This document shows positions 1 through 64,000 of a stretch of DNA of 64,000 bases, piece after piece; position 1 is the stretch's first letter; every line of letters starts with the position of its first letter. Both the position numbers and the translations under genes were made by a program. This DNA comes from Microgenomates group bacterium (lineage in GTDB: Bacteria; Patescibacteriota; Microgenomatia; PFEM01; JBNASD01). Below the pieces are notes generated by a model that made no database searches, was not told the DNA's origin, and worked only from the letters and a program-made list of their open reading frames with translations. Location: contig JBNASD010000004.1 of the NCBI GenBank assembly GCA_049720225.1, forward strand, positions 1,117 through 65,116, read 5' to 3'.

Positions 1-450
1 CTTAATTTTTAAATTTATTATTTTTATCCCCCCCCCGTTTACGCAAAAACCATCCATATAAGCAGAATTAATTCCATCTAAAACCGCCTCTCCTTCTCCC
101 TCAAAAATTAAATATTTTTCTTGAATACCAACAAAACATTTCTTTTTAAATCCGTCATTAGTGACAAATTCTGTATAATTTTGCCGGGTGTAGGTACCGG
201 GTTTAATAATAATTTTCGTTTTTTGAGTAGAATTTCCTACGGAAGCGGCATTAACCGCTTGTTGAATACCATCTCCTCCGGTAAAATTACATCCTGGTTG
301 ATTTTGGGGACAAACTGTAAAGGTAGTAATTATTTCCTCTTCTGCCTTTTTTCTTATTTCTTGTCTTTTTTCAACTAAAAAAATAGTTCCCAAAAGAGCC
401 AAAGCAGTAAAAAAAGTTAATAAAAGAGTTATTTTTTGTTTTTTATTCAC
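1..450 (-). CDS. Partial CDS (C-terminus beyond window start): secreted/membrane-anchored right-handed beta-helix (pectin-lyase-fold-like) protein; GTG start at 450
   Basis: Manual reverse-complement translation is open across 1..450. It reads VNKKQKITLLLTFFTALALLGTIFLVEKRQ... (signal/TM) then ...PGCNFTGGDGIQQAVNAAS...IIIKPGTYTRQ..., typical of a parallel beta-helix N-terminus. aagggaag lies upstream of the GTG. Absent from the ORF track because no stop falls inside the window. Confidence 0.5.
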   Translation of the reverse strand, partial: MNKKQKITLLLTFFTALALLGTIFLVEKRQEIRKKAEEEIITTFTVCPQNQPGCNFTGGDGIQQAVNAASVGNSTQKTKIIIKPGTYTRQNYTEFVTNDGFKKKCFVGIQEKYLIFEGEGEAVLDGINSAYMDGFCVNGGGIKIINLKIK

Positions 451-530
451 AACAACTTCCCTTTCTTAAATAGATCTTATTGATATTAAAAGTTTCTGTC
501 AAGATTAATTTTATGGTATGATTTAAATAA

Positions 531-1421
531 ATGACAATTTTAGAGATTCTTCAAAAAGCGAACTCTGAAAGTTGGGCGCTGGGAGCATTTAACGCCGGAA
601 ATTTAGAAATTTTACGAGCAATTATTCAGGCAGGAGAAAATCTTCAGTCTCCTTTAATTGTAGAAACTTCCTCCGGAGAAGCCAAGCATTTTGGAATGAA
701 AAATTTTTTGGCGGTAGTGGAAAATTTTCGTCAAGAAACCGGATTGCCGATTTTTACTAATTTTGACCACGGAAAAGATTTGGAAGAATGCCAAATGGCA
801 ATTGAGGCGGGATATAATTTAATTCATTTTGATGGTTCTGATTTACCTTATGAAGAGAATATAAAAATTACCAAAATTTTAGTTGAGCAAGCTCATCAAA
901 AAGGGGTTTTGGTTGAGGGAGAGTTTAATAAAATTAGTGGTGAATCAAAAAGCTATCTTCAAGAAACCAGCGGAATTAATGGAGAGTTTGAATTAACTAA
1001 TCCTCACCAGGCAAGAGATTTTGTTGTTCAAACAGGGATAGATATTTTAGCGGTTTCGATTGGCAATCTTCATGGAACTTATTTAAATCCCATAAAACTT
1101 GATTTAGAAAGACTAAGATTAGTTAAGGAGGAAATAGAAAAAGAAGGACAATCAATTTTTTTCTCTCTTCATGGCGGTTCGGGAACTGCTGAAGAAGATA
1201 TTAAAGCGGCAATTAGTTTGGGGGTGGTGAAAATTAACGTTAACACCGAATTAAGAATTGCTTTTCGGCAAACCTTAGAAAATGTTTTGCGCGGTTCAGA
1301 AGAATTAGCGATTTATAAAATTATGCCGCCAGTGATTGCCGCGGTGCAAAAGGTAGTGGAAGGAAAGATAGAAATGTTCAAATGTTCAAAAAACCCAAAA
1401 ATTTTTAATTTTAATTTTTAA
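531..1421 (+). CDS. fba: Class II fructose/ketose-bisphosphate aldolase
   Basis: 296 aa. N-terminal LEILQKA...WALGAFN and FDHGK, LHGGSG motifs match the class II FBA/tagatose-bisphosphate aldolase family. Confidence 0.75.
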   Translation: MTILEILQKANSESWALGAFNAGNLEILRAIIQAGENLQSPLIVETSSGEAKHFGMKNFLAVVENFRQETGLPIFTNFDHGKDLEECQMAIEAGYNLIHFDGSDLPYEENIKITKILVEQAHQKGVLVEGEFNKISGESKSYLQETSGINGEFELTNPHQARDFVVQTGIDILAVSIGNLHGTYLNPIKLDLERLRLVKEEIEKEGQSIFFSLHGGSGTAEEDIKAAISLGVVKINVNTELRIAFRQTLENVLRGSEELAIYKIMPPVIAAVQKVVEGKIEMFKCSKNPKIFNFNF

Positions 1422-1465
1422 ATTGTTTTTAATATTGGAATTTTGAACATTGGAATTTTTAATCT

Positions 1466-2446
1466 ATGTATGATGTAATTTCTATTGGTTCCGCTACTTT
1501 TGATGTTTTTTTAAAAGTGCCGGAGGGAAAAATTCTGGAAACAGAGGAGTTTTTGGTAGGAAAAGCTTTAGGCTTACCTTACGGAAGCAAAATAGAAATT
1601 AAAGAAAGATTACTTGCCTCTGGTGGTGGAGGAACGAATACGGCAGTTGGGTTTGCGCGATTGGGTTTAAAAACAGCGGTAGTGGCGCGCTGCGGCTGGG
1701 ATTTTGGGGGAAAATTAGTTCGTCAGGAATTAAAAAAAGAAGGAGTAGATGATAGTTTATTAGTGCAAATTGAGGGCGACGATACTGACTATTCGACTAT
1801 TTTAATCGGTCCTGATGGCGAGCGAACAATTTTAGTTTATCGGGGGAAAACTCGTTTGGATGAGAGTTTGATTGATTTTTCTCGCTTAAAATCCCGTTGG
1901 TTTTGTATTTCTGGATTAGAAGGAAACTTAAAATTATTAAAAAAGCTAGTTGATTGGGCAAAAAGAAATAAAATTAAAGTGGCAGTAAATCCGGGAAGAA
2001 AAGAGATTGACCAAAGAGAGGAATTGTTAGAAATTATTAAAGATATTGAAGTTTTAATTGTCAACCAAGAAGAAGCAGCGAGGTTAACTAATAGCTTTTT
2101 TTTTGATCTTGATCTTTTTTCTAAGACTGCCTTACTTTCTTCCGGAATTGTCGTAATTACTCGAGGAGCTGAAGGAGCTTACTTGTTTGACAAAAATGAT
2201 AATTTATTAATTGCTGATGGTTTTAAAGTGGAGATGGTAGATGCTACCGGCGCTGGTGATGCTTTTAATGCAGGATTTATTGGTGGATTGGCAAAGGGAT
2301 GGTCTTTGGAAAAGGCTTTAAAGTTAGGAATTGCTAACGGAGCGGCAGTAGTAATGCAGATGGGAGTTAAACCTGGTTTACTTTCAGAAAAAAATTATCA
2401 TAATTGGCTGGAAAGACCATTAAAAATGGAATGGAAAAATAAATAA
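1466..2446 (+). CDS. PfkB-family carbohydrate kinase (ribokinase/fructokinase-like)
   Basis: GG motif (LASGGGGTNTAVGFARLG) and C-terminal DATGAGDAFNAGFIGG anion-hole motif of the ribokinase/PfkB superfamily. Confidence 0.7.
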   Translation: MYDVISIGSATFDVFLKVPEGKILETEEFLVGKALGLPYGSKIEIKERLLASGGGGTNTAVGFARLGLKTAVVARCGWDFGGKLVRQELKKEGVDDSLLVQIEGDDTDYSTILIGPDGERTILVYRGKTRLDESLIDFSRLKSRWFCISGLEGNLKLLKKLVDWAKRNKIKVAVNPGRKEIDQREELLEIIKDIEVLIVNQEEAARLTNSFFFDLDLFSKTALLSSGIVVITRGAEGAYLFDKNDNLLIADGFKVEMVDATGAGDAFNAGFIGGLAKGWSLEKALKLGIANGAAVVMQMGVKPGLLSEKNYHNWLERPLKMEWKNK

Positions 2447-2467
2447 CTTCTAGGATATAATTAATTT

Positions 2468-3451
2468 ATGAATTTTTCCGCTAAACAAGAAGTAATTCCT
2501 GAAGTTAAGCCACTTTTAAAAAAACCGCCAAAACCAAAATTAAACAAAAAAGATCGGTTAATAATTTTGTTAATTTTTGTTTTTACTTTAATAATTAGTG
2601 GTTTTTTATATTTAAAGGAAAAAATTACTCAAACTACCGAAAAAATTGTTAAACCGTTTACTCAGCCATTAGTAATTACCAGTAGTCAAGAGGTCAAAAA
2701 ATTTGATTCTTCGCCAGTAATAGAAGAAATTAAAAATTTAACAAAAGATTTGGTTGGATATTACGGCGTTTATGTTTATCGTTTTTCCGATGGGCAGGAA
2801 TACGGAATTCGCCAAAAAGAAATTTTTCCTGCCGCTTCTTTAATGAAATTACCGGTAATGTTAGCTTTATACCAAGAGGCAGAGGCGGGAAGAATCAGTT
2901 TAGAGGCAAAATATCAATTGGCGGAAGCGGATAAAAGAGGGGGAGCAGGAATTTTGCAAAGTCGGCCGGCGGGTGAAATTTATACCTATCGAAAATTAGC
3001 GGAATTAATGGGGCAATATTCAGATAATACTGCTAATAATGTTTTAGTAAAAGTTTTAGGAGAAAAAAAGATTCAAGAGGTAATAAAAAAAATAGGAATG
3101 GAAAAAACTGATTTTTCTGAGTATGAAACTACCCCTGAAGATATAGGAATTTTTTTTCGCCAACTTTATAAAGGAAAAATTTTAACTGACTCTCATAAAG
3201 AAGAAATTTTTCGTTTTTTAACCAAAACCGGGTTTGAGGACAGAATTCCTGCCGGTTTACCAGAGGGAGTAAGGGTAGTTCATAAAATCGGAACAGAAAT
3301 CGGTGTTTTTTCTGATGCAGGAATTGTGTTTCCACCAAAAGGAGAACCATTTGTTTTAGTAATTATGAGTAAAGAAGCGAAGGAGACAGAAGCTAAAGAA
3401 GTTTTACCAAAAATTGCCAAAGCAGTTTGGGATTTTGAGATGCAAAATTAA
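2468..3451 (+). CDS. Membrane-anchored class A beta-lactamase-related serine hydrolase
   Basis: N-terminal TM helix. SxxK (ASLMK) and SDN (YSDNTANN) are present, with a KTG-like KIGT element. Fold-family assignment only; the substrate is unknown. Confidence 0.55.
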   Translation: MNFSAKQEVIPEVKPLLKKPPKPKLNKKDRLIILLIFVFTLIISGFLYLKEKITQTTEKIVKPFTQPLVITSSQEVKKFDSSPVIEEIKNLTKDLVGYYGVYVYRFSDGQEYGIRQKEIFPAASLMKLPVMLALYQEAEAGRISLEAKYQLAEADKRGGAGILQSRPAGEIYTYRKLAELMGQYSDNTANNVLVKVLGEKKIQEVIKKIGMEKTDFSEYETTPEDIGIFFRQLYKGKILTDSHKEEIFRFLTKTGFEDRIPAGLPEGVRVVHKIGTEIGVFSDAGIVFPPKGEPFVLVIMSKEAKETEAKEVLPKIAKAVWDFEMQN

Positions 3452-3792
3452 CGATTATCGCCTTCACCATGGAGTTTTCCTCTTGTTTGGCGGGAGGCTA
3501 ATTTATTTAGATTTTTTTGGGCAATTGCCTCTAAAGAAAGATTTAATTCAGTAGCTAAATTAGCTAAATACCATAAAACGTCACCTAATTCTTTTTCTAA
3601 TTCTTCCTTTGTTTTATTATCAATTATTCCTTTTTTATCCCGAATTACTTTTTTGATCTTTTCGGCTACTTCTCCTGATTCTCCGCTTAAACCGAGGGTA
3701 GGATAGATATAGTTTTTACCTAAATTAGGATAAATAGCGGTTTTTCTTGCCTGTTTTTGGTAGACGGCAAAAGTCAAGCTTTTAGCCTTCAT
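3448..3792 (-). CDS. MazG-like nucleotide pyrophosphohydrolase
   Basis: 114 aa. EELGDVLWYLANLATELNLSLE matches the MazG/NTP-PPase all-alpha motif. Confidence 0.65.
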   Translation of the reverse strand: MKAKSLTFAVYQKQARKTAIYPNLGKNYIYPTLGLSGESGEVAEKIKKVIRDKKGIIDNKTKEELEKELGDVLWYLANLATELNLSLEAIAQKNLNKLASRQTRGKLHGEGDNR

Positions 3793-3810
3793 TTAAATGA
3801 TTATAACAAA

Positions 3811-6003
3811 TTAAAATTGAAAAGAAGGTGTCGGTGAAGGATGACAGGTAACTTTACTTTCCGTACCGGCGATAAAAAACTCTTCTTTACCACATACTCT
3901 TTTTTTAATAATTCCTTCGGGGACTGGCCATTTCTTATCGGGGACATCTTTTAAAAGATAACTTATAATTTTATTCCAAATTGGCGAAGCGCCGGTTACT
4001 CCTGAAGCAACATAACTCATTGGTGAATTATCGTTATTACCTACCCAAACAGCAACCAAGAAATCAGGAGTATAACCAATAGTCCAATTATCACGCAAGT
4101 TTTGAGTAGTTCCTGTTTTTACGGCAACAGAGGGATGGGTAGGGATGTTTAACCAAGAGCGAAAACCAAAGGCGGGAGCCCGAGCGGAATTATCTGAAAG
4201 AATATCATTAATCAAAAAGGCAACCTCTGGACTAATTATTTGAAAATTGGAATTTGGAATTTGGTTTTTTTCTAAGACTTCTCCTTTATAATTTTTAACC
4301 TCCAAAATAGGATTTAAATCGACTCTTTTTCCCATATTAGCAAAAACCCCATAAGCAACGACTAAATCAATCATTTTTACTTCTCCTCCTCCCAAAGTTA
4401 AGGAAAGACCAAAACGAGAAGAGTCTTCCCAGGTGGTAATTCCCATTTCTTTTCCGCGTTGGATCATTTTATCAACTCCCAAAGAGGCTAAGACTTTAAC
4501 TGCTGGCACATTATAAGAAGAAGCTAATGCGATTCTTAAAGGAACATTTCCGTGAAATTGATTATCATAGTTTTTTGGAGAATAAGGAGGTTGACCGGGA
4601 AGATGATAAGTAATGGGCGTATCAGATAAAATAGTGGCTGGAGTAAAACCATTTTCTAAGGCTAAAGAATACATGATCGGTTTTATTGCCGAGCCTGGTT
4701 GTCGGGGGCGAAGAGTAACGTTGACATTGCCGTCGTTTTTGACATCAAAATAATCAACCGATCCCACCATTCCTAAAATTTCTCCCGTTGAGGGATTAGT
4801 AATTAATACTGCTCCATTATTTATTTTTAAACTTCTTAATTTTTTAATTTCTTGGGTAACTACTTCTTGAGCGTATTGTTGGATTTCCCAATCTAAGGTA
4901 GTTTTAACTTCCAGTCCTCCCTCTTCAACTAATTGTTCACCGTATTTTTGAGTGAGTAATTCTTTTACATACATTACAAAATGGGGAGCTTTAATTTCTG
5001 TTACTTTTGGTCGAAAATGAAGTTCCTCTTTTCCTGCTTTTACCTCTTCCTCTTTAGAAATAAAACCTTCCTCACGCATTCTTTTTAAAACTAAAAGCTG
5101 TCTTTCTTTGGCAAGTTCCGGATGAGCGCCAAAAGGAGAAAAACGGGTGGGAGAGGCGGGTAAACCAGCTAATAATGCCGCTTCAGCTAAACTTAAATCT
5201 TTAGCGGATTTGCCAAAATAAGTTTGGGCTGCTTCTTCAATACCATAAGCGGTTCCCCCATAGTTAACTTCATTAAGATACATCTGAAGAATTTCTTCTT
5301 TGGTGAATTTAGTTTCCACAATAGCGGCTAAAATAATTTCCTTAATTTTTCTTTTTAAAGTTCGTTGGGGAGTGAGGAGAGTATTTTTAACTAATTGTTG
5401 GGTAATTGTTGAACCACCATAAAGCTTTCCTCCTTTTAAATTTCTAATTCCTGCCCTGATGATTCCTTTAATAGAAAAACCGTGATGAGAATAAAATTCG
5501 GCATCCTCAATAGCTAAGGTAGCTTGAATAAGATAAAGCGGAAGATCATTTAACTTAACTAACGTGCGGTTTTGATTACGATAAATTTTATACAAAAGAT
5601 TTCCCTTGCGATCATAAATTTTGGTGGTTAAAACTGGTTGACGAGTCAAAAGTTGGTTAGGATTAGGAAGGGAATAAAAAATATTAAAAATTAAATAGCA
5701 AATGGCAAATATTAAAGCAATTAATAAAATTAAAAAAATTTTTTTAGGAGAAAGTTTAATTTTAAATTTAATTTTGGGAAATTTAACCTCAGGAGATTTA
5801 AATTTTAAAAGCCTTATTTTTTTAAAAGAAATTATTATTTGGAGAAATTGAAAAAGGAAAGAAATTAAACCTAAAATTAACCAATAAAATGGTTTTCCCA
5901 ATAACTGGAATATTCTTCCTATTTTTACCAAAAAACTCAGGGCAGGCTTTTGGAAAGGGAGTTTTTTGGCGGTAAAAATCGTTCCTGTCCTTTTTTCCGC
6001 CAT
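3811..6003 (-). CDS. Class A penicillin-binding protein (bifunctional transglycosylase/transpeptidase), paralog 1
   Basis: GT51 motifs (EDAEFYSHHG, GGSTITQQLVKN). Transpeptidase motifs SAIKP (SxxK) and KTGTT. N-terminal TM segment. Confidence 0.85.
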   Translation of the reverse strand: MAEKRTGTIFTAKKLPFQKPALSFLVKIGRIFQLLGKPFYWLILGLISFLFQFLQIIISFKKIRLLKFKSPEVKFPKIKFKIKLSPKKIFLILLIALIFAICYLIFNIFYSLPNPNQLLTRQPVLTTKIYDRKGNLLYKIYRNQNRTLVKLNDLPLYLIQATLAIEDAEFYSHHGFSIKGIIRAGIRNLKGGKLYGGSTITQQLVKNTLLTPQRTLKRKIKEIILAAIVETKFTKEEILQMYLNEVNYGGTAYGIEEAAQTYFGKSAKDLSLAEAALLAGLPASPTRFSPFGAHPELAKERQLLVLKRMREEGFISKEEEVKAGKEELHFRPKVTEIKAPHFVMYVKELLTQKYGEQLVEEGGLEVKTTLDWEIQQYAQEVVTQEIKKLRSLKINNGAVLITNPSTGEILGMVGSVDYFDVKNDGNVNVTLRPRQPGSAIKPIMYSLALENGFTPATILSDTPITYHLPGQPPYSPKNYDNQFHGNVPLRIALASSYNVPAVKVLASLGVDKMIQRGKEMGITTWEDSSRFGLSLTLGGGEVKMIDLVVAYGVFANMGKRVDLNPILEVKNYKGEVLEKNQIPNSNFQIISPEVAFLINDILSDNSARAPAFGFRSWLNIPTHPSVAVKTGTTQNLRDNWTIGYTPDFLVAVWVGNNDNSPMSYVASGVTGASPIWNKIISYLLKDVPDKKWPVPEGIIKKRVCGKEEFFIAGTESKVTCHPSPTPSFQF

Positions 6004-6048
6004 TAAAATTATTTTAGAGAAAAAGAATTAATTTTAAAAGAGGAAAAA

Positions 6049-8913
6049 TTACCGATTCCAATTAACCAAAAGAGTGGTTAATTCTTTTTCATCATTTTTA
6101 AGGTCATTATTAAAATCAGGCCAAAAAGTTTGCCAATTATTAAAAGAAAGATTGAGATCTTTTTCATTTATTAAAGAGTCACAATTTAGATCGCCTTTGG
6201 TTCTTTTTTCGCAAGCGTTAAGATAAAAATTTTGGTAATTTCTTTCTAAGCTGCTTTTGATATTGGAAAAGTTATCACTGATTCCGGGAAAAACAGTAGG
6301 ACTAAAACTTTGGAAGAAATTACTTTGAAAGCAAACCGCCGATCCGCCGGCATTAATAAGATTATTTACTAATCGGGTATTGAAAAGTCTTGATTCTTCT
6401 TGATTTGATTTAGCACAACAAAGACTTCCGGTAGAAGAAGTACAATTAGCTTGCCCGTTTATATTGTAAGGAAGATAACAAAGGTTTTTAACATGACCTA
6501 CCTCTCGGATAAATCTTGTTTGGTATTTAAACATACTAAATAAAAAGTTATGATAATCTGATTCGCCAAAGTTTCCCCAACCGTTTTGTTTTAGCCAAAC
6601 TCTTCCGCCATACTTTTCTACCGCATACTTTACCGCGTTACCGACTACATAACGAGAATCATAAGGAGAAGAAATACCTGTTCCGCCAACCTGAAGAATA
6701 ATGGCTTTATTTTTAAATTTGCTGGCATACATATCAATTAGCTTAAAGGTATTTTTAAGATAAAAATAATCGAAAAGAAATTTATAATTTTCTACATCAG
6801 GAATATAATCTAAACCACCTTCCCACGGTGGATTGGGAGTTCTTTCTGCGATTAATTCGTCGGTAGTTTTTCCTGTAATTCTACTCATTTCCTCAAGATA
6901 TTTTTGTCTTACCGGGGTACTACCATGAAGAGCCATTTCTCCATAATGACCGCCAGCCATCATAATAATTGCTTCAATTGCTGAATTGGGGCCGTTATTG
7001 TTGTCGTATCGTTGAGCCATTGCGGTAAGAATTTCTTCTAAAAACTTTAAGTATAGAGGATCCCATTGGACGGGACGATCTTTGTTGTAGCAAGTTAAGC
7101 AGTAATCTTGGGGAAATTGATGCATTCCTGCCTCCAAAGCCCAATCAGGAATTGTTCCCGCGGGATCATCGGTTAAAACCTGAATCCAAATTTTTTTCCT
7201 TGCCTGATAGGCTCTTTCAATAGATTGATCAAGAGATGTCCAATTAAAAACTCCTCTTTGGGGTTCGATTACTCTCCAATTTCCCTCTCCCGAAGTATAA
7301 ACCCAAGTAATGTTTGGATTATTTAAAGAAGAAACTTGATGGCATAAACCAACGGAAGAAATAACATCCAGCGGTCGCGAAGGAGCGGGGGAAGTAGTGG
7401 GAGAAGAGGTAGGAGAAGAACTCTCTAATGGACAATTAAATCCTTCTGTTTGAGAAGAAAAGCGAAAATAAACAGTCGGAATATTATTAATTCTTTTCAA
7501 TCCGACCAATAAATATCCTTGAGGAAAGGCAAAAATTTGACTTCCGGATATATCAGATTCGATTAAAAAGGGATTTCCTTCCAAATTTCCCTCAAAAGTT
7601 AACCACCTTCCTTTTCTTCCTTCATTTTTCTTTTCCCAAGTAATTAAATATTTGTTATTAAGAACTACCACGTTAGCGCGGGGAGGATAGCTTTCATCAA
7701 GATAGCGGTCATGAAGAATTGCTTGATTCTCAATTATTATTGGTTCTCCTTGAGGTAAAGGAAGCCCTTGAGTATTATATCTAAAACGTCTAGCTTTGAC
7801 CTTTACCCAATCCCCCGGATAACTATCAACAACTTTATTAGCAGATTGCCAAACAACTAAAAACTCTTCGCCATTAGGATTAAGAGCGATTTTAGGATAT
7901 CTTTCTGCTTCTTGGTCGTCATTGGAAGAAATAAGAAAATTTTCTCCGAGAGGATTGCCATTAATATCAAAAATTCCTCCATAAATATTTAACAAAAGGC
8001 GATCGTATTGTTGGTTTAAGGGGTGGGGATTAGGATTGGGATCTAAACGTCCATCTTCCCAAACAACAATAAAATGATTTTTAACAGGATTGTAAACAAT
8101 ATCTGGATATTGTTGGATTTTTTTAGCATTTCTTGGATAAATAAAATCATTGTTGTTAAAATCTAAAGACACAGGGAAATTTTCTCCAATAGGATTGCCA
8201 TTGTCATCTAAAATTTGACCATAGATATCTTTGAATGTTGTCCTGTCTCGACTATCTTCCCAATAACCTGGATCTTGATGATAATGTCTTGCCCTCATTC
8301 TTCCGTCATGCCAAACAACCATATAGCGACGAGCAGTAGAAGAATAAGCAATTCGCGGATGCCATTGTTGATCGTCGCATCCTTGAGGATTACGAGCAGG
8401 ATTTCCATAACAAGTATTTTTGGGAGTGTTATTTAAAGAACTTAAGGAAGAAATTTTAAAAGGGTTGCCAATCAAACTACCGTTAGAAGCAATTCTTTGA
8501 CCCCAAATGTCGTATCCTTCTTGTTGAAAATAAGAATCGTTTCCTTCTAAATAACTTTTATGGCCTTGCCAAACAATTAAATATTCATTTTTATTAGGGT
8601 TGTAAACTCCCGCAGGAAACTGTTCGCCAGTAAAATTAGTATTTTCTGTTTTAATGGGGATGTTAATTCCTTGACAATTTCCATTGAGAGTAATTAATTG
8701 GCCGAAAATATCATGATAATCATTTTTTCCATATTGACAAAAAGATGGATTTTTCCGACAATCTGACCAAACAATAAAAAATTGATTGGTTGAAGTGTTG
8801 AGAATTGCATATGGTTGATCTTGGGGAGCGGTGGCAGGATAAAATTCCGCCAAAGAATTTTTAGGAAAAAGAAAAAATAAATAAAAAACAATAAAGAAAA
8901 TGATTTTTTTCAT
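6049..8913 (-). CDS. Large secreted protein: N-terminal degenerate tandem repeats plus C-terminal glycoside-hydrolase-like (TIM-barrel, GH42/GH5-like) domain
   Basis: Signal peptide. At least five repeats of the pattern hhVW.D.R....DI(Y/F)GQ....NGNP.GENF. The C-terminal region WRVIEPQRGVFNWTSLDQSIERA...IWIQVL resembles the substrate-binding start of GH42-type hydrolases. The family assignment is tentative. Confidence 0.45.
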   Translation of the reverse strand: MKKIIFFIVFYLFFLFPKNSLAEFYPATAPQDQPYAILNTSTNQFFIVWSDCRKNPSFCQYGKNDYHDIFGQLITLNGNCQGINIPIKTENTNFTGEQFPAGVYNPNKNEYLIVWQGHKSYLEGNDSYFQQEGYDIWGQRIASNGSLIGNPFKISSLSSLNNTPKNTCYGNPARNPQGCDDQQWHPRIAYSSTARRYMVVWHDGRMRARHYHQDPGYWEDSRDRTTFKDIYGQILDDNGNPIGENFPVSLDFNNNDFIYPRNAKKIQQYPDIVYNPVKNHFIVVWEDGRLDPNPNPHPLNQQYDRLLLNIYGGIFDINGNPLGENFLISSNDDQEAERYPKIALNPNGEEFLVVWQSANKVVDSYPGDWVKVKARRFRYNTQGLPLPQGEPIIIENQAILHDRYLDESYPPRANVVVLNNKYLITWEKKNEGRKGRWLTFEGNLEGNPFLIESDISGSQIFAFPQGYLLVGLKRINNIPTVYFRFSSQTEGFNCPLESSSPTSSPTTSPAPSRPLDVISSVGLCHQVSSLNNPNITWVYTSGEGNWRVIEPQRGVFNWTSLDQSIERAYQARKKIWIQVLTDDPAGTIPDWALEAGMHQFPQDYCLTCYNKDRPVQWDPLYLKFLEEILTAMAQRYDNNNGPNSAIEAIIMMAGGHYGEMALHGSTPVRQKYLEEMSRITGKTTDELIAERTPNPPWEGGLDYIPDVENYKFLFDYFYLKNTFKLIDMYASKFKNKAIILQVGGTGISSPYDSRYVVGNAVKYAVEKYGGRVWLKQNGWGNFGESDYHNFLFSMFKYQTRFIREVGHVKNLCYLPYNINGQANCTSSTGSLCCAKSNQEESRLFNTRLVNNLINAGGSAVCFQSNFFQSFSPTVFPGISDNFSNIKSSLERNYQNFYLNACEKRTKGDLNCDSLINEKDLNLSFNNWQTFWPDFNNDLKNDEKELTTLLVNWNR

Positions 8914-8954
8914 TTCTTTCTTAATTTTAAAGATATCAATTTAATTTTTGAAAT

Positions 8955-11126
8955 TCAATCTTTAATGAGGGGGTAGGAAATTAATTGAGAATTTTCCGGT
9001 TGAGGACAATCTAAACAATACTTACTTCCTAAAATATCAGTAATTATTTGTTTTTCTTGAATTTCTTTGTTTTCTGGAGGAGTATCTTTATCTGCCAGCT
9101 GACCATTAGTTTTGTCAATCTCTACCAACTGGCGAAGATTTTCTCTTTCTTTAGGAGTAGTTCCTTCAATAAAATATTCAAATCGCGTTGGACAGGGATT
9201 TTCGGGATTGGGAAGTTTTCCTGATAAAAGACAAATGCTTTCTCCAACAATTCCCTCTGGTTTTAAAGGCCATTCTTGCGGTTTGTCTTTTAAAACATAA
9301 GAAATAATTTTATTCCAAATCGGCGAAGCGCCGGTTACTCCTGAAGCAACATAACTCATTGGAGAATTATCGTTATTGCCTACCCAAACAACCACCATGA
9401 CTGAAGGATTCCAGCCAATTGTCCAATTATCTCTTAAATCGTTAGTAGTTCCGGTTTTTACCGAAACTTCAGGATGATTTTTAACTACTAACCAGGAAGA
9501 AGGACCAAACATTGGTTGGCGGGCGTTATTATCAAGTAAAATATGGTTAATTAAATAAGCGGTTTCCATTGATAACAATCGCGGACCTTCTTTTGGTTGA
9601 TGTTCATATAGAATTTTTCCATTTTGATCTTCAACTTTTTGAATAGTCCATAAATCTTGGCGAATTCCTAAATTAGGAAAAATCGAAAAGGCGGTAGCCA
9701 TGTCATACATAGTAACCTCCCCTCCACCTAAAGTTAAAGAAAGGCCATATTTAGAGGGATCTTTCCACGTGGTAATTCCCATTGCGGATGCAGAGGCAAT
9801 AAAATCTTCTATTCCATTTAAAGCTAATACTTTAACGGCGGGAATATTGTAAGAATTTCCTAAAGCAAATCTTACTTGAACCGGGCCATGGAACTGACCG
9901 TCATAATTTTTAGGACAATAAAGTTTTTGACCGGGTACCTGAAAACAGGTGGGAATATCGTTTAAAACAGTAGCAGGGGTAATTAACTTTCTTTCTAAAG
10001 CGACTGCGTAGTTAAGAGGTTTGATTGCCGAACCGGGCTGGCGAGGGCGTAAAACTAAATTAACATTTCCATCGATTTCTTTATCAAAATAATTACGAGA
10101 GCCAACCATTGCCAAGATTTCTCCGGTTTTGGGATTAGTTACTAACGCCGTTCCATTGGAAACTTTCAGTTTTTTTAATTTAGCTACTTCCGAAGCTACC
10201 GTTTGCTGGCTAAAATTTTGTAAGTCTAAATCTAAAGTGGTAGTAACTCGTAATCCCCCTTGTTCAACCGTTTTTTCCCCATACATTTCTACTAAAAGTT
10301 CTTTGACATATAAAACAAAATGAGGAGCTTTGATTCCCGTTAAAGCAGGAGCATATTTGAGTGGTTCTTCTTCTGCTTTCTTTCTTTCTTCTTCGGTAAT
10401 ATATCCATCTTCCTTCATTCTTTGTAAAACTCTTTTTTGTCTTTCCTTGGCAAGTTCCGGATGAGCGCCAAAAGGAGAAAAACGCGTGGGAGAGGCGGGT
10501 AAACCAGCTAATAATGCCGCTTCAGCTAAACTTAAATCTTTAGCGGATTTGCCAAAATAAGTTTGGGCCGCCGCCTCAATACCCCAAGCTGTTCCTCCGT
10601 ATGGGGTTTGATTAAGATACATTTCTAAAATTTCATCCTTCGAATAAGCAACTTCCGTGGCGATAGTTAAAACCGCCTCCCTAATTTTTCTTCTTAAAGT
10701 TCGTCGAGGATCTTCGAGTAACGCATTTTTTACTAATTGTTGGGTAATGGTAGAGCCACCTTGAAGGGTTTGGTGGAAGATAATATTGTAAGTAGCTCTT
10801 AAAATTCCGCCAAAATCAAACCCCCAATGACGATAAAAATTTTTATCTTCAGAAGCGATTGTTGCCCATTTTACATGCTCTGGTAAATCTTTAAGTTTAA
10901 CTGGCATTCGATTCTTTTCTGCATAAATTTCATAAAGGAGATTTCCCTTTCGATCATAAATTAAGGTAGAAGCGGGAAAGGAATATGAAGAAAGTTTATT
11001 TGGTAAAGGTAAATCCCAAAAAAGCCATAACCCTAATAATAAAATTATTCCTCCCGAAATAAAAAAAATTATTTTTTTCGATTTTCTTAATTTTTTAATA
11101 GTCTTTTTAATTTCGGTTTTTGACAT
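8955..11126 (-). CDS. Class A penicillin-binding protein, paralog 2 (start probably at MSKTEIKK, 11126, rather than the ORF-track start 11201)
   Basis: GT51 and transpeptidase motifs (SAIKP, KTGTT). Two protein segments are identical to paralog 1. The internal Met gives the usual short cytoplasmic tail plus TM and removes the overlap with the divergent CPBP gene. Confidence 0.8.
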   Translation of the reverse strand: MSKTEIKKTIKKLRKSKKIIFFISGGIILLLGLWLFWDLPLPNKLSSYSFPASTLIYDRKGNLLYEIYAEKNRMPVKLKDLPEHVKWATIASEDKNFYRHWGFDFGGILRATYNIIFHQTLQGGSTITQQLVKNALLEDPRRTLRRKIREAVLTIATEVAYSKDEILEMYLNQTPYGGTAWGIEAAAQTYFGKSAKDLSLAEAALLAGLPASPTRFSPFGAHPELAKERQKRVLQRMKEDGYITEEERKKAEEEPLKYAPALTGIKAPHFVLYVKELLVEMYGEKTVEQGGLRVTTTLDLDLQNFSQQTVASEVAKLKKLKVSNGTALVTNPKTGEILAMVGSRNYFDKEIDGNVNLVLRPRQPGSAIKPLNYAVALERKLITPATVLNDIPTCFQVPGQKLYCPKNYDGQFHGPVQVRFALGNSYNIPAVKVLALNGIEDFIASASAMGITTWKDPSKYGLSLTLGGGEVTMYDMATAFSIFPNLGIRQDLWTIQKVEDQNGKILYEHQPKEGPRLLSMETAYLINHILLDNNARQPMFGPSSWLVVKNHPEVSVKTGTTNDLRDNWTIGWNPSVMVVVWVGNNDNSPMSYVASGVTGASPIWNKIISYVLKDKPQEWPLKPEGIVGESICLLSGKLPNPENPCPTRFEYFIEGTTPKERENLRQLVEIDKTNGQLADKDTPPENKEIQEKQIITDILGSKYCLDCPQPENSQLISYPLIKD

Positions 11127-11158
11127 TTTCTTTACCATTGAGTTATTATAACTTAAAG

Positions 11159-11845
11159 ATGAAAATGAAAAAAATTTGGCATTGGGCTTTACCCAAAACA
11201 TCTTCTTCTTTAAAACACCCCTTTGCTTTATTTTCTTTTATTTTTGTTTTTTGGGCTATTTATCGTTATTTTCCAGGGATTCTTTCTGAATGGTTAGAAG
11301 AGCTAATTTTAAAACCGATTCTTTGGCTAGTTCCTACCTTATTTTTAGTAAAGAGAATAGAAAAAAATAGTTTAGAGTCTTTAGGTTTTACCAAAAAAAA
11401 CCTTTTTCCTTCATTATATTGGGGAATTGGATTAGGGATGATTTTTGCCCTCGAGGGATTAGGAACTAATATTCTGAAGTATAAAACGATAAATTTTGCC
11501 AATTTTTCTTATGCTCCTTTAACTTTTTTAGGAAGTCTATTTATTTCTTTTGCGACTGCTTTTACTGAAGAAACAGTATTTCGGGGATATATTTTTTCTC
11601 GTTTGTGGAAAATTTGGAAAAATGAATGGTTGGCAGGATTAGTCTCCTCTTTTCTTTTTACTTTAATTCACTTACCAATTGCCGTTTTTGTCTTAGGCTA
11701 TACTTTTCAGACGATGTTAATTTTTCTATTTTTGGTTTTTACTTTTGGTTTTGCTTCTGCTTTTGTCTTTTCTCAAACCCAAAATATTGCTTCTAGTATT
11801 TTACTTCATGTTTTTTGGTCCTGGCCAATAATTTTATTTAGGTAA
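11159..11845 (+). CDS. CPBP-family intramembrane metalloprotease (CAAX protease/Abi)
   Basis: EETVFRGYIFSRL (EExxxR) and FxxxH (LIHLPIA) motifs on a polytopic membrane protein. The start is moved to the ATG at 11159 (MKMKKIW), in frame with the TTG-initiated ORF-track start at 11120. Confidence 0.65.
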   Translation: MKMKKIWHWALPKTSSSLKHPFALFSFIFVFWAIYRYFPGILSEWLEELILKPILWLVPTLFLVKRIEKNSLESLGFTKKNLFPSLYWGIGLGMIFALEGLGTNILKYKTINFANFSYAPLTFLGSLFISFATAFTEETVFRGYIFSRLWKIWKNEWLAGLVSSFLFTLIHLPIAVFVLGYTFQTMLIFLFLVFTFGFASAFVFSQTQNIASSILLHVFWSWPIILFR

Positions 11846-12466
11846 TTGGAAATGAAATTACCAAAAAGAATAAAAGAGATTAAATTTTTAAACTTATTAA
11901 TAATTGTTTGTTCTTTAATTTTTGCTTTTTTAATCCTTTTTGTTTCGATTTTAAAAAGTTCAGTTTCGCAAAGAGATTTTTCTTCTTTAATTTCCGACCA
12001 ACCTTCTGTTTTAAAGGAAGAACTAGGCGAGTATTTCTTAGTTAACCCAGGAATTCTTCCTGATCATTTTTTATATCCTCTAAAAATGATTAGAGATAGG
12101 TTGAAAATAATTTTTACTTTTGATTCCCTTAAAAAAGCTCAACTTTATTTGCTTTATGCCGATAAAAGACTGGCTGCCGGAAAGGCGTTAGTTGAGAAAG
12201 GAAAAATTAAATTAGGGATTTCTACCCTTAGCAAAGGAGAAAAATATCTAGAAAAAGCCTTTCTAGAGCAAAAAATTGCTAAAAAAGAAGGAAAAAACAC
12301 TGATAAATTTTTAAAAAAGCTATATTTAGCAAGTCAAAAACATAAAGAAGTTTTGTTAGAAATTTTTTCTTTAATTGAGAGCGGAGAAGAAAAAAATTCT
12401 TTAAAATCCCTTTTAGATTATCCAGAAACAATTATTAAGGAAATTGATAAAGAATTAAATTTTTGA
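11846..12466 (+). CDS. Hypothetical membrane-anchored protein
   Basis: 206 aa, with an N-terminal TM and a Lys/Glu-rich helical remainder. No recognisable motif. Confidence 0.4.
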   Translation: MEMKLPKRIKEIKFLNLLIIVCSLIFAFLILFVSILKSSVSQRDFSSLISDQPSVLKEELGEYFLVNPGILPDHFLYPLKMIRDRLKIIFTFDSLKKAQLYLLYADKRLAAGKALVEKGKIKLGISTLSKGEKYLEKAFLEQKIAKKEGKNTDKFLKKLYLASQKHKEVLLEIFSLIESGEEKNSLKSLLDYPETIIKEIDKELNF

Positions 12467-12609
12467 AGAATAATTCTTGGATAATTAAAGCTAATTTTTA
12501 GTTTTAAAAATTTTTTTTGATTTGCTTTGATATTTTAATTTCTACTTGACAACCTCAGGGAAAGAATGGTTAAGATAAATTATCTTCTTAAGTTAAGGAG
12601 GGCAGGCAA

Positions 12610-14859
12610 ATGAAAAAAACAAAATTACCGCGTGGGTTTTTAAAAGGCGAATGGACTCCTCAGGCAATTAAGGTAATGGAGGAAAGATATTTAATTAAGG
12701 ATTTAAGTGGAAAAATTTTAGAAACTCCTGAGGAAATGCTTTGGCGGGTGGCTAAGGAAATTGGAGGGGTAGAAGAAAAGTTTGGAGCAGATAAAAAAGA
12801 GACAGAAAAAATTACACGACAATTTTATGAAATAATGGTTAGACGTTGGTTTCTTCCTAATTCACCAACATTAATGAATGCGGGTCGGGGCAATAATTTA
12901 CAATATTCTGCCTGTTTTGTTCTTCCGGTAGGTGACTCTATACCAGAAATTTTTGAGGCAATTAAAAGAGCAGCTTTAATTCACCAAAGCGGAGGAGGAA
13001 CTGGTTTTTCCTTTTCTCGATTGCGTCCTAAAGGAAGTATTGTTCGTTCCACTCGGGGAGTCGCTTCTGGTCCGGTCTCTTTTATGCGGGTTTTTGATGC
13101 GGCAACGGCGGAAATTAAACAAGGAGGAATGAGACGGGGAGCCAATATGGGAGTTTTACGGGTTGACCATCCGGATATTTTGGAATTTATTGAAAGTAAA
13201 GCTTCCGGAGGAATTACTAACTTTAATATTTCCGTTGCCGCCACCGACGAATTTATGAGAGCAGTTAAAAAAGATGGTTATTATTGGCTTTATGATCCGT
13301 TTTTAAAAAAGAAAGTTAAAAAACTAAAAGCTAAAGAAATTTTTGAAAAAATTTGTCAAATGGCATGGGCAACTGGTGATCCGGGAATGATTTTTATTGA
13401 TCAAATGAATAAAGGACCAGCTAATCCAGTGCCAGAAATGGGACCAATTGAAGCAACCAATCCTTGCGGTGAACAGCCATTATATCCTAATGAGGCTTGT
13501 AATTTAGGGAGTATTAATTTAGCTTTAATGAGTAAAAAGGGAAAAAAACCAGAGGTTGATTGGGAAAAATTGGCCGAAGTGGTAAAATTGGCCGTTCGTT
13601 TTTTAGATAACGTAATTGAGGTTAATCCTTTTCCTTTGGAAGAAATTACTCAGACAGTTAAAGCTAATCGTCGAATTGGATTAGGAGTGATGGGTTGGGC
13701 AGACATGCTTTTTCAATTAGAAATTCCTTATGAGTCGAAAGTTGCCGTTAAATTAGGAGAAAAAATAATGAAATTTATTCAAAAAATAGGCCGACAAACT
13801 TCTCAGGAATTAGCTAAACAGCGGGGTCCTTTTCCTAATTTTTCTAAAAGTATTTATAAAAATGGACCTCCTTTAAGAAATGCAACGGTAACCACAATTG
13901 CTCCTACTGGTTCTCTTTCAATTTTAGCTAATTGTTCTTCAGGAATCGAGCCCTTGTTTGCTTTGGCCTATCGTCATAAAACTAAAGAAAGAGAATTAAA
14001 ATTTGTTAATCCTTATTTTTTGGAAGCAGCAAAAAAATATAGACTTTCAAAGGAAGTAATTCAAAAGGTTGAAGAGGAAGGAAGTTTAAGAAATGCTGAT
14101 GTTCCTTTAAAACTTAAAAAAATTTTTGCTACCGCTCACGAGATTTCTTGGAAAGGACACATTGATATGCAGGCCGCTTTTCAAAAAGGAACTGATAATG
14201 CGGTTTCTAAAACAATTAACTTTCCCCATGAAGCAACGGTTGATGAAGTAAGAAAGGCTTATCTTTATGCTTATCAAAAAGGTTGTTTAGGAATTACCGT
14301 TTATCGTGACCGTTGTAAAGAAGAGCAAGTTTTATATGCGGGAAAAGAAGAAAAGAAAAAATTAGAAATTAAACCAAGACCACCAGTAGTTTCAGGGAAG
14401 ACCTATCGTGTTAGCACACCGGTGGGAACCGCTTTTATTACCATTAATGTTAATGGTAATGAAGAACCTTTAGAGGTTTTTATTACTGTAGGAAAGGCGG
14501 GTTCTGATGTTCAAGCGGATGCAGAAGCAATTGGAAGATTAATTTCTTTATGTTTACGATTAGGGGCAGATTTTTCTCCAAAAGATGTTTTAACACAGAT
14601 TATTGATCAATTAGAAGGAATTGGCGGAAGTGAAAGTATTGGCTTTGGTAAAGAAAAAATTCGTTCTTTAGCGGATGGCGTAGCGAAAGTTTTGAAGAAT
14701 TATTTAACAGGAGACGAAAAGGTAGAAAAGGTAAGCGAACAACCAGTTTTACCCCAGATTAGTAAAATGAAAGATCTTTGTCCTAAATGTGGTCAAGCAA
14801 CTTTGATTTTTGAAGAGGGTTGCCTGAAGTGTTCTTATTGTGGCTATAATAAATGCTAA
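12610..14859 (+). CDS. nrdJ: Adenosylcobalamin-dependent (class II) ribonucleotide reductase
   Basis: 749 aa. The NPCGEQPL active-site motif, the ten-stranded barrel region and a C-terminal Cys4 zinc ribbon (CPKCG...CLKCSYCG) are typical of monomeric NrdJ. Strong SD (ggaggg) upstream. Confidence 0.85.
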   Translation: MKKTKLPRGFLKGEWTPQAIKVMEERYLIKDLSGKILETPEEMLWRVAKEIGGVEEKFGADKKETEKITRQFYEIMVRRWFLPNSPTLMNAGRGNNLQYSACFVLPVGDSIPEIFEAIKRAALIHQSGGGTGFSFSRLRPKGSIVRSTRGVASGPVSFMRVFDAATAEIKQGGMRRGANMGVLRVDHPDILEFIESKASGGITNFNISVAATDEFMRAVKKDGYYWLYDPFLKKKVKKLKAKEIFEKICQMAWATGDPGMIFIDQMNKGPANPVPEMGPIEATNPCGEQPLYPNEACNLGSINLALMSKKGKKPEVDWEKLAEVVKLAVRFLDNVIEVNPFPLEEITQTVKANRRIGLGVMGWADMLFQLEIPYESKVAVKLGEKIMKFIQKIGRQTSQELAKQRGPFPNFSKSIYKNGPPLRNATVTTIAPTGSLSILANCSSGIEPLFALAYRHKTKERELKFVNPYFLEAAKKYRLSKEVIQKVEEEGSLRNADVPLKLKKIFATAHEISWKGHIDMQAAFQKGTDNAVSKTINFPHEATVDEVRKAYLYAYQKGCLGITVYRDRCKEEQVLYAGKEEKKKLEIKPRPPVVSGKTYRVSTPVGTAFITINVNGNEEPLEVFITVGKAGSDVQADAEAIGRLISLCLRLGADFSPKDVLTQIIDQLEGIGGSESIGFGKEKIRSLADGVAKVLKNYLTGDEKVEKVSEQPVLPQISKMKDLCPKCGQATLIFEEGCLKCSYCGYNKC

Positions 14860-15317
14860 AAGATAATCATTGTTATACCTATTTAAAAGAGAAAAAATTA
14901 AAAAAATCAGAAAGAATTTTTTGGTTATTAGGATCGTTGGATGAGTTAAATGCTGTTTTGGGAATTGCTCGAGTTTTTGTTACCTCCTCCCATCTTAAAA
15001 AGAAGATTACTCTGATTCAGGAAGAAATTTTAACCGCAGGCAGTCAAATTGTTTTGGATAAAGACTTTACTAATTTTAAAGAAAAAACAGAGAGATTAGA
15101 AAAAGAAATCGAGCAAATTAAAAAACCCAAATTAAAAAAATTTATTAAACCAGGCAAGAAAAAAAGTGAGGTTTTTCTCCATTTTGCCAGAGTTATTTGT
15201 CGACGGGTAGAGAGAGAATTTGTAAAAGAAGAAAATAAAAAATGGCAAAACCTAATCGATTATCTTAATCGTCTCTCTCTTCTTCTTTTCTGGTGGGCGG
15301 TAAAAGAAAAAGAATAG
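14853..15317 (+). CDS. PduO-type ATP:cob(I)alamin adenosyltransferase
   Basis: GSLDELNAVLGIA (GxxDELNxxxGxA), IQEEILTAGSQ and ARVICRRVERE match conserved PduO/MMAB blocks. The start overlaps the nrdJ stop (ATGCTAA). Confidence 0.6.
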   Translation: MLKDNHCYTYLKEKKLKKSERIFWLLGSLDELNAVLGIARVFVTSSHLKKKITLIQEEILTAGSQIVLDKDFTNFKEKTERLEKEIEQIKKPKLKKFIKPGKKKSEVFLHFARVICRRVEREFVKEENKKWQNLIDYLNRLSLLLFWWAVKEKE

Positions 15318-15339
15318 CAATGATGCTATAATAGTTTTA

Positions 15340-15666
15340 ATGAATCTTCCAGAAAAAGAAAAATTACCAGTTACCGAAAGACCATTTTTACCGGAAATCC
15401 CACCGGAAGTAGAGCATGTGGAAGTAACCGCAAAACAGGAGTTTTCTTTACCAACGCCAGTAATTGATGATAGTGGGCAGACATTATTAGATAATGCCGC
15501 CCCCCAGCAAGTAACAATTACCTTACCATTAACAGAAGAAGAAATGGTTCAGGCTTTACATTTAAAAATAATTTATGCCGCTCGTTGGTTAGCGGAATGG
15601 ACAAAAAGATTAATAAAAATTATTGGGGGGAGGTTTACTTATAAGTTAAAAACGAGTACTCAATAA
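15340..15666 (+). CDS. Hypothetical protein
   Basis: 108 aa, no recognisable motif. Confidence 0.3.
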   Translation: MNLPEKEKLPVTERPFLPEIPPEVEHVEVTAKQEFSLPTPVIDDSGQTLLDNAAPQQVTITLPLTEEEMVQALHLKIIYAARWLAEWTKRLIKIIGGRFTYKLKTSTQ

Positions 15667-15687
15667 TTAAAATAATTAAAAATTAAA

Positions 15688-18027
15688 ATGAATTCCATTG
15701 ATAGTTTTATTTCTCTTTTAAAGTATTATTTTATAATTGGCGGTCTAATTTTTCTTTCTTTAATTGGTTTAGCAATTTTAAGCTATGCTTTTCTTTTGTG
15801 GTGGCGCCATAAAGATCGCGAGAAACGTTCTTTAGAATATGTCGTTCTTCAAGTGGCAGTTCCTTTTGATAATGAAATTAAAATTGATGCCGCAGAACAA
15901 ATGTTTGCCTCTTTATATTCGATTAAAAAAGGAGGATTTTTAAAAAAATTTTTTCATCTTCAGCCCCATTTATGTTTAGAAATTGTTGCTAAACATGAGG
16001 ATATTCGCTTTTATGTCACCGTTCCTAAAAAACTTCAAGATTTGGTAGAAAAACAGATTCATTCTGCTTATCCTGATGCAGAAATTGTAGAAGTTCCTGA
16101 ATGGAATATTTTTACTCAAGAAGGTTGCGTGGCATTTGCGGAACTGGAAACTAAAAAATCAGTTTATGCGCCAATAAAATGTTATAAAGATTTACCAACA
16201 GATCCATTGGCGGGAATTACCACGGCTTTAGCTAAAATGGGACCAGAAGAGGGAGCAGCAATTCAAATTATGATTTATCCGGCTGATTCTGGTTGGCAAA
16301 AGAAGGGAAAAGAATACATCGCCAAGGTTAAAAAAACAGAAGCAGATCCTCAAAAAGCCAAGTTTAAGGTAGATGCAAGAACTTTAGAAGCAATTGAGAA
16401 TAAATGTAGTAAACCCGGTTTTAATACTATTATTAGAATAGTAACCGTTTCTTCAACTACCGAGGGAGCAAAGGTTCATTTAGACAATATTAAATCCACC
16501 TTTTCCCAATTTGCTTCTGATTTAAATTATTTTGGAAGCCGAAAAATTTGGTTTAAGACAGGTTTTATGATTGATTTTCTTTATCGTTATCAACCAATTT
16601 TCCGTTTTCGGGGAGTAAAAACGATTCTTAATTCTGAAGAATTAGCGACAGTTTTTCATTTTCCCAATAAACAAATAGAAACTCCTCATATTTACTGGCT
16701 TTATGCTAAAAGAGCTCCTGCTCCAATTCAAATCCCTAAACAAGGCCTTTATGTAGGAATGTCGGTTTATCGCGGAGTAAGAAGACCGGTTTATATTGCC
16801 GATGACGATCGTCGGCGACATATTTATATTATTGGAAAAACAGGCACAGGAAAAACCGAACTTTTGCGCGATTTTATTCTTCAAGACATTCGTGCGGGCA
16901 AAGGAGTTTGTTTAATTGACCCCCATGATTTAGCGGAAGATATTTTGAATTTTATTCCTCCGGAGCGAGCAGAAGAGGTGATTTATTTTGATCCTTCGGA
17001 TACCGAAAGACCAATGGGATTGAATCTTTTGGAAGCTTATACCGAAGATCAAAAACATATGGTAACTACCGCCATTATTAATTTAATGTATAAACTTTAT
17101 GATCCTTATAAAACTGGGATTATTGGTCCTCGTTTTGAACATGCCATTCGCAATGCGATGTTAACGGTGATGTCGGAACCAGGAAATACTTTCGTTGAGG
17201 TAGTTCGTTGTTTAACTGATTCTCGTTTTGTTCAAGAAATGTTGCCAAAAGTGACTGATCCGGTGGTTCGGCGTTATTGGACTGACCAAATTGCCCAAAC
17301 TTCTGATTTTCATAAGTCAGAAGTTTTAGATTATATTGTTTCTAAGTTTGGTCGTTTTGTTACCAACAAAATGATGCGGAATATTATTGGTCAATCAAAG
17401 TCCGCTTTTGATTTTAGAAAGGTAATGGACGAAGGAAAGATTTTAATTATTAATTTAGCAAAAGGAAAAATTGGTGAGGAGAATTCATCCTTTTTGGGTT
17501 TAGTTTTAGTGCCAAAAATTTTAATTGCGGCAATGAGTCGTGCCGATATTCCCGAGGAACAAAGGAAGGATTTTTATTTGTATGTCGATGAGTTTCAAAA
17601 CTTTGCCACTCCTGACTTTGCCCAAATCTTATCAGAGGCAAGAAAATATCGATTAAACTTGTGTGTTGCCAACCAATTTATTGGTCAAATGGAGGAAGAA
17701 ATTAAAAATGCGGTTTTTGGGAATATTGGAACTTTAATTGCTTTTAGAGTAGGAGTCACTGATGCTTCTTATTTACAACATGAATTTCAGCCAATTTTTG
17801 GCGAAGATGATTTGCTTAATATTGAACGGTTTCACGCTTATGTAAAAACGATTGTTCATAATGAGCCAGTTCCTCCTTTTTCTGTTGATTTAACCAAAGA
17901 TATGACTCTTTTGAAAAAACAGCGTAACCCGCGAGTGGGAGAATTAATAAAGCAACTTTCTCGTTTACGCTATGGAGTGGCGCGAGAAATAGTCGAAGCG
18001 GAAATTGCCCAAAGAGCAAGATTATAG
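15688..18027 (+). CDS. Membrane-anchored P-loop ATPase, TraD/VirD4/TrwB-like coupling-protein or DUF87-type
   Basis: Two N-terminal TM helices, Walker A IIGKTGTGKTELL, and Walker B-like LYVDEFQNF about 210 aa downstream. Family call from motif spacing only. Confidence 0.5.
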   Translation: MNSIDSFISLLKYYFIIGGLIFLSLIGLAILSYAFLLWWRHKDREKRSLEYVVLQVAVPFDNEIKIDAAEQMFASLYSIKKGGFLKKFFHLQPHLCLEIVAKHEDIRFYVTVPKKLQDLVEKQIHSAYPDAEIVEVPEWNIFTQEGCVAFAELETKKSVYAPIKCYKDLPTDPLAGITTALAKMGPEEGAAIQIMIYPADSGWQKKGKEYIAKVKKTEADPQKAKFKVDARTLEAIENKCSKPGFNTIIRIVTVSSTTEGAKVHLDNIKSTFSQFASDLNYFGSRKIWFKTGFMIDFLYRYQPIFRFRGVKTILNSEELATVFHFPNKQIETPHIYWLYAKRAPAPIQIPKQGLYVGMSVYRGVRRPVYIADDDRRRHIYIIGKTGTGKTELLRDFILQDIRAGKGVCLIDPHDLAEDILNFIPPERAEEVIYFDPSDTERPMGLNLLEAYTEDQKHMVTTAIINLMYKLYDPYKTGIIGPRFEHAIRNAMLTVMSEPGNTFVEVVRCLTDSRFVQEMLPKVTDPVVRRYWTDQIAQTSDFHKSEVLDYIVSKFGRFVTNKMMRNIIGQSKSAFDFRKVMDEGKILIINLAKGKIGEENSSFLGLVLVPKILIAAMSRADIPEEQRKDFYLYVDEFQNFATPDFAQILSEARKYRLNLCVANQFIGQMEEEIKNAVFGNIGTLIAFRVGVTDASYLQHEFQPIFGEDDLLNIERFHAYVKTIVHNEPVPPFSVDLTKDMTLLKKQRNPRVGELIKQLSRLRYGVAREIVEAEIAQRARL

Positions 18028-18033
18028 TATAAT
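18005..18033 (+). promoter_or_regulatory. Sigma70-like promoter for the downstream tRNA (-35 TTGCCC, 17-nt spacer, -10 TATAAT)
   Basis: TATAAT at 18028-18033 lies 11 nt upstream of the tRNA 5' end, and TTGCCC sits 17 nt upstream of it. Confidence 0.45.
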
Positions 18034-18044
18034 TTTTAAAAATT

Positions 18045-18117
18045 GGGCGTGTAGCTCAGCGGTTAGAGCACCACTCTTATAAAGTGGGAGTCGGTGGTTC
18101 GAATCCACCCACGCCCA
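18045..18117 (+). tRNA. tRNA-Ile, anticodon UAU (AUA-decoding)
   Basis: Manual cloverleaf: acceptor gggcgtg/cacgccc, D-stem gctc/gagc, anticodon stem ccact/agtgg with loop cuUAUaa, T-arm ggtgg-ttcgaat-ccacc, 73 nt, no encoded CCA. The body resembles tRNA-Ile(GAU) apart from position 34. Confidence 0.75.
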
Positions 18118-18119
18118 CT

Positions 18120-18983
18120 TTAAAGTTCTTCTAAATTGTTAGGTATTGAATTATTGATAGTTTTGGGGACAAACTCAAGGTACTTTTCAGTGGTGGTAAC
18201 ACTTCGGTGTCCCACTACTTTTTGTACTAAAGGAATAGGAACGCCGGCCGCTAATTGGTGCACAATAAAAGTGTGCCTTAAGGAATGGACAGAAGCATTT
18301 TTTATACCTGCTTTTTTAAGATAACGTTGTAAAGAAGCGCGGATATTGCGGACTAAAAAAGGTCGGCCAGTTTTGGTTACCAAAAGAAATTTATTTTCTG
18401 TTTTTGGTCGAATATTTAACCAGCGGACAAGAGCTTTTTTAATTGCTGAATTTAAAGGAACAGTCCTTTCTGGATTTGTTTCGTAAGCTCTAATTCTAAT
18501 TTCTTTTTCGGAAAAATCATCAAGTTGTAACCTCTCAAGTTCACCTATTCTCATTCCTGTCTGCAAAAGGAGTTCTACCACCAATGCCATTCTGGCGTCT
18601 TCTCTTACTGCGTCTCTTAATGCTCGATATTCTGTTTCGGTAAGAACACGAGGAATGCTAGGTTTTATTTTTGGATAAGTAACCGTTAGACTAGGATCTT
18701 CTTTAATTATTTTTTCATTTTTAAGCCAACGAAAGAAAGAACGGATAGAGTTTAATTTTCGGAAAACAGATTTAGGGGTATATTTTTTGTTTTCTAAAGA
18801 AGATTTAAAATCTTCAATATCTTGAGAAGAAACAGAATTTATTTGAGCTATTCTTCTTTCTTTTAAGAAACTTATTAACTGCGAAAGATCATTGGAATAT
18901 GATAAAATGGTAAAAGTTGATTTTTTTGACTTTTTAAGATATTCAACAAAATTTGCCAGAAGAGTTTCCAGGTTGGTATCCAT
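18120..18983 (-). CDS. Tyrosine-type site-specific recombinase (XerC/XerD-like integrase)
   Basis: 287 aa with the R...HxxR...Y catalytic signature (HSLRHTF, GHRSVTTTEKYLE). The stop codon lies 3 nt from the tRNA 3' end. Confidence 0.8.
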   Translation of the reverse strand: MDTNLETLLANFVEYLKKSKKSTFTILSYSNDLSQLISFLKERRIAQINSVSSQDIEDFKSSLENKKYTPKSVFRKLNSIRSFFRWLKNEKIIKEDPSLTVTYPKIKPSIPRVLTETEYRALRDAVREDARMALVVELLLQTGMRIGELERLQLDDFSEKEIRIRAYETNPERTVPLNSAIKKALVRWLNIRPKTENKFLLVTKTGRPFLVRNIRASLQRYLKKAGIKNASVHSLRHTFIVHQLAAGVPIPLVQKVVGHRSVTTTEKYLEFVPKTINNSIPNNLEEL

Positions 18984-19034
18984 AACAAGCCGATAATAAC
19001 ATTAAAAAGGGATATCTGTCAAGGTAAAATTTAA

Positions 19035-19385
19035 ATGAAAAGTAAAATTATTAAAGGATTAATTTTAATCTTTACAATTTATCTTATATTAAAAACAGGG
19101 AGCGATATTTCAAAAATTTTTAATGCTTTCAAAAAAATAGAAAAAACAAAAGCAGAAGTGTTAGTTTTAGAAAAGAAGAAAAATGAACTTCTCCAAAAAA
19201 AAGAATATTATCAATCAGAGGAGTTTATTGAACAGGAAGCGCGAAATAAACTTAATATGGCTAAACCGGGAGAAATTGTGGTGATTTTACCTCCTGATTT
19301 TCAAAAATTTTTAAGAAAAAATAATAATGAACTTTCTAAAAATATTCCCTCCTGGAGACAATGGTGGCAATTATTTTTTAATTAA
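19035..19385 (+). CDS. Septum formation initiator FtsB/DivIC-like protein
   Basis: N-terminal TM, a coiled-coil region, and the EEFIEQEARNKLNMAKPGEIVV motif characteristic of FtsB/DivIC. Confidence 0.55.
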   Translation: MKSKIIKGLILIFTIYLILKTGSDISKIFNAFKKIEKTKAEVLVLEKKKNELLQKKEYYQSEEFIEQEARNKLNMAKPGEIVVILPPDFQKFLRKNNNELSKNIPSWRQWWQLFFN

Positions 19386-19410
19386 GCTGGAAAATAAGTT
19401 TAGTTTTTAT

Positions 19411-19416
19411 TATAAT
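19411..19416 (+). promoter_or_regulatory. Candidate -10 element (TATAAT) for the tRNA-fMet/tRNA-Met transcript
   Basis: Perfect TATAAT 10 nt upstream of the tRNA-fMet 5' end. No convincing -35 element. Confidence 0.35.
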
Positions 19417-19426
19417 TTATTTATTA

Positions 19427-19499
19427 CGCGGGGTAGTGTACGGTCGCACGCGAGGCTCATAACCTCGCAGGCTAGGTTCAACTCCTAGCCCCGCAACCA
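19427..19499 (+). tRNA. Initiator tRNA-fMet (CAU)
   Basis: Starts CGCGGGG and ends CCCCGCAACCA, giving a C1xA72 mismatch. Three G-C pairs in the anticodon stem (cgagg-cuCAUaa-cctcg). CCA is encoded. Confidence 0.8.
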
Positions 19500-19573
19500 G
19501 GCAGGGTAGCTCAGCTGGTTAGAGCGGGTGATTCATAACCACCAGGCCGGCGGTTCGAATCCGCCCCCTGCCA
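19500..19573 (+). tRNA. Elongator tRNA-Met (CAU); tRNA-Ile2(k2CAU) not excluded
   Basis: Acceptor ggcaggg/ccctgcc, D-arm gctc-agctggtta-gagc, anticodon loop uuCAUaa, T-arm ggcgg-ttcgaat-ccgcc, no encoded CCA. Immediately abuts the tRNA-fMet. Confidence 0.65.
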
Positions 19574-19600
19574 CTTTTAAAAGAAAGGAGGTTTTTATAA

Positions 19601-19657
19601 ATGAAAAAAATTTTGGAAATTTTGAAATCTTGGTGGCACAAACTAACCGGTAAATAA
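19601..19657 (+). CDS. Candidate 18-aa leader peptide MKKILEILKSWWHKLTGK with tandem Trp codons
   Basis: Strong SD (AGGAGG) 9 nt upstream of the ATG. The ORF contains TGG-TGG and is followed within 30 nt by an intrinsic terminator, with tRNA-Trp and trpS immediately downstream. Confidence 0.4.
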   Translation: MKKILEILKSWWHKLTGK

Positions 19658-19684
19658 CCGCCGGTGGGTTTGTAAAAAATTTTT

Positions 19685-19711
19685 AAAACTCGCCGTGCGG
19701 GCGAGTTTTTT
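19685..19711 (+). terminator. Rho-independent terminator (stem actcgcc/ggcgagt, loop gtgcg, T6 tail)
   Basis: GC-rich 7-bp hairpin followed by TTTTTT. Possible alternative pairing between ccgccggtgggttt (19659-19672) and upstream caaactaaccgg. Confidence 0.55.
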
Positions 19712-19717
19712 AATAAT

Positions 19718-19791
19718 AGGGCCGTCGGTTAATGGTAAACCACGGGTCTCCAAAACCCGGACTCCCCGTTCGAGTCGGGGCGGCCCTGCCA
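19718..19791 (+). tRNA. tRNA-Trp (CCA)
   Basis: Acceptor agggccg/cggccct, D-stem ggtt/aacc, anticodon stem cgggt/acccg with loop cuCCAaa, T-arm ccccg-ttcgagt-cgggg, discriminator G, encoded CCA. Confidence 0.75.
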
Positions 19792-20810
19792 TGAGGAAAG
19801 AAAATTGTAAATTGCAAATTACAAATAAAAAAAAGCGAGTTTTTTCGGGGACCAGACCAACAGGAAGGCTTCATTTAGGAAATTATCTAGGAGCAGTTAA
19901 AGGATATTTAGAGTTACAAAACCGGCCTGAGTTTGATTGTATTTATTCGGTGGTCGATTTACATGGAATTACTACCCCCTATAATCCCAAAACTTATCAA
20001 CAGCAAATTTATGATGTCGTTTTGGATTATTTAGCCTGTGGTTTAGATCCCCAAAAATGCCATTTAATGATTCAATCTCAAGTTTCCGAGCATTTGGAAT
20101 TAGCTTATTTATTAGGAACAATTTATCCGGTCTCCCGAGTAGAACAACTACCTACCTATAAAGAGAAAAAGAGGGAAAATCCTCATTATATAAATGTTGG
20201 TCTTTTTTACTATCCAATTTTAATGGCAGCTGATATTTTAATTTATAAAGCAGAATTAGTGCCTGTAGGGATAGATCAGGAACCTCATTTAGAGTTAACG
20301 CGGGAGGTAGCCAGAAAATTTAATTCAATGTTTGCACCAATCTTTCCCGAACCCCAACGATTTGCTACTTATGGAGAATATGTTCCCAGTTTATTGGGAG
20401 AAGGAAAAATGAGTAAATCAAAGAAAGGAAGTTATATTTTACTTACCGATGACTTAATAACTATTAGAAAAAAATTAGCTGCCGCCCCGACTGATATGGG
20501 TAAAGGAGAAAAGGTTCCCCAAGTCGGTGGAGTGGCAAATTTATTAAAATTAGTAGAGCTTTTTGAGGGAAAAGAAAAAAGAAAAAAATACGAACAGCAA
20601 TATCTAAATGAGGGAATAAAATATCAGCAATTAAAAGAAGAGCTAGCAGAGGCAATTTTTCAAGAAATTAAGCCAATCCAACAACGAAGGAAAGAATTTG
20701 AAGGCAAACCAAAACTAGTGGCGAAAATTTTAGAAGAAGGACGTAAATATTGCTCCAAAATTGCCCGCCAAACTCTTCAGGAAGTGAAAAAAGCAATGGG
20801 GTTAGTTTAG
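19791..20810 (+). CDS. trpS: Tryptophanyl-tRNA synthetase
   Basis: VFSGTRPTGRLHLGNYLGA (HIGH-type motif) and KMSKSK. The ORF-track start at 19695 would read through tRNA-Trp, so the start is placed at ATG 19791 (or TTG 19812). Confidence 0.8.
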   Translation: MRKENCKLQITNKKKRVFSGTRPTGRLHLGNYLGAVKGYLELQNRPEFDCIYSVVDLHGITTPYNPKTYQQQIYDVVLDYLACGLDPQKCHLMIQSQVSEHLELAYLLGTIYPVSRVEQLPTYKEKKRENPHYINVGLFYYPILMAADILIYKAELVPVGIDQEPHLELTREVARKFNSMFAPIFPEPQRFATYGEYVPSLLGEGKMSKSKKGSYILLTDDLITIRKKLAAAPTDMGKGEKVPQVGGVANLLKLVELFEGKEKRKKYEQQYLNEGIKYQQLKEELAEAIFQEIKPIQQRRKEFEGKPKLVAKILEEGRKYCSKIARQTLQEVKKAMGLV

Positions 20811-20831
20811 CTTTTATGATAAAATAAACTA

Positions 20832-22700
20832 ATGGCGAATTTTTCTAAAATTTCTAAAAAAAATAATAAAATTAAAAAAATTGAATTGAAATTTAAATTT
20901 AATTTAAAAAATGTTTTGATTTGGCTTTTTTTTCTTTGGTTGGGATTGTCATTTTTAATTTCTTTAAGAATCCAGGAGCCAGGAAAAGAAAAAATTCCTC
21001 TTTCTCAAGCTCTTCAGGATATTAAAGAAGGAAGAATAGAAAAAGTAGAAGTAGAAGATAGTCGTCTTTATTTAACTTATAAAGATGGTCGGGTAGTTCT
21101 TTCTCAAAAAGAATCGGGGGTCAGTTTTGCCGAGATTCTTAAATCAGCAGAAATTCCCCCTCAATCAGTAAATTTTATAGTTAAAGAATTGCCAATTTCT
21201 ACCTCTTTATTAGATTTATTGGCCACCTTACTACCGGCGGTTTTAATGATTTTTTTCTTTATTTATCTTTTTCGTCAGGCAAAAGGTGCTCAGGAATCAA
21301 TTTTTTCTTTTGGTAAATCAACGGCCAAAATTTTTGCCAAAGGAAAACAATCGGTTACCTTTGCTGATGTTGCCGGTGTTGACGAAGCAAAAAAAGAATT
21401 GGAAGAAGTGGTTGATTTTTTAAAACATCCAGAAAAATATCGTCGATTAGGAGCAAGAACCCCTAAGGGAGTTTTATTAGTTGGTCCCTCCGGCTGTGGA
21501 AAAACTCTTTTAGCAAAAGCGGTCGCTGGTGAAGCAGGAGTACCGTTTTTTTCTGCCGCCGGTTCAGAATTTATGGAGATGTTGGTAGGGGTTGGGCCCG
21601 CCAGAATTCGCGATTTGTTTGCTCAGGCAAAAAAAGCTGCTCCTTCAATTATTTTTATCGATGAAATAGACGCTATTGGTCGCCAACGAGGTTTAGGGTT
21701 TACTTCTGGACATGATGAAAGAGAGCAAACTTTAAACCAAATTTTGGTGGAAATGGATGGATTTACACCGGCAGATAATGTGGTGGTGATTGCCGCTACT
21801 AATCGTCCCGACATTTTAGATCCTGCCTTAGTTAGGCCAGGACGATTTGATCGTCGGGTAGTAGTCGATTTGCCAGATTTAGAAGATCGAAAGGCGATTT
21901 TACAAATTCACGCTCGGGGAAAAATTTTTGAGAAAGATGTTGATTGGGATCAAATCGCGCGCGCTACTGTTGGTTTTTCCGGCGCAGATTTAGAAAATAT
22001 GCTTAACGAGGCAGCAATTTTAGCGGCTCGAAATAATCGGAAAGCAATTACCAAAGAAGATATTAACGAGGCAGCGTTAAAAGTAAAATTAGGACCGGAG
22101 AAAAAAAGACTTCAGTCAGAAGAGGAAAAAAGAATGACTGCTTACCACGAAGCCGGACACGCAGTAGTTTCTTACTATCTTCCTCATATGGATCCGGTAG
22201 CCCGCGTTTCGATTGTTTCTCGGGGTTTAGCACTAGGATTTACCTTAATTCCTCCCCAAAAAGATCGTTATCATGAGACAAAGACTCATTTGGAAGAAAC
22301 AATTGTTTCTTTATTAGGAGGAAGGGCGGCAGAAGAAATTGTTTTTAAGGAATTAACTGCCGGTGCCGCCTCGGACATTGATAAGGCAACGAAAATTGCT
22401 CGTCAAATGGTAGTTGATTTGGGAATGAGCCGTTTAGGACCAATCTATTTAGGACCACAAATTGAAGAAGGTGAATGGGGAAAAAGCTGGTGGCAACCCG
22501 CGGAAATTTCTCCTCAAATGGCGGCAAAAGTAGATGAAGAAATTAAAAGAATTGTTGATGAAGCTTATCAGAAAGCACTTTCAATTTTGAAAAAATCAAG
22601 GAAAAAACTTGATTTAGTGGCCAAAACTTTATTAGAGAAAGAAACAATTGAACAGGAAGAATTTATGGAATTAATGAAGAAAAACGAAAATTCTTCTTAA
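20832..22700 (+). CDS. ftsH: ATP-dependent zinc metalloprotease FtsH
   Basis: TM segments, AAA Walker A (GPSGCGKT), second region of homology, and the HEAGHAVV zinc-binding motif. Confidence 0.9.
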
Positions 22701-22720
22701 AAAATTTTTTAATCTAGATA

Positions 22721-23647
22721 ATGAAGACGAAGTTATTTCTTTTTTCTGGTTTCCTTTTAGTTGTTTTTGCTTTTTCTTTTTGGCAAAAAGCATTTTTAAA
22801 AGGATTAATAAAAGTTTTTTTAGGAAAAAAAGAGGTGATTTCTTCTTTGAATAAAGCTTCTTCGATTCCGGCGGTTTTGGGAGAAGTGAAGACATTAGAA
22901 GTTAATTTTGATTTTGGTGAAATTAAAGAAGAGAGAGGAATTTTGGCTCAGGGAGTTTTTGTTTATGATTTAACTAATAAAAAAATCATTTTTCAGAAAA
23001 ATCCCCATTTAAAACTTCCTTCCGCTTCCACAATTAAAATTGTGACCGCCGCGATTGCTTTAGATAAAGGAAAACTTGAGGAAGAATTAACGGTGAATTA
23101 TTTTCCTACTTTTGTTGGCGAAAGCAGTATGAATTTAAGTTTTGGAGAAAAATTTACTCTAGAAGAACTTCTTTATGGATTATTGATGGTTTCCGGAAAT
23201 GATGCAGCAGAAACAATTGCTCAGGGAATTGGAGGAAAAAGAGAAACTTTTGTAAAATGGATGAATGAATTTGCCAAGAAAATTGGGGCTAAAAATACTA
23301 ATTTTACTACCCCATCAGGATTAGATGAAGAAGGTCAATATACCACTGCTTACGATTTATTTTTATTAGGAAGTTATATTTTCAATCATTATCCAAAAAT
23401 TTTAGAAATTTCTACCACTAAAGAAAAATACTTACCCCAAAATGATAAACATAAAGCTTATTTTTTAAGAAACAAATTTTTGCTTTTAGATCAATTTCCT
23501 ATCTTAGCTGCTAAACCCGGATTAGGAGAAGGAGGAATGCTTTCGTTAGTGGCCTTATTAGAAAAAGAAAAAAGAAAGATCTTAGTGGTGTTAATTCGCA
23601 CTCCGTCTTTAAGACATGACCTTGACAAAATTTTAAATTTGCTTTAA
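22721..23647 (+). CDS. D-alanyl-D-alanine carboxypeptidase (S11, PBP5/6-like)
   Basis: SASTIK (SxxK) and SGNDAAE (SxN) motifs, with an N-terminal signal/TM. Confidence 0.7.
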   Translation: MKTKLFLFSGFLLVVFAFSFWQKAFLKGLIKVFLGKKEVISSLNKASSIPAVLGEVKTLEVNFDFGEIKEERGILAQGVFVYDLTNKKIIFQKNPHLKLPSASTIKIVTAAIALDKGKLEEELTVNYFPTFVGESSMNLSFGEKFTLEELLYGLLMVSGNDAAETIAQGIGGKRETFVKWMNEFAKKIGAKNTNFTTPSGLDEEGQYTTAYDLFLLGSYIFNHYPKILEISTTKEKYLPQNDKHKAYFLRNKFLLLDQFPILAAKPGLGEGGMLSLVALLEKEKRKILVVLIRTPSLRHDLDKILNLL

Positions 23648-23655
23648 AAAGACTT

Positions 23656-24288
23656 ATGTTTTTGATTGATTTTATTATTCATTTAGATAAACACTTAGGA
23701 GAAATTATTGCCCAATATGGAACAATTACTTATGGGATTTTATTTATAATTATTTTTGTAGAAACCGGTTTAGTTTTTACTCCCTTTCTACCTGGTGATT
23801 CTTTACTTTTTGCTGCCGGGGCTTTTTCTGCCTTAGGATCATTAAATATTGGTTTAGTAATTTTTTTGTTAATTTTAGCGGCGGTTTTAGGGGATACTTC
23901 TAATTATTGGATTGGTCATTTTTTTGGCAAAAAAATCTTAGCTCACCCTAAGATTCCTATTAATCCTGAACATCTTAAAAAAACAGAAGATTTTTTTGAT
24001 AAACATGGAGGGAAAACAATCATTTTAGCTCGATTTGTGCCCATTGTTAGAACTTTTGCTCCTTTTGTTGCGGGAATTGGAAAAATGAATTATCCTAAAT
24101 TTATTAGTTATAACATTATTGGCGGAGTTTTATGGGTAACTCTTTTTTCTTTAGCTGGCTTCTTTTTTGGTAATATTCCTTTTATAAGAAAAAATTTTTC
24201 GTTGGTAATTTTAGCGATAATTTTAATTTCGGTAATTCCTATTTTTTTGGAAGCAAGAAAAGCAAATAATGAAAAAAAATTACCTTAA
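23656..24288 (+). CDS. DedA-family membrane protein (VTT domain)
   Basis: FLPGDSLLFAAGAF and ILARFVPIVRTFAPFVAGIGKM motifs. Confidence 0.75.
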   Translation: MFLIDFIIHLDKHLGEIIAQYGTITYGILFIIIFVETGLVFTPFLPGDSLLFAAGAFSALGSLNIGLVIFLLILAAVLGDTSNYWIGHFFGKKILAHPKIPINPEHLKKTEDFFDKHGGKTIILARFVPIVRTFAPFVAGIGKMNYPKFISYNIIGGVLWVTLFSLAGFFFGNIPFIRKNFSLVILAIILISVIPIFLEARKANNEKKLP

Positions 24289-25669
24289 TCTTCTTTTTTC
24301 CTTTTTAAAAGGGATACTTTTAGGAATAGGATTAATTTTTCTTTTTTTAACCGGAGTAATTTTTTTTCTTCAAAAAAAATATCAAGATAGAGTTTATCCA
24401 GGGATTTTTTTATTTTCCTTGCCATTAGAAGGAAAAACTCCTTTAGAAATAAAGGAATTACTTGAAGAAAAAGAGGAAGAAATTAAAAAAAGAAAATTGG
24501 TTTTTCTTTTTAATAATAACGGAGAAAGAAAATGGGAAATTACCCCTTCGATGATTGATTGGAGCTTGAATAAAGAATTAATCATAAACGATTGTTTAAC
24601 CAAGGGAAGAGGAAGCTTCGGTTTTTTAGAACTTTATCGATTAATTATTTTTCCTTTAGAAATAAAACCAGAGTTTTTATGGAATAAGGAAGAATTAGAG
24701 AAAATAATTAACCAAATTGCTAGTGAGGTTAATCGACCAGCCCAAGAAGCGCTTTTTGAGTTTAAAGAAGGAAAAGTAATTAATTTTCAAGTTTCTAAAG
24801 AAGGTCAAGAATTAAAAAAAGAAGAGGTAGAAAAGTTAATTATTTTAGCTTTTTCCCAACCGTTATTAGAAAAAAATCTTCTTGTGGTAGAATTACCTGT
24901 TAGAACTTTATTTCCCCGAATAACCACAGAAAAAAGTAATCAATTAGGAATTAAAGAACTTTTAGGTGAGGGAGAATCATTTTTTTATGATTCAATTCCT
25001 TCGCGAATTCATAACATTGCTTTAGCATCCTCTTATCTTCATGGCGTAGTAATTCCCCCCGGAGAAATTTTTTCTTTTGCAAAACAGGTGGGAGAAATTA
25101 CTTCTGCCAAAGGATATCAACCTGCTTATGTTATTAAAAATAAAGAAACTGTTTTGGAGGATGGAGGTGGAGTTTGTCAGGTTTCCACTACCCTGTTTCG
25201 AGCGGCGTTAAATGCAGGATTGCCAATCGTTGAAAGGAAAGCTCATTATTATCGGGTAGGTTATTATGAGCAAGGAGGTTATCCACCAGGGTTAGATGCA
25301 ACGGTTTATCCCCCTTCTCCTGATTTTAAGTTTAAGAATGATACGCCCGCTTATATTTTAATTCAAGCAGAATTTAATAAAAAAGAAAAACAATTAGTTT
25401 TTAAACTTTACGGAACTTCTGACGGAAGAAAGGTAGAAATAAGCAAGCCAATAATTCATTCACAAACTCCGCCGCCGGAACCAGTTTACCTTGATGATCC
25501 AAATTTACCGCCAGGAGTAATTAAGAAAATTGATTCTCCACATTGGGGAGCTAAAGTATCTTTTACTCGAAAAGTTTGGAACGCCGATGGTTCATTAAAA
25601 GAAGAGCAAACTTTTTGGTCAAATTATGTTGCCTGGCCGGCAGTTTATAAACGAGGGATAGGACAATAA
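24269..25669 (+). CDS. VanW-family protein (YoaR-like)
   Basis: GGGVCQVSTTLFRAALNAGLPIVERKAHYY matches the VanW domain core. N-terminal TM anchor. Confidence 0.7.
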   Translation: MKKNYLNLLFSFLKGILLGIGLIFLFLTGVIFFLQKKYQDRVYPGIFLFSLPLEGKTPLEIKELLEEKEEEIKKRKLVFLFNNNGERKWEITPSMIDWSLNKELIINDCLTKGRGSFGFLELYRLIIFPLEIKPEFLWNKEELEKIINQIASEVNRPAQEALFEFKEGKVINFQVSKEGQELKKEEVEKLIILAFSQPLLEKNLLVVELPVRTLFPRITTEKSNQLGIKELLGEGESFFYDSIPSRIHNIALASSYLHGVVIPPGEIFSFAKQVGEITSAKGYQPAYVIKNKETVLEDGGGVCQVSTTLFRAALNAGLPIVERKAHYYRVGYYEQGGYPPGLDATVYPPSPDFKFKNDTPAYILIQAEFNKKEKQLVFKLYGTSDGRKVEISKPIIHSQTPPPEPVYLDDPNLPPGVIKKIDSPHWGAKVSFTRKVWNADGSLKEEQTFWSNYVAWPAVYKRGIGQ

Positions 25670-25684
25670 TGGTAAAATAGCCTT

Positions 25685-26611
25685 ATGGAGCGATTAGTTT
25701 TAATCGACGGTCATGCATTACTTCATCGAGCTTATCATGCTTTTCCCCTAACCTTAAGGACTCGAAAAGGAGAAATTGTTAATGCAGTGTATGGTTTTAC
25801 GCGGATTTTATTAACCGTTTTAAAAGACCTAAAACCAAAATATTTAGCAGTTGCTTTTGATCGACCAGAGCCAACTTTTCGTCATCAAGAATATGTTGGT
25901 TATCAGGTCCAAAGACCAACTACCGAAAAAGAATTTAAAGAGCAAATTGTCAGAGTAAAAGAGGTGGTTAGGGCTTTTAATATTCCTATTTTTGAAAAAC
26001 CAGGATATGAAGCGGATGACGTTATTGCTTCTCTTATTTTTCAGGCGCAAAAAAAGTTTCAAAAATCAAACTCTGATTTTCAAATTATTATTGTGAGTGG
26101 AGATAAAGATTTAATGCAGTTAGTAGAAGATAAAGTTTTTCTTTATTTACCCCAAAAAGGTTTTACTGAGGCTAAACTTTGTGGAGAAAAAGAAGTAGAA
26201 GAAATTTTAGGAATTAAACCTTCTCAAGTAGTTGATTATAAAGCGTTAGTTGGTGATGCTTCTGATAATTATCCAGGAGTGCCAGGAATTGGCCCAAAAA
26301 CCGCCATTAATCTTTTACAACAATTTGGCAGTTTAAAAGGAATTTATAAAAACTTAAAAAAAATTTCCCCAAAAGTAGCCCAAAAGCTTAAAGATGGCAA
26401 AGAGAGTGCTGAGCTTTCTCAAAAACTAGCAAAAATTATTACCAATGTCCCAATAAAATTAAGCTTAAAAGCTTGCCGATTTGGTAATTATGATGAGCAG
26501 AAAGTGATTGCCTTATTTAAAGGGTTAGAATTTCGCAGTTTAATAAATAAACTACCTTCTAAGGAAGAAGAAAAAGTAAAAGAGAAAGATGAACAGATGA
26601 CTCTTTTTTAA
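25685..26611 (+). CDS. Stand-alone 5'-3' exonuclease (Pol I N-terminal FEN-like domain with H3TH)
   Basis: LVLIDGHALLHRAYHA start, the SGDKDLMQLV motif and the H3TH region (GVPGIGPKTA). Confidence 0.8.
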   Translation: MERLVLIDGHALLHRAYHAFPLTLRTRKGEIVNAVYGFTRILLTVLKDLKPKYLAVAFDRPEPTFRHQEYVGYQVQRPTTEKEFKEQIVRVKEVVRAFNIPIFEKPGYEADDVIASLIFQAQKKFQKSNSDFQIIIVSGDKDLMQLVEDKVFLYLPQKGFTEAKLCGEKEVEEILGIKPSQVVDYKALVGDASDNYPGVPGIGPKTAINLLQQFGSLKGIYKNLKKISPKVAQKLKDGKESAELSQKLAKIITNVPIKLSLKACRFGNYDEQKVIALFKGLEFRSLINKLPSKEEEKVKEKDEQMTLF

Positions 26612-26662
26612 AAAAATTTAAAATTTTCAATGTAAATTTACTATTTAAAATTTAAAATCTTT

Positions 26663-27757
26663 ATGAAGATCGCTTTAGTTCACGATTATTTAAAAGAATA
26701 TGGAGGAGCAGAAAGAGTCCTTAAGACTCTTCATGAAATTTGGCCAGAAGCACCAATTTACACTATTTATTACCAACAAAATTCTCCGGCAGGTAAAGTA
26801 TTTAAAGGTGCCAAAATTATTCAAAGTTGGTTTAGTTATTTACCATGGACAGATAAACTAATTAGTCCTCTGCGTTTTTTAATTCCTTTAATTTGGAGAA
26901 GCTTTGATTTTTCTTCTTATGATTTAGTGATTTCTTCTGCTTCTTGGGCAATTACTAAAGGCTTTGCCAAAGGAAAAACTAAGGAAATTTGTTATTGTCA
27001 TACTCCTCCTCGATATTTATACGGTTATGAAACCTCCAAAAATTGGCAAAAAAATCTTTTAATCAAAATTTATGCCTTAATTGTTAATCATTTTATGCGC
27101 CAATATGATTTTTCTCAGGCACAAAAGGTAACCTGGTTTATCGCCAATAGCCAAGAAGTTCAAAAAAGAATTAAAAAGTTTTATCGAAGAGAGAGCGTGG
27201 TGATTAATCCGCCGGTAGAAATTTTAAATTTTAAATTTGAAATTTCAAATTTAAAATATTATTTGGCGGGAGGAAGATTGGAGAAGCCGAAAAATTTTGA
27301 TTTAATTGTCAAAGCCTTCAATCAATTAGGATGGCCGCTTAAAATTTATGGCCGTGGAAGCCAAGAAGAATATTTACGAAAAATTGCCAAAAAGAATGTT
27401 GAATTTTTAGGTTGGGTTACTGAAGAAGAAAAATGGCGTTTACTTGCCGGTTGTAAAGCTTTTATTTGCGCTGCTACTGATGAAGATTTTGGGATTACAC
27501 CATTGGAGGCAATGGCGGTTGGCCGGCCAGTAATTGCCTTTAGGGGAGGAGGATATTTAGAGACGGTAATTGAAAGAAAAACTGGAGAGTTTTTTGATAA
27601 ATTAACAGTAGAGGCGTTAGTTGATGTTTTGAAAAAATTTAATCCCCAAAAATATTCTCCTTCCTTTTGTCGCCGTCACGCAAAAAAATTTAGCAAAGAG
27701 GAATTTATCAAAAAGATTAAAAATTTTGTAAAATCAAGATATGCCGGAGCTTCCTGA
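26663..27757 (+). CDS. Glycosyltransferase family 4 (GT-B fold)
   Basis: EDFGITPLEAMAVGRPVIA (EX7E motif region). Confidence 0.75.
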   Translation: MKIALVHDYLKEYGGAERVLKTLHEIWPEAPIYTIYYQQNSPAGKVFKGAKIIQSWFSYLPWTDKLISPLRFLIPLIWRSFDFSSYDLVISSASWAITKGFAKGKTKEICYCHTPPRYLYGYETSKNWQKNLLIKIYALIVNHFMRQYDFSQAQKVTWFIANSQEVQKRIKKFYRRESVVINPPVEILNFKFEISNLKYYLAGGRLEKPKNFDLIVKAFNQLGWPLKIYGRGSQEEYLRKIAKKNVEFLGWVTEEEKWRLLAGCKAFICAATDEDFGITPLEAMAVGRPVIAFRGGGYLETVIERKTGEFFDKLTVEALVDVLKKFNPQKYSPSFCRRHAKKFSKEEFIKKIKNFVKSRYAGAS

Positions 27758-28598
27758 GGTAGAGACTATTAAAAGGATATTAGAAAAAACAATCGTAGGA
27801 AAAACGATTATTGATGTAGAGGTAAGAAAAGCGAAAATTTTTCAGGGCGAGCCCAAAGAAGTAATAGGAGAAACAATAAAAAAAATTGAGAGGCGAGGAA
27901 AGATGATTATTATTTGGCTTTCGGGAGATAAGGTATTGTTGATTCATCTTAAACTTACTGGTCAATTAATTTGGGTGTCAAATGCAGGAAAAAGCGTAAG
28001 TTTTGATTATCCTATTCCTTTTGCCGGAAAAGTTTTACCCGGCAAAACTACTCATGTGATTTTTAAGATTAATGGTGGAAAGCTTTTTTATAACGACTTA
28101 CGTCAGTTTGGGTGGATTAAGGTAATATCAAATAGCAAATCTCAAATAACAAAGATAATAGATAAAATTGGCATTGAGCCTTTTGATAAAAAATTTACCG
28201 AGGAATATCTTCAACAAATTTTTTCTCGAACTAGCAAACCCATAAAACTAGTTTTAATGGATCAGGAAAAAATTGCTGGGATAGGCAATATTTACGCTAA
28301 CGAGGCGCTTTTTGAAGCGGGGATTTTACCAACTCGACCAGCAAAAAGTTTAAGTAAGGAAGAAATTAAAAAACTAAGAAAAGCAATTTTATTGGTTTTA
28401 GAGGAAGGAATAAAATATGGTGGTTCTTCGGCGGCAGATGAAGCCTATATTAAGCCTACAGGCGAACCAGGAAGATATCAGCAACATTTTCGCGTTTATC
28501 AACGAAAAGGAGAAAAATGCCGAAAATGTAAAGCTATTATTGAAAGAGTTAATTTAGGAGGTCGGGGGACTTTTTGGTGTCCAAAGTGCCAGAAATAA
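27741..28598 (+). CDS. mutM: Formamidopyrimidine-DNA glycosylase (Fpg/Nei family)
   Basis: N-terminal MPELPEVE, the H2TH region, and a C-terminal zinc finger CRKC...CPKCQ. Confidence 0.85.
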   Translation: MPELPEVETIKRILEKTIVGKTIIDVEVRKAKIFQGEPKEVIGETIKKIERRGKMIIIWLSGDKVLLIHLKLTGQLIWVSNAGKSVSFDYPIPFAGKVLPGKTTHVIFKINGGKLFYNDLRQFGWIKVISNSKSQITKIIDKIGIEPFDKKFTEEYLQQIFSRTSKPIKLVLMDQEKIAGIGNIYANEALFEAGILPTRPAKSLSKEEIKKLRKAILLVLEEGIKYGGSSAADEAYIKPTGEPGRYQQHFRVYQRKGEKCRKCKAIIERVNLGGRGTFWCPKCQK

Positions 28599-28738
28599 AA
28601 AATTCCAATATTCAAAACTCCAATATTTTCAAAAGTAATTTAAAATTGAAAATTTTTAGATTTTATATTTTAGTTTTTAGTTTACTTTGAATATTCGAAC
28701 ATTTAAATATTTAAAATTTATTTATGAGGTTAGAATAA

Positions 28739-29815
28739 TTGGAAATTATGGTAATTAATTCTCTTCTTCTTCAGAATTTCCGAAGTTATATTCGTAAGGA
28801 ATTTAATTTTTCTTCGGGAACAAATTTATTAGTTGGTCCAAATGCTTCAGGAAAAACTAATTTATTAGAAGCAATTTATCTTTTAGCGACCGGAAAAAGT
28901 TTTCGGGCAGAAGTAGAAGAAGAAATGATTAATTATCAATCTCAAATTGCCAATATTAAAGGCCAAATTTTTGATGAAAAAGAAAGCAAGGAATTGGAAG
29001 TAATTTTAACGAGGGGAGAAATTCAAGGAAGAAGGGTGGCTAAAAAAATTTATAAAGTTAATGGTATCAATCGACGAATGATTGATTTTGTGGGTAATTT
29101 ACGGGTAGTTTATTTTGGACCAGAAGATTTAGAAATTATCGTTAATTCGCCGGCAACAAGAAGGAATTATTTAGATGCAGTTTTGGAACAAGTTGATAAA
29201 GAATATCGGCGGGCAAATCTTTCTTATCAAAAGGGACTTCGCCAAAGAAATAAATTATTAGAACAAATAAGAGAAGAAGGGAGACCTCGTTCAATTTTGT
29301 ATTTTTGGGACAAATTACTTATAAGCAATGGAGAAATTATTACCAAAAAAAGAGAAGAATTAATAAATTTTATTAATCAACAGCCAGAATATTTTGGAAA
29401 AATTTTTTTGGAATATAAACCAAGTATTATTTCACCTCAAAGACTAGAAAAATATGCCGAAAAAGAAGTGATGGCGGGGATGACGCTAATTGGTCCTCAT
29501 CGAGATGATTTTATAGTGGAAATTCAGGAAGGGAAAGATAAAGTGCGAAATCTTCATATTTTTGGAAGTCGGGGTGAGCAACGGTTAGCTGTTTTTTGTT
29601 TGAAATTAGCAGAAATGGAGTTTATTAATAAAAAAACTGGCCAACTACCAGTTCTTTTACTTGACGATATTTTTTCTGAACTAGACGATAAACATCGAAT
29701 TGAACTTTTAAAAGTTATTCCTCGGCAACAAACAATTATTACGACTACCGATTTAAATTTAGTTGATGTAGAATTAAGAAAAAAGATATTTTTAATTAAT
29801 TTCAATCAGCTATAA
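28739..29815 (+). CDS. recF: DNA replication and repair protein RecF
   Basis: LLLQNFRSY...GPNASGKTNLLEAIYLLATGKSFR (Walker A) and LLLDDIFSELD (Walker B / D-loop). Confidence 0.85.
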   Translation: MEIMVINSLLLQNFRSYIRKEFNFSSGTNLLVGPNASGKTNLLEAIYLLATGKSFRAEVEEEMINYQSQIANIKGQIFDEKESKELEVILTRGEIQGRRVAKKIYKVNGINRRMIDFVGNLRVVYFGPEDLEIIVNSPATRRNYLDAVLEQVDKEYRRANLSYQKGLRQRNKLLEQIREEGRPRSILYFWDKLLISNGEIITKKREELINFINQQPEYFGKIFLEYKPSIISPQRLEKYAEKEVMAGMTLIGPHRDDFIVEIQEGKDKVRNLHIFGSRGEQRLAVFCLKLAEMEFINKKTGQLPVLLLDDIFSELDDKHRIELLKVIPRQQTIITTTDLNLVDVELRKKIFLINFNQL

Positions 29816-29845
29816 ATTAAAATTATAAAAAATATAGGGTTTTAA

Positions 29846-30748
29846 ATGGGAGAAGAATTTAATCTCCAGGAATTAAAAAAGCTTTTTAAGCCCTTACCAA
29901 AATCTAAAAAAGAAGATAATGGAAAAGTAACAATAATCGGCGGTTCTTTTCTTTTTCACGGAGCACCAATTTTGGCGTTAAAAGTGGCCACACGATTGGT
30001 TGATATGGTATTTTTTTCTTCTCCTGAGTCTTCCATCGGTAGAGTGGCAGAAAGAATCAAAAGCAAACTGGGAGCTTTTATTTGGGTTCCTTTTGAAGAA
30101 GTGGAAGATTATATTGCTAAGTCTGAGGCAGTGTTAATTGGTCCTGGTTTTATGCGTTTTCGAAAAGAAAGCCAAAGCCAAAAATGTCAAAAGGAAAAGG
30201 TGTGTGACGATGAGGGTTTAAAAACAAAAAAAATAACCGAAACTTTATTACAAAAATTTCCCCAAAAACAGTGGGTTATTGACGCCGGAAGTTTACAAAC
30301 AATGGAGGCAAAATATATTCCGAAAAACGCAATTTTAACTCCTAACCAAAAAGAATTTGAAATGTTATTTAATTTTAAACTTCAACCTTTTAATCCCCAG
30401 GAAAACAACCAAATCACAGGAGAAAATTTAAATTTAATAAAAAAAATGGCAGAAAAATATAATTGTATTATTGTTTTAAAACTGGCGGAAACAATTGTTT
30501 GTTCTCCTCAAAAGTGTGTATTAATTAAAGGAGGAAATGCAGGATTAACCAAAGGAGGAACGGGAGATGTTCTGGCCGGTTTAACCGTTGGTTTAGCGGC
30601 GAAAAACGAACCATTTTTAGCTGCTTGTGTTGCCAGTTGGATTTTAAAAAAATCAGCGGATGAGCTTTATCAGGAGGTTGGTTTTGCTTATAATGCTGAT
30701 GATTTGGCCGAAAAAGTCCCTAAAGTTTTGGGAAGGTATTGGCGATAA
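29846..30748 (+). CDS. ADP-dependent NAD(P)H-hydrate dehydratase (YjeF C-terminal / NnrD)
   Basis: GGTGDVLAGLTVGLAA motif of the ribokinase-like YjeF-C domain. Confidence 0.7.
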   Translation: MGEEFNLQELKKLFKPLPKSKKEDNGKVTIIGGSFLFHGAPILALKVATRLVDMVFFSSPESSIGRVAERIKSKLGAFIWVPFEEVEDYIAKSEAVLIGPGFMRFRKESQSQKCQKEKVCDDEGLKTKKITETLLQKFPQKQWVIDAGSLQTMEAKYIPKNAILTPNQKEFEMLFNFKLQPFNPQENNQITGENLNLIKKMAEKYNCIIVLKLAETIVCSPQKCVLIKGGNAGLTKGGTGDVLAGLTVGLAAKNEPFLAACVASWILKKSADELYQEVGFAYNADDLAEKVPKVLGRYWR

Positions 30749-30769
30749 ACTTGTTTTTTTCCGCAAAAT

Positions 30770-31858
30770 TTGCCATTATTAAATAAAATGTACTCGCCAA
30801 AATTTACTATTACCAATGATATTCTTTTAAATATTGGATTAATTGAGGCAGCCAGAGAAGTGATTAAAAATGCTCCTTTAATTCCTGTTTATGAGGCACG
30901 TTTTGTGAAAGATGCGATTGTAAGAACAGTCCATCATGGCACTCATTTAGAAGGAAACGATTTAACTTTAGCGGAAACAAAAAGGATTATTGAGGGAGAA
31001 AATATTTTAAGTGGTCATCGTGATGTTCAGGAAGTAATTAATTACCGAAAAGTTTTAGAATATCTTGATGAATTAGAAAAAGAAGCTAAAGAAGGATTTT
31101 ATTATAATTCACAAATTTTAAAAAAAATTAATGAAATTGTTTGCGAAAGAATTCCTTTAGAAGGTGAAACTAAGCCAGGAGAGTTTCGTTCTGTTCAAGT
31201 CGTTTTAAAAGACGAAAGAACAGGGGAGGTAGTTTTTCGCCCGCCGCCAGCAATTGAAGTCCCTTTTTTGGTAGAAAGTTTTTTAGATTGGTTAAATTCT
31301 CCCGAAGGAAAAAAAATTCATCCGGTTTTAAGAGCGGGAATTGCTCATTATTTTTTAGTCGCTTGTCACCCTTTTGTTGAAGGAAACGGAAGAACCGCGC
31401 GAGCTTTTGCTACCTTAATTTTGTTTTTGGAAGGCTATGATATTAAAAAGTTTTTTTCGTTAGAGGAATATTTTGATAAAGATGCCCATCGTTATTATCA
31501 AGCATTAACTTTAGCCGATCAGTCAGGTCCGCTAGAGGAAAGGGATTTAACTCCTTGGTTAGAGTATTTTACCCAAGCAATGGCAGTAGAATTAACCAGA
31601 ATTAAAGAACAAGTTAAAAGACTTTCTTTAGATGTTAAGGTAAAAAGTAAAGTAGGATATCAGATTCCTTTAAATTCTCGTCAAGTAAGATTAATGGAAT
31701 ATCTAGAGGAAAAAGGATCAATTACTACCCAAGAGGCAAGAAGATTAATTCCTGAATATTCCGAAGATACTTTATTAAGAGATTTAAATTATTTTGTTTC
31801 CCAAGGAATTGCCAAAAAACAAGGAAAAACAAAGGGAGCTCGTTATATGTTAAAATAA
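30770..31858 (+). CDS. Fic/Fido-family protein (AMPylator-type) with C-terminal wHTH
   Basis: HPFVEGNGRTARAF matches the Fic motif HPFx(D/E)GNGR exactly. The N-terminal region contains HLEGN, a possible class II-type inhibitory helix motif. Confidence 0.8.
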   Translation: MPLLNKMYSPKFTITNDILLNIGLIEAAREVIKNAPLIPVYEARFVKDAIVRTVHHGTHLEGNDLTLAETKRIIEGENILSGHRDVQEVINYRKVLEYLDELEKEAKEGFYYNSQILKKINEIVCERIPLEGETKPGEFRSVQVVLKDERTGEVVFRPPPAIEVPFLVESFLDWLNSPEGKKIHPVLRAGIAHYFLVACHPFVEGNGRTARAFATLILFLEGYDIKKFFSLEEYFDKDAHRYYQALTLADQSGPLEERDLTPWLEYFTQAMAVELTRIKEQVKRLSLDVKVKSKVGYQIPLNSRQVRLMEYLEEKGSITTQEARRLIPEYSEDTLLRDLNYFVSQGIAKKQGKTKGARYMLK

Positions 31859-31868
31859 GATTAATTTA

Positions 31869-32063
31869 ATGAAGGCCACCGATCCGCAGTTTTTGTATAT
31901 GGTTTTGGTTTTGCCAACTTTGTTTGGATTGACGTTAATCGGAGAGGGATTAAACAAAATTTTAAAAGACGAAAAACAAGGCTGGATTTCTGTTGTTTTT
32001 GGAGTAGTTTTTATTTGGGTGGTAATTTTTGCTTTTATTTTCTTCTCTAATTATCTAAAATGA
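31869..32063 (+). CDS. Small hypothetical membrane protein (64 aa, 2 TM)
   Basis: Two hydrophobic helices. Overlaps the ligase start by 4 nt. Confidence 0.35.
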   Translation: MKATDPQFLYMVLVLPTLFGLTLIGEGLNKILKDEKQGWISVVFGVVFIWVVIFAFIFFSNYLK

Positions 32064-33832
32064 CCTTTTCTAATTTAGCAGAATATTTTTCTGCCTTAGA
32101 AAAAACAACCTTGCGGTTGAAAATTACGGAAATATTGGCAGAAATTTTAAATAAGGTTTCTTTAAATGAAGTAGATAAAATTTGTTATCTTTCTTTAGGG
32201 CGATTAGCTCCCTTGTATGCAGGAATTGAGTTTAACTTGGCGGAAAAATTGATGATTAAAGCAATAAGTCAGGCTTTTAATTTAGAAGAAAAGGAAATCA
32301 AAAAAATTTATAAATCTTTAGGAGATTTAGGGGATGTTGTTTATTATTTAAAAGGCGGTAAAGAGAAAAAAGGAGAAAAAAATTTTTCCGTAGAAGAAAT
32401 TTATCAACGTCTTCAAGAGATTGCCCAAGAGTCAGGTGAAGGTTCGGTAGAAAGAAAAATTAGCAAAATGGCTAATTTAATAATTGATTTAGATCCGTTA
32501 AGTGCCAAATATACTGTAAGAATTCCTTTAGGAAGATTGCGTTTGGGTTTTTCTGAATTAACAATTTTGGACGCCCTATCTTGGATGTTAGTAGGCGATA
32601 AAAGGTTAAGGGGAGAAATTGAGTCTGCTTATAATGTCTTAGCGGATGTAGGAAAAATTGCCCAGGAAATTAAAAAACAGAAATCAGGTTTGCCCCAAAA
32701 AGAAATAGAGGAAAAAATTAAGGAAAAACTTAAGGAAATTAAACCTCAATTAGGAGTCCCGATTATGCCTTCTTTATGTCAACGGTTGCCTACCCCTGAA
32801 GAAATGATAAAAAAGATGGGAAAAGTAGCAGCAGAACCAAAATTTGATGGTACTCGTCTTCAACTTCATTGGCAAAAAGGAGGGAAAGTATGGATTTTTA
32901 CGCGTAATTTGGAAAATGTTACAACAATGTTTCCCGATATCGTTGAAGCTTCAAAAAAAGAAATTAAAGCTAATCAAGTAATTTTAGATGGAGAGGCGAT
33001 TGGTTATGATCCAAAAAGTGGTAAATTTCTTCCTTTTCAAGAGACGATTAAAAGAAAAAGAAAATACGAAGTAGATCAAAAAGCAAAAGAAATTCCTTTA
33101 AAATATTTTGTATTTGATATTTTGTATAAAGACGGAAAAAGCCTTTTAAATTTACCATTAAAAAAAAGAAGAGAAATTTTAAATCAAGTATTAAAAAAAG
33201 ATAATCAAAGAATTGTCCTTACTCCTCAGATAATTACCGAAGATCCCAATGAACTTCGCAAGTTTCATGATCAACAAATAAAAGCAGGATTAGAAGGAGC
33301 GGTGGTAAAAAAATGGCAATCTTTTTATCAACCAGGACGGAGAGGTTATAATTGGGTTAAATTTAAGGCAGAAAAGAAAGGAAAAAAAGGAGGGGGTTTA
33401 GCGGATACTTTGGATTGCTTGGTGATGGGCTTATATAAAGGAAAAGGAAAAAGAGCTAGTTTCGGGGTTGGCGCCTTTTTAGTGGGGGTTAAAAAATCGG
33501 AAAAAGTAGAGGAATTTTTAACCATTTCTAAAATTGGTACTGGTTTAAGTGACGAACAATGGAAAGAATTAGAGGAAAGAGGAGAAAAATTAAAAGCGGT
33601 TAAGAAACCAGAGGGATATAAAGTGGATAAAAATTTAACTCCCGATATTTGGCTTATTCCTTCTTTAGTGGTAGAGGTGGAAGCAGATAATATTACTCTT
33701 TCGCCGGTTCATACTGCCGGAATGGCCTTGCGCTTTCCTCGGTTATTGCGCTTTCGTGATGACAAGTTTCCTCAACAAGTAACCACTTTGAAGGAAGTAA
33801 AAAAACTTTATGAAATGCAAACAAAAATTTAA
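32060..33832 (+). CDS. ATP-dependent DNA ligase (archaeal/eukaryotic-type, with N-terminal DNA-binding domain)
   Basis: Motif I KFDGTRLQLHW (KxDG adenylation lysine) and the EGAVVK motif. 590 aa. Confidence 0.8.
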   Translation: MTFSNLAEYFSALEKTTLRLKITEILAEILNKVSLNEVDKICYLSLGRLAPLYAGIEFNLAEKLMIKAISQAFNLEEKEIKKIYKSLGDLGDVVYYLKGGKEKKGEKNFSVEEIYQRLQEIAQESGEGSVERKISKMANLIIDLDPLSAKYTVRIPLGRLRLGFSELTILDALSWMLVGDKRLRGEIESAYNVLADVGKIAQEIKKQKSGLPQKEIEEKIKEKLKEIKPQLGVPIMPSLCQRLPTPEEMIKKMGKVAAEPKFDGTRLQLHWQKGGKVWIFTRNLENVTTMFPDIVEASKKEIKANQVILDGEAIGYDPKSGKFLPFQETIKRKRKYEVDQKAKEIPLKYFVFDILYKDGKSLLNLPLKKRREILNQVLKKDNQRIVLTPQIITEDPNELRKFHDQQIKAGLEGAVVKKWQSFYQPGRRGYNWVKFKAEKKGKKGGGLADTLDCLVMGLYKGKGKRASFGVGAFLVGVKKSEKVEEFLTISKIGTGLSDEQWKELEERGEKLKAVKKPEGYKVDKNLTPDIWLIPSLVVEVEADNITLSPVHTAGMALRFPRLLRFRDDKFPQQVTTLKEVKKLYEMQTKI

Positions 33833-33847
33833 CCATTGACTTTTGCA

Positions 33848-33856
33848 TGGTAAAAT
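33848..33856 (+). promoter_or_regulatory. Extended -10 promoter element (TGgTAAAAT) upstream of rplY
   Basis: TGn followed by TAAAAT, 44 nt upstream of the start codon. The TTGACT upstream is too close to serve as the -35 element. Confidence 0.35.
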
Positions 33857-33899
33857 CTTAAAATACTTAACGTTAATTAAAAAATAAAATTTTAATAAA

Positions 33900-34592
33900 A
33901 TGACAGAAGAAAAAACCAAAAAAGAAAAAGTTGCCCTTAAAGTAGAAAAACGGACTTTATTTGGTCGAAAGGTTAAAAAACTAAGAAAAGAAGGAATTTT
34001 ACCGGCCAATATTTTTGGGGCAAAAATAAAATCGTTAGCGGTTCAACTTCCTTTAAAAGAATTTATGGATGTTTATAAAAAAGTTGGAGAAACAGGAATA
34101 GTGGAATTAAAGGTTGAAGGTGAAAAAGAAGTTAGGCCAGTATTAATTCATAATCTTCATTTTGATCCAATTACCGATTTACCCTTACATGTAGATTTTC
34201 GTCAAGTAAGCTTGAAGGAAAAAATTACCACCAATATTCCGGTAGAAGTTGTTGGTGAGTCTCCAGCAGTAGCACAAAAAATAGGAATCTTGGTGCAAAT
34301 TTTAAATGAAATTGAAGTAGAAGCTCTTCCGGGAGAATTGCCAGAAAAGTTTATAGTCGATGCTTCTCAATTAAAAGAAGTTGATCAGGCAATTACTGTT
34401 GCTGATTTAAAAATTCCTGAAGGGATAAAAATTCTTACTTCTCCTCAGCAAATTTTAGTAAAAATTGAACCGCCTGCAAAAGAAGAGGTAACCGCTCCTC
34501 CTACAGAAGAAAAACCAGTAGAAACGCCCTCAGGTGAAGAAAAACCTAAAGAGGAAAAACCGGAAGAAAAACCCTCAGAAGAGAATAAATAA
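33900..34592 (+). CDS. rplY: Ribosomal protein bL25 (Ctc-form) with low-complexity C-terminal extension
   Basis: LKVEKRTLFGRKVKKLRKEGILPANIFG matches the L25/Ctc N-terminus. The Glu/Lys/Pro-rich tail is common in long-form L25. Confidence 0.75.
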   Translation: MTEEKTKKEKVALKVEKRTLFGRKVKKLRKEGILPANIFGAKIKSLAVQLPLKEFMDVYKKVGETGIVELKVEGEKEVRPVLIHNLHFDPITDLPLHVDFRQVSLKEKITTNIPVEVVGESPAVAQKIGILVQILNEIEVEALPGELPEKFIVDASQLKEVDQAITVADLKIPEGIKILTSPQQILVKIEPPAKEEVTAPPTEEKPVETPSGEEKPKEEKPEEKPSEENK

Positions 34593-34593
34593 T

Positions 34594-35196
34594 TTATCTT
34601 AAAATTATTTTTTCTAATTCGTTAGCAAGAAGATAATTTGGATCAAGAGATAATGCTTTCTTTAACGATTCTTTTGTCTTTTCTTCTTGAGAATTTTTGT
34701 AAGTTAATACTGCTAATTGCAACCAACCATCTCGATAATTGGGGTATTTTTCTAAAATCCTTTCCCACCCATTAATAAGTTTTTTGATATCTTCTGGATC
34801 AGAATAATGTTTTTGTTGCCAAAGTTGGTTAATTTTTAAATTTGGGAAATTGAATTTTTCTGCTAAGCGAAGAATTTTTTCTGCTTTTTTAAATTGATTA
34901 TTAGCCAAAAGTTTTTCTGTTAATATTAATTGAAGTTCTGGCCTATTAGGGTTTTTAATTAACTCTTCCTTTAATTTTTGAATTTCACTTTTAGGGAAAA
35001 GGTAAGAAAGAACAAGAAGAAATAAAAGAAAAAGTATTACTCCTAAGCTTCCAAATTTTTTAGTTAATCTTTGTAATCTTTTGGCCTGAGGTTTAGTGAC
35101 TTTTCTAATCTCTCTAATCTTATCTTTCCACCAAAAATGCCACCTTTTTAAAAATTTTAAATCCTTAATTTTTCTATATTCTTTTTTCATACTCAA
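34594..35196 (-). CDS. Membrane-anchored TPR-like repeat protein
   Basis: N-terminal TM, then helical TPR-like repeats (NQFKKAEKILRLAEKF..., YRDGWLQLAVLTYKNSQEEKTKESLKKALSLDPNY). 8 nt downstream of the LanM-like gene. Confidence 0.45.
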   Translation of the reverse strand: MSMKKEYRKIKDLKFLKRWHFWWKDKIREIRKVTKPQAKRLQRLTKKFGSLGVILFLLFLLVLSYLFPKSEIQKLKEELIKNPNRPELQLILTEKLLANNQFKKAEKILRLAEKFNFPNLKINQLWQQKHYSDPEDIKKLINGWERILEKYPNYRDGWLQLAVLTYKNSQEEKTKESLKKALSLDPNYLLANELEKIILR

Positions 35197-35203
35197 AAGT
35201 ATA

Positions 35204-36775
35204 TCATAAATAATTTCTTAGTGACGACAAAATTTTCTTAGTCTGAATTTCCAAATCTTTTTTAGAAAGAGAAAAAAGTTTTTTTTCTAATTCTTCTAAT
35301 CCGGTAGAGTTGAAAAAATTTTTATAACAATTTCCCTCTTCATCATAAAGATGGGGCTTAGTGATTTCTGTGTAAAAATAAGGAACATTTAAGTTCATAA
35401 TTTCTTTAACTTCATAGGGAATTAGTTTTTTTACCCTAGGATCTTGATTTCCTAAACCGCTTTTTAATTTTTTAGTAATAAATTTTAAATAATTATTATT
35501 TTTTAAGTTAGACGGTTGAAGAAGATTTTGAATAAAAAAAATATAAATAGAAGTTGGCCGAATAATTTGCCTTAATTTAAGAGGAGAAGATAAAGGTTGA
35601 GAATTTAGAAAATCTTTTATCCATTTGATAACTAAATCTTTATTTTGTTGAAAGAAGTTATAAACGTTTTCAAAACCAAGAATAATTTCTTGGCAATAAT
35701 CTTTTGGTTCAACAAGAGTTCCTTTAAAATAAAGGCGATTATGGGGAGTAAACCTACTTATTGTTTTATATCTGACGCAGATTTTATCGGTGCCATCATT
35801 TTTGGGAAAGGGAGTTAAAAGGCTAAGGCGAGGGGTACTTCCTCCTTGAAGTCCAGAGGTTTCTCCTATTTTTGATTTGCTTTTAGGATCAGAAAGAAGA
35901 CCAGTAAAGAAAATATTAGGTTTTTTTGGAAAACCCTTAAATGAGAAATGATGAAAAAAAGTTTCGGTATCTAAAAGATAAAGATTTCCTTTGTTAACTA
36001 CTAAATTATCCATATGAAGATCAGTAGCGTTTAGTATATAGCTTAAAGCAATTATTCCTCCCGCTTGATAATAGAATTTTTTAGCTTGAGATTGAGAAAT
36101 AACATTTTCATCTTTGTCGATAAAAAGACGATAAGAATAATAGTTTTTATCTAAAAAAGGAACTGTTTTAAATAAAGGCTTTCCGAAAGTCTTATTTATT
36201 TTTTCTGAGATAAAGTAAACAATTTTTTCCGAATTAGTTTGATAGGGTTTATAAACCAAAAGAAAATTGTTGTTAAATTCAAGAATCAAAGTTTGTTGAC
36301 CTTGGTGGTGCCGGTCACTATTTGGGGGGATTTTTATTTTTAAAAGATTATTTTTTTCTGAAGATAGAGAAAAAATTTTGGTTATTTCCCCCCAATCATT
36401 TATTAATCTATCAAGACAAACTTTTGTTGATTTTATGGTGGAATTAGTTAAAATAAAAAGGAAGTTTTCAAGTTGAGGATATTTAGAAAAGAAAAATTTA
36501 TCAATAGGTGCTTTTTTAACAAAAAAATCTTTATATCTTAAGTGAGAATTTTTTCCCTTAAGTTCTTTTTTAATTCGGGCGAGATTTATTTCTAAAGCGA
36601 AGGTGGGAAGAATAAATTTTTCTAATTCTTTATTTAAATAAGAATCAAGGTTATTAATAATAGAAGAATTGATGATTAATTTAGAATTTTTGTTTTGAGA
36701 CTTAAGAGAAGAAAGATAATTTTTAATTTCTCTTTTTGCTTTTTTTAAAAAAGAAGAATAAATAAGATAACGCAT
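35204..36775 (-). CDS. LanM-N-terminal-like (DUF4135-type, lipid-kinase-like) putative dehydratase-domain protein
   Basis: The ATDLHMDNLVVNKGNLYLLDTETFFHH block matches the LanM dehydratase catalytic-loop/metal-binding pattern DLHxEN...xDxE. At 523 aa it is roughly half a LanM, with no LanC-like cyclase part. The start ATG abuts the stop of the upstream Cys/Thr-rich peptide ORF. Confidence 0.45.
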   Translation of the reverse strand: MRYLIYSSFLKKAKREIKNYLSSLKSQNKNSKLIINSSIINNLDSYLNKELEKFILPTFALEINLARIKKELKGKNSHLRYKDFFVKKAPIDKFFFSKYPQLENFLFILTNSTIKSTKVCLDRLINDWGEITKIFSLSSEKNNLLKIKIPPNSDRHHQGQQTLILEFNNNFLLVYKPYQTNSEKIVYFISEKINKTFGKPLFKTVPFLDKNYYSYRLFIDKDENVISQSQAKKFYYQAGGIIALSYILNATDLHMDNLVVNKGNLYLLDTETFFHHFSFKGFPKKPNIFFTGLLSDPKSKSKIGETSGLQGGSTPRLSLLTPFPKNDGTDKICVRYKTISRFTPHNRLYFKGTLVEPKDYCQEIILGFENVYNFFQQNKDLVIKWIKDFLNSQPLSSPLKLRQIIRPTSIYIFFIQNLLQPSNLKNNNYLKFITKKLKSGLGNQDPRVKKLIPYEVKEIMNLNVPYFYTEITKPHLYDEEGNCYKNFFNSTGLEELEKKLFSLSKKDLEIQTKKILSSLRNYL

Positions 36776-36916
36776 TTAAGAACAAGTTCCTGTCGCACAA
36801 CATTTAGTGGTTCTCAACGAAGATTTTTCAATTATAGGTAATACTTTTTCTAAATCTTTAATGCCTGAAGGATCATTTTCTGGATATCTTTTTTCTTGTT
36901 CAGTTGGTCTTGACAT
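36776..36916 (-). CDS. Candidate RiPP precursor peptide (46 aa) MSRPTEQEKRYPENDPSGIKDLEKVLPIIEKSSLRTTKCCATGTCS
   Basis: Manually translated minus-strand ORF, below the ORF-track size cutoff. The C-terminal 11 residues contain 3 Cys, 4 Thr and 1 Ser. The TAA stop is directly fused to the ATG of the LanM-like gene (TAAATG). No clear SD. Confidence 0.4.
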   Translation of the reverse strand: MSRPTEQEKRYPENDPSGIKDLEKVLPIIEKSSLRTTKCCATGTCS

Positions 36917-36971
36917 AATAAAATAAAAAAATTAATATTTAATGAATAATTTATATCATTAATCAATTTAA

Positions 36972-37439
36972 ATGTCAAATTTATTAACGGAAAAAATAGA
37001 AATTAAAAGAGCAGAAAAAAAGGATTTAGAAAAAATAGTCAATTTGGTAGCAGATTTTTATTCAGAAGAAGAAAGACTAGATCCACGGGCAATTACTGCC
37101 GGAAAGGAAAAACTTACCAAAGCAATTGCTAAAAAGTTGGAAGATAAGAAAAAAAATTTTTACTTTCTTGCTTATAGCGAGGAAGAAATTGTTGGTTTGC
37201 TCCAAATTTTGTTAATTGACCGAAAACTGGCAGAGTTAATTTTAGTTTATGTAGTACCAAAATTTAGAAATCAAGGTATAGGAAAATATTTAATTTCTTG
37301 GGGATTAACTCAATTAAAAAATTGGGGAATAAAGTTTGTAAGAGTGGAAATAAGAGAAAAAAACTACGTTTCCCAAAAGATTTTTTCTTCGTTTAATCCT
37401 TCACTTTATAGTTGTACTTATACTATTTCTCTTTTTTAA
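36972..37439 (+). CDS. GNAT-family N-acetyltransferase
   Basis: RNQGIGKYLISWG (acetyl-CoA binding Q/RxxGxG/A motif). 155 aa. Divergent from the peptide ORF. Confidence 0.7.
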   Translation: MSNLLTEKIEIKRAEKKDLEKIVNLVADFYSEEERLDPRAITAGKEKLTKAIAKKLEDKKKNFYFLAYSEEEIVGLLQILLIDRKLAELILVYVVPKFRNQGIGKYLISWGLTQLKNWGIKFVRVEIREKNYVSQKIFSSFNPSLYSCTYTISLF

Positions 37440-39445
37440 TTTGGCCATTCAGTAATAATTAAGGGTGTTTTTCTTTGGGGTAGTTTTTGCCAGATTTCTT
37501 CGGTAACAAAAGGAGCAAAGGGGTGTAAAATTTTAAGAGAAGTTTCCAAAACATAAAGTAAAATTGGCTGGGCATCTTTTTTTCGAGCTTTACTTTTTTC
37601 AATATAGACGTCGCAAAATTTATGCCAGAAAAATTGATAAATTTCCTCTAGTGCTAAATCAAATCGGTATTTTTTAATAAAATGGGTAACCTTTTTTACG
37701 GTTTTTTTGGTTTCCGTTAAAATCCACTTATCATCAGGGTTGGTAATATTATTTAAGTTTTTAATTATTGAGATACTATCAGGGCATTCTTGATTTAATA
37801 AAACAAATCGAGAAGCATTCCAAATTTTATTAGTAAAATTTCGCCAAGCGATAATTTTTTCTTCCCCAATTTTTATATCATTTCCGGGGGCGTTGCCGGC
37901 AATTAAGGCCATCCTTAAAGCATCGGCACCATATTTTTTAACCATATCCAGAGGATCAAATCCAATTCCTGCGGTTTTACTAAATTTTCTTCCCTTTTCA
38001 TCGCGGACTAATCCATGAAGATAAACTATTTTGAAAGGAATCTTGCCTGTCATTTCCAAACACATCATAATTTCGCGGGCAACCCAGAAGAATAAAATAT
38101 CATAACCGGTTTCTCTTACGGTGGTAGGATAAAAATATTGAAAATCTTTGGTTTTTTGGGGCCAGCCAAAAACAGAAATTGGCCATAAAGCGGAAGAAAA
38201 CCAGGTATCCAAGACGTCTTCTACACCAGGAAGAGGAATTTTATGTCCCCACCATAGTTGGCGAGAGATACACCAGTCTTTGATATTTTCTAACCAGTGA
38301 AAATAAATTTTTTCAAAACGTTTTGGGAAGATTTTTATTTCACCAGTTTTTACTGCTTTAATTGCTTTTTTAGCTAATGGTTGAGTTTTAACAAACCATT
38401 GTTTAGAAATTAAAGGTTCGATTATCGTATTACATCGTTGGCAATGACCAACCTTATGAGTAATTTCTTCAATTTTTTCAATAAATCCATTTTTTTGCAG
38501 ATCTTTAACTACTTTTTCTCTTCCTTCTTTTACTGATAAACCTTGATATTTTCCGGTTAAGGCAGTTAATTGTCCATCAAAATCAACAGCTATTAATATT
38601 TTTAATTTATGGCGTTGACCAATTTCAAAGTCTAAAGGATCATGTCCAGGAGTAATTTTTAAAGCTCCCGTTCCAAATTTTGGATCAACCGCTTCATCTT
38701 CAATTACAGGAATTTTTCTTTCAGTTAAAGGGATGGGGATTAATTGACCAACTAAAGATTTATATTTTTTATTACTGGGATGAATTGCCACCGCGACATC
38801 GGCAAAAATAGTTTCCGGTCGAGTGGTGGCAATGGTAATTGGACCATACCTTAAATAATAAAGCTTCCCTTTTTCTTCTTTATAAATATTTTCTAAATCA
38901 GAAATAGCGGTGTGACAAGAAGGGCACCAATTAACAATTCTTTCTCCTTGATAGATTAATCCCTTACGATAAAGTCGAAGAAACGCTTCTTTAACTGCTT
39001 GAGAGCGAATTTTATCCATCGTATAAGCTTCTCGACTCCAATCTAAAGAAAAACCTAATTTTTTGAGTTGCTGGCGAATGTAATTTTTGGAATTTTCCGC
39101 AAAAGCGGTTGCCCTTTTTAAGAATTCCTTTTTGCCAACTTGATTTTTAGTTTTTCCTTCTGCTAATAATTGCTTACAAACTAAATATTCCACCGCGATT
39201 GAAGCATGATCAAAGCCGGGGAGCCATAAAGTGGGATCTCCCTTCATTCGGTGATAACGGACCATAATGTCTTCTACAACATACATTGCATGGCCTGCAT
39301 GGAGAGAGCCGGTAACATTTGGTGGAGGAAGGGTAATTACAAAAGGTTTTCTTTTTTTATCAATTTTTGGGGTAAACCAACCACCTTTTTCCCAAAATTG
39401 ATAAATCTTTTCTTCAACTTTTTTTGGGTCGTATTGTTTATCCAT
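37436..39445 (-). CDS. valS: Valyl-tRNA synthetase, compact form lacking C-terminal coiled-coil
   Basis: PPPNVTGSLHAGHA (HIGH), KFSKT (KMSKS-like), and LHPFAPFVTEEIWQ at the anticodon-binding domain. Only 669 aa. Confidence 0.75.
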   Translation of the reverse strand: MDKQYDPKKVEEKIYQFWEKGGWFTPKIDKKRKPFVITLPPPNVTGSLHAGHAMYVVEDIMVRYHRMKGDPTLWLPGFDHASIAVEYLVCKQLLAEGKTKNQVGKKEFLKRATAFAENSKNYIRQQLKKLGFSLDWSREAYTMDKIRSQAVKEAFLRLYRKGLIYQGERIVNWCPSCHTAISDLENIYKEEKGKLYYLRYGPITIATTRPETIFADVAVAIHPSNKKYKSLVGQLIPIPLTERKIPVIEDEAVDPKFGTGALKITPGHDPLDFEIGQRHKLKILIAVDFDGQLTALTGKYQGLSVKEGREKVVKDLQKNGFIEKIEEITHKVGHCQRCNTIIEPLISKQWFVKTQPLAKKAIKAVKTGEIKIFPKRFEKIYFHWLENIKDWCISRQLWWGHKIPLPGVEDVLDTWFSSALWPISVFGWPQKTKDFQYFYPTTVRETGYDILFFWVAREIMMCLEMTGKIPFKIVYLHGLVRDEKGRKFSKTAGIGFDPLDMVKKYGADALRMALIAGNAPGNDIKIGEEKIIAWRNFTNKIWNASRFVLLNQECPDSISIIKNLNNITNPDDKWILTETKKTVKKVTHFIKKYRFDLALEEIYQFFWHKFCDVYIEKSKARKKDAQPILLYVLETSLKILHPFAPFVTEEIWQKLPQRKTPLIITEWPN

Positions 39446-39467
39446 TTAAGCTTTATTTTACCATCTT

Positions 39468-40019
39468 TTATTTTTGTTTTAAACAGAAAGTTTTGAGATT
39501 TTTATAAAGTGGTCCCTGAGCATCTAAGAAACTTTGTTTTAAAGAAATTTCCTTTATTAAAAATTTAGAGTTTTTGATTTTAATAACTTTAGTTAATTTT
39601 TCAATATTTTTAGGAATTTTTAATCGACATAAAGTAAGATGAGGAATAAAAGGTTTAGGATCAAACCAGATATTTTCTTTTTTAAATGATTTTTGGACCT
39701 CTCTTAAAAATGAATCAATTTTTTCGTCTTCTTTCCTAAGAAAAAGAGCAATAATTTTTGCCTGAGTAGGAGAAGGAAAAGCGGATATTTTTTCTAGAGA
39801 AAAAGCAAAAGGAGAATAACTATTAGTGACCGAATTGAGAATTTTTTTTATCTTTGGAAGTTTTTCTTTTTTAGTTTCTCCTAAAAAAATTAAGGTGAGG
39901 TGACTTAATGAAGGTTTAACCCACCGTCCGTTTATTTTCTCTTTTTTAACTTTTTCTTGAATAATTAAGAATTCTTTTTTTATTTCTAGGGGAACTTCTC
40001 CACTAATAAATAATCTCAT
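39468..40019 (-). CDS. RNA 2',3'-cyclic phosphodiesterase (LigT/ThpR, 2H phosphoesterase)
   Basis: Two HxT/Sx motifs (HLTLIFLG and HLTLCRL). 183 aa. Confidence 0.75.
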   Translation of the reverse strand: MRLFISGEVPLEIKKEFLIIQEKVKKEKINGRWVKPSLSHLTLIFLGETKKEKLPKIKKILNSVTNSYSPFAFSLEKISAFPSPTQAKIIALFLRKEDEKIDSFLREVQKSFKKENIWFDPKPFIPHLTLCRLKIPKNIEKLTKVIKIKNSKFLIKEISLKQSFLDAQGPLYKNLKTFCLKQK

Positions 40020-40046
40020 TTTAAATATTCTTTCATTTTTTTATTT

Positions 40047-41663
40047 ATGTTAATATTAACTTATATGGATAATCTAAATCAAAAATCACCATTTTTTAAT
40101 TTAGATTCTTCTGATAATTTAAAACAACCAATAACAGAAAATTCTTCTGATTTAGAAAAGCCGATGAATAACCTTCCTCCTTCTGAGGAAAAAAGTCCTT
40201 TTTCTGAAGAGAACCTTTCTCCAAATGATTCTAACTCTGAACAAACAACAAATTCTGCTTCTTTTTCTTCCGAACAATCGCCAATTTCCTCCCCAGAAGA
40301 AGGAACTGGTTTTTCAAATAATTCACTTATTACCCCTCAGTCCTCTAAGCTACGCAAAATTTTATTAATTTTAGGCGGAATTTTTTTTATTTTGTTGATA
40401 TTTTTTTTAAGTTTTAAATTTATTCTTCCTCGTTTTCAAAAACAAAAACAAATTACCTTAACTTACTGGGGCTTATGGGAGCCCGAAACAGTAATGAACG
40501 CAATAATCGCTGATTGGGAAAAAGAAAACCCCAATATTAAAGTGAATTATATCCAACAAAACCATCGGGAATATCGAGAAAGATTACAATCCGCGTTGGC
40601 TCGAGAAGAAGGGCCAGATATTTTTCGATTTCATCTTACATGGGTCCCAATGCTTAAAAACGAATTGGAGCCAATTCCTTCTACTGTGATGACTGCTTCC
40701 GAATTTGAGCAAAGTTTTTATCCGGTAATTACGGAAAACTTAAGGTATCAAACTGGCTTTTTAGGCATTCCTTTAATGGTCGATACCTTAGCTTTATTTT
40801 ACAATGAAGATATTTTTTTAGCTGCCGGAAAAGTTCCTCCTAAAAATTGGCAAGAGTTAAGGCAGGTTGCTTTAGATTTAACAATTAAAGACGAGGAGGG
40901 ACGGATTCAAACTGCCGGAGTTGCTTTGGGGACGACCAACAATGTTGATCATTGGTCTGATATTTTAGGATTAATGATGCTTCAAAATGGAGTCGATCTA
41001 ACTAATCCTGGTTTTTGTTACAAAAAACAAAAAGAGGTTTGTCTAGGAGAAGACGCTTTAAATTTTTATACCATTTTTTATCGGGTTGATCGAGTGTGGG
41101 ATGAAACTTTACCTTCTTCTACTCAAGCTTTTGCTGCCGGTAAATTAGCCATGTATTTTGGACCTTCTTGGCGGGTTTTCGATATTAAAGCAATCAATCC
41201 TAAACTAAATTTTAAAATAATTCCTGTTCCTCAAATTTCAGAAAATGAGGTTAATTGGGCTACTTTTTGGGTAGAAGGAGTAGCCAAAAAAAGCAAGTAT
41301 AAACAAGAAGCTTTTAAATTTTTAAAATTTTTAAGTTCTCCCTCAACATTAGAAAAACTTTATCAAGCAGAATCTAATTTACGGCTTTTTGGTGAAATTT
41401 ATCCTCGAAAAGAAATGGCCGAAAAATTAAAAGATAATCCTTTTGTTGCTCCTTTTCTTGAACAAATAACTACCGCCAAAACATGGTGGCTTTGTTCTTT
41501 TACTTGGGATAACGGAATTAATGATCGGATGATTAAGTATTTTGAAGATGCAGTAAATGCGGTCAATCAAGGAAAAACAGCTAAAGAGGCATTAGAAACA
41601 ACTACTCAAGGAATAGGACAACTTCTTTCTCAATACGGAATAAGCACTAGCGTTATTAGATGA
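40047..41663 (+). CDS. Membrane-anchored extracellular solute-binding protein (ABC transporter SBP family 1-like)
   Basis: Low-complexity Ser/Pro-rich N-terminus, TM, then an SBP-like domain (TLTYWGLWEPET..., GIPLMVDTLALFYN). No cognate permease or ATPase adjacent. Confidence 0.5.
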   Translation: MLILTYMDNLNQKSPFFNLDSSDNLKQPITENSSDLEKPMNNLPPSEEKSPFSEENLSPNDSNSEQTTNSASFSSEQSPISSPEEGTGFSNNSLITPQSSKLRKILLILGGIFFILLIFFLSFKFILPRFQKQKQITLTYWGLWEPETVMNAIIADWEKENPNIKVNYIQQNHREYRERLQSALAREEGPDIFRFHLTWVPMLKNELEPIPSTVMTASEFEQSFYPVITENLRYQTGFLGIPLMVDTLALFYNEDIFLAAGKVPPKNWQELRQVALDLTIKDEEGRIQTAGVALGTTNNVDHWSDILGLMMLQNGVDLTNPGFCYKKQKEVCLGEDALNFYTIFYRVDRVWDETLPSSTQAFAAGKLAMYFGPSWRVFDIKAINPKLNFKIIPVPQISENEVNWATFWVEGVAKKSKYKQEAFKFLKFLSSPSTLEKLYQAESNLRLFGEIYPRKEMAEKLKDNPFVAPFLEQITTAKTWWLCSFTWDNGINDRMIKYFEDAVNAVNQGKTAKEALETTTQGIGQLLSQYGISTSVIR

Positions 41664-42520
41664 AAAAAGCAGTTTTAGCAACTTTAGCTTACGCGGATAT
41701 TTTTGATTATCCCCTTAAAAAAGAAGAAATTTGGTTATTTCTTATTGGTAAAAAAGGAAAAAAGGAGAAAGTAAACAAGATAATAGAAGAGCTTCTTTCT
41801 TTAAAAATAATTGAAAAAAAATCAGATTTTTATTTTTTAAAAGGAAGAAAAAAGATAGTTTCTTTAAGAAAAAAAAGAGAGAAAGAAAACGAAAAGAAAT
41901 TAAAAAAAGCTTTTAAAATCGCTAATTTTCTAAAAATAATTCCGGGAATAAAAATGGTGGCAATTAGTGGAGCGGTAGCAATGAAGAATGCAAAAGAGGA
42001 GGACGACATTGATTTTTTAATTGTTACTAAAAAAAATTGGATGTGGACGGTGAGGTTTTTAGCGGTGATTTTATTGGAAATTTTAGGTTGTCGGCGTCGT
42101 CCAAATGATAAAAATGTAAAAGACAAGATTTGTCTTAATATGTTTATTACTGAAGATAAATTAAAAATTCCTAAAAAAGACTGGAATTTATTTATTGCTC
42201 ATGAAATTTGTCAATTAAAGCCTTTATGGGAAAAAGATAATGTTTATTGGCGATTTTTAGAAGAAAATCAGTGGATTAAAGATTATTTACCTAATTATTT
42301 TTTTTCTCTTAGGGAAAAAGCTCTATCTTTAAAAAAAAGTAAAGAAAGATTTTCCTTTAATCCTTTAGAAAAAATTTTAAAATTTTTTCAGCTTTGGTAT
42401 ATGAAAAAAAGAATCACCCAAGAAAAAATTTCTTCGGGAATACTTCGATTTCACCCTCATGATTTAAAAAAAGAGATTCTTAATGAATACCAAAAGAAAT
42501 TAAAAATATTAAGAGTATAA
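41660..42520 (+). CDS. Minimal nucleotidyltransferase-fold (Pol-beta-like) domain protein
   Basis: ISGAVAMKNAKEEDDIDFLIV matches the GS...DxD nucleotidyltransferase signature. Confidence 0.5.
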   Translation: MKKAVLATLAYADIFDYPLKKEEIWLFLIGKKGKKEKVNKIIEELLSLKIIEKKSDFYFLKGRKKIVSLRKKREKENEKKLKKAFKIANFLKIIPGIKMVAISGAVAMKNAKEEDDIDFLIVTKKNWMWTVRFLAVILLEILGCRRRPNDKNVKDKICLNMFITEDKLKIPKKDWNLFIAHEICQLKPLWEKDNVYWRFLEENQWIKDYLPNYFFSLREKALSLKKSKERFSFNPLEKILKFFQLWYMKKRITQEKISSGILRFHPHDLKKEILNEYQKKLKILRV

Positions 42521-42527
42521 TTAAGCT

Positions 42528-45416
42528 ATGAGTAAAGAGGAAAAAGTTCTTAATTCTCAACAAAAATTAGCAATAGAATACACTGAGGGGCCGTTATTAA
42601 TTATTGCTGGCGCAGGGACAGGAAAAACAACGGTAATTACGGAAAAAATTAAATATTTAATTAATTCAGGAAAAGCAAAATCAGAAGAAATCTTAGCTTT
42701 AACTTTTACAGAAAAAGCGGCTCGAGAAATGGAAGAAAGAGTAGATTTAGCCTTACCTTATGGTTATACGGAAATGTGGATTTCTACTTTTCATTCTTTT
42801 TGTGATCGAATTTTAAGAGCGGAAGCTTTAGAAATAGGTTTAGATCCCGGATATAAATTAATGACTGAGGCAGAAACGGTTCAATTTTTAATTAAAAATA
42901 TTTTTAATTTTAAACTCAAGTATTTTCGTCCTTTAGGAAATCCTAATAAATTTATTGAGGGGATTTTACAACATTTTTCTCGGTTAAAAGACGAAGACGT
43001 TACTCCTGAGGAATATCTTTTGTGGATAAAAAATCAAAAAAATACCTCAAAACTTTCTTTAGAAGAAAAAGAAAAATACGAAGAACTAGCGGAAGCTTAT
43101 CAAAAATATGAAGAATTAAAAGTTAAAGAAGGAGTAATGGATTTTTCCGATTTAATTAGTAATACTTTAAAGCTTTTTCGAAGAAGAAGGACAATTCTTA
43201 AAAAATACCAACAACAATTTAAGTATATTTTAGTTGATGAGTTTCAAGATACTAATTACGCTCAATACGCTTTACTTAAAGAATTAGCTCCTCCTGATAA
43301 GAAACCAAATTTAACAGTGGTTGGTGATGATTCCCAGTCAATTTTTAAATTTCGGGGAGCAGCGATTTCTAACATTTTGCAATTTATGGAAGAGTATAAA
43401 GGAGCTAAACAAGTAGTATTAATTAAAAATTATCGTTCTACCCAAACTATTCTTGATCATGCTTATCGGTTAATTAAACATAATGATCCGGATACTTTAG
43501 AAGCAAAGTTGGGCATCAGCAAAAATCTTAAAGCAATAAGAAAGACAAAAGAATCTCCAATTGAATTTATTTATAAAGAAAGAGTTGAAGACGAAGCAGA
43601 GGCAGTAGCGGAAAAAATAAAATTTCTTAAAACAAAAATAAAAGATTTACAATGGAAAGATTTTGCAATTTTAGTAAGAGCTAATAATCATGCCGATCCT
43701 TTTGTAAGGGCTTTTATTCGCCAAGGAATTCCTTATCAATTTTTAGGTCCAGGTAAACTTTTTCGTCAACCAGAAGTAAAAGATTTAATTGCCTATCTTA
43801 AGGTTTTATATAATTTTGAGGACAATGTTTCCTTTTACCGAGTGTTATCGATGGAAATTTTTGAATTGCCTCCTCGAGATTTAGCAGCAATAAATAATTA
43901 TGCCTTAAAAAAGAAAATAAGTCTTTTTGAGGCTTGCGAGGAGATTGAAAAAATTTTTGTTCGACCAGACACAAGGGAGAAAATTAAAAAGATTGTAGCA
44001 ATGATTAATCGCCATTTAAAATTAATTCCTCAACAAACCGCCGGGCAAATTCTTTATTATTTTTTGGAAGATAGTGGATTACTTAAGAAATTAACCCGAT
44101 ATCAAACAGTAAAAGAAGAAAAACAAGCACAAAATATTTCTAAATTTTTTGATCGGTTAAAAACTTATGAAATGGATCATGAAGACGCTTCTGTTTTTGC
44201 GGTTGTTGATTGGATTAATCTTTCTTTAGAATTAGGAGAATCCCCTTTGGCGGCTAATTATGATTGGATAGACGAGGACAAAGTAAATATTTTAACAGTT
44301 CATTCTGCTAAGGGATTAGAGTTCAGGGTGGTTTTTTTAGTTAATTTAGTAGCAGGAAGATTTCCTACTTGGGAAAGAAAAGAAACCATTCCTATTCCTG
44401 AGGCGTTGATTAAAGAAATTCTTCCCTCAGGAGATTATCATCTTCAAGAAGAAAGGCGACTTTTTTATGTGGGAATGACACGAGCTCGTGATTATCTTTT
44501 CTTTACGGCGGCAAATTATTATGGAGAGGGAAAAAGAGAAAGAAAAATTTCTCCTTTTGTTTTTGAAGCTTTAGGGAAAAAACCGGAAGAGGTTTTTTCT
44601 CCTTCTTCAGAAAAAGAATTGCAATTAAGTCTTTTAAGTTGGCAAACCATTACTCCGCCAGAAGAAAAAAATAATAATTCTTTACCAATAACTTACCTTT
44701 CTTATTCCCAAATAGAAGCTTTTAATAACTGCCCTTTACAATATCGCTATCGGTATATTCAAAGAATTCCAATTGCTCCTTCAGCCGCTCAAAGTTTTGG
44801 CGATTCTTTACATAAAACTTTAAAAGAATTTTATTTGCAGATTAAAAAGGGTAAAAAATTGAAAGAGGAAGATTTAATTTCCTTATTGACTAAAAATTGG
44901 GTTTCTGAAGGATATGCCAGTAAAATTCATGAAAAACAAGCAAAAGAAAAAGGAGAGGAAATTTTAAGAAATTTTTTTAGGAAAGAGTTTAATCCAAAAA
45001 AAATTCCCAAATTTCTGGAACAGTCATTCGTAATCAAACTTTCTCCCCAATTAAAAATAAAAGGAAAAATAGATCGAATTGATGAAGAAGGAGAAAAGTT
45101 AGAAATAATTGATTATAAAACAGGAAAATCGTGGGAGCAAAAAGAAGTTGATAAGTCGTTACAGATGACGGTGTACGCCTTAGCGGTTACTGATCAGGGA
45201 ATTTTTGCTAAAAAACCAGAAAATGTTGTTTTAAGTTTTTATTTTTTAGAAACTGGAGAGAAGAAATCAACTGTTCGAACAAAAGAGCAATTAGAGGAAG
45301 CAAAAAAAGAACTTTTAAAAAAAGCAAAAGAAATTGAAGAAAGTAATTTTGAACCTCGTCCTTCAAATCTCTGTGATTTTTGTGAATATCGATTATTATG
45401 TGAAGCCTGGATTTAG
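42528..45416 (+). CDS. UvrD/PcrA-type SF1 helicase fused to C-terminal RecB/Cas4-like PD-(D/E)xK nuclease with Cys cluster (AddA-like)
   Basis: Motif I GAGTGKTTV, motif II VDEFQDTN, the nuclease motif IDRIDEEGEKLEIIDYKTGKS, and the C-terminal CDFCEYRLLC Fe-S-type cysteines. Confidence 0.75.
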   Translation: MSKEEKVLNSQQKLAIEYTEGPLLIIAGAGTGKTTVITEKIKYLINSGKAKSEEILALTFTEKAAREMEERVDLALPYGYTEMWISTFHSFCDRILRAEALEIGLDPGYKLMTEAETVQFLIKNIFNFKLKYFRPLGNPNKFIEGILQHFSRLKDEDVTPEEYLLWIKNQKNTSKLSLEEKEKYEELAEAYQKYEELKVKEGVMDFSDLISNTLKLFRRRRTILKKYQQQFKYILVDEFQDTNYAQYALLKELAPPDKKPNLTVVGDDSQSIFKFRGAAISNILQFMEEYKGAKQVVLIKNYRSTQTILDHAYRLIKHNDPDTLEAKLGISKNLKAIRKTKESPIEFIYKERVEDEAEAVAEKIKFLKTKIKDLQWKDFAILVRANNHADPFVRAFIRQGIPYQFLGPGKLFRQPEVKDLIAYLKVLYNFEDNVSFYRVLSMEIFELPPRDLAAINNYALKKKISLFEACEEIEKIFVRPDTREKIKKIVAMINRHLKLIPQQTAGQILYYFLEDSGLLKKLTRYQTVKEEKQAQNISKFFDRLKTYEMDHEDASVFAVVDWINLSLELGESPLAANYDWIDEDKVNILTVHSAKGLEFRVVFLVNLVAGRFPTWERKETIPIPEALIKEILPSGDYHLQEERRLFYVGMTRARDYLFFTAANYYGEGKRERKISPFVFEALGKKPEEVFSPSSEKELQLSLLSWQTITPPEEKNNNSLPITYLSYSQIEAFNNCPLQYRYRYIQRIPIAPSAAQSFGDSLHKTLKEFYLQIKKGKKLKEEDLISLLTKNWVSEGYASKIHEKQAKEKGEEILRNFFRKEFNPKKIPKFLEQSFVIKLSPQLKIKGKIDRIDEEGEKLEIIDYKTGKSWEQKEVDKSLQMTVYALAVTDQGIFAKKPENVVLSFYFLETGEKKSTVRTKEQLEEAKKELLKKAKEIEESNFEPRPSNLCDFCEYRLLCEAWI

Positions 45417-45454
45417 TCTTTACTTTTAATAATAGTTTTCTTTATACTTAAATT

Positions 45455-46006
45455 ATGACTGCCCAAACATCAACGATCGAGTTTCTTCCTCAAGAAGATT
45501 GGGAAAAGGGCGTAATTGGGAAGATTCTTAAATGGATTATTACCATTGGTCGACATATTGTGATTTTTACCGAGTTAATTGTAATTTTAGCTTTTTTATC
45601 TCGTTTTAAACTTGACCGTGATTTAACTGATCTAGGAGAAAAAATTAAACAACAACAGGCAATTATTAACTCCTGGTCTTCTTTTGAAAAAGAATTTCGT
45701 TTCTTACAAACCCGTTTAGAGAAAATTGAGAAAATTGAAAAGGAACAAATTGTAGTAGGAGAAATTCTTGCAGAAATAAGTCAAAAAATTCCCACCGAAG
45801 TTTCTCTTTCTTCTTTGGAAGTGAGTAAGGATGGAAAAATTACTTTTACCGCTTCTTCTTTAACAGAAAGGGGAGTAGGATTATTTTTAACTAATCTTAA
45901 AAAATCAAATTTATTTAAAGAGGTTAGTTTAACATCTATTAGTTTAAATCAAGAAAAAGGAAGTGAAATTAAATTTCAGATAGAATGTTTATTAAATAAA
46001 AAGTAA
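45455..46006 (+). CDS. PilN-like bitopic membrane protein (type IV pilus assembly-like)
   Basis: Single TM plus coiled-coil plus a short periplasmic domain. Architecture only. Confidence 0.35.
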   Translation: MTAQTSTIEFLPQEDWEKGVIGKILKWIITIGRHIVIFTELIVILAFLSRFKLDRDLTDLGEKIKQQQAIINSWSSFEKEFRFLQTRLEKIEKIEKEQIVVGEILAEISQKIPTEVSLSSLEVSKDGKITFTASSLTERGVGLFLTNLKKSNLFKEVSLTSISLNQEKGSEIKFQIECLLNKK

Positions 46007-46624
46007 ATGGAAAATTTACAAATTTTTGATTACCATCGTTATCGGCGATATTTTAGAAGTATTAAACATTTTTATTTACAGAAAAGAGTAAGGGTTTATA
46101 CTGAAGTAGTTTTCACTCTTTTTACTATTACTTTCTTTCTCTTTTTTGCCATTCGTCCAACCTTAATTACTATCAGTAGTTTAATAAAAGAAATCAAAGA
46201 AAAAAGAGAGGTAGTTCAGGCACTAGAAAATAAAATTAATGCTTTAACAGTGGCCAGTAGCAATTATCAAAAAATTGAGGGAGATCTTTATTTGGTTGAT
46301 CAAGCATTGCCTCAAGGTGCTACTTTTGGCGATTTGGTTACTCAAATAGAGGTTCTTGCTTTTAAAAAGGGCGTTGTTATTGAAAATTTCCAAGCTTCCC
46401 ACTTAACAATTAAAGAAAAAAATATTCTTGATCCAGAAAAAGAAATTGAATTCAATTTAACAGTTGTTGGTGAATATCAAAATCTAAAAGAATTTCTAAA
46501 TAGTTTCTCTAATTTAAGAAGGTTAATTATTTTAGAAAATATTAGCTTTAAAGAACAAAAAAAAGAAACTTCTAATTTGATTTTAACTTTAAGATGTAAA
46601 GCATTTTCTTTGGCTAAAAAATGA
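46007..46624 (+). CDS. PilO-like bitopic membrane protein
   Basis: Single TM, coiled coil and a periplasmic domain. Back-to-back with the PilN-like gene. Confidence 0.35.
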   Translation: MENLQIFDYHRYRRYFRSIKHFYLQKRVRVYTEVVFTLFTITFFLFFAIRPTLITISSLIKEIKEKREVVQALENKINALTVASSNYQKIEGDLYLVDQALPQGATFGDLVTQIEVLAFKKGVVIENFQASHLTIKEKNILDPEKEIEFNLTVVGEYQNLKEFLNSFSNLRRLIILENISFKEQKKETSNLILTLRCKAFSLAKK

Positions 46625-46920
46625 AAGAAGGAATAAAACTAGGAAAAAATACATTGATTTTAGCAATAATGACCTTAATTACCGTTATTGTTTGGATTGG
46701 GGTAGAGGTCTATTCTACTCTTCAAAAAACGACTATTCCTCAAGTAACCAGAGACCAAATGACAAAACTAGATCCTACTTTTAAAGAAAATGTGATTAGA
46801 GAATTGGAAAAAAGAGTGTGGTTTTCTGAAGAAGAATTTATTAATTTAAATTTTTCACAATTAGTTTCCTCTTTAGAGGAGGGTATACCAAGTACTTTAT
46901 CGGGAAAAATAACCAGGTAA
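46621..46920 (+). CDS. Small membrane-anchored hypothetical protein
   Basis: 99 aa with an N-terminal TM. Confidence 0.3.
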   Translation: MKEGIKLGKNTLILAIMTLITVIVWIGVEVYSTLQKTTIPQVTRDQMTKLDPTFKENVIRELEKRVWFSEEEFINLNFSQLVSSLEEGIPSTLSGKITR

Positions 46921-46924
46921 GGAA

Positions 46925-48274
46925 ATGAAAAAAATTAGAAAAATTCCTACTATTTTAGGTTTATTGTTAGTGTTGTCAACCATTATTGGGGGGATTTTTT
47001 TAATCCATAACCAAAGTAGATTTCTTACTAAAGCACAACCAGAAATTATTCCTAAAGAAGTAAGGATTACCAATGTTACTGATAGTAGCTTTTCTGTTTC
47101 TTGGATTACTGACCAAGAAACAGAGGGTTTTATTCAGTACGGAGAAAAAGAAGATAATTGGGAAGTGGCTTTAGACGATAGAGATCAAATTTCTGGAAAA
47201 AGAGGAAAATTTTCTACTCATCACGTAACGATTAAAAATCTAAAGCCTTTAACTTTATACCTTTTTAAAATCGGTAGTGATGGAAGAATATTTGACAATA
47301 ATGGGAGTCTTTATCAGGTAAAAACTGGACCGAAAATTGGAGGAGATTTACCTCCTAATGATATTGTTTATGGAGAAATTCTTTTATCTAATGGATTACC
47401 AGCAGAAGGAGTGATTGTTTATCTTTCTTTGGTTAATGCCGGTCAACTTTCTGCTTTAACTCGTTCTTCAGGAGCTTGGGCAATTCCTTTAAATTTAGCA
47501 AGAAAAGAAGATTTGTCTTCTTGGGCTCAATATGATAAGGAAGCTTCTTTAATAGAAATTTTTGTTCAGGGAGGAAATAAAGGAGTAGCAACGGCAATCA
47601 CTACGACTAGAAATGATAGTCCGGTACCTTCTATTACGTTAGGAAAAAATTTTGATTTTCGTTCTCAAATAGAAAACCCTTCTCCTACTCCGGCTTTGAC
47701 TCCTCCTTCTTCGCGACTTTTTGGAGAAGAAGCATCTCTTACTCAAAATTTAAGGATAATTAATCCAGAAGAAGGAGAAAAAATTTCTACTTCTACACCA
47801 GAGTTTTTTGGGGTAGGACCACCAGGCGAAAGGATTATTATTAAAGTAGAATCACCAGAAACTTTTACTGGAGAAGTTTTTATTGACCAAAATGGTAATT
47901 GGCGTTGGACACCTCCATCTAACCTTTCTCCGGGAGAGCATAAGATTACTGTCTCTTTAGCTAATGGAAAAACAATAACAAGATCTTTTGTAATTTTAGC
48001 AAACGAAGCTAATTTGCCATCATTTACTTCTTCTCCTTCGGGAATATTAACGATTACTCCTACTCCTACTTTTACCCCTACACCCTTTCCTACTTCTACT
48101 TTGACACCAACTCCTATAGCTACTTTTACTCCTACTCCAATTCAAAGAAGTTCTTTACCTTCCACCGAAAGTGGTATTCCTACATCAGGAACATTGACAC
48201 CTACTTTTATTTTAGTCATAATGGGAATAAGTTTGATTTTAATTGGTTTTATTTGTTGGAAATTTTTATTTTAA
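46925..48274 (+). CDS. Cell-surface protein with fibronectin-type-III-like domain, Thr/Pro-rich linker and C-terminal hydrophobic anchor
   Basis: N-terminal TM/signal. VRITNVTDSSFSVSWITDQETEGFIQYGE...HHVTIKNLKPLTLYLFKI resembles an FN3 / purple-acid-phosphatase N-terminal fold. TPTPTFTPTP linker and a C-terminal TM. Confidence 0.45.
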   Translation: MKKIRKIPTILGLLLVLSTIIGGIFLIHNQSRFLTKAQPEIIPKEVRITNVTDSSFSVSWITDQETEGFIQYGEKEDNWEVALDDRDQISGKRGKFSTHHVTIKNLKPLTLYLFKIGSDGRIFDNNGSLYQVKTGPKIGGDLPPNDIVYGEILLSNGLPAEGVIVYLSLVNAGQLSALTRSSGAWAIPLNLARKEDLSSWAQYDKEASLIEIFVQGGNKGVATAITTTRNDSPVPSITLGKNFDFRSQIENPSPTPALTPPSSRLFGEEASLTQNLRIINPEEGEKISTSTPEFFGVGPPGERIIIKVESPETFTGEVFIDQNGNWRWTPPSNLSPGEHKITVSLANGKTITRSFVILANEANLPSFTSSPSGILTITPTPTFTPTPFPTSTLTPTPIATFTPTPIQRSSLPSTESGIPTSGTLTPTFILVIMGISLILIGFICWKFLF

Positions 48275-48285
48275 AATGAATTAAA

Positions 48286-49404
48286 ATGAATAAATTAAAT
48301 TTTTTACCTTTTAAAAAAGAAGATAAAGATAATACAGTCAAGGAAAATTTAAACCCTTTTCAATTTGCTGTGCCTCCTTTGCCGGAAGAAAAAATAACTT
48401 CTTTAAATTTAGATTCTAGTCTTCCTCCTTCTAACAAAAACAAAAGAAATAAAATAAATCCTTTAATTCTTGGGGGGATTTTTCTTTTTCTTCTTTTTTC
48501 TTTAGGGGGAGGAGTATATTTTATAAAAACTCAAAGAGAAGAAATAAGAACTAAAGCAGGAACAGGAAGTGAATGTTTTTATCCGCCAGAGATTTATCGC
48601 CCTGCTCCTTATCAATATCGCGTTGGTGATACTTCCTCTCCTGGATATGAAGATTGGGTAATTTATCCTATCAAACCAGAGTGCGCTAATGTAGAAAGAC
48701 TAAGTCAAATTTTTGGACCCTTAGATAAAGTTTTTCCCGATAAGGAGGTTTATATTACCCGTCCTAACCAAGCTTGTCAATATGGATTTACTTTTAATCG
48801 AATAATGCATATTGATGGTTATAGCGACGAAGAAGTACAAAAGGGATTACCAGAATTTAGCGAGCAGGAACTTCATGACCTTCATTATCAAGGTAAAGAT
48901 GTTCAAAGTATTCAAGATTGTGATAAAAATGGACGACAGGTGGTTTTTGATCTTACTACTAATAATGTTTATGGAAAAATGGTTGCTAAACCAAACGGTT
49001 GGATTGCTTGGGAACCGGGATATTATCAATTTGATTTAACTCCGTGTTTTCGTTGTGAAGGGGGAGCAGTTCATCAGCAATCTTTAGGAGCAGGTTTTAT
49101 AAGAGTAGTGGAAGGGGAAGGAATTTCTTGTAACCAAGTAAGTATTTATAATCAATCTTGGCAAAAACTTGACGCTAATCAATTAAGTTTACTAAGAGCA
49201 GGTGATCAAGTTTATTTAGCGGTTTTAGGTTTAGGATCAGGCATTGATAAAGCTCGTTTTAGAATTAATGGAGGAAACTGGATTGAAACCGAGCAAAAAC
49301 GAACAGAGACAGAAGAATTTTATATTAGCTATGTTATTCCCCAAGGGATTATTGATTTTAATATTGAAGCAGAAGTTCATCATCCTTTTTATGGATGGAA
49401 ATAA
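48286..49404 (+). CDS. Hypothetical membrane-anchored extracytoplasmic protein
   Basis: Cytoplasmic N-terminus, one TM, and a 290-aa Cys-containing ectodomain. Confidence 0.35.
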   Translation: MNKLNFLPFKKEDKDNTVKENLNPFQFAVPPLPEEKITSLNLDSSLPPSNKNKRNKINPLILGGIFLFLLFSLGGGVYFIKTQREEIRTKAGTGSECFYPPEIYRPAPYQYRVGDTSSPGYEDWVIYPIKPECANVERLSQIFGPLDKVFPDKEVYITRPNQACQYGFTFNRIMHIDGYSDEEVQKGLPEFSEQELHDLHYQGKDVQSIQDCDKNGRQVVFDLTTNNVYGKMVAKPNGWIAWEPGYYQFDLTPCFRCEGGAVHQQSLGAGFIRVVEGEGISCNQVSIYNQSWQKLDANQLSLLRAGDQVYLAVLGLGSGIDKARFRINGGNWIETEQKRTETEEFYISYVIPQGIIDFNIEAEVHHPFYGWK

Positions 49405-49991
49405 AAATGAAAGATAAAAAAGATTGGTTAATTTTTTTAATAGGAGGATTAACGATATTTTTATCGGTAATTGCTGTTATGATTGCTTTTAAAATTTATC
49501 AAAATAGACGTAAAGCTGTTGCTCCCACTGCTCCTTTTTCTAAACCGCAGGCTGTAGTAGAATCATGCAAAATAAGTTTTTCTTTATTAATTACTCCCAC
49601 TCCTACCCTTACGCCTACTCCTACTCCAAGAATAACCCCCACATCTACTCCCACACCTCGAATAACTCCTACTTCTACTCCTACTCTTACATCTACTCCC
49701 ACACCTCGAATAACTCCTACTTCTACACCGACAGTCACTCTTACTCCCACCATTACTCCTTCAACTTCGCCTTCACCAACTCCTTCTTTTACTCCTTCCC
49801 CTACGGTAACTCCAATAGTACTTTTAACTGCCACTCCTTTTCCCACTTTAGTTAGTCAAATTTCCACCCCTACCCCTACACCTTTTGTAGCCCAAATAGA
49901 ATTACCAACAGCAGGTATCGGTTTGCCTGCTATAGGAGCTACTTTACTAGGGTTAATATTAATATTTGCTAGTCTTCTTCTTGCCTTATAA
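49395..49991 (+). CDS. Thr/Pro-repeat surface protein with C-terminal LPTAG-like anchor segment
   Basis: N-terminal TM, 16-aa tandem repeats TSTPTPRITPTSTPT(L/V), and a C-terminal ELPTAGIGLPAIGATLLGLILIFASLLLAL. Confidence 0.45.
   Translation: MEIKMKDKKDWLIFLIGGLTIFLSVIAVMIAFKIYQNRRKAVAPTAPFSKPQAVVESCKISFSLLITPTPTLTPTPTPRITPTSTPTPRITPTSTPTLTSTPTPRITPTSTPTVTLTPTITPSTSPSPTPSFTPSPTVTPIVLLTATPFPTLVSQISTPTPTPFVAQIELPTAGIGLPAIGATLLGLILIFASLLLAL
49593..49740 (+). repeat. 48-nt in-frame tandem repeat (about 3 copies) encoding the TPTPRITPTSTPT unit
   Basis: acatctactcccacacctcgaataactcctacttctac occurs at 49641 and 49689, with degenerate flanking copies. It generates spurious antisense ORFs. Confidence 0.7.
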
Positions 49992-50021
49992 AATTTTTAA
50001 TTTTAGTGGTAAAATTTTTAT

Positions 50022-51236
50022 ATGAAAATCGCAATTATTGGGGGAGGAATCGGAGCGTTAACTACTGCGTTTTGCCTTTCTAAAAAAAACCAAAAGGTAT
50101 TTTTATTTGAGAAAGAAAAACGATTAGGAGGTTTAGCTAGTGGTTTAAAAGAAAAAAATTGGCAATGGCATTTAGATTGTTTATTTCACCACCTTTTTAC
50201 TTCAGACAAAGAAGCAATTTCTTTAATTGAGGAAATTGGTTTAAAAAACTCTTTGTTTTTTTCTCGACCCAAAACAGCAATTTTTTATGAGGGGAAAATT
50301 TCTCAATTTGATTCTCCTTTAAGTTTATTAACTTTTCCTCATTTAAATTTTGTTGAAAAAATTCGGGCAGGATTAGTTACTTTTTATCTTAAACTTAATA
50401 ATAATTGGCAGAATTTAGAAAAAATTGAAGCTACCAAATGGCTTGAAAAATTTTATGGAAAAAGAAATTATCAAATTTTATGGGAACCACTGTTAAAGGG
50501 AAAATTTGGTGCTCAAGCAGAAAAAATTTCTATGGCCTGGTTTTGGGCAAGGATTAAAAAAAGAAGCACCAAATTAGGATATTTAAAAGGTGGGTTTCAA
50601 GTTTTGATTAATACATTAGAAAAAGAAATTAAAAAAAATGGCGGAAAAATTTTTCTTAATCAGGAAATAAAAAGCCTAAAGGAGTTAAGTGATTTTCAAA
50701 AGATAATTATTACTGCTCCTACAGAAAAATTTTTTCCTGGAAAGTTTCCCTCAATGTTAGGGGCAATAAATTTAATTTTAATCTTAAAAAAACGATTTTT
50801 AACTGACGGGACTTACTGGTTAAATATTAACGAAAAAAACTTTCCTTTTGTTGCGGTAGTTGAGCATACTAATTTTATAGATTCTAAGTATTATGGTGGT
50901 AATCACATTTTGTATGTGGGGGGTTATTATCCCCAAAACCATCGTTATTTTAAAATGAACGAACCTCAGATTTTTAAAGAATTTGCACCATTTTTGAAAA
51001 AAATAAACCCAATTTTCAATTTTGATTCTTCAATCTTAAATTTAAAATTAACTAAAAATCTTTTCGCTCAGCCAATTGTTCCAGTGAATTATTCCCTAAT
51101 TTTAAAGAAAGCTAAAAAATCTTTACCAAAAAATATTTATTTAGCTAATATGCAAACAATTTATCCTTACGATCGAGGAGTGAATTATGCCATTGCTCAA
51201 GCAAAAAAAGTTACTCAAGAAGTTTTGGCAGAGTAA
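50022..51236 (+). CDS. FAD/NAD(P)-binding oxidoreductase (amine-oxidase / UDP-galactopyranose-mutase-like Rossmann protein)
   Basis: N-terminal MKIAIIGGGIGALTTAFCL...FEKE (GxGxxG dinucleotide-binding motif). The specific family was not resolved. Confidence 0.5.
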   Translation: MKIAIIGGGIGALTTAFCLSKKNQKVFLFEKEKRLGGLASGLKEKNWQWHLDCLFHHLFTSDKEAISLIEEIGLKNSLFFSRPKTAIFYEGKISQFDSPLSLLTFPHLNFVEKIRAGLVTFYLKLNNNWQNLEKIEATKWLEKFYGKRNYQILWEPLLKGKFGAQAEKISMAWFWARIKKRSTKLGYLKGGFQVLINTLEKEIKKNGGKIFLNQEIKSLKELSDFQKIIITAPTEKFFPGKFPSMLGAINLILILKKRFLTDGTYWLNINEKNFPFVAVVEHTNFIDSKYYGGNHILYVGGYYPQNHRYFKMNEPQIFKEFAPFLKKINPIFNFDSSILNLKLTKNLFAQPIVPVNYSLILKKAKKSLPKNIYLANMQTIYPYDRGVNYAIAQAKKVTQEVLAE

Positions 51237-52830
51237 TTGGCCAGAAATTTTTTTTGCCATTTTTGCTTTCTGTTTTTCTTGGTGGCTAATGTGGCATACC
51301 TTTAATTATAAAGATGGCCAAATGCTTATTGCCGGAAAAGTTTGGTCTGATTTTGCCGCTAACATTCCTTTAATTCGTTCTTTTTCTTGGGGAAAAAATT
51401 GGCCACCAGAATATCCTTTGTTTCCTGGAGAACCAATTAGATATCATTTTTTATTTTATTTTTTGGTAGGGATGTTGGAAAAAATCGGTTTACCAATTAG
51501 TTGGGCTTTAAATTTACCCAGTATTTTTGGTTTTTTTGGACTTTTGTTAATAATTTATTTTTTAACAAAGCTTTTATTTAATAAACGTTTTGTTGCTTTT
51601 TTGGCGGTAATTTTTTTTCTTTTTAATAGCTCTTTAACTTTTTTAGAATTTTTTCGTCAACATCCTTTATCTTGGGAAACTCCAAAACAAATTTTGACTA
51701 ACCGAAATTTTCCTTCTTTTGGACCTTATGATGGAAAAATTATTTCTGCTTTTTGGAGCTTGAATATTTATACCAATCAGCGTCATTTAGCAAGCGCTTA
51801 TTTTTTGATTCTTTTGATGGTTTATTTAATTGTAAAAAAAATAAAAGAAAATAAAAAAATAAAATTTTGGCAGATTGTATTTTTAGGAATTATTTTTGGA
51901 ATGATGCCCTTTTTTCATAAAGTAGGTTTTTTAATGATAGTAATAATTTTGGGATTTTTCTTTTTATTTTTTGCTAAAATTCGTAAAGGAATTTTTTTAA
52001 TTGGTGTAATTGGTTTGATTTTTTCTTTACCCCAAATTTTTTATCAAACAAAAGGGGAGATGTCTTCAATACTATTTTATCCTGGTTATTTAGTAAGCCA
52101 CCCTCTTAATTTAAATAAAATTTTATCTTATTGGTGGCAAAATTTAGGTTTATCATTAATTTTAATTCCTTTGGGATTTTTATTGGCTAACAAATTAGCG
52201 AAAAAAATATTTCCTCCTTTTTTTTCTTTGTTTTTAATTGCCAATCTTTTTCAATTTTCTCCAGAAATAGCCGCCAATCATAAGTTTTTTAATTTATTTA
52301 TTATTGTCGGCAATATGTTTTCTGCTTGGTTTATCTTTTTAATTTGGGAGAAAAAATTTTTGGGAAAAATAATGGCTTTATTATTAATTTTTTTGATGAC
52401 TTTTTCAGGAATTATTGATTTTTTTCCTATAAAAAACGATATAATTTACCGAATCGATGATGCCCCCAAAAATCCTGAAGTTAAGTGGATTAAGGAAAAT
52501 ACTCCACCTGATGCTGTTTTTTTAAATTCTTCTTACTTATATCATCAAGCTTCCTTAGCGGGTCGAAAAATTTTTTTAGGTTGGCCTTATTTTCCTTGGT
52601 CAGCGGGATATAATGTTGATAAAAGAACTCAATTAATGAAAAAAATTTGGGGGAGTAATGATAAAGAAGAAATTTGTTTTCTTTTAAAGCAAAATCTTGT
52701 TTATGGAGTATTTTTAGAAAATAATCTTTCTGATTTTTCTGTTGATAAATTATTTTGGGAAAATTATTTTTCCCCTTCTCATAAAACAGATAATTTATCT
52801 TTATATTTAACTGATAAAAATTGTCAATAA
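51187..52830 (+). CDS. Polytopic membrane protein, GT-C-fold glycosyltransferase-like (ArnT/PMT-like), start uncertain
   Basis: More than 10 predicted TM helices, with large loops. No defining catalytic motif seen. The 5' end overlaps the upstream gene by about 50 nt, so the true start is probably internal. Confidence 0.4.
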   Translation: MPLLKQKKLLKKFWQSNWPEIFFAIFAFCFSWWLMWHTFNYKDGQMLIAGKVWSDFAANIPLIRSFSWGKNWPPEYPLFPGEPIRYHFLFYFLVGMLEKIGLPISWALNLPSIFGFFGLLLIIYFLTKLLFNKRFVAFLAVIFFLFNSSLTFLEFFRQHPLSWETPKQILTNRNFPSFGPYDGKIISAFWSLNIYTNQRHLASAYFLILLMVYLIVKKIKENKKIKFWQIVFLGIIFGMMPFFHKVGFLMIVIILGFFFLFFAKIRKGIFLIGVIGLIFSLPQIFYQTKGEMSSILFYPGYLVSHPLNLNKILSYWWQNLGLSLILIPLGFLLANKLAKKIFPPFFSLFLIANLFQFSPEIAANHKFFNLFIIVGNMFSAWFIFLIWEKKFLGKIMALLLIFLMTFSGIIDFFPIKNDIIYRIDDAPKNPEVKWIKENTPPDAVFLNSSYLYHQASLAGRKIFLGWPYFPWSAGYNVDKRTQLMKKIWGSNDKEEICFLLKQNLVYGVFLENNLSDFSVDKLFWENYFSPSHKTDNLSLYLTDKNCQ

Positions 52831-54242
52831 AAATGAAATTTATAAAAAAATTAAAAATAAATTTTTACTTATTTATTGCCCTTTTTCTATTTTCTATTTT
52901 ATATTTACCATTTTTAGAATCTTTTCCTTATCTAGACGGCAATATTGATTTTGTTCAGTCATATCATTTTTTAAAGGGAGGATTTAAAGAATATTTTAAT
53001 AATTGGACTTCAGTTCATCCCCCTTTTAAAGTTTTTATTTCTTCATTATTTTTTAAATTTTTAGGCTTTAATGTTATTTCCTATAATTTGATAGGATATT
53101 TTTTTGGTTTAATATCAATTTTATATTTTAATAAATTAGCTTTTCTAATTTTTGATAGTCGAAGTGCAAAAATAGCGACAATTCTTTTAGCTACTTCTCC
53201 TTTATTTTTAGCTACCGCTATTTTTTCTCTAAGAGATTTTTTATTAACTTCTTTTTTAATATTATCTTTATATTTTTACCTTGTTTCTAATTATTTTTTT
53301 TATTTATTTTTTTCTACGCTTAGTTTTTTATCTAAAGAATCTGGTTTACTTTTAATAGTTTGTGTGATTTTGATTGAGTTTTTTAGTTTTTTAAAAAATA
53401 AAAAAAATTCAAAATTTTTAATCACCTTAAGTGGATTAACGATTCCTTTTTTATGGTGGTTTTTTTTAAAAATTAATCAAAAAACCTCATGGAGGGATTG
53501 GCTTTTTTCAGAATATGCTTCTAAGGGAACTTACTATGTAATGATTAAAAACCTTCTTGAATTAAAAATATTTAATCAATATGCCTATCAGCACTGGCTT
53601 CATCTTTTTATTCTTAATTTTAATTGGATATTTTGGTTAATTTTTCTAATTGGTTTTTTTTGGATGTTTATTAAAAAATATAATATTTTTTTAACCTTTT
53701 TGATGAATTTTAATCAAAAAGCCAAAACGGTTTTAGTTATTGTTCTCTTAATTATAAGTTATTTTTTAACTGTTCTTTGCTTACCGACTTATGCGATTCC
53801 TCGATATATTCTTCCAATTTTGCCCTTTCTTTATTTGCTTGATTCCTACATTATTCAACTTTTTTTGATTAAGAAGAAAAGATTATTTAGTTTTTTTATA
53901 AATTCAGGAATGATCGTTTTAATTTTCCTAAGTTTATTTTTTTCTTTAGACCCTCTTTCTTTAAAAATTTGGGGTAAAATAAAAATTTTTGGAAAGAAAT
54001 TTTACGCTCTTAATGAACATTTTGCAGGAAACGATGGGATTACTTATAACTTTCAATACCTATATTTAATCAAAGAAAGAACTAAGAAGATTTTGGAAGC
54101 AAATAATAAAAAAGATTCTGTTGTAAGTGAAGATTGTTATTGGATTTTTCCTGATCCAAGAAATGATTTTCAAACGATACAAATTTTAAAATTAAATGGT
54201 ATAAATCTCGATATCCCTTGTAGGGAAATTAAAGTTAATTAA
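52821..54242 (+). CDS. Polytopic membrane protein, GT-C-like (ArnT/PMT-like)
   Basis: Multi-TM, with a first extracytoplasmic loop YLDGNIDFVQSY reminiscent of the PMT/ArnT first-loop acidic motif. Confidence 0.4.
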   Translation: MSIKMKFIKKLKINFYLFIALFLFSILYLPFLESFPYLDGNIDFVQSYHFLKGGFKEYFNNWTSVHPPFKVFISSLFFKFLGFNVISYNLIGYFFGLISILYFNKLAFLIFDSRSAKIATILLATSPLFLATAIFSLRDFLLTSFLILSLYFYLVSNYFFYLFFSTLSFLSKESGLLLIVCVILIEFFSFLKNKKNSKFLITLSGLTIPFLWWFFLKINQKTSWRDWLFSEYASKGTYYVMIKNLLELKIFNQYAYQHWLHLFILNFNWIFWLIFLIGFFWMFIKKYNIFLTFLMNFNQKAKTVLVIVLLIISYFLTVLCLPTYAIPRYILPILPFLYLLDSYIIQLFLIKKKRLFSFFINSGMIVLIFLSLFFSLDPLSLKIWGKIKIFGKKFYALNEHFAGNDGITYNFQYLYLIKERTKKILEANNKKDSVVSEDCYWIFPDPRNDFQTIQILKLNGINLDIPCREIKVN

Positions 54243-54258
54243 TAACTAATTCAATAAA

Positions 54259-55470
54259 ATGAGATTGAAAAATATTTTTTTGTTTATTTTAATCATTTTT
54301 TGTTTAATTTCCTCTTATAAAATATTTTTAGTAAGTAAAAATATAAGCAACGATTATCATTTTTCTTTATTGGCGGAAAGTTTTCTTCAAGGAAGATTAG
54401 ATCTTTTAACTAATTCTTCTAATTTTCCTCCAGGAGATGTCGCTTTTTACAAAAATAAATATTTTATTTATTTTGGTCCTTTACCAGGAATTATTCTTAT
54501 GCCTTTTGTTTTGCTATTTGGAAGTAATTTTCCTCAAAATTTTTTGACAATTTTAATCTCTTTTTTAAGTTTTTGGTTAATAATAAAAATTGCTCAAAAA
54601 TTTAATTTTAGAATCGAAGATTCCTTATGGATAGCACTTTTTTACATTTTTGGAACTGTTTATTCCTTTTTAACTTTAGTTAATATTTCCGCTTTTCAAG
54701 TTCAAATAATAGGAAATTTTTTTATTCTTTTAGCTATTTATGAATTTTTTAGCAAGAAGAGACACTTTTTAATTGGTTTATATCTTTCTTTAGCGATGGC
54801 TACCCGTCTTACATTATTAATGGGAGTTATTTTTTTTATCTTGGACATTCTCGAGAAAAATTATTCTTTTAAAAGGAAAGTTTTTTTATTGATAAATCTT
54901 CTATTCCCAATTGGATTAATTGGCTTTTCTCTAATGATTTATAATTTCGTTCGGTTTGATAATATTTTTGAGAGTGGTTATAAATATAATATTACTCTCC
55001 CTTATACTTCTAATTTTAATGCAGTTAAAAAGTATGGTATTTTTTCTTTCTATCATCTTCCAATAAATATCTATTATTTTGTCTTTAGCGCTCCTATTTT
55101 AATAAGAAATTCTAGTGGAATTCCCATATTTCCCTTTTTAAAAGCTGATCATTGGGGATTAAGCATTATTTTCACATCACCTCTTTTAGTTTTTTCTTTA
55201 TTTTTTTTAGATTTTAAAAAAAATTGGAAAGAAATAATAACAACTTTTTTAATTAGTCTTTCAATTTTCACTTATTATGGAGTGGGAGTTTCTCAATTTG
55301 GTTACCGCTTTGCTTTAGATTTCTATCCATTTTTATTCTTGATTCTTTTAAAGACACTTAATGGAAAACTTATTTTTATTCATAAGTTATTAATTATTTA
55401 TAGTATTATTTTCAATTTTCTTTTTATGCTTTCTATTTGGGAAAAATATCCTTTGTTAGGAATTTATTAA
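54259..55470 (+). CDS. Polytopic membrane protein (GT-C-like, uncharacterised)
   Basis: 403 aa, about 11 TM helices. Confidence 0.35.
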   Translation: MRLKNIFLFILIIFCLISSYKIFLVSKNISNDYHFSLLAESFLQGRLDLLTNSSNFPPGDVAFYKNKYFIYFGPLPGIILMPFVLLFGSNFPQNFLTILISFLSFWLIIKIAQKFNFRIEDSLWIALFYIFGTVYSFLTLVNISAFQVQIIGNFFILLAIYEFFSKKRHFLIGLYLSLAMATRLTLLMGVIFFILDILEKNYSFKRKVFLLINLLFPIGLIGFSLMIYNFVRFDNIFESGYKYNITLPYTSNFNAVKKYGIFSFYHLPINIYYFVFSAPILIRNSSGIPIFPFLKADHWGLSIIFTSPLLVFSLFFLDFKKNWKEIITTFLISLSIFTYYGVGVSQFGYRFALDFYPFLFLILLKTLNGKLIFIHKLLIIYSIIFNFLFMLSIWEKYPLLGIY

Positions 55471-55517
55471 ATTTTTTATTCTATTAGGCAGATTAATTTT
55501 GTTATAATTTTTAAAAA

Positions 55518-55766
55518 GTGAAGAGAGTTATAAAAAACAAAAAGTTTCTTGGTTCAAATATTATTATTTTAATAGTATTTTTATCTGTTTTTGTCCGTTT
55601 TTCTCTCACTTTTTTACCTTCTCACCGAGTAGATATGGGTGGATATAATTTTTGGAGCCATTATTTAGCAGATAGAGGTTTTCAGGGAATTTACCAAACC
55701 CATTTAGTTTATGGGCCAGCCTATTTATATTTACTTTTGATTTCTGGAGAAGTGGCTAAATTTTAA
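55518..55766 (+). pseudogene. Possible N-terminal fragment of a PMT/ArnT-like GT-C gene (82 aa)
   Basis: A TM helix followed by FLPSHRVDMGGYNFWSHYLADRGFQG, which resembles the first loop of PMT_2-type proteins. The ORF terminates after one TM and is followed by an AT-rich 80-nt gap. Confidence 0.3.
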
Positions 55767-55847
55767 AGACTAGTGATTTAACTTACAAATTTTTAATTAA
55801 ATTTTAGTTAATATCTTTGATTTTATTTAATTAAAATTAAAAATTAT

Positions 55848-57911
55848 ATGCTATCTGATTTTTTATTTATTTTATATTGGTGGATATTACTTTTTGGAAT
55901 AGGGGTAGTTTTTTTGCCTTTAACCTTTTTAATTTTTGAAAATTTTTTTGATAAAGGTTATGTGTTTTCCAAGATTTTAGGTATATTAATTATTTCCTAC
56001 TTAACTTGGCTTTTAGGAAGCTTAAGAATACTTCCTTTTACGAACTCGACGATTTGGTTATTAATTTTCTTTAGTGTTTCCTTAAATTACTATTTACTTT
56101 TAAAAAGCAAAAATTCAAAAGTAAAAAATAAAAATTTAAAATTTAAAATTCTTTTAAGTAAAAAATGGAAAATATTTGTTTTTGAGGAAATTTTGTTTTT
56201 GAGTACTTTAGCCTTTTGGTCTTTTATTCGTGGTTTTCAACCCAGTATTCAAGGTTTAGAAAAATTTATGGATTATGGTTTTGTTAACTCTATCTTGCGT
56301 TCTAAATATTTTCCTCCAGTAGATATGTGGTTAGCAGGAGAAACAATAAATTACTATTATTTTGGTCATTTAGTTTCCGCAGTTTTGACTAAACTTTCCG
56401 AAATTGATTCGGCGATTACTTATAACTTAATGATGGCGACTTTATTTGCTTTTACTTTTACTGGAGCTTTTTGCTTTGGAGCAAACCTTGTTTCCAATTT
56501 AAAATTTAAAATTTTAAACTTTAAGTTGGTTACAACAGGAGGCATAATGACAGCTTTTTTATTAAGTTTAGGTAGCAATCTTCATCCACTTTGGTATTTT
56601 CTTAAAAATAGTAGTTACAAAGGTTATTGGTATCCTGATGCAACAAGATTTATAGTACAAATTTTTGGTGCTAAAGATAACACTATTCACGAGTTCCCTG
56701 CTTATAGTTTTGTAGTTGCTGACTTACATGGTCATCTTTTAAATTTGCCCTTTGTTATTCTTTTTTTATCATTGATGCTTTCTTTTGTTATAGATATAAA
56801 CAAAGATTGGAAGTTGAGAAATGAAAATTTAATTATTTCCTCATTACTACTAGGGACTTTTTATGTGACTAACACATGGGACTTTGCAATTTATAATTTA
56901 GTTTTTGGGGGGTTAATTTTGTTATTTAATTATTTAAGATATAAATTTGCGTTGTTAACAATTTTAGATACCGCAAGGATTGTTTTTCCAGTTTTTATTG
57001 GATCATTTTTATTTAGTTTGCCATTTCATATTAAATTTAAAAGCTTAGTAGGGGGGATTGCTTTTGCTGATTTTCATTCGCCATTATGGATGCTTTTAGT
57101 TTTATGGGGATTTCCCTTATTTATTTTTTTAAGTTTTCTATTGTTTATTAAACTAAAAAAAGATGAATTATTAATTGCCGATTATTTTATTCTTCTTATT
57201 TGGGGAGTTTCTTGGTTTTTAATTATTTTTCCGGAATTTTTCTATATTAAAGATATTTACACTCATTCTTACCAAAGAGCTAATACTATGTTTAAGCTAA
57301 CTTATCAATCTTTTGTTATGTTTTATTTAACTAGTTTTTATATAATTTTTAAAATAATAATTTCACTAAAAAAGGGCATTTTAAAGTTTTTATTTTTAAA
57401 TTTAAACTTTATTTTCTTAATTTTTATATTAGGAATTTATCCTTATTTTGCTATTAAATCTTATTATGGATTAAAAATTTATCGTGGTCTTTATGGACTT
57501 GATTTTCTTAGACGTAATTATTCCGATGACTATCAAGCAATTTTGTGGTTGAAAAAAAATATTCACGGTCAACCCGTTATTGTAGAAGCAGTAGGGGAAA
57601 GTTATACTGATTTTGCTCGGGTTTCCGTTAATACTGGTTTACCAACAATTCTAGGTTGGCGAGTTCATGAATGGCTTTGGCGAGGCTCTTTTGACGAGCC
57701 GGGAAAAAGAACTGGAGAAGTTCAAGAAATTTACGAATCAAGAGATTTAAGAAGAACAAAAATGCTTTTGGATAAATATAATGCAGAATATGTTTTTATT
57801 GGAACTTTAGAAAGACAGCAGTATCCAAATCTTAATGAAGAAAAATTTGAAAATTTGGGAAAATTAGTTTTTGTTTCCGGAAACACAAAAATTTACAAAA
57901 TTGACCGCTAA
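55848..57911 (+). CDS. Large polytopic membrane protein with C-terminal soluble domain (YfhO/DUF2298-like putative glycosyltransferase)
   Basis: 687 aa, about 14 TM helices, and a C-terminal ~150-aa hydrophilic domain. Confidence 0.35.
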   Translation: MLSDFLFILYWWILLFGIGVVFLPLTFLIFENFFDKGYVFSKILGILIISYLTWLLGSLRILPFTNSTIWLLIFFSVSLNYYLLLKSKNSKVKNKNLKFKILLSKKWKIFVFEEILFLSTLAFWSFIRGFQPSIQGLEKFMDYGFVNSILRSKYFPPVDMWLAGETINYYYFGHLVSAVLTKLSEIDSAITYNLMMATLFAFTFTGAFCFGANLVSNLKFKILNFKLVTTGGIMTAFLLSLGSNLHPLWYFLKNSSYKGYWYPDATRFIVQIFGAKDNTIHEFPAYSFVVADLHGHLLNLPFVILFLSLMLSFVIDINKDWKLRNENLIISSLLLGTFYVTNTWDFAIYNLVFGGLILLFNYLRYKFALLTILDTARIVFPVFIGSFLFSLPFHIKFKSLVGGIAFADFHSPLWMLLVLWGFPLFIFLSFLLFIKLKKDELLIADYFILLIWGVSWFLIIFPEFFYIKDIYTHSYQRANTMFKLTYQSFVMFYLTSFYIIFKIIISLKKGILKFLFLNLNFIFLIFILGIYPYFAIKSYYGLKIYRGLYGLDFLRRNYSDDYQAILWLKKNIHGQPVIVEAVGESYTDFARVSVNTGLPTILGWRVHEWLWRGSFDEPGKRTGEVQEIYESRDLRRTKMLLDKYNAEYVFIGTLERQQYPNLNEEKFENLGKLVFVSGNTKIYKIDR

Positions 57912-58831
57912 TTATTTAAGAGTTCATTAACATATTTTTTTACGTCTTGCCAATCTTCTTTTTTAGGGATTAAAACCCATTGATTATCATATTTTTCTTT
58001 ATTCTTTGGATTAATTAAGAATTGATCGTTTAGAATTGCAGTTTTTATATTTTTATTTTTTATAGTTATACCTAACTTTAATAATTGCCAATAATCTTGG
58101 GGCGGAATATCAGTTTTAATATTTAAATTAATTAGTTTAATTAATTGGATTACCTTTCTTGGGGAAGAAAGAAATTCAAAAGATAAAATTTTATTTTTAA
58201 TTGCCAAAATTACTTTTTGTTGGCGCTGTGCCCGGGCAAAATCAGTTCCTTCTTCTCCCGAGGCATTTCGAGAACGAACGAATTTTAAAGCGGTTTCTCC
58301 ATCCATTAATTGTTTCCCTGCTTCAAAATGAACATGTTCGTAGCGACATTTAAATTCAGGATCACCATTACATAAATCATTTTCTTTTCCAGCAATTGGA
58401 TATTTATAATCATCAAAACTTCGTTCAACGTCTACTTCAATTCCTCCCAAAAAATCAATAATTTTTTTGAAAATGTTAAAGTCAACAATTATTCCGTAAT
58501 CTGGTTTTTGACCAATAATTTCCTCAATAGTATTTTTGGTTTCTTGCAGTCCTTTATAATGATAAACACTATTTATTTTTATTCGCCATTGAGGAATCCA
58601 AATATCGCGGGGAATAGATAAAAGGAGGATATTCTTTGCTGAGGGATTAAGAGAAATGAAAATGATTGTATCAGTAAGATCTTTTCCTGGATGGTTTTCT
58701 CCCCCTATTCCTAAAATTAAAATATTTGTTGGTTTAAGAGGGATTTTTTTCCAAAAATACCAAAAATAAAAACTTCCACCTAATCCCAAGATAATTAAAA
58801 ATAAACAAATAAAAATAATTAATTTTTTCAT
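57908..58831 (-). CDS. LytR-CpsA-Psr (LCP) family phosphotransferase
   Basis: N-terminal TM, then NILILGIGGENHPGKDLTDTIIFISLNP...LLSIPRDIWIP matching the LCP core. Confidence 0.8.
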   Translation of the reverse strand: MKKLIIFICLFLIILGLGGSFYFWYFWKKIPLKPTNILILGIGGENHPGKDLTDTIIFISLNPSAKNILLLSIPRDIWIPQWRIKINSVYHYKGLQETKNTIEEIIGQKPDYGIIVDFNIFKKIIDFLGGIEVDVERSFDDYKYPIAGKENDLCNGDPEFKCRYEHVHFEAGKQLMDGETALKFVRSRNASGEEGTDFARAQRQQKVILAIKNKILSFEFLSSPRKVIQLIKLINLNIKTDIPPQDYWQLLKLGITIKNKNIKTAILNDQFLINPKNKEKYDNQWVLIPKKEDWQDVKKYVNELLNN

Positions 58832-58846
58832 GTTAAAATTAGATTA

Positions 58847-60697
58847 ATGAACGATGATATTTTAGCGCAATTAAATCCATCTCAGCAAGAAGCAGTAAAA
58901 TATTTAGGAGGGCCTCTTTTAATTTTAGCCGGTCCAGGTTCGGGAAAAACGCGGGTTTTGACTTATAAAGCAGTTTGGTTAATTAAGAAAAAATTTTTTC
59001 CTCAAGAAATTCTTCTTTTAACGTTTACTAATAAAGCAGCTGATGAAATGAAGCAAAGAATTATTAGTCTTTTAAATAAAAAAATTAACCATTTTCCTTT
59101 TGCAGGAACATTTCATTCTTTTTGCGTTCGGGTTTTGCGTCAGGATGGGGAAAAAATCGGTATTCCCTCCGATTTTATTATTTACGATGAAGATGATCAG
59201 AAAGAATTAATTAAACAAGCAATGGGAGAGATTAATATTTCTTCAGAAAAATTTTCTCCCATTTCAATTTTAAAAACAATTTCTCAGGCTAAAAACGAAC
59301 TAATTTCTGCCTTAGAATATCCTCAATATATTAATGGAGACTATCAGTTTACAATTGCCAGAATATATTTAACTTATGAAAGATTATTAAAAAAATATCA
59401 TGCCTTAGATTTTGATGATTTAATTTTAAAAACCGTTTTTCTTTTTCAGAATAATCCAGAAATTTTAAGAAAATATCAAAATAGATTTAGGTATTTTCTT
59501 ATTGATGAATATCAAGATACTAATCAAGCTCAATATCTTTTAACTAAACTTTTGGCAGGAAAAACAAAAAATCTTACAGTAGTAGGAGATGCTTGCCAAG
59601 CAATTTACGGTTTTAGAGGGGCTAATTATCGTAATCTTTTAAATCTTAAGGAAGACTTTCCTAATTTAAAAATTATTAATCTTGAGGAAAACTATCGCTC
59701 AACAAAAATTATTCTAAATGCTGCTTGGGATTTGATCAGAAAAAATACTACTCATCCAGTTTTAAAACTTTATACCACTAATCCAAAAGGAGACCCAATT
59801 ACTTTATATCAGGCAAAAGATCAAGAAGACGAAGCTTTATTTATTGTAAAAACGATTAAAAATTCTTCTCGTTTTCTTTCTGATTTTGCCGTGTTATATC
59901 GAACCAATGCTCAATCGAGAGTAATTGAAGAAGCATTTTTAAAAGCGGGAATCCCTTATATTTTAGTAGGAGGATTTCGCTTTTATGAAAGAAAAGAAAT
60001 TAAAGATTGTATTGCTTATTTAAGATTGCTTATTAATCCCAAAGAAGAGGTTTCCTTAAAAAGGGTTAAACTTCTGGGTAAAAAACGTTTTAAAAAATTC
60101 GAAGAATTTCGGAAAAAATTTATTTGGCAAAATTATTCTTCGCTGGAAATTTTAGATAAAGTTTTAGAAGTAACCAATTATTTAGAAAAATTTAATTCCC
60201 AAAAAGAAGAAGATTTTTCTCGGTTAGAAAATATTAAAGAACTTCGTTCGGTAGCAGCAGAATACCCTTCCTTAGTTGATTTTCTTGAAAGAGTTAGCCT
60301 TCTATCTCAAGAATATTTAATTACTTCTTCTAATTCTAACGGAGAAAAAAAAGCAGTAACTTTAATGACCGTTCATGCAGCAAAAGGAACCGAATTTCCC
60401 GTTATTTTTTTGGTAGGAATGGAGGAAGGGTTATTTCCTCATCTTAAAAGCTTAGATGATAAAGAGGGAATTGAAGAAGAAAGAAGGTTATGTTATGTAG
60501 GAATAACTAGGGCAAAAGAAAAAATCTATTTAAGTTTTGCTTATTCAAGGTTTTATTTTGGGCGATGGTTTCATTCGCTACCCTCTCGGTTTTTATCTGA
60601 TTTATCACCCGATTATTTAGAGTTAATTATTAGTCCTTATTTAAAGGAAGATAAGAAAGAAAATGAACAAATTCAAAATTCAGGAGATTTCTTCTGA
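58847..60697 (+). CDS. UvrD/PcrA/Rep-family SF1 DNA helicase
   Basis: LNPSQQEAVKYLGGPLLILAGPGSGKTRVLT (motif I/Q) and LIDEYQDTN (motif II). 616 aa, no nuclease domain. Confidence 0.85.
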   Translation: MNDDILAQLNPSQQEAVKYLGGPLLILAGPGSGKTRVLTYKAVWLIKKKFFPQEILLLTFTNKAADEMKQRIISLLNKKINHFPFAGTFHSFCVRVLRQDGEKIGIPSDFIIYDEDDQKELIKQAMGEINISSEKFSPISILKTISQAKNELISALEYPQYINGDYQFTIARIYLTYERLLKKYHALDFDDLILKTVFLFQNNPEILRKYQNRFRYFLIDEYQDTNQAQYLLTKLLAGKTKNLTVVGDACQAIYGFRGANYRNLLNLKEDFPNLKIINLEENYRSTKIILNAAWDLIRKNTTHPVLKLYTTNPKGDPITLYQAKDQEDEALFIVKTIKNSSRFLSDFAVLYRTNAQSRVIEEAFLKAGIPYILVGGFRFYERKEIKDCIAYLRLLINPKEEVSLKRVKLLGKKRFKKFEEFRKKFIWQNYSSLEILDKVLEVTNYLEKFNSQKEEDFSRLENIKELRSVAAEYPSLVDFLERVSLLSQEYLITSSNSNGEKKAVTLMTVHAAKGTEFPVIFLVGMEEGLFPHLKSLDDKEGIEEERRLCYVGITRAKEKIYLSFAYSRFYFGRWFHSLPSRFLSDLSPDYLELIISPYLKEDKKENEQIQNSGDFF

Positions 60698-61700
60698 ATA
60701 TAAAGATCAATTTAATAAAGTAGTCAATCATCCTCTCCAAAGTTGGGAGTGGGGGGAGTTTAGAAAAAAAACAGGAGTAGAAGTAGTCCGCTTGGGGGTT
60801 TTTGACAATAATCAATTAAAAGAAGGGTGGCAGTTATTTTTTCATTCTCTTCCAAAATTACCTTTTAAGATAGGTTACTTTCCTCGTGGGCCAAAGCCAA
60901 ACAAAAAAATGTTAATGGTTTTAGAGGAGATTGGCAAAAAAAAGAAAGCAATTTTTATCAAAATTGAACCGAATGTTGCTTTTCCCTATCCTTCTTTGGA
61001 AATTAAAAAAATAAAAAAAGAACTGTTGAAAAATAAAAATTTAAAGGAAGGAAAGCCTCTTTTTACGCGATTTAGTTTTTGGTTGGATTTAAAAAAAGAT
61101 GAAGAAGAAATTTTAAAGGCAATGAAACCAAAAACTCGCTATAATATTCGGTTGGCTTTTCGCAAAGGAGTAAAAGTTGAAGAAGATAATTCTTTTTCTG
61201 CTTTTAAAATCTACTTAAACCTTCTTAAAGAGACTACTAAAAGACAAAAATTTTACGCTCATACTCCCTTATACCACCAACTTTTGTGGGAAACTTTAAA
61301 AGATAGCGGAATTTATCATTTACTTTTGGCGAAGTATCAAAAAGAAGTTTTAGCCGCTTATATTTTTTTTACTTTTAAGGATTTTTTGTATTATCCTTAT
61401 GGCGCTTCTACTAGAAGTCATAAGGAATTAATGGCTCCTTATGCTTTGTTTTGGCAGGCAATTAAAATGGCAAAAGAAAAAGGATGTTGCGCTTTTGACA
61501 TGTGGGGAGCTTTAGGACCTAATCCTTCTTCAAAAGATCCTTGGTTTGGATTTCATCGTTTTAAAGAAGGATTTAATCCTCAATTAATGGAATTTTTAGG
61601 TAGTTTTGACTTGGTTCTTTCTTGGCCGCTTTACTTTCTTTTTCGCGGAGGGGATTTTTTGCGCTGGTTTTTTCTCCGCTTTTTCCGTCACTTGTTTTAA
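60663..61700 (+). CDS. FemAB-family peptidoglycan branch aminoacyl-transferase-like protein
   Basis: MKPKTRYNIRLAFRKGVKVEE and the overall twin-GNAT layout of FemABX. Confidence 0.55.
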   Translation: MNKFKIQEISSEYKDQFNKVVNHPLQSWEWGEFRKKTGVEVVRLGVFDNNQLKEGWQLFFHSLPKLPFKIGYFPRGPKPNKKMLMVLEEIGKKKKAIFIKIEPNVAFPYPSLEIKKIKKELLKNKNLKEGKPLFTRFSFWLDLKKDEEEILKAMKPKTRYNIRLAFRKGVKVEEDNSFSAFKIYLNLLKETTKRQKFYAHTPLYHQLLWETLKDSGIYHLLLAKYQKEVLAAYIFFTFKDFLYYPYGASTRSHKELMAPYALFWQAIKMAKEKGCCAFDMWGALGPNPSSKDPWFGFHRFKEGFNPQLMEFLGSFDLVLSWPLYFLFRGGDFLRWFFLRFFRHLF

Positions 61701-61925
61701 AATTTTGGCCAATTGAGACTTTAATCTTGCCGCTTTATTTTTATGAATGACTTTATTTTTTGCTGCCCGATCAATTAAACTTACCGCTAACCTAAACGTT
61801 TTTTCATTGATATTTTTTTTAAACGCTTTAATGGCGTCTTTCATTTTCTTTTTTCTTTTTTGATTAATGATTGTTCGCCGACGATCTTTTCTTAAAGCTC
61901 GTTTAGCTGACTGGGTAACTGGCAT
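61596..61925 (-). CDS. rpsT: Ribosomal protein bS20 with Lys-rich C-terminal extension
   Basis: MPVTQSAKRALRKDRRRTIINQKRKKKMKDAIKAFKK matches the S20 N-terminal pattern. Confidence 0.6.
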   Translation of the reverse strand: MPVTQSAKRALRKDRRRTIINQKRKKKMKDAIKAFKKNINEKTFRLAVSLIDRAAKNKVIHKNKAARLKSQLAKILKQVTEKAEKKPAQKIPSAKKKVKRPRKNQVKTT

Positions 61926-61999
61926 AATATTTATTAAAACTTCTTTATAACTTTTAATTATTGTCTTAAAAATTATACCGTTTTATAATTAAAAAAGCA

Positions 62000-63703
62000 A
62001 TGATCAAACTTCTTTTTAAAAACGGTTCCAAGATTCTTACCCAACAACAAAAAAGTATTTTTTCGGCAGCCTTAATAATTATGGTAATGATTGCTGCCTC
62101 GCGAATTTTGGGATTGTTAAGAAATCGAGTTTTAGCTCACTTTTTTTCTCCAGAAACTTTGTCTATTTATTTTTCTGCATTTCGTTTGCCAGAAACTATT
62201 TTTGAGGTTTTAATTTTTGGTACTTTATCTTCAGCTTTTATTCCTACTTTTACTGCTTATCTTTCTAAAAGAGAAGAAAAAGAAGCATGGTATATTACTT
62301 CTGTGGTGATTAATTTAGGATTGATATTTTTTCTAATTTTAGCAACTTTATTTTTTGTTTTAAGTAGACCTTTATATCAACTAATTGCGCCGGGATTTTC
62401 TTGCTCTCAAAGAGAGCTTATTGTTAATTTATCGCGAATTCTTTTAATTGCTCAAGGTTTTTTTGTTCTTAGTTATTTTTTAACCGCGGTTTTAGAATCT
62501 TTTCAACGATTTTTAATTCCGGCAATTTCTCCTTTATTTTATAATTTAGGAATTATTTTGGGAACAATTTTTTTAGCTAAAAAATGGGGAATTTATGCAC
62601 CAACTTTGGGAGCAGTAATTGGGGCTTTTTTTCATTTTTTAATTCAACTTCCCTTAGCTTATCATTTAGGTTTTCGGCCTTCTTTAGTTTTTAATGTCTT
62701 TCATCCGGGGGTAAGAAAAATTGGCAAATTGGCTCTTCCTCGAATACTTGAGCTTTCTTTTTTGCAGATTAGCAAAAGCGCAGAATTGTTTTTAGCTTCT
62801 TTAGTTTCTACCGCCGCTTATACTTATTATACCTTTGCCAATTCCTTACAGCTTTTACCTGTAGGCCTTTTTGGAACTAGTATCGCCAAGGCGGCTCTTC
62901 CTTCATTATCATATCAAAACGCTCGAGGAGATCAGGAGGAATTTAAGAATACTTTGATTTCTTTGGTTAAACAAATTATTTTTTTGACTTTACCTCTTTC
63001 TGTTTTTTTAGTAGTTTTGCGTATTCCCTTAGTTCGTCTTGTTTTTGGGGCAGCGCAATTTACTTGGGAGTCAACGGTTCAAACCGGTTTGACAGTTTCT
63101 GCTTTTTGTTTAGGAATTGCCCCCCAGTCTTTAGTTTATCTTTTGAATCGCGCCTTTTATGCCTTTCATGATACCAAAACGCCGGTAAAGATTTCTATAA
63201 TTACCATGTTGATAAATATTCTCCTAGGGGCAATTTTTATTTTATTATTTAAATTACCCATTTGGAGTTTGGCTTTAGCTTTTTCTTTAGCTGTGGTTAT
63301 TCAAGTTTTAATATTAACGTTTTCTCTTCGGAAAATGGTTAATTTTTCTGTTTTTGATTTATTTTTATATTTAATAAAAATTAGCTTTTGTTCTTTAATT
63401 TCTGGAGGAATAATGTTTTTCTTTTTAAAAGTCTTAGACCGTTCTGTTTGGGATAAGCGACTTTCTTTTTTAGGAAAATTAGGTTTGGCTTTACCGGTAT
63501 CTTTTGATCGATTTGTTTTGGATACGCGATATACTGTAAATTTAATTTTTTTAACTATCATTGTAGGAGCTTTGGGATTAATTACTTATTTTTGTTTAAT
63601 TAAAATTTTAAAAATAGAAGAACTAAAGGTGTTGATTAAACTATTGGTTAGATTTAAACGACCAATAATGGTTCCTCCAATTTCTCCAGAAAAGGATGGT
63701 TAA
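62000..63703 (+). CDS. murJ: Lipid II flippase MurJ (MviN)
   Basis: SRILGLLRNRVLAHFF...FRLPETIFEVLIFGTLSSAFIPTF conserved N-terminal block, 14 TM. 567 aa. Confidence 0.85.
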   Translation: MIKLLFKNGSKILTQQQKSIFSAALIIMVMIAASRILGLLRNRVLAHFFSPETLSIYFSAFRLPETIFEVLIFGTLSSAFIPTFTAYLSKREEKEAWYITSVVINLGLIFFLILATLFFVLSRPLYQLIAPGFSCSQRELIVNLSRILLIAQGFFVLSYFLTAVLESFQRFLIPAISPLFYNLGIILGTIFLAKKWGIYAPTLGAVIGAFFHFLIQLPLAYHLGFRPSLVFNVFHPGVRKIGKLALPRILELSFLQISKSAELFLASLVSTAAYTYYTFANSLQLLPVGLFGTSIAKAALPSLSYQNARGDQEEFKNTLISLVKQIIFLTLPLSVFLVVLRIPLVRLVFGAAQFTWESTVQTGLTVSAFCLGIAPQSLVYLLNRAFYAFHDTKTPVKISIITMLINILLGAIFILLFKLPIWSLALAFSLAVVIQVLILTFSLRKMVNFSVFDLFLYLIKISFCSLISGGIMFFFLKVLDRSVWDKRLSFLGKLGLALPVSFDRFVLDTRYTVNLIFLTIIVGALGLITYFCLIKILKIEELKVLIKLLVRFKRPIMVPPISPEKDG

Positions 63704-63993
63704 ATTTTAGTAAGTTGAAGAAGAACGATATTATTTGAAGTTAAAGGAATTTGTCTTTGAAAGATTCCGTTAGTGATGGAAATTATAAAACGATTATTAA
63801 TTCCTCTTAAAAAAGTTTCTTGGTAAGAGTAGTTTCCGTTTTCAAGATTGTTAATAGTTAAAGGAACATTTTCAAAATGTTGATTATTTTTATCTAAATT
63901 CACAAGAATAATTTTTAAAGTATTTTCCTCTTTACTAGCAAAGCCAGTTACCCAACTTCCTTCACCTTCTAGCTTTATTTTTATCCCCGTCAT
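63700..63993 (-). CDS. Hypothetical protein (possibly C-terminal part of a longer gene starting beyond the window)
   Basis: Open frame reaching 7 nt from the window edge. No motif. Confidence 0.25.
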   Translation of the reverse strand: MTGIKIKLEGEGSWVTGFASKEENTLKIILVNLDKNNQHFENVPLTINNLENGNYSYQETFLRGINNRFIISITNGIFQRQIPLTSNNIVLLQLTKI

Positions 63994-64000
63994 TTTATTA

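Follow-up and report, generated by a model that had tools for sequence, protein, structure and literature searches.

In a genome of the Microgenomates group (contig JBNASD010000004.1 of assembly GCA_049720225.1), the tRNA-Trp gene and the adjacent trpS gene are most probably governed by a ribosome-mediated, tryptophan-specific transcription attenuator that combines an 18-codon leader ORF carrying two adjacent Trp codons with a switchable terminator. All of the evidence is computational; the anatomy of the locus, its conservation, the alternative RNA structures and the placement of promoters and terminators were computed directly in the window (the whole stretch of 64,000 nt analyzed here) and in related genomes. 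An attenuator resembling pheM or trpL had been proposed in an initial annotation made from the sequence alone, and this idea is supported by the presence of an antiterminator, by a conserved Trp-codon ORF and by the lack of a recognizable separate promoter for tRNA-Trp.

All features of the locus lie on the forward (+) strand. The unit appears to start at a promoter-like site (TGGAAA-17-TATAAT, 19388–19416) with 10 of 12 matches to the sigma-70 consensus, from which promoters of CPR bacteria may differ. It continues with tRNA-fMet (CAU; 19427–19499; Rfam tRNA 49.2 bits) and the elongator tRNA-Met (CAU; 19500–19574; 67.5 bits), both called by ARAGORN. A Shine-Dalgarno (SD) sequence (AGGAGG, 19586–19591) is located 9 nt 5' of the leader ATG, and the leader ORF (MKKILEILKSWWHKLTGK) of 18 codons plus stop (19601–19657; ATG at 19601, TAA at 19655–19657), recognized from the ORF list and the alignment, holds the putative sensing codons UGG UGG at 19631–19636. 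The intrinsic terminator (19685–19711; -15.2 kcal/mol by ViennaRNA) consists of AAAACUCGCC GUGCG GGCGAGUUUU and a U6 tract; its core stem joins CTCGCC (19689–19694) to GGCGAG (19700–19705), A/U pairs extend it to 19685–19709, and the T6 run occupies 19706–19711. The proposed first regulated gene, tRNA-Trp (CCA) with an encoded CCA end (19718–19791; ARAGORN; Rfam tRNA 56.2 bits), is followed by the proposed second one, trpS (19791–20810; tryptophan--tRNA ligase, PF00579), whose product is 100% identical to P0001. The A of an in-frame trpS ATG at 19791 is also the final A of the tRNA-Trp CCA, as had been suggested, although the public annotation of P0001 (332 aa) starts at a TTG at 19812. The elements listed in the initial annotation were all found at the locus with small corrections of coordinates only, the gap between the T run and tRNA-Trp measuring 6 nt instead of 7 nt. 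In the relatives described below, the trpS ATG lies 0–4 nt past the tRNA-Trp called by ARAGORN and 2–4 nt past the discriminator base, with no SD.

Three mutually exclusive states are predicted for the leader RNA, in the pattern of classical attenuators. The unconstrained RNA folds into hairpin 1:2 and the terminator 3:4 (-34 kcal/mol, ViennaRNA). Hairpin 1:2 (19638–19673), a protector and probable pause hairpin recovered in MFE folds and in the RNAalifold consensus, pairs ACAAACU.ACCGGU with GCCGGU.GGUUUGU, overlaps the final five sense codons of the leader ORF together with its stop codon, and has 95% of its cells paired across the relatives. It corresponds to the pairing (ccgccggtgggtttg with caaac...ccgg) that had initially been taken for the antiterminator, and it forms without a ribosome stall. 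The mutually exclusive terminator and antiterminator folds envisaged at that time were found by constrained folding: the antiterminator 2:3 (19658–19700) pairs CCGCCGGUGGGUUU (19658–19671) with AAACUCGCCG/GCGG (19686–19700) over 14 bp. With a ribosome footprint on the second UGG (W2), the antiterminator reaches -23.2 kcal/mol compared to -15.2 kcal/mol for the terminator, and it uses up the 5' arm of the latter; with the footprint at the stop codon, the terminator alone folds (constrained ViennaRNA folds). In transcripts ending before the 3' arm of the terminator, a W2 footprint places 7–10 nt of the 5' arm in the antiterminator in 8/8 leaders. In full-length L118 with the ribosome at W2, the thermodynamic optimum is still the terminator, and only the truncated, co-transcriptional fold favors the antiterminator; additionally, constrained folds indicate that segment 2 is not released in every case when the ribosome stalls only at the first UGG. 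The terminator stem is kept in the seven homologous leaders, with one-sided changes in L118 only. Because the relatives are too similar, support for the structures comes from conserved pairing potential and from compatible changes on one side: in the comparison of these very similar homologous leaders no base pair has a compensatory change on both sides, and the seven-sequence consensus (RNAalifold) contains six pairs with a compatible change on one side, four of them also in the six-sequence count.

From these structures we infer translation of the leader, stalling, antitermination in vivo and processing in the following way. Transcription would enter from the tRNA-fMet/tRNA-Met promoter or, in most relatives, from a dedicated promoter that would put the transcript 5' end no more than about 2 nt from the leader AUG, and a ribosome would translate the 18 codons. 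When charged tRNA-Trp is plentiful, the ribosome would reach the UAA and cover segment 2 (CCGCCGGUG...), so that segments 3 and 4 would form the terminator and RNA polymerase would halt at the U6 tract and not reach tRNA-Trp, which begins 6 nt farther on. When charged tRNA-Trp is scarce, the ribosome would stall with UGG in the A site and cover segment 1, irrespective of which component is limiting (Trp, tRNA-Trp or TrpRS). Segment 2 would then become available for pairing with segment 3 and the loop of the terminator, and the resulting 14-bp antiterminator would block the terminator, allowing polymerase to continue into tRNA-Trp and trpS. Processing would release the tRNA and leave the trpS AUG 2–4 nt from the cut, which would make the mRNA effectively leaderless. 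Such a loop would be closed and homeostatic, since the sensed Trp-tRNA-Trp is made from the products of both regulated genes. To our knowledge, there are no studies of transcription–translation coupling in CPR bacteria.

The leader ORF does not resemble a chance ORF. Since Trp accounts for 1.5% of the residues in the long ORFs of the window, adjacent Trp codons (WW) would be expected in about 0.4% of random 18-mers, and no other small WW ORF of the window combines a ribosome-binding site with a terminator. The window contains few strong intrinsic terminators, and the one with an SD-led short ORF before it is that of the leader itself; a search for short ORFs upstream of every strong terminator yielded no other leader-type attenuator in the window. 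The fold of the 143-nt spacer has a z-score of -4.0 with respect to shuffled sequences.

At least six further distinct metagenomic relatives (L105, L106, L108 (= L109), L110, L114 and L118), whose TrpRS proteins are 79–86% identical, harbor a homologous leader directly upstream of tRNA-Trp–trpS, and the covariance model scores these six loci at 114–143 bits. The Trp-codon ORF whose conservation the initial annotation had left to comparative analysis is thus present in six other genomes with an invariant WW. Identity between the leader of the window and that of each relative is 83–85% compared to 36–46% at four-fold degenerate sites of the adjacent trpS, and leader conservation exceeds the neutral expectation. 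The start codon, stop codon and WW positions of the ORF are fixed across the relatives; a codon indel keeps the frame, and synonymous changes are found at Leu, Lys, Ile and Gly codons. On the other hand, the N-terminal residues are variable (MLDKIKKILLD in L118 vs MLKRILETIKG), and UGG UGG is invariant in 8/8 leaders, including the diverged L118 and the remote L004. The ORF behaves as coding sequence, and from this pattern we infer that it is translated. Several equally close relatives (L107, L112, L116 and L117) do not show a recognizable regulator upstream of trpS, which indicates that the device is dispensable.

The arrangement of promoters bears on the explanation that survives best among the alternatives, namely that the hairpins end the tRNA-Met transcript as a constitutive terminator or processing signal, the ORF is not translated, and tRNA-Trp and trpS are expressed by unregulated leak-through or from an unrecognized promoter. 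The element does adjoin tRNA-Met in the window and in L105, the alternative structures come without covariation proof, and promoters of CPR bacteria may partly deviate from the sigma-70 consensus. By that consensus, the site at 19388–19416 is the sole plausible promoter of the unit, no other + strand promoter-like site appears before 19958, inside trpS, and a separate promoter for tRNA-Trp or trpS was sought between the terminator and these genes and not found, either in the window or in the relatives. The gap between the terminator and tRNA-Trp is only 6–11 nt, which leaves no room for a promoter. Additionally, the element of L108 has its own promoter and no tRNA-Met upstream at all, and a near-consensus promoter separates tRNA-Met from the leader in L106, L110, L114 and L118, both of which argue against a role restricted to tRNA-Met. 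The scan identified TTGACA-17-TAAAAT (11/12 matches), ending 8–9 nt 5' of the leader ATG, in L108, L110 and L118; a similar placement was read from the sequence in L106, where the -35 element is TCGACA, and in L114. Where the window has an SD, most relatives instead have a leader AUG close to the promoter (leaderless); the SD of the window is explained by the location of its leader within a tRNA transcript. L105, whose leader ATG is located 4 nt past tRNA-Met, lacks both an SD and a usable promoter. A signal that only terminates the tRNA-Met transcript would leave the invariant WW, the fixed frame with its in-frame indel, the SD exactly where the promoter is missing and the conserved 14-bp antiterminator unexplained. 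The leader is linked to tRNA-Trp–trpS and not to tRNA-Met, and the possibility raised at the outset that the terminator merely ends the tRNA-Met transcript is contradicted by L108 and by the lack of a consensus promoter between the terminator and tRNA-Trp or trpS; this explanation is regarded as very unlikely.

It is slightly less probable still that the product itself is functional, as a cationic amphipathic peptide of 18–19 residues with its own terminator, either placed incidentally at this locus or causing the stall as a nascent peptide. The peptide is indeed lysine-rich and amphipathic, and seven leaders share the C-terminal KLTGK although four of its five codons show synonymous changes. 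However, the conserved C-terminal codons are exactly RNA segment 1, where each change is pairing-neutral, and the N-terminal half is variable, as in L118. The element is also always associated with tRNA-Trp–trpS or with a trpS operon and alternates with a Trp T-box.

This alternation was observed among close relatives. The TrpRS of L111 is 93.5% identical to that of the leader-bearing L108, yet its gene is preceded by a T-box with a UGG specifier in place of the leader; L115, L082 and L005 also possess a UGG-specifier Trp T-box and no WW leader. Scores with the Rfam T-box model (RF00230) were 67.7 bits for L111 (E 1e-14), 45.9 for L082 and 35.2 for L005, all below the gathering threshold of 93, and the L115 T-box was identified by its conserved AAGGTGGCACCGC motif and by alignment. 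Leader and Trp T-box are mutually exclusive among close relatives. Both have a common aim, an increase in TrpRS when charged tRNA-Trp is low, and the L111 and L115 T-boxes have the locus and the terminator stem (CUCGCC/GGCGAG-U run) in common with the leader; unlike the leader, which relies on a translated ORF, a T-box binds uncharged tRNA through its specifier and UGGN bulge. Membership of the window element in RF00230 was rejected, since it has no Stem I and no match at E ≤ 10.

The least probable explanation is a miniature or remnant T-box in which UGGC of UGGUGGC pairs with the tRNA-Trp 3' end GCCA without translation: the leader does have GGUGGCAC in common with the T-box sequence AAAGGUGGCACCGCGAG of sister genomes and an identical terminator stem (AAACUCGCC...GGCGAGUUUUU), and trpS of close relatives is under T-boxes, but 19575–19720 gives no Rfam T-box match even at E ≤ 10, Stem I with its specifier domain is absent, the UGGC lies outside any bulge flanked by helices of the terminator 5' arm, the conservation of start codon, stop codon and frame is left unexplained, and L110, L118 and L004 have UGGA, with the tRNA-Trp discriminator base still G in L110 and L118, so direct tRNA sensing through UGGC is rejected for lack of conservation of the C. 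Local alignments of leader and T-box reach z = 4–7 relative to mononucleotide shuffles for L111 and L115 and are weaker for L082; common descent stays a suggestion because terminators share generic features. It is conceivable, albeit rather unlikely, that the discriminator half of a Trp T-box was converted in situ into the WW attenuator. On this path, the GGUGGC core would have become UGG UGG, ACCGC...GAG would have become segment 2, and the terminator AAACUCGCC...GGCGAGUUUUU would have been kept. If true, a tRNA-sensing riboswitch would have been converted to a ribosome-sensing attenuator and the tRNA-Trp gene captured in the regulated unit.

One of the closest likenesses in design is the trpL leader of Escherichia coli (RF00513), whose short ORF likewise carries a tandem UGG pair close to the 3' end and whose RNA also has a stop codon between segments 1 and 2 and the same order of a 1:2 pause or protector hairpin, a 2:3 antiterminator and a 3:4 terminator with a U-tract. 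The Rfam Trp_leader model aligns over its full length with the window at 30.4 bits, under the gathering threshold of 41, and with four relatives at 25.6–27.1 bits, likewise sub-threshold; membership was rejected, and homology is unsupported because the score is under the family threshold. Furthermore, trpL governs biosynthetic genes whereas the window element is predicted to govern a tRNA gene and a synthetase in a CPR bacterium, and most of the related leaders, unlike trpL, are leaderless. The pheM-pheST system of E. coli is similarly a cognate-codon leader-peptide attenuator before an aminoacyl-tRNA synthetase operon, but it uses Phe codons and has no tRNA gene in the attenuated unit, where the window has Trp codons and tRNA-Trp; membership in Phe_leader (RF01859) was also rejected (30.5 bits vs a threshold of 55).

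Leader-peptide control was predicted for Streptomyces trpS (PMC1262725) and demonstrated for trpRS1 (Vecchione & Sello, 2010, J Bacteriol 192:3565, as cited in PMC4787780). As described there, these genes resemble the window in Trp-codon, ribosome-mediated attenuation of TrpRS and differ in that trpRS1 encodes a second, auxiliary TrpRS that is resistant to antibiotics, in an actinomycete of high GC content, with no tRNA gene in that description. In Deinococcus deserti, leaderless leader peptides precede aminoacyl-tRNA synthetase genes such as cysS (PMC4007540); the leader AUG at the transcript 5' end and the attenuator before the synthetase gene are comparable, and the promoter placement is alike in five of the relatives, whereas the phylum and amino acids are different, no tRNA gene belongs to the regulated unit, and the window uses an SD. 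The initial annotation had considered leader-peptide control of a tRNA gene plus its synthetase as new; judging by the Streptomyces descriptions, this does not hold for TrpRS, while the CPR setting and the presence of a tRNA gene within the attenuated unit, together with the exchange between T-box and leader, appear new.

We know of no earlier case of a leader-peptide attenuator placed before a tRNA gene. Regulatory RNA in CPR/Patescibacteria is nearly unexplored, and full-text literature searches found no papers on T-boxes or attenuators in these bacteria. As far as we know, CPR bacteria usually lack Trp biosynthesis. If the model is correct, organisms with reduced genomes monitor tRNA charging, and low charging would raise tRNA and synthetase by one switch. 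Two mechanistically unrelated sensors of one signal would occupy one locus in genomes whose TrpRS are up to 93.5% identical, making the T-box/leader alternation an unusually clean natural experiment on the replacement of regulatory RNA. The system is about 110 nt long and amenable to heterologous coupled transcription–translation, which makes gene regulation in uncultured bacteria accessible to experiments.

A profile search of genome contigs with the TrpRS alignment gave, among the matches listed, mostly distant phyla, with L001–L005 being useful. Over 49 sources, covariance model R1 recovered only the seven known loci and a weak match in L004, a remote member of the Levyibacteriota. This match is a second WW leader with the same three-segment logic, located upstream of an operon ending in trpS at a locus without tRNA-Trp, and it is independent of the leader type found in the window.

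On the forward strand of a low-GC contig (~33%) from a Microgenomates-group (CPR) bacterium, whose TrpRS matches an NCBI 'Microgenomates group bacterium' protein at 100% identity, tRNA-fMet (19427–19499) and tRNA-Met (19500–19574), both supported by sequence and tools, are followed by a Shine-Dalgarno AGGAGG (19586–19591) with 9-nt spacing to the ATG of an 18-codon leader ORF (MKKILEILKSWWHKLTGK and a stop codon, 19601–19657) harboring tandem UGG codons (WW, 19631–19636). Next come a hairpin (1:2, 19638–19673), an intrinsic terminator (19685–19709, U6 tract to 19711; -15.2 kcal/mol), tRNA-Trp (19718–19791) and trpS, whose ATG at 19791 overlaps the final A of tRNA-Trp (database start TTG 19812). 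Sequence and tools thus bear out the order described in the initial annotation. The only promoter-like site upstream of the leader unit is located 5' of tRNA-fMet (19388–19416), and the promoter scan of the window detected none between terminator and trpS, which leaves the idea of a separate promoter for tRNA-Trp/trpS without a candidate there. Chance is an unlikely source of the arrangement because Trp makes up 1.5% of residues in the window ORFs (probability of WW in a random 18-mer ~0.4%) and because, among the scarce strong terminators of the window, only this one is preceded by a Shine-Dalgarno-led short ORF. The window also carries a tRNA-Ile with anticodon TAT (UAU) at 18045–18118; in bacteria AUA is usually decoded by a lysidine-modified CAU tRNA, and a UAU tRNA-Ile is uncommon.

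The free 143-nt spacer is predicted to adopt the 1:2 hairpin together with the terminator (z = -4.0 relative to shuffles), which is also the RNAalifold consensus across leaders. To model ribosome footprints, nucleotides up to position +12 or +15 relative to the A-site codon were kept unpaired. A footprint on the second UGG (W2) yields in the constrained fold a 14-bp antiterminator (-23.2 kcal/mol) that pairs CCGCCGGUGGGUUU (19658–19671) with AAACUCGCCG and GCGG (19686–19700) and consumes the whole terminator 5' arm and loop; a footprint at the UAA masks segment 2, leaving the terminator as the sole structure formed. Transcripts ended before the terminator 3' arm, mimicking co-transcriptional folding, gave antiterminator pairing of 7–10 nt of the terminator 5' arm in 8 of 8 leaders under the W2 footprint, and an essentially free 5' arm under the stop-codon footprint. 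The modeled folding states are those of the classical trpL logic. A mutually exclusive antiterminator had been anticipated and was found by the constrained folds; the pairing originally suggested for it corresponds instead to the 1:2 protector hairpin. No compensatory double changes were observed among the aligned leaders (0 pairs), only one-sided compatible ones, and covariation is therefore uninformative at the present depth. A constitutive terminator is considered very improbable. That the element functions as a Trp-sensing attenuator of tRNA-Trp and trpS is judged quite probable; its anatomy, constrained folds and conservation support the original interpretation in essentials, and we infer every mechanistic step that goes further than the sequence and its predicted structures.

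Loci gathered through TrpRS homologues, from genomes and metagenomes, revealed the leader directly before terminator, tRNA-Trp and trpS in six further distinct assemblies (TrpRS 79–86% identical to that of the window), so that the Trp-containing uORF is kept in relatives as predicted. The peptides are MKKILEKIKNWWHKLTGK in L105, MLKRILETIKGWWRKLTGK in L106 and L114, MLKRILETIKGWWSKLTGK in L110, MLKRILEAIKNWWRKLTGK in L108 (= L109) and MLDKIKKILLDWWNKLTGK in L118. WW, start codon, stop codon and frame are fixed; the alignment contains one in-frame codon indel and synonymous changes at Leu (CTA/TTA/CTG), Lys, Ile and Gly codons, and N-terminal residues vary freely. The ORF behaves as coding, with a variation pattern typical of leader peptides; that it encodes a functional small peptide, which would fit the coding behavior but less readily the free N-terminal variation, is very doubtful. 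From WW to the U-tract the window is 83–85% identical to each relative, compared with only 36–46% at four-fold degenerate sites in the neighboring trpS, and the leader element is therefore under strong purifying selection.

Upstream of the leader, L108 harbors a divergent M23-peptidase gene instead of tRNA-Met, which counters the suggestion that the terminator merely ends the tRNA-Met transcript; the leader thus travels with tRNA-Trp-trpS. In L106, L110, L114, L108 and L118 a near-consensus promoter (TTGACA-17-TAAAAT; 11/12 matches in the three loci scanned, -35 element TCGACA in L106, spacer sequences variable) ends 8–9 nt 5' of the leader AUG, so that the leader ORF would have little or no 5' untranslated sequence. 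This promoter has been lost in the window, where the strong Shine-Dalgarno fits an ORF now internal to the tRNA-fMet/tRNA-Met transcript; the L105 leader shows neither signal. In 7/7 loci the trpS ATG lies 2–4 nt past the tRNA-Trp discriminator base and lacks a Shine-Dalgarno, a placement that suggests a leaderless trpS mRNA arising through 3' processing of the tRNA. Many relatives likewise start trpS, without Shine-Dalgarno, 1–13 nt (up to 32 for tRNA-Gly) past a tRNA-Trp, -Met or -Gly gene (window 19788–19815, L105, L106, L108, L110, L114, L118; further L088, L084, L094, L101, L112, L087), suggesting tRNA punctuation there too. In the window, ftsH follows trpS by 21 nt with no terminator between (20811–20834); an extended -10-like motif (TGATAAAAT) ends 6 nt 5' of its ATG, so that ftsH may be transcribed from a separate, leaderless-type promoter and not depend on attenuator read-through. 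The window FtsH (622 residues, 20832–22700) lacks the intein (Intein_splicing, LAGLIDADG) found in the FtsH gene that lies downstream of trpS in L108 (2512-), L110 (2512-), L113 (2685-) and L116 (2525-).

In full-length alignments the window element scored below the Rfam thresholds of Trp_leader (30.4 versus 41 bits) and Phe_leader (30.5 versus 55 bits); it is a trpL/pheM-type attenuator in design, which would work alike but outside those families. Leader-peptide control of TrpRS has precedents: in Streptomyces, trpS was predicted to be attenuated in this way (PMC1262725) and trpRS1 was shown to be (Vecchione and Sello, 2010, as cited in PMC4787780), and leaderless leader peptides precede aaRS genes in Deinococcus (PMC4007540). 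Literature searches turned up no published attenuator or T-box from CPR bacteria, and a search on tRNA genes behind leader-peptide attenuators gave no clear example. To our knowledge, the latter arrangement has no precedent. The interest of the window attenuator resides in its CPR setting, the inclusion of a tRNA gene in the attenuated unit, which would close a homeostatic loop, and the recent T-box exchange.

Some close relatives harbor a Trp T-box before trpS in place of the leader. In L111, whose TrpRS shares 93.5% identity with that of leader-bearing L108, the T-box (Rfam 67.7 bits, E 1e-14) has an ultrashort Stem I that presents UGG in its loop, plus AAAGGUGGCACCGCGAG. Rfam scores were 45.9 bits in L082 and 35.2 bits in L005, and the L115 T-box was called through the conserved AAGGTGGCACCGC motif and alignment. 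L108 and L111 both have an M23 gene upstream (65% identity between the two) and retain the same remnant of a promoter region; each has one Trp sensor, which lies on opposite sides of tRNA-Trp in the two loci. In L111 (region 610–1090), the stretch from the M23-peptidase promoter region to tRNA-Trp contains an additional insert of ~330 nt, absent from L108. The T-box terminator (AAACUCGCC...GGCGAGUUUUU) is identical to that of the leader and GGUGGCAC is present in both, which permits, without proving it, derivation of one from the other. Direct T-box-like tRNA sensing by the leader is highly improbable, since the UGGC after WW, which such acceptor-end sensing would use, is not kept in L110, L118 and L004. 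No regulator was detectable before trpS in the equally close L107, L112, L116 and L117.

The covariance model built from the leader element gave a weak match (29.6 bits) in L004, a Levyibacteriota locus without tRNA-Trp (TrpRS 53% identical). The match is a Shine-Dalgarno-led ORF (MYKNKNIKNWWNSLTLLGG and a stop codon) that has 1:2, 2:3 and 3:4 segments and a terminator of its own. The end of a Trp_repressor-family gene (Pfam E 5e-19) overlaps this WW leader (1230–1289), which precedes an operon of a 374-residue protein without Pfam match, a SET-domain protein and trpS; the arrangement as a whole occupies 980–2990.

The 5' half of a Trp T-box, homologous to those of L111 and L082, follows a promoter in L086 (2218–2428), L091 (2202–2378; = L092, L093) and L099 (2237–2417), with an ultrashort Stem I (GGUUGGRA loop) and Stem II CCGCAGGAAAUGGCGG. 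Only a hairpin and U-run follow, then tRNA-Trp and trpS; the canonical T-box antiterminator is absent, and in L086 and L099 the terminator 5' arm shows complementarity to the 3' strand of Stem II. The element may be a T-box-derived sensor autoregulating the tRNA-Trp gene. Additionally, a group I intron (Rfam Intron_gpI 72–80 bits, over threshold) splits the tRNA-fMet gene in L084 (1063–1258), L085 (same sequence) and L086 (1916–2111, minus strand), and the close TrpRS homologues P0014, P0015, P0022, P0050 and P0097 (475–497 residues) carry an N-terminal fusion to PF04073, a YbaK/aminoacyl-tRNA editing-like domain.

What the first reader, a model, noticed from the sequence alone, without database searches (positions are those of the whole stretch)
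34594..36916. Candidate RiPP (lanthipeptide-like) locus: Cys/Thr-rich 46-aa precursor coupled to a stand-alone LanM-dehydratase-like protein
Seen directly: an unannotated minus-strand ORF (36916..36776) encodes MSRPTEQEKRYPENDPSGIKDLEKVLPIIEKSSLRTTKCCATGTCS. The last 11 residues are 73% Cys/Thr/Ser, the residue set that is dehydrated and cross-linked in lanthipeptides. Its TAA stop is fused to the ATG of a 523-aa gene (TAAATG), implying co-translation. That protein carries ATDLHMDNLVVNKGNLYLLDTETFFHH, which matches the kinase-like catalytic core of class II lanthipeptide synthetase dehydratase domains (DLHxEN ... DxE in CylM/LctM). It is only about half the length of LanM and has no LanC-like cyclase part. 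A TM-anchored TPR protein follows 8 nt downstream and a GNAT sits divergently upstream. There is no LanT peptidase/transporter and no GG/GA leader cleavage site. If real, this is a non-canonical RiPP system with a truncated LanM, in a reduced genome where secondary metabolism is essentially unknown.
Basis: partly seen in the sequence, partly recalled or inferred. Interest (0 to 1): 0.88.

Follow-up and report, generated by a model that had tools for sequence, protein, structure and literature searches.

The report
Three-gene modified-peptide cassette without cyclase
A tiny-genome (CPR) bacterium carries a compact three-gene set (a 46-residue peptide, a half-size lanthipeptide dehydratase and an acetyltransferase); its 10-residue Cys/Thr core recurs almost unchanged from CPR bacteria to Burkholderia, which points to a widespread, uncharacterised family of modified peptides made without the usual ring-closing enzyme.

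Summary
The 523-aa protein is a genuine stand-alone LanM-type dehydratase domain: PF13575 at 7e-66, an AF2 model matching LicM2 and CylM at TM 0.75, and all nine CylM phosphorylation and elimination residues intact. The 46-aa ORF is a real, conserved precursor. In 13 of 15 loci found through the enzyme alone (as low as 29% enzyme identity), a small ORF directly upstream carries [ST]-T-K-C-C-A-[TS]-G-T-C, and the codons vary synonymously. A profile search found the same core in about 90 peptide clusters with several unrelated leader types, including Burkholderia ubonensis, where the enzyme is 23% identical but the core is identical. The GNAT is a conserved, co-diverging partner, and in Burkholderia it sits between the precursor and the enzyme. 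The TPR protein is not conserved. No LanC-type cyclase is found in the 64-kb window or in any related locus. Best reading: a minimal RiPP cassette that dehydrates four Ser/Thr next to three Cys and one Lys, followed by cyclase-independent thioether formation and acetylation; these last two steps are inferred. Stand-alone LanM dehydratase domains (PoyF, EmbM) and a lantipeptide cluster in Microgenomates were already reported, so this is a new variant of a known kind. Interest 0.7.

The parts
36776..36916 (-). Precursor peptide gene (46 aa): leader residues 1-35, core TTKCCATGTC residues 36-45, one tail residue (S46), then a TAA stop abutting the enzyme's ATG.
   Evidence: ORF and sequence. A homologous small ORF sits directly upstream of the enzyme in 13 of 15 loci found through the enzyme. 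The 13 peptides align. A profile search recovers about 90 peptide clusters with the same core.
36782..36811 (-). Conserved decapeptide core T36-T-K-C-C-A-T-G-T-C45: four Ser/Thr positions (1, 2, 7, 9), three Cys (4, 5, 10) and one Lys (3).
   Evidence: Across 94 peptides: position 1 is T55/S39, position 2 T93/S1, K 90, C 91, C 94, A 88, position 7 T70/S24, G 94, T 94, C 89. The invariant residues use all synonymous codons, and Ser is encoded by both TCN and AGC.
36848..36871 (-). Leader motif P16-S-G-I-K-D-L-E23, generalised as [ST]-G-x-x-[EDQ]-[LI]; probable recognition element for the dehydratase.
   Evidence: G18 is invariant in the alignment of 13 precursors. A motif of this type is present in 61 of 94 peptides, and in 52 of them the Gly lies 18-20 residues before the core. 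A related TGRDEL motif occurs in the different precursor of the P0010 subfamily. Its function is inferred by analogy with LanM leader motifs.
35204..36775 (-). Stand-alone LanM-type dehydratase (523 aa, DUF4135 only), predicted to carry out ATP-dependent Ser/Thr phosphorylation followed by phosphate elimination.
   Evidence: PF13575 7e-66. TIGR03897 positions 2-519 of 932. LicM2 5.5e-30 and CylM 3.7e-25 by sequence. AF2 pLDDT 91.9, with Foldseek top hits 6st5 and 5dzt at TMq 0.75-0.76. D154/H156, K176, D252/H254/N257/D269 and R402/T408 correspond to CylM D252/H254, K274, D347/H349/N352/D364 and R506/T512. They are conserved in 28 stand-alone homologues and in the Burkholderia enzyme.
36972..37439 (+). 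GNAT acetyltransferase (155 aa), divergently transcribed; a conserved partner of the cassette.
   Evidence: PF00583 1.7e-13. Orthologues lie next to the precursor and enzyme in 10 loci, and their identity (22-55%) roughly tracks that of the enzyme. In Burkholderia the GNAT lies between precursor and enzyme and overlaps the enzyme gene by 14 nt. The acetyl-CoA motif R-x-x-G-x-G (FRNQGIGK) is readable in the sequence. It scores below the RimI cut-off (41 vs 86 bits).
36917..36971 (.). 55-bp AT-rich divergent intergenic region between the precursor and GNAT start codons; presumed to hold both promoters.
   Evidence: Sequence. The promoter scan is not above the shuffled expectation, so this is inference from gene arrangement only.
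34594..35196 (-). TM-anchored TPR protein 7 nt downstream of the enzyme; probably co-transcribed here but not a conserved component.
   Evidence: TPR_19, TPR_14 and other TPR hits. tblastn finds no homologue in any other locus, including the 56%-identical sister locus L003.

Best explanation
This is a minimal RiPP (ribosomally synthesised, post-translationally modified peptide) cassette of three genes: a precursor, a stand-alone LanM-type dehydratase and a GNAT. The enzyme most likely recognises the leader through the [ST]G-x-x-[ED]L motif placed about 19 residues before the core. It then uses ATP to phosphorylate the four conserved Ser/Thr of the core [ST]-T-K-C-C-A-[TS]-G-T-C and eliminates the phosphates to give Dha/Dhb. 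The enzyme identity and intact active site are shown; the activity on this peptide is inferred. The three conserved Cys thiols (perhaps also the conserved Lys amine) then add to these dehydro residues to give a very compact polycyclic thioether peptide. A simple model is two i->i+3 rings, T2/C5 and T7/C10. Because no LanC-type cyclase is fused or linked in any locus, ring closure would be spontaneous or templated by the partner proteins (inferred, untested). The GNAT most likely acetylates the peptide, at the conserved Lys or at the N-terminus exposed after leader removal, as maturation or as self-protection (inferred). Leader removal and export use unlinked functions in the CPR loci. In Burkholderia and some other loci an ABC exporter is adjacent, which suggests a secreted product. 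The near-invariance of the core across phyla implies a tightly constrained pharmacophore or ligand-binding structure whose target is unknown.
For: Enzyme family, fold and domain limits. All phosphorylation and elimination residues defined by CylM mutagenesis (PMC4550811) are conserved in the window protein, in 28 stand-alone homologues and in the Burkholderia enzyme. The precursor is conserved directly upstream in 13 of 15 enzyme-first loci, down to 29% enzyme identity, with synonymous codon turnover. The leader motif sits at a fixed distance from the core. All four hydroxyl positions are 100% Ser/Thr, and the Cys and Lys are 95-100% conserved. DUF4135 and GNAT are the only gene families that recur across the loci. 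The same triad with an identical core occurs in Burkholderia, with overlapping GNAT and enzyme genes and an ABC exporter. A LanC HMM finds nothing in the window or in TKCC loci, while positive controls score 1e-34 to 1e-60. Full-length LanM loci from the same scan have ordinary GG-type precursors instead. Excised LanM dehydratase domains are known to be sufficient for dehydration (PMC10676384). A GNAT (PaeN) N-acetylates the lantibiotic paenibacillin.
Against: There are no chemical data: dehydration, ring formation and acetylation are all inferred. Positions 2 and 9 are invariably Thr. By my own knowledge, Dhb is less reactive than Dha in uncatalysed Michael addition, which argues against purely spontaneous cyclisation. 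A cyclase elsewhere in the genome cannot be excluded, because only 64 kb of this genome and at most 20 kb of the others were examined. The peptide profile search retrieves candidates by shared 5-residue words, so the invariance seen in the 94 peptides is partly built in; the unbiased sample is the 13 enzyme-first loci. The CPR loci have no linked protease or exporter. The GNAT was not seen in L009 (4.5-kb contig).
Confidence: 0.65

Rival explanations
1. It is a split but otherwise canonical class II lanthipeptide pathway: a free-standing LanC-type cyclase encoded elsewhere in the genome closes the rings.
For: Cys and Ser/Thr are conserved together in the core, as expected for enzymatic lanthionine formation. 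Only 64 kb of this genome was searched. Invariant Thr (a Dhb precursor) usually needs catalysis (own knowledge).
Against: No LanC-like ORF was found in the 64-kb window or in the flanks of 14 loci, including 20 kb around the Burkholderia cluster. In all characterised lanthipeptide classes the cyclase is fused or clustered. The only recurrent partner is a GNAT.
Confidence: 0.2
2. The enzyme acts as a kinase only, and the product is a phosphorylated linear peptide, as in phospeptin (EmbM).
For: EmbM is a stand-alone LanM dehydration-domain homologue that yields a di-phosphorylated peptide (PMC9259500). The domain architecture here is the same.
Against: The four CylM residues needed for phosphate elimination (D252, H254, R506, T512) are invariant here and across the family, whereas EmbM carries mutated catalytic-site residues. 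EmbA lacks Cys (PMC9505594), while this core keeps three Cys.
Confidence: 0.08
3. The peptide is dehydrated but not cyclised. The free thiols, held in place by rigid dehydro residues, form a metal-binding or redox-active site, or disulfides, and the conserved core is a ligand-binding motif rather than a lanthipeptide.
For: No cyclase is present. The CC-x-x-G-x-C spacing is invariant. Dehydrated RiPPs without lanthionine rings, made by DUF4135 enzymes, are known (carnazolamide, PMC10676384).
Against: By general chemical knowledge, free thiols next to Dha/Dhb tend to add over time. Position 4 Cys can be Asp or Ala, which fits a two-ring thioether model better than a three-thiol metal site. There are no metal-related genes in the cassette.
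Confidence: 0.1
4. The small ORF and the GNAT are incidental: the ORF is a chance reading frame and the GNAT is a housekeeping RimI-like enzyme that merely lies nearby.
For: The GNAT's best curated match is RimI. The cassette is embedded among housekeeping genes such as L25, DNA ligase and ValRS.
Against: The RimI score is far below cut-off (41 vs 86 bits). The ORF and GNAT recur together with the enzyme in otherwise unrelated neighbourhoods across phyla. Codon-level evidence shows selection on the peptide.
Confidence: 0.02

Closest known systems
Class II lanthipeptide synthetases (LanM; e.g. CylM PDB 5DZT, LicM2 PDB 6ST5)
   Same: Homologous N-terminal dehydratase domain with a lipid-kinase-like fold. 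All phosphorylation and elimination residues are conserved. The substrate is a leader-plus-core precursor rich in Ser/Thr and Cys, encoded just upstream.
   Different: The whole C-terminal LanC-like zinc cyclase domain is missing. There is no GG/GA leader site and no LanT. The core is only about 10 residues and is almost invariant across phyla. A GNAT is an obligate partner.
PoyF (polytheonamide / proteusin pathway)
   Same: A stand-alone protein homologous to the LanM dehydratase domain that dehydrates Thr in a RiPP precursor (PMC9505594).
   Different: PoyF acts on one N-terminal Thr of a long NHLP-leader precursor within a large cluster containing radical SAM and other maturases. Here the cassette has three genes and the core combines four Ser/Thr with three Cys. 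Only one related peptide (P0199) has a nitrile-hydratase-type leader.
EmbM / phospeptin ('Ca. Eudoremicrobium malaspinii')
   Same: A sole maturase consisting of a single LanM dehydration-type domain, with the precursor encoded alongside, in an uncultivated lineage (PMC9259500).
   Different: EmbM stops at phosphorylation, carries mutated catalytic-site residues, and its precursor lacks Cys. The family here keeps all elimination residues and three Cys and always pairs with a GNAT.
CcaM / dehydrazoles (carnazolamide)
   Same: A divergent DUF4135 dehydratase that makes dehydro amino acids in a RiPP without producing lanthionine rings (PMC10676384).
   Different: CcaM is fused to a zinc-independent class III-type cyclase domain that it needs for activity. 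It acts independently of the leader on azole-containing cores and co-occurs with YcaO. None of these features is present here.
Paenibacillin PaeN and other RiPP-associated GNATs
   Same: A small GNAT encoded with a lanthipeptide-type pathway; PaeN N-acetylates the mature lantibiotic.
   Different: No sequence relationship to PaeN was tested here. The acetylation site and role (maturation or immunity) are unknown for this family.

Membership tests
Class II lanthipeptide synthetase LanM (TIGR03897) | N-terminal DUF4135 dehydratase domain with a lipid-kinase-like fold | tested here: met
   PF13575 7e-66. CylM and LicM2 by sequence. AF2 plus Foldseek TMq 0.75-0.76 to 6st5 and 5dzt.
Class II lanthipeptide synthetase LanM (TIGR03897) | Catalytic residues for phosphorylation (CylM K274, D347, H349, N352, D364) and elimination (D252, H254, R506, T512) | tested here: met
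   K176, D252, H254, N257, D269 and D154, H156, R402, T408 align to these residues. They are invariant or at least 90% conserved in 28 homologues and present in the Burkholderia enzyme.
Class II lanthipeptide synthetase LanM (TIGR03897) | C-terminal LanC-like zinc-dependent cyclase domain fused to the dehydratase | tested here: not met
   The match covers only model positions 2-519 of 932. A custom LanC HMM finds nothing in the window or in TKCC loci, while control LanMs hit at 1e-34 to 1e-60.
Class II lanthipeptide synthetase LanM (TIGR03897) | Double-glycine-type leader cleaved by a LanT C39 peptidase / ABC transporter | tested here: not met
   The 46-aa peptide has no GG/GA. None of the window ORFs scanned is a C39 peptidase or exporter. 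The Burkholderia exporter lacks the C39 domain.
Lanthipeptides (as a compound class) | (Methyl)lanthionine thioether cross-links in the mature product | not testable with these tools
   This needs mass spectrometry or NMR of the product. Sequence shows only that the donor (Ser/Thr) and acceptor (Cys) residues are conserved.
Stand-alone LanM-dehydratase homologues of proteusin pathways (PoyF type) | Single-domain DUF4135 protein without a cyclase | tested here: met
   Stand-alone proteins form a coherent group: 42 of the top 150 representatives, whose nearest neighbours are other stand-alone proteins.
Stand-alone LanM-dehydratase homologues of proteusin pathways (PoyF type) | NHLP-type leader and a cluster with radical SAM epimerases or methyltransferases | tested here: not met
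   The window leader is 35 residues with no Pfam or NCBIfam hit. No such maturases recur in the loci.
Phospeptin-type kinase-only maturase (EmbM) | Loss of elimination residues and a Cys-free precursor | tested here: not met
   The elimination residues are invariant and the core has three conserved Cys.
GNAT acetyltransferases (PF00583) | GNAT fold with the acetyl-CoA-binding motif R/Q-x-x-G-x-G/A | tested here: met
   PF00583 1.7e-13. FRNQGIGK is present and conserved in most orthologues.
RimI (ribosomal protein S18-alanine N-acetyltransferase, TIGR01575) | Score above the curated equivalog cut-off | tested here: not met
   41.4 bits against a cut-off of 86.4. The Burkholderia GNAT scores 24.6 bits.

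The most novel reading that the evidence does not exclude
The cassette makes an ultra-compact (about 10-residue) polycyclic peptide without any dedicated cyclase. All four dehydrated Ser/Thr are captured by the three Cys and the conserved Lys (thioethers plus a lysinoalanine-type link), or the GNAT has been recruited for ring closure or Lys acylation. If so, this is a new lanthipeptide-like class defined by precursor + stand-alone DUF4135 + GNAT, whose invariant pharmacophore is shared from CPR bacteria to Burkholderia and therefore hits a deeply conserved target.
Probability: 0.3. Interest if true: 0.85.

Novelty: new variant of a known kind. Interest (0 to 1): 0.7.

Why it matters
If the model holds, this is an unrecognised and widespread RiPP family with the smallest known lanthipeptide-type machinery: one half-size synthetase and one acetyltransferase. 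Its core is conserved more strictly than its own biosynthetic enzyme (23% enzyme identity against an identical decapeptide). That raises three questions that can be tested directly. Can thioether rings form reliably without a LanC-type cyclase? What does the GNAT do? What conserved target or ligand explains the invariance? It also gives CPR bacteria, which have very few known natural-product pathways, a defined and experimentally tractable one. Because a cultured Burkholderia carries the same cassette next to an exporter, genetics and product isolation are feasible. Genome-mining pipelines that anchor on the LanC domain would miss this family.

Tried and rejected
- The look-up of the window enzyme's own contig returned nothing on record.
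- The 15-sequence alignment was too divergent to seed the metagenome scan; a 6-sequence alignment worked.
- The promoter and terminator scan around the locus was not above the shuffled expectation, so no regulatory claim is made.
- The TPR protein was tested as a conserved component and rejected, because it has no homologue in other loci.
- A LanC cyclase was sought with a custom HMM and not found.
- LanT, C39 and ABC exporter were sought among the window ORFs and not found.
- The viral contig scan found no relatives. The plasmid tblastn found only canonical full-length LanMs at 28% identity or less.
- Full-text searches for the core strings gave no papers, and NCBIfam and Pfam have no model for the peptide. 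This shows the family is absent from those sources, not that it is absent from all literature.
- The context of the NHLP-leader precursor P0199 could not be read because no DNA was available.
- The kinase-only (phospeptin-like) reading was considered and judged unlikely, because the elimination residues are intact.
- L002, labelled 'Pacearchaeota', was dropped as independent evidence because it duplicates the Parcubacteria locus L001.
Full report
**Observation**

The minus-strand ORF 36916..36776 encodes MSRPTEQEKRYPENDPSGIKDLEKVLPIIEKSSLRTTKCCATGTCS. Its TAA stop abuts the ATG of a 523-aa ORF (35204..36775). A 200-aa ORF with one hydrophobic segment follows 7 nt downstream (34594..35196), and a 155-aa ORF lies divergently at 36972..37439. 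The window has low G+C (about 0.28-0.35). A protein search identifies it as a contig of a 'Microgenomates group bacterium' MAG. In that record the enzyme is already named 'type 2 lanthipeptide synthetase LanM' and the small ORF is a called hypothetical protein.

**The enzyme**

- The 523-aa protein matches Pfam DUF4135 end to end (7e-66). It matches NCBIfam LanM only over model positions 2-519 of 932, scoring 305 bits against a cut-off of 304.
- Among solved structures the only real sequence matches are LicM2 (5.5e-30) and CylM (3.7e-25), followed by marginal PI3-kinase hits.
- An AlphaFold2 model built on 28 homologues is confident (pLDDT 91.9). Its best PDB matches are 6st5 and 5dzt (TM 0.75-0.76), followed by VPS34/PI3K lipid kinases.
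- In the residue-level alignment to CylM, read against the mutagenesis in PMC4550811, every residue maps. The phosphorylation residues K274, D347, H349, N352 and D364 correspond to K176, D252, H254, N257 and D269. The elimination residues D252, H254, R506 and T512 correspond to D154, H156, R402 and T408.
- These residues are invariant in 28 stand-alone homologues (K176 is conserved in 90% or more) and are all present in a 23%-identical Burkholderia enzyme.
- The protein is therefore predicted to be a complete dehydratase. This contrasts with the kinase-only EmbM of the phospeptin pathway, which carries mutated catalytic-site residues.

**Stand-alone enzymes form a lineage**

An exhaustive HMMER search found 5751 relatives. 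The closest are all about 500 aa, and full-length LanMs of about 1000 aa only begin near E = 1e-45. Of the top 150 representatives, 42 are 450-560 aa, and their nearest neighbours are other stand-alone proteins. The half-size architecture is therefore a coherent lineage and not a set of sporadic truncations.

**The small ORF is a conserved precursor**

I collected loci through the enzyme only. Fifteen distinct stand-alone loci have readable upstream sequence. In 13 of them a small ORF sits directly upstream and ends in, or contains, the same motif:

- window: RTTKCCATGTCS
- L001 (Parcubacteria, complete genome): SSTKCCGTGTCS
- L003: STTKCCASGTC
- L005: ETTKCCATGTCD
- L006: LSTKCCASGTC
- L007: SSTKACSTGTCVAA
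- L008: DTTRCCASGTC
- L009: GTTTCCATGTC followed by 33 more residues
- L012: ETTKCCATGTCDDDDDDD
- L014 and L015: STKDCGTGTC(D)
- L017: KTTKCCATGTCGEDDD
- L032: NSTKCCATGTCRSTI

The two exceptions (L010 and L031) belong to a more distant enzyme subfamily. L010 instead has a different Cys/Ser/Thr-rich peptide with a TGRDEL leader motif.

At the invariant amino-acid positions the loci use all synonymous codons. Ser at position 1 is encoded by both TCN and AGC, and 20 shuffles of all the sequences gave no match. Selection is therefore on the peptide.

The 13 precursors align with an invariant leader Gly inside a [ST]G-x-x-[ED]L motif. Across all retrieved peptides this motif lies 18-20 residues before the core in 52 cases. 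That is the behaviour expected of a leader recognition element.

The full-length LanM loci caught by the same scan carry ordinary class II precursors with GG-type leaders. This shows that the TKCC core is specific to the stand-alone enzymes.

**A much wider family**

A profile of the 13 peptides retrieved 92 peptide clusters, 86 of which carry the motif. The counts below are over 94 peptides: those 92 clusters plus the L007 and L014 peptides.

| Core position | Residues (of 94) |
|---|---|
| 1 | T55, S39 |
| 2 | T93 |
| 3 | K90 |
| 4 | C91 (otherwise D or A) |
| 5 | C94 |
| 6 | A88 |
| 7 | T70, S24 |
| 8 | G94 |
| 9 | T94 |
| 10 | C89 |

The invariance is partly built in, because candidates are collected by shared 5-residue words. 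Even so, the pattern is informative: all four hydroxyl positions are always Ser or Thr, and only position 4 Cys is dispensable.

The leaders fall into several unrelated types:

- short CPR-type leaders;
- a 'KGKKYxGFHPTGYNEINW' type, some of which JGI mislabels as ribosomal protein L32E;
- short leaders followed by followers of about 40 residues;
- long leaders with an IFxSYxxPxYK motif;
- one nitrile-hydratase-type leader;
- some with signal-peptide-like N-termini.

**Burkholderia**

One long-leader member is from cultured Burkholderia ubonensis. There the gene order is precursor (…RTTKCCATGTCLIWH), GNAT (149 aa), stand-alone DUF4135 (472 aa, overlapping the GNAT gene by 14 nt), then an MsbA/HlyB-like ABC permease-ATPase without a C39 domain. 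The enzyme is only 23% identical to the window's, but the decapeptide is identical.

**Which neighbours belong to the system**

- An all-against-all comparison of ORFs from 14 loci finds only two recurrent families: the DUF4135 protein (14 of 14) and the GNAT (10 of 14 by BLAST, plus Burkholderia by Pfam).
- Of the three loci without a GNAT, two are contigs with less than 300 bp upstream. The third (L009) has an ABC-2 permease instead.
- GNAT identities to the window protein (22-55%) roughly track those of the enzyme, and the acetyl-CoA motif is kept in most orthologues.
- The GNAT scores far below the RimI cut-off.
- The TPR protein has no homologue in any other locus, not even the 56%-identical sister locus. 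I do not count it as part of the system.
- Transporter genes are adjacent in some loci: ABC-2 in L009, FtsX in L032, ABC in L010, and the Burkholderia exporter. There is none in the window, whose large ORFs are housekeeping: PBPs, ribonucleotide reductase, FtsH, DNA ligase, ValRS and others.

**No cyclase**

I built an HMM from the C-terminal 420 residues of 60 full-length LanMs. It detects the control LanM loci at 1e-34 to 1e-60, but detects nothing in the 64-kb window or in any TKCC locus. The Pfam lists for 20 kb around the Burkholderia cluster contain no LANC_like entry. A cyclase elsewhere in these genomes cannot be excluded with the data available.

**Mechanism**

Shown:
- the enzyme family, its intact active site and its domain limits;
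- a conserved precursor with a leader motif at fixed spacing;
- the GNAT as a conserved partner;
- the absence of a linked cyclase.

Inferred:
- The enzyme dehydrates the four Ser/Thr of the core by phosphorylation and elimination, as excised LanM dehydratase domains do.
- The Cys thiols then add to the dehydro residues. Because position 4 Cys can be Asp or Ala while C5 and C10 are kept, the simplest model is two i->i+3 methyllanthionine rings (T2-C5 and T7-C10). C4, T/S1, T9 and K3 would be available for further links.
- The count of four electrophiles against four nucleophiles (three thiols plus one amine) is suggestive but unproven.
- The GNAT acetylates the conserved Lys or the new N-terminus. 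Precedents are PaeN and, from my own knowledge, GNATs that acylate Lys or N-termini in other RiPPs.

Rivals are a remote cyclase, a kinase-only enzyme, and a non-cyclised thiol or metal-binding peptide. They are listed with the results that would refute each.

**Comparison and novelty**

Stand-alone LanM dehydratase homologues are known: PoyF and EmbM. So is a DUF4135 enzyme that makes dehydro residues without lanthionine rings, CcaM. A 'lantipeptide' cluster in a Microgenomates MAG and many LAP clusters in CPR genomes were reported in 2020.

What I could not find described anywhere in the searchable literature or in the curated families is this family as such: an invariant TTKCCATGTC-type core, a stand-alone dehydratase with intact elimination residues, an obligate GNAT, no cyclase, and a distribution reaching from CPR bacteria to Burkholderia. 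I rate it a new variant of a known kind with interest 0.7. The cassette is not found on viral contigs, and plasmid hits are only canonical LanMs.

Noticed in passing
L002 (JAWAET010000069.1, labelled Candidatus Pacearchaeota archaeon) vs L001 (AP024682.1, Parcubacteria KatS3mg098): The 'archaeal' contig encodes nearly the same DUF4135 fragment, RsmE-like and IMP-dehydrogenase-like proteins as the Parcubacteria genome. It is probably a mis-binned CPR contig, not evidence that the cassette occurs in DPANN archaea.
   Followed up: partly
P0161, P0165, P0167: JGI labels several Parcubacteria-type precursors (leader KGKxYKGFHPTGY…, core STKCCATGTC) as 'ribosomal protein L32E'. This is an evident mis-annotation of a RiPP precursor.
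   Followed up: no
L010 2893-3117 (minus strand), next to P0010 (528-aa stand-alone DUF4135) and an ABC_tran gene at 3318-4742: A more distant stand-alone DUF4135 subfamily has a different precursor, MINDNITGRDELKSF…VPCTSCCGGSSKSCAVLCNTTISTQ…. It keeps a TG-x-x-EL leader motif but has another Cys/Ser/Thr-rich core, so it looks like a second cyclase-less family.
   Followed up: partly
Peptides P0155, P0171 (L012, L017); P0191-P0194, P0204-P0209, L009; P0218, P0234, P0241, P0207: The core is followed by very different tails: poly-Asp (DDDDDDD, GEDDD), followers of about 40 residues ending in G-[YF]-L or GPL, or it is preceded by signal-peptide-like N-termini. One peptide (P0199) has a nitrile-hydratase-type leader. 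This implies several distinct processing and export routes for one core.
   Followed up: partly
window 52000-56000: G+C drops to 0.24 with strongly negative AT skew. The region encodes large membrane proteins, including a PMT_2 glycosyltransferase-like ORF (52821-54242), two ORFs without family hits (51187-52830 and 54259-55470) and, just downstream, a DUF2298 membrane protein (55848-57911). It may be a surface-glycosylation island.
   Followed up: no
window 15688-18027 (+): A 779-aa ORF has weak TrwB/TraG-type coupling-protein hits (type IV secretion / DNA-transfer ATPase) in this reduced genome.
   Followed up: no
window 37436-39445 (-): An ORF with valyl-tRNA-synthetase-like sequence is only 669 aa, and its stop overlaps the end of the GNAT gene (convergent, 4 bp). 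I ran no family search on it. It looks short for ValRS, possibly lacking the C-terminal domain; this was not checked.
   Followed up: no
L034 13886-14191 (+), B. ubonensis: A 'VF_A0006 family four-cysteine protein' (NF041602, 8.5e-31) lies immediately after the ABC exporter of the Burkholderia cluster. Whether it belongs to the cluster, for example as an immunity protein, is unknown.
   Followed up: no
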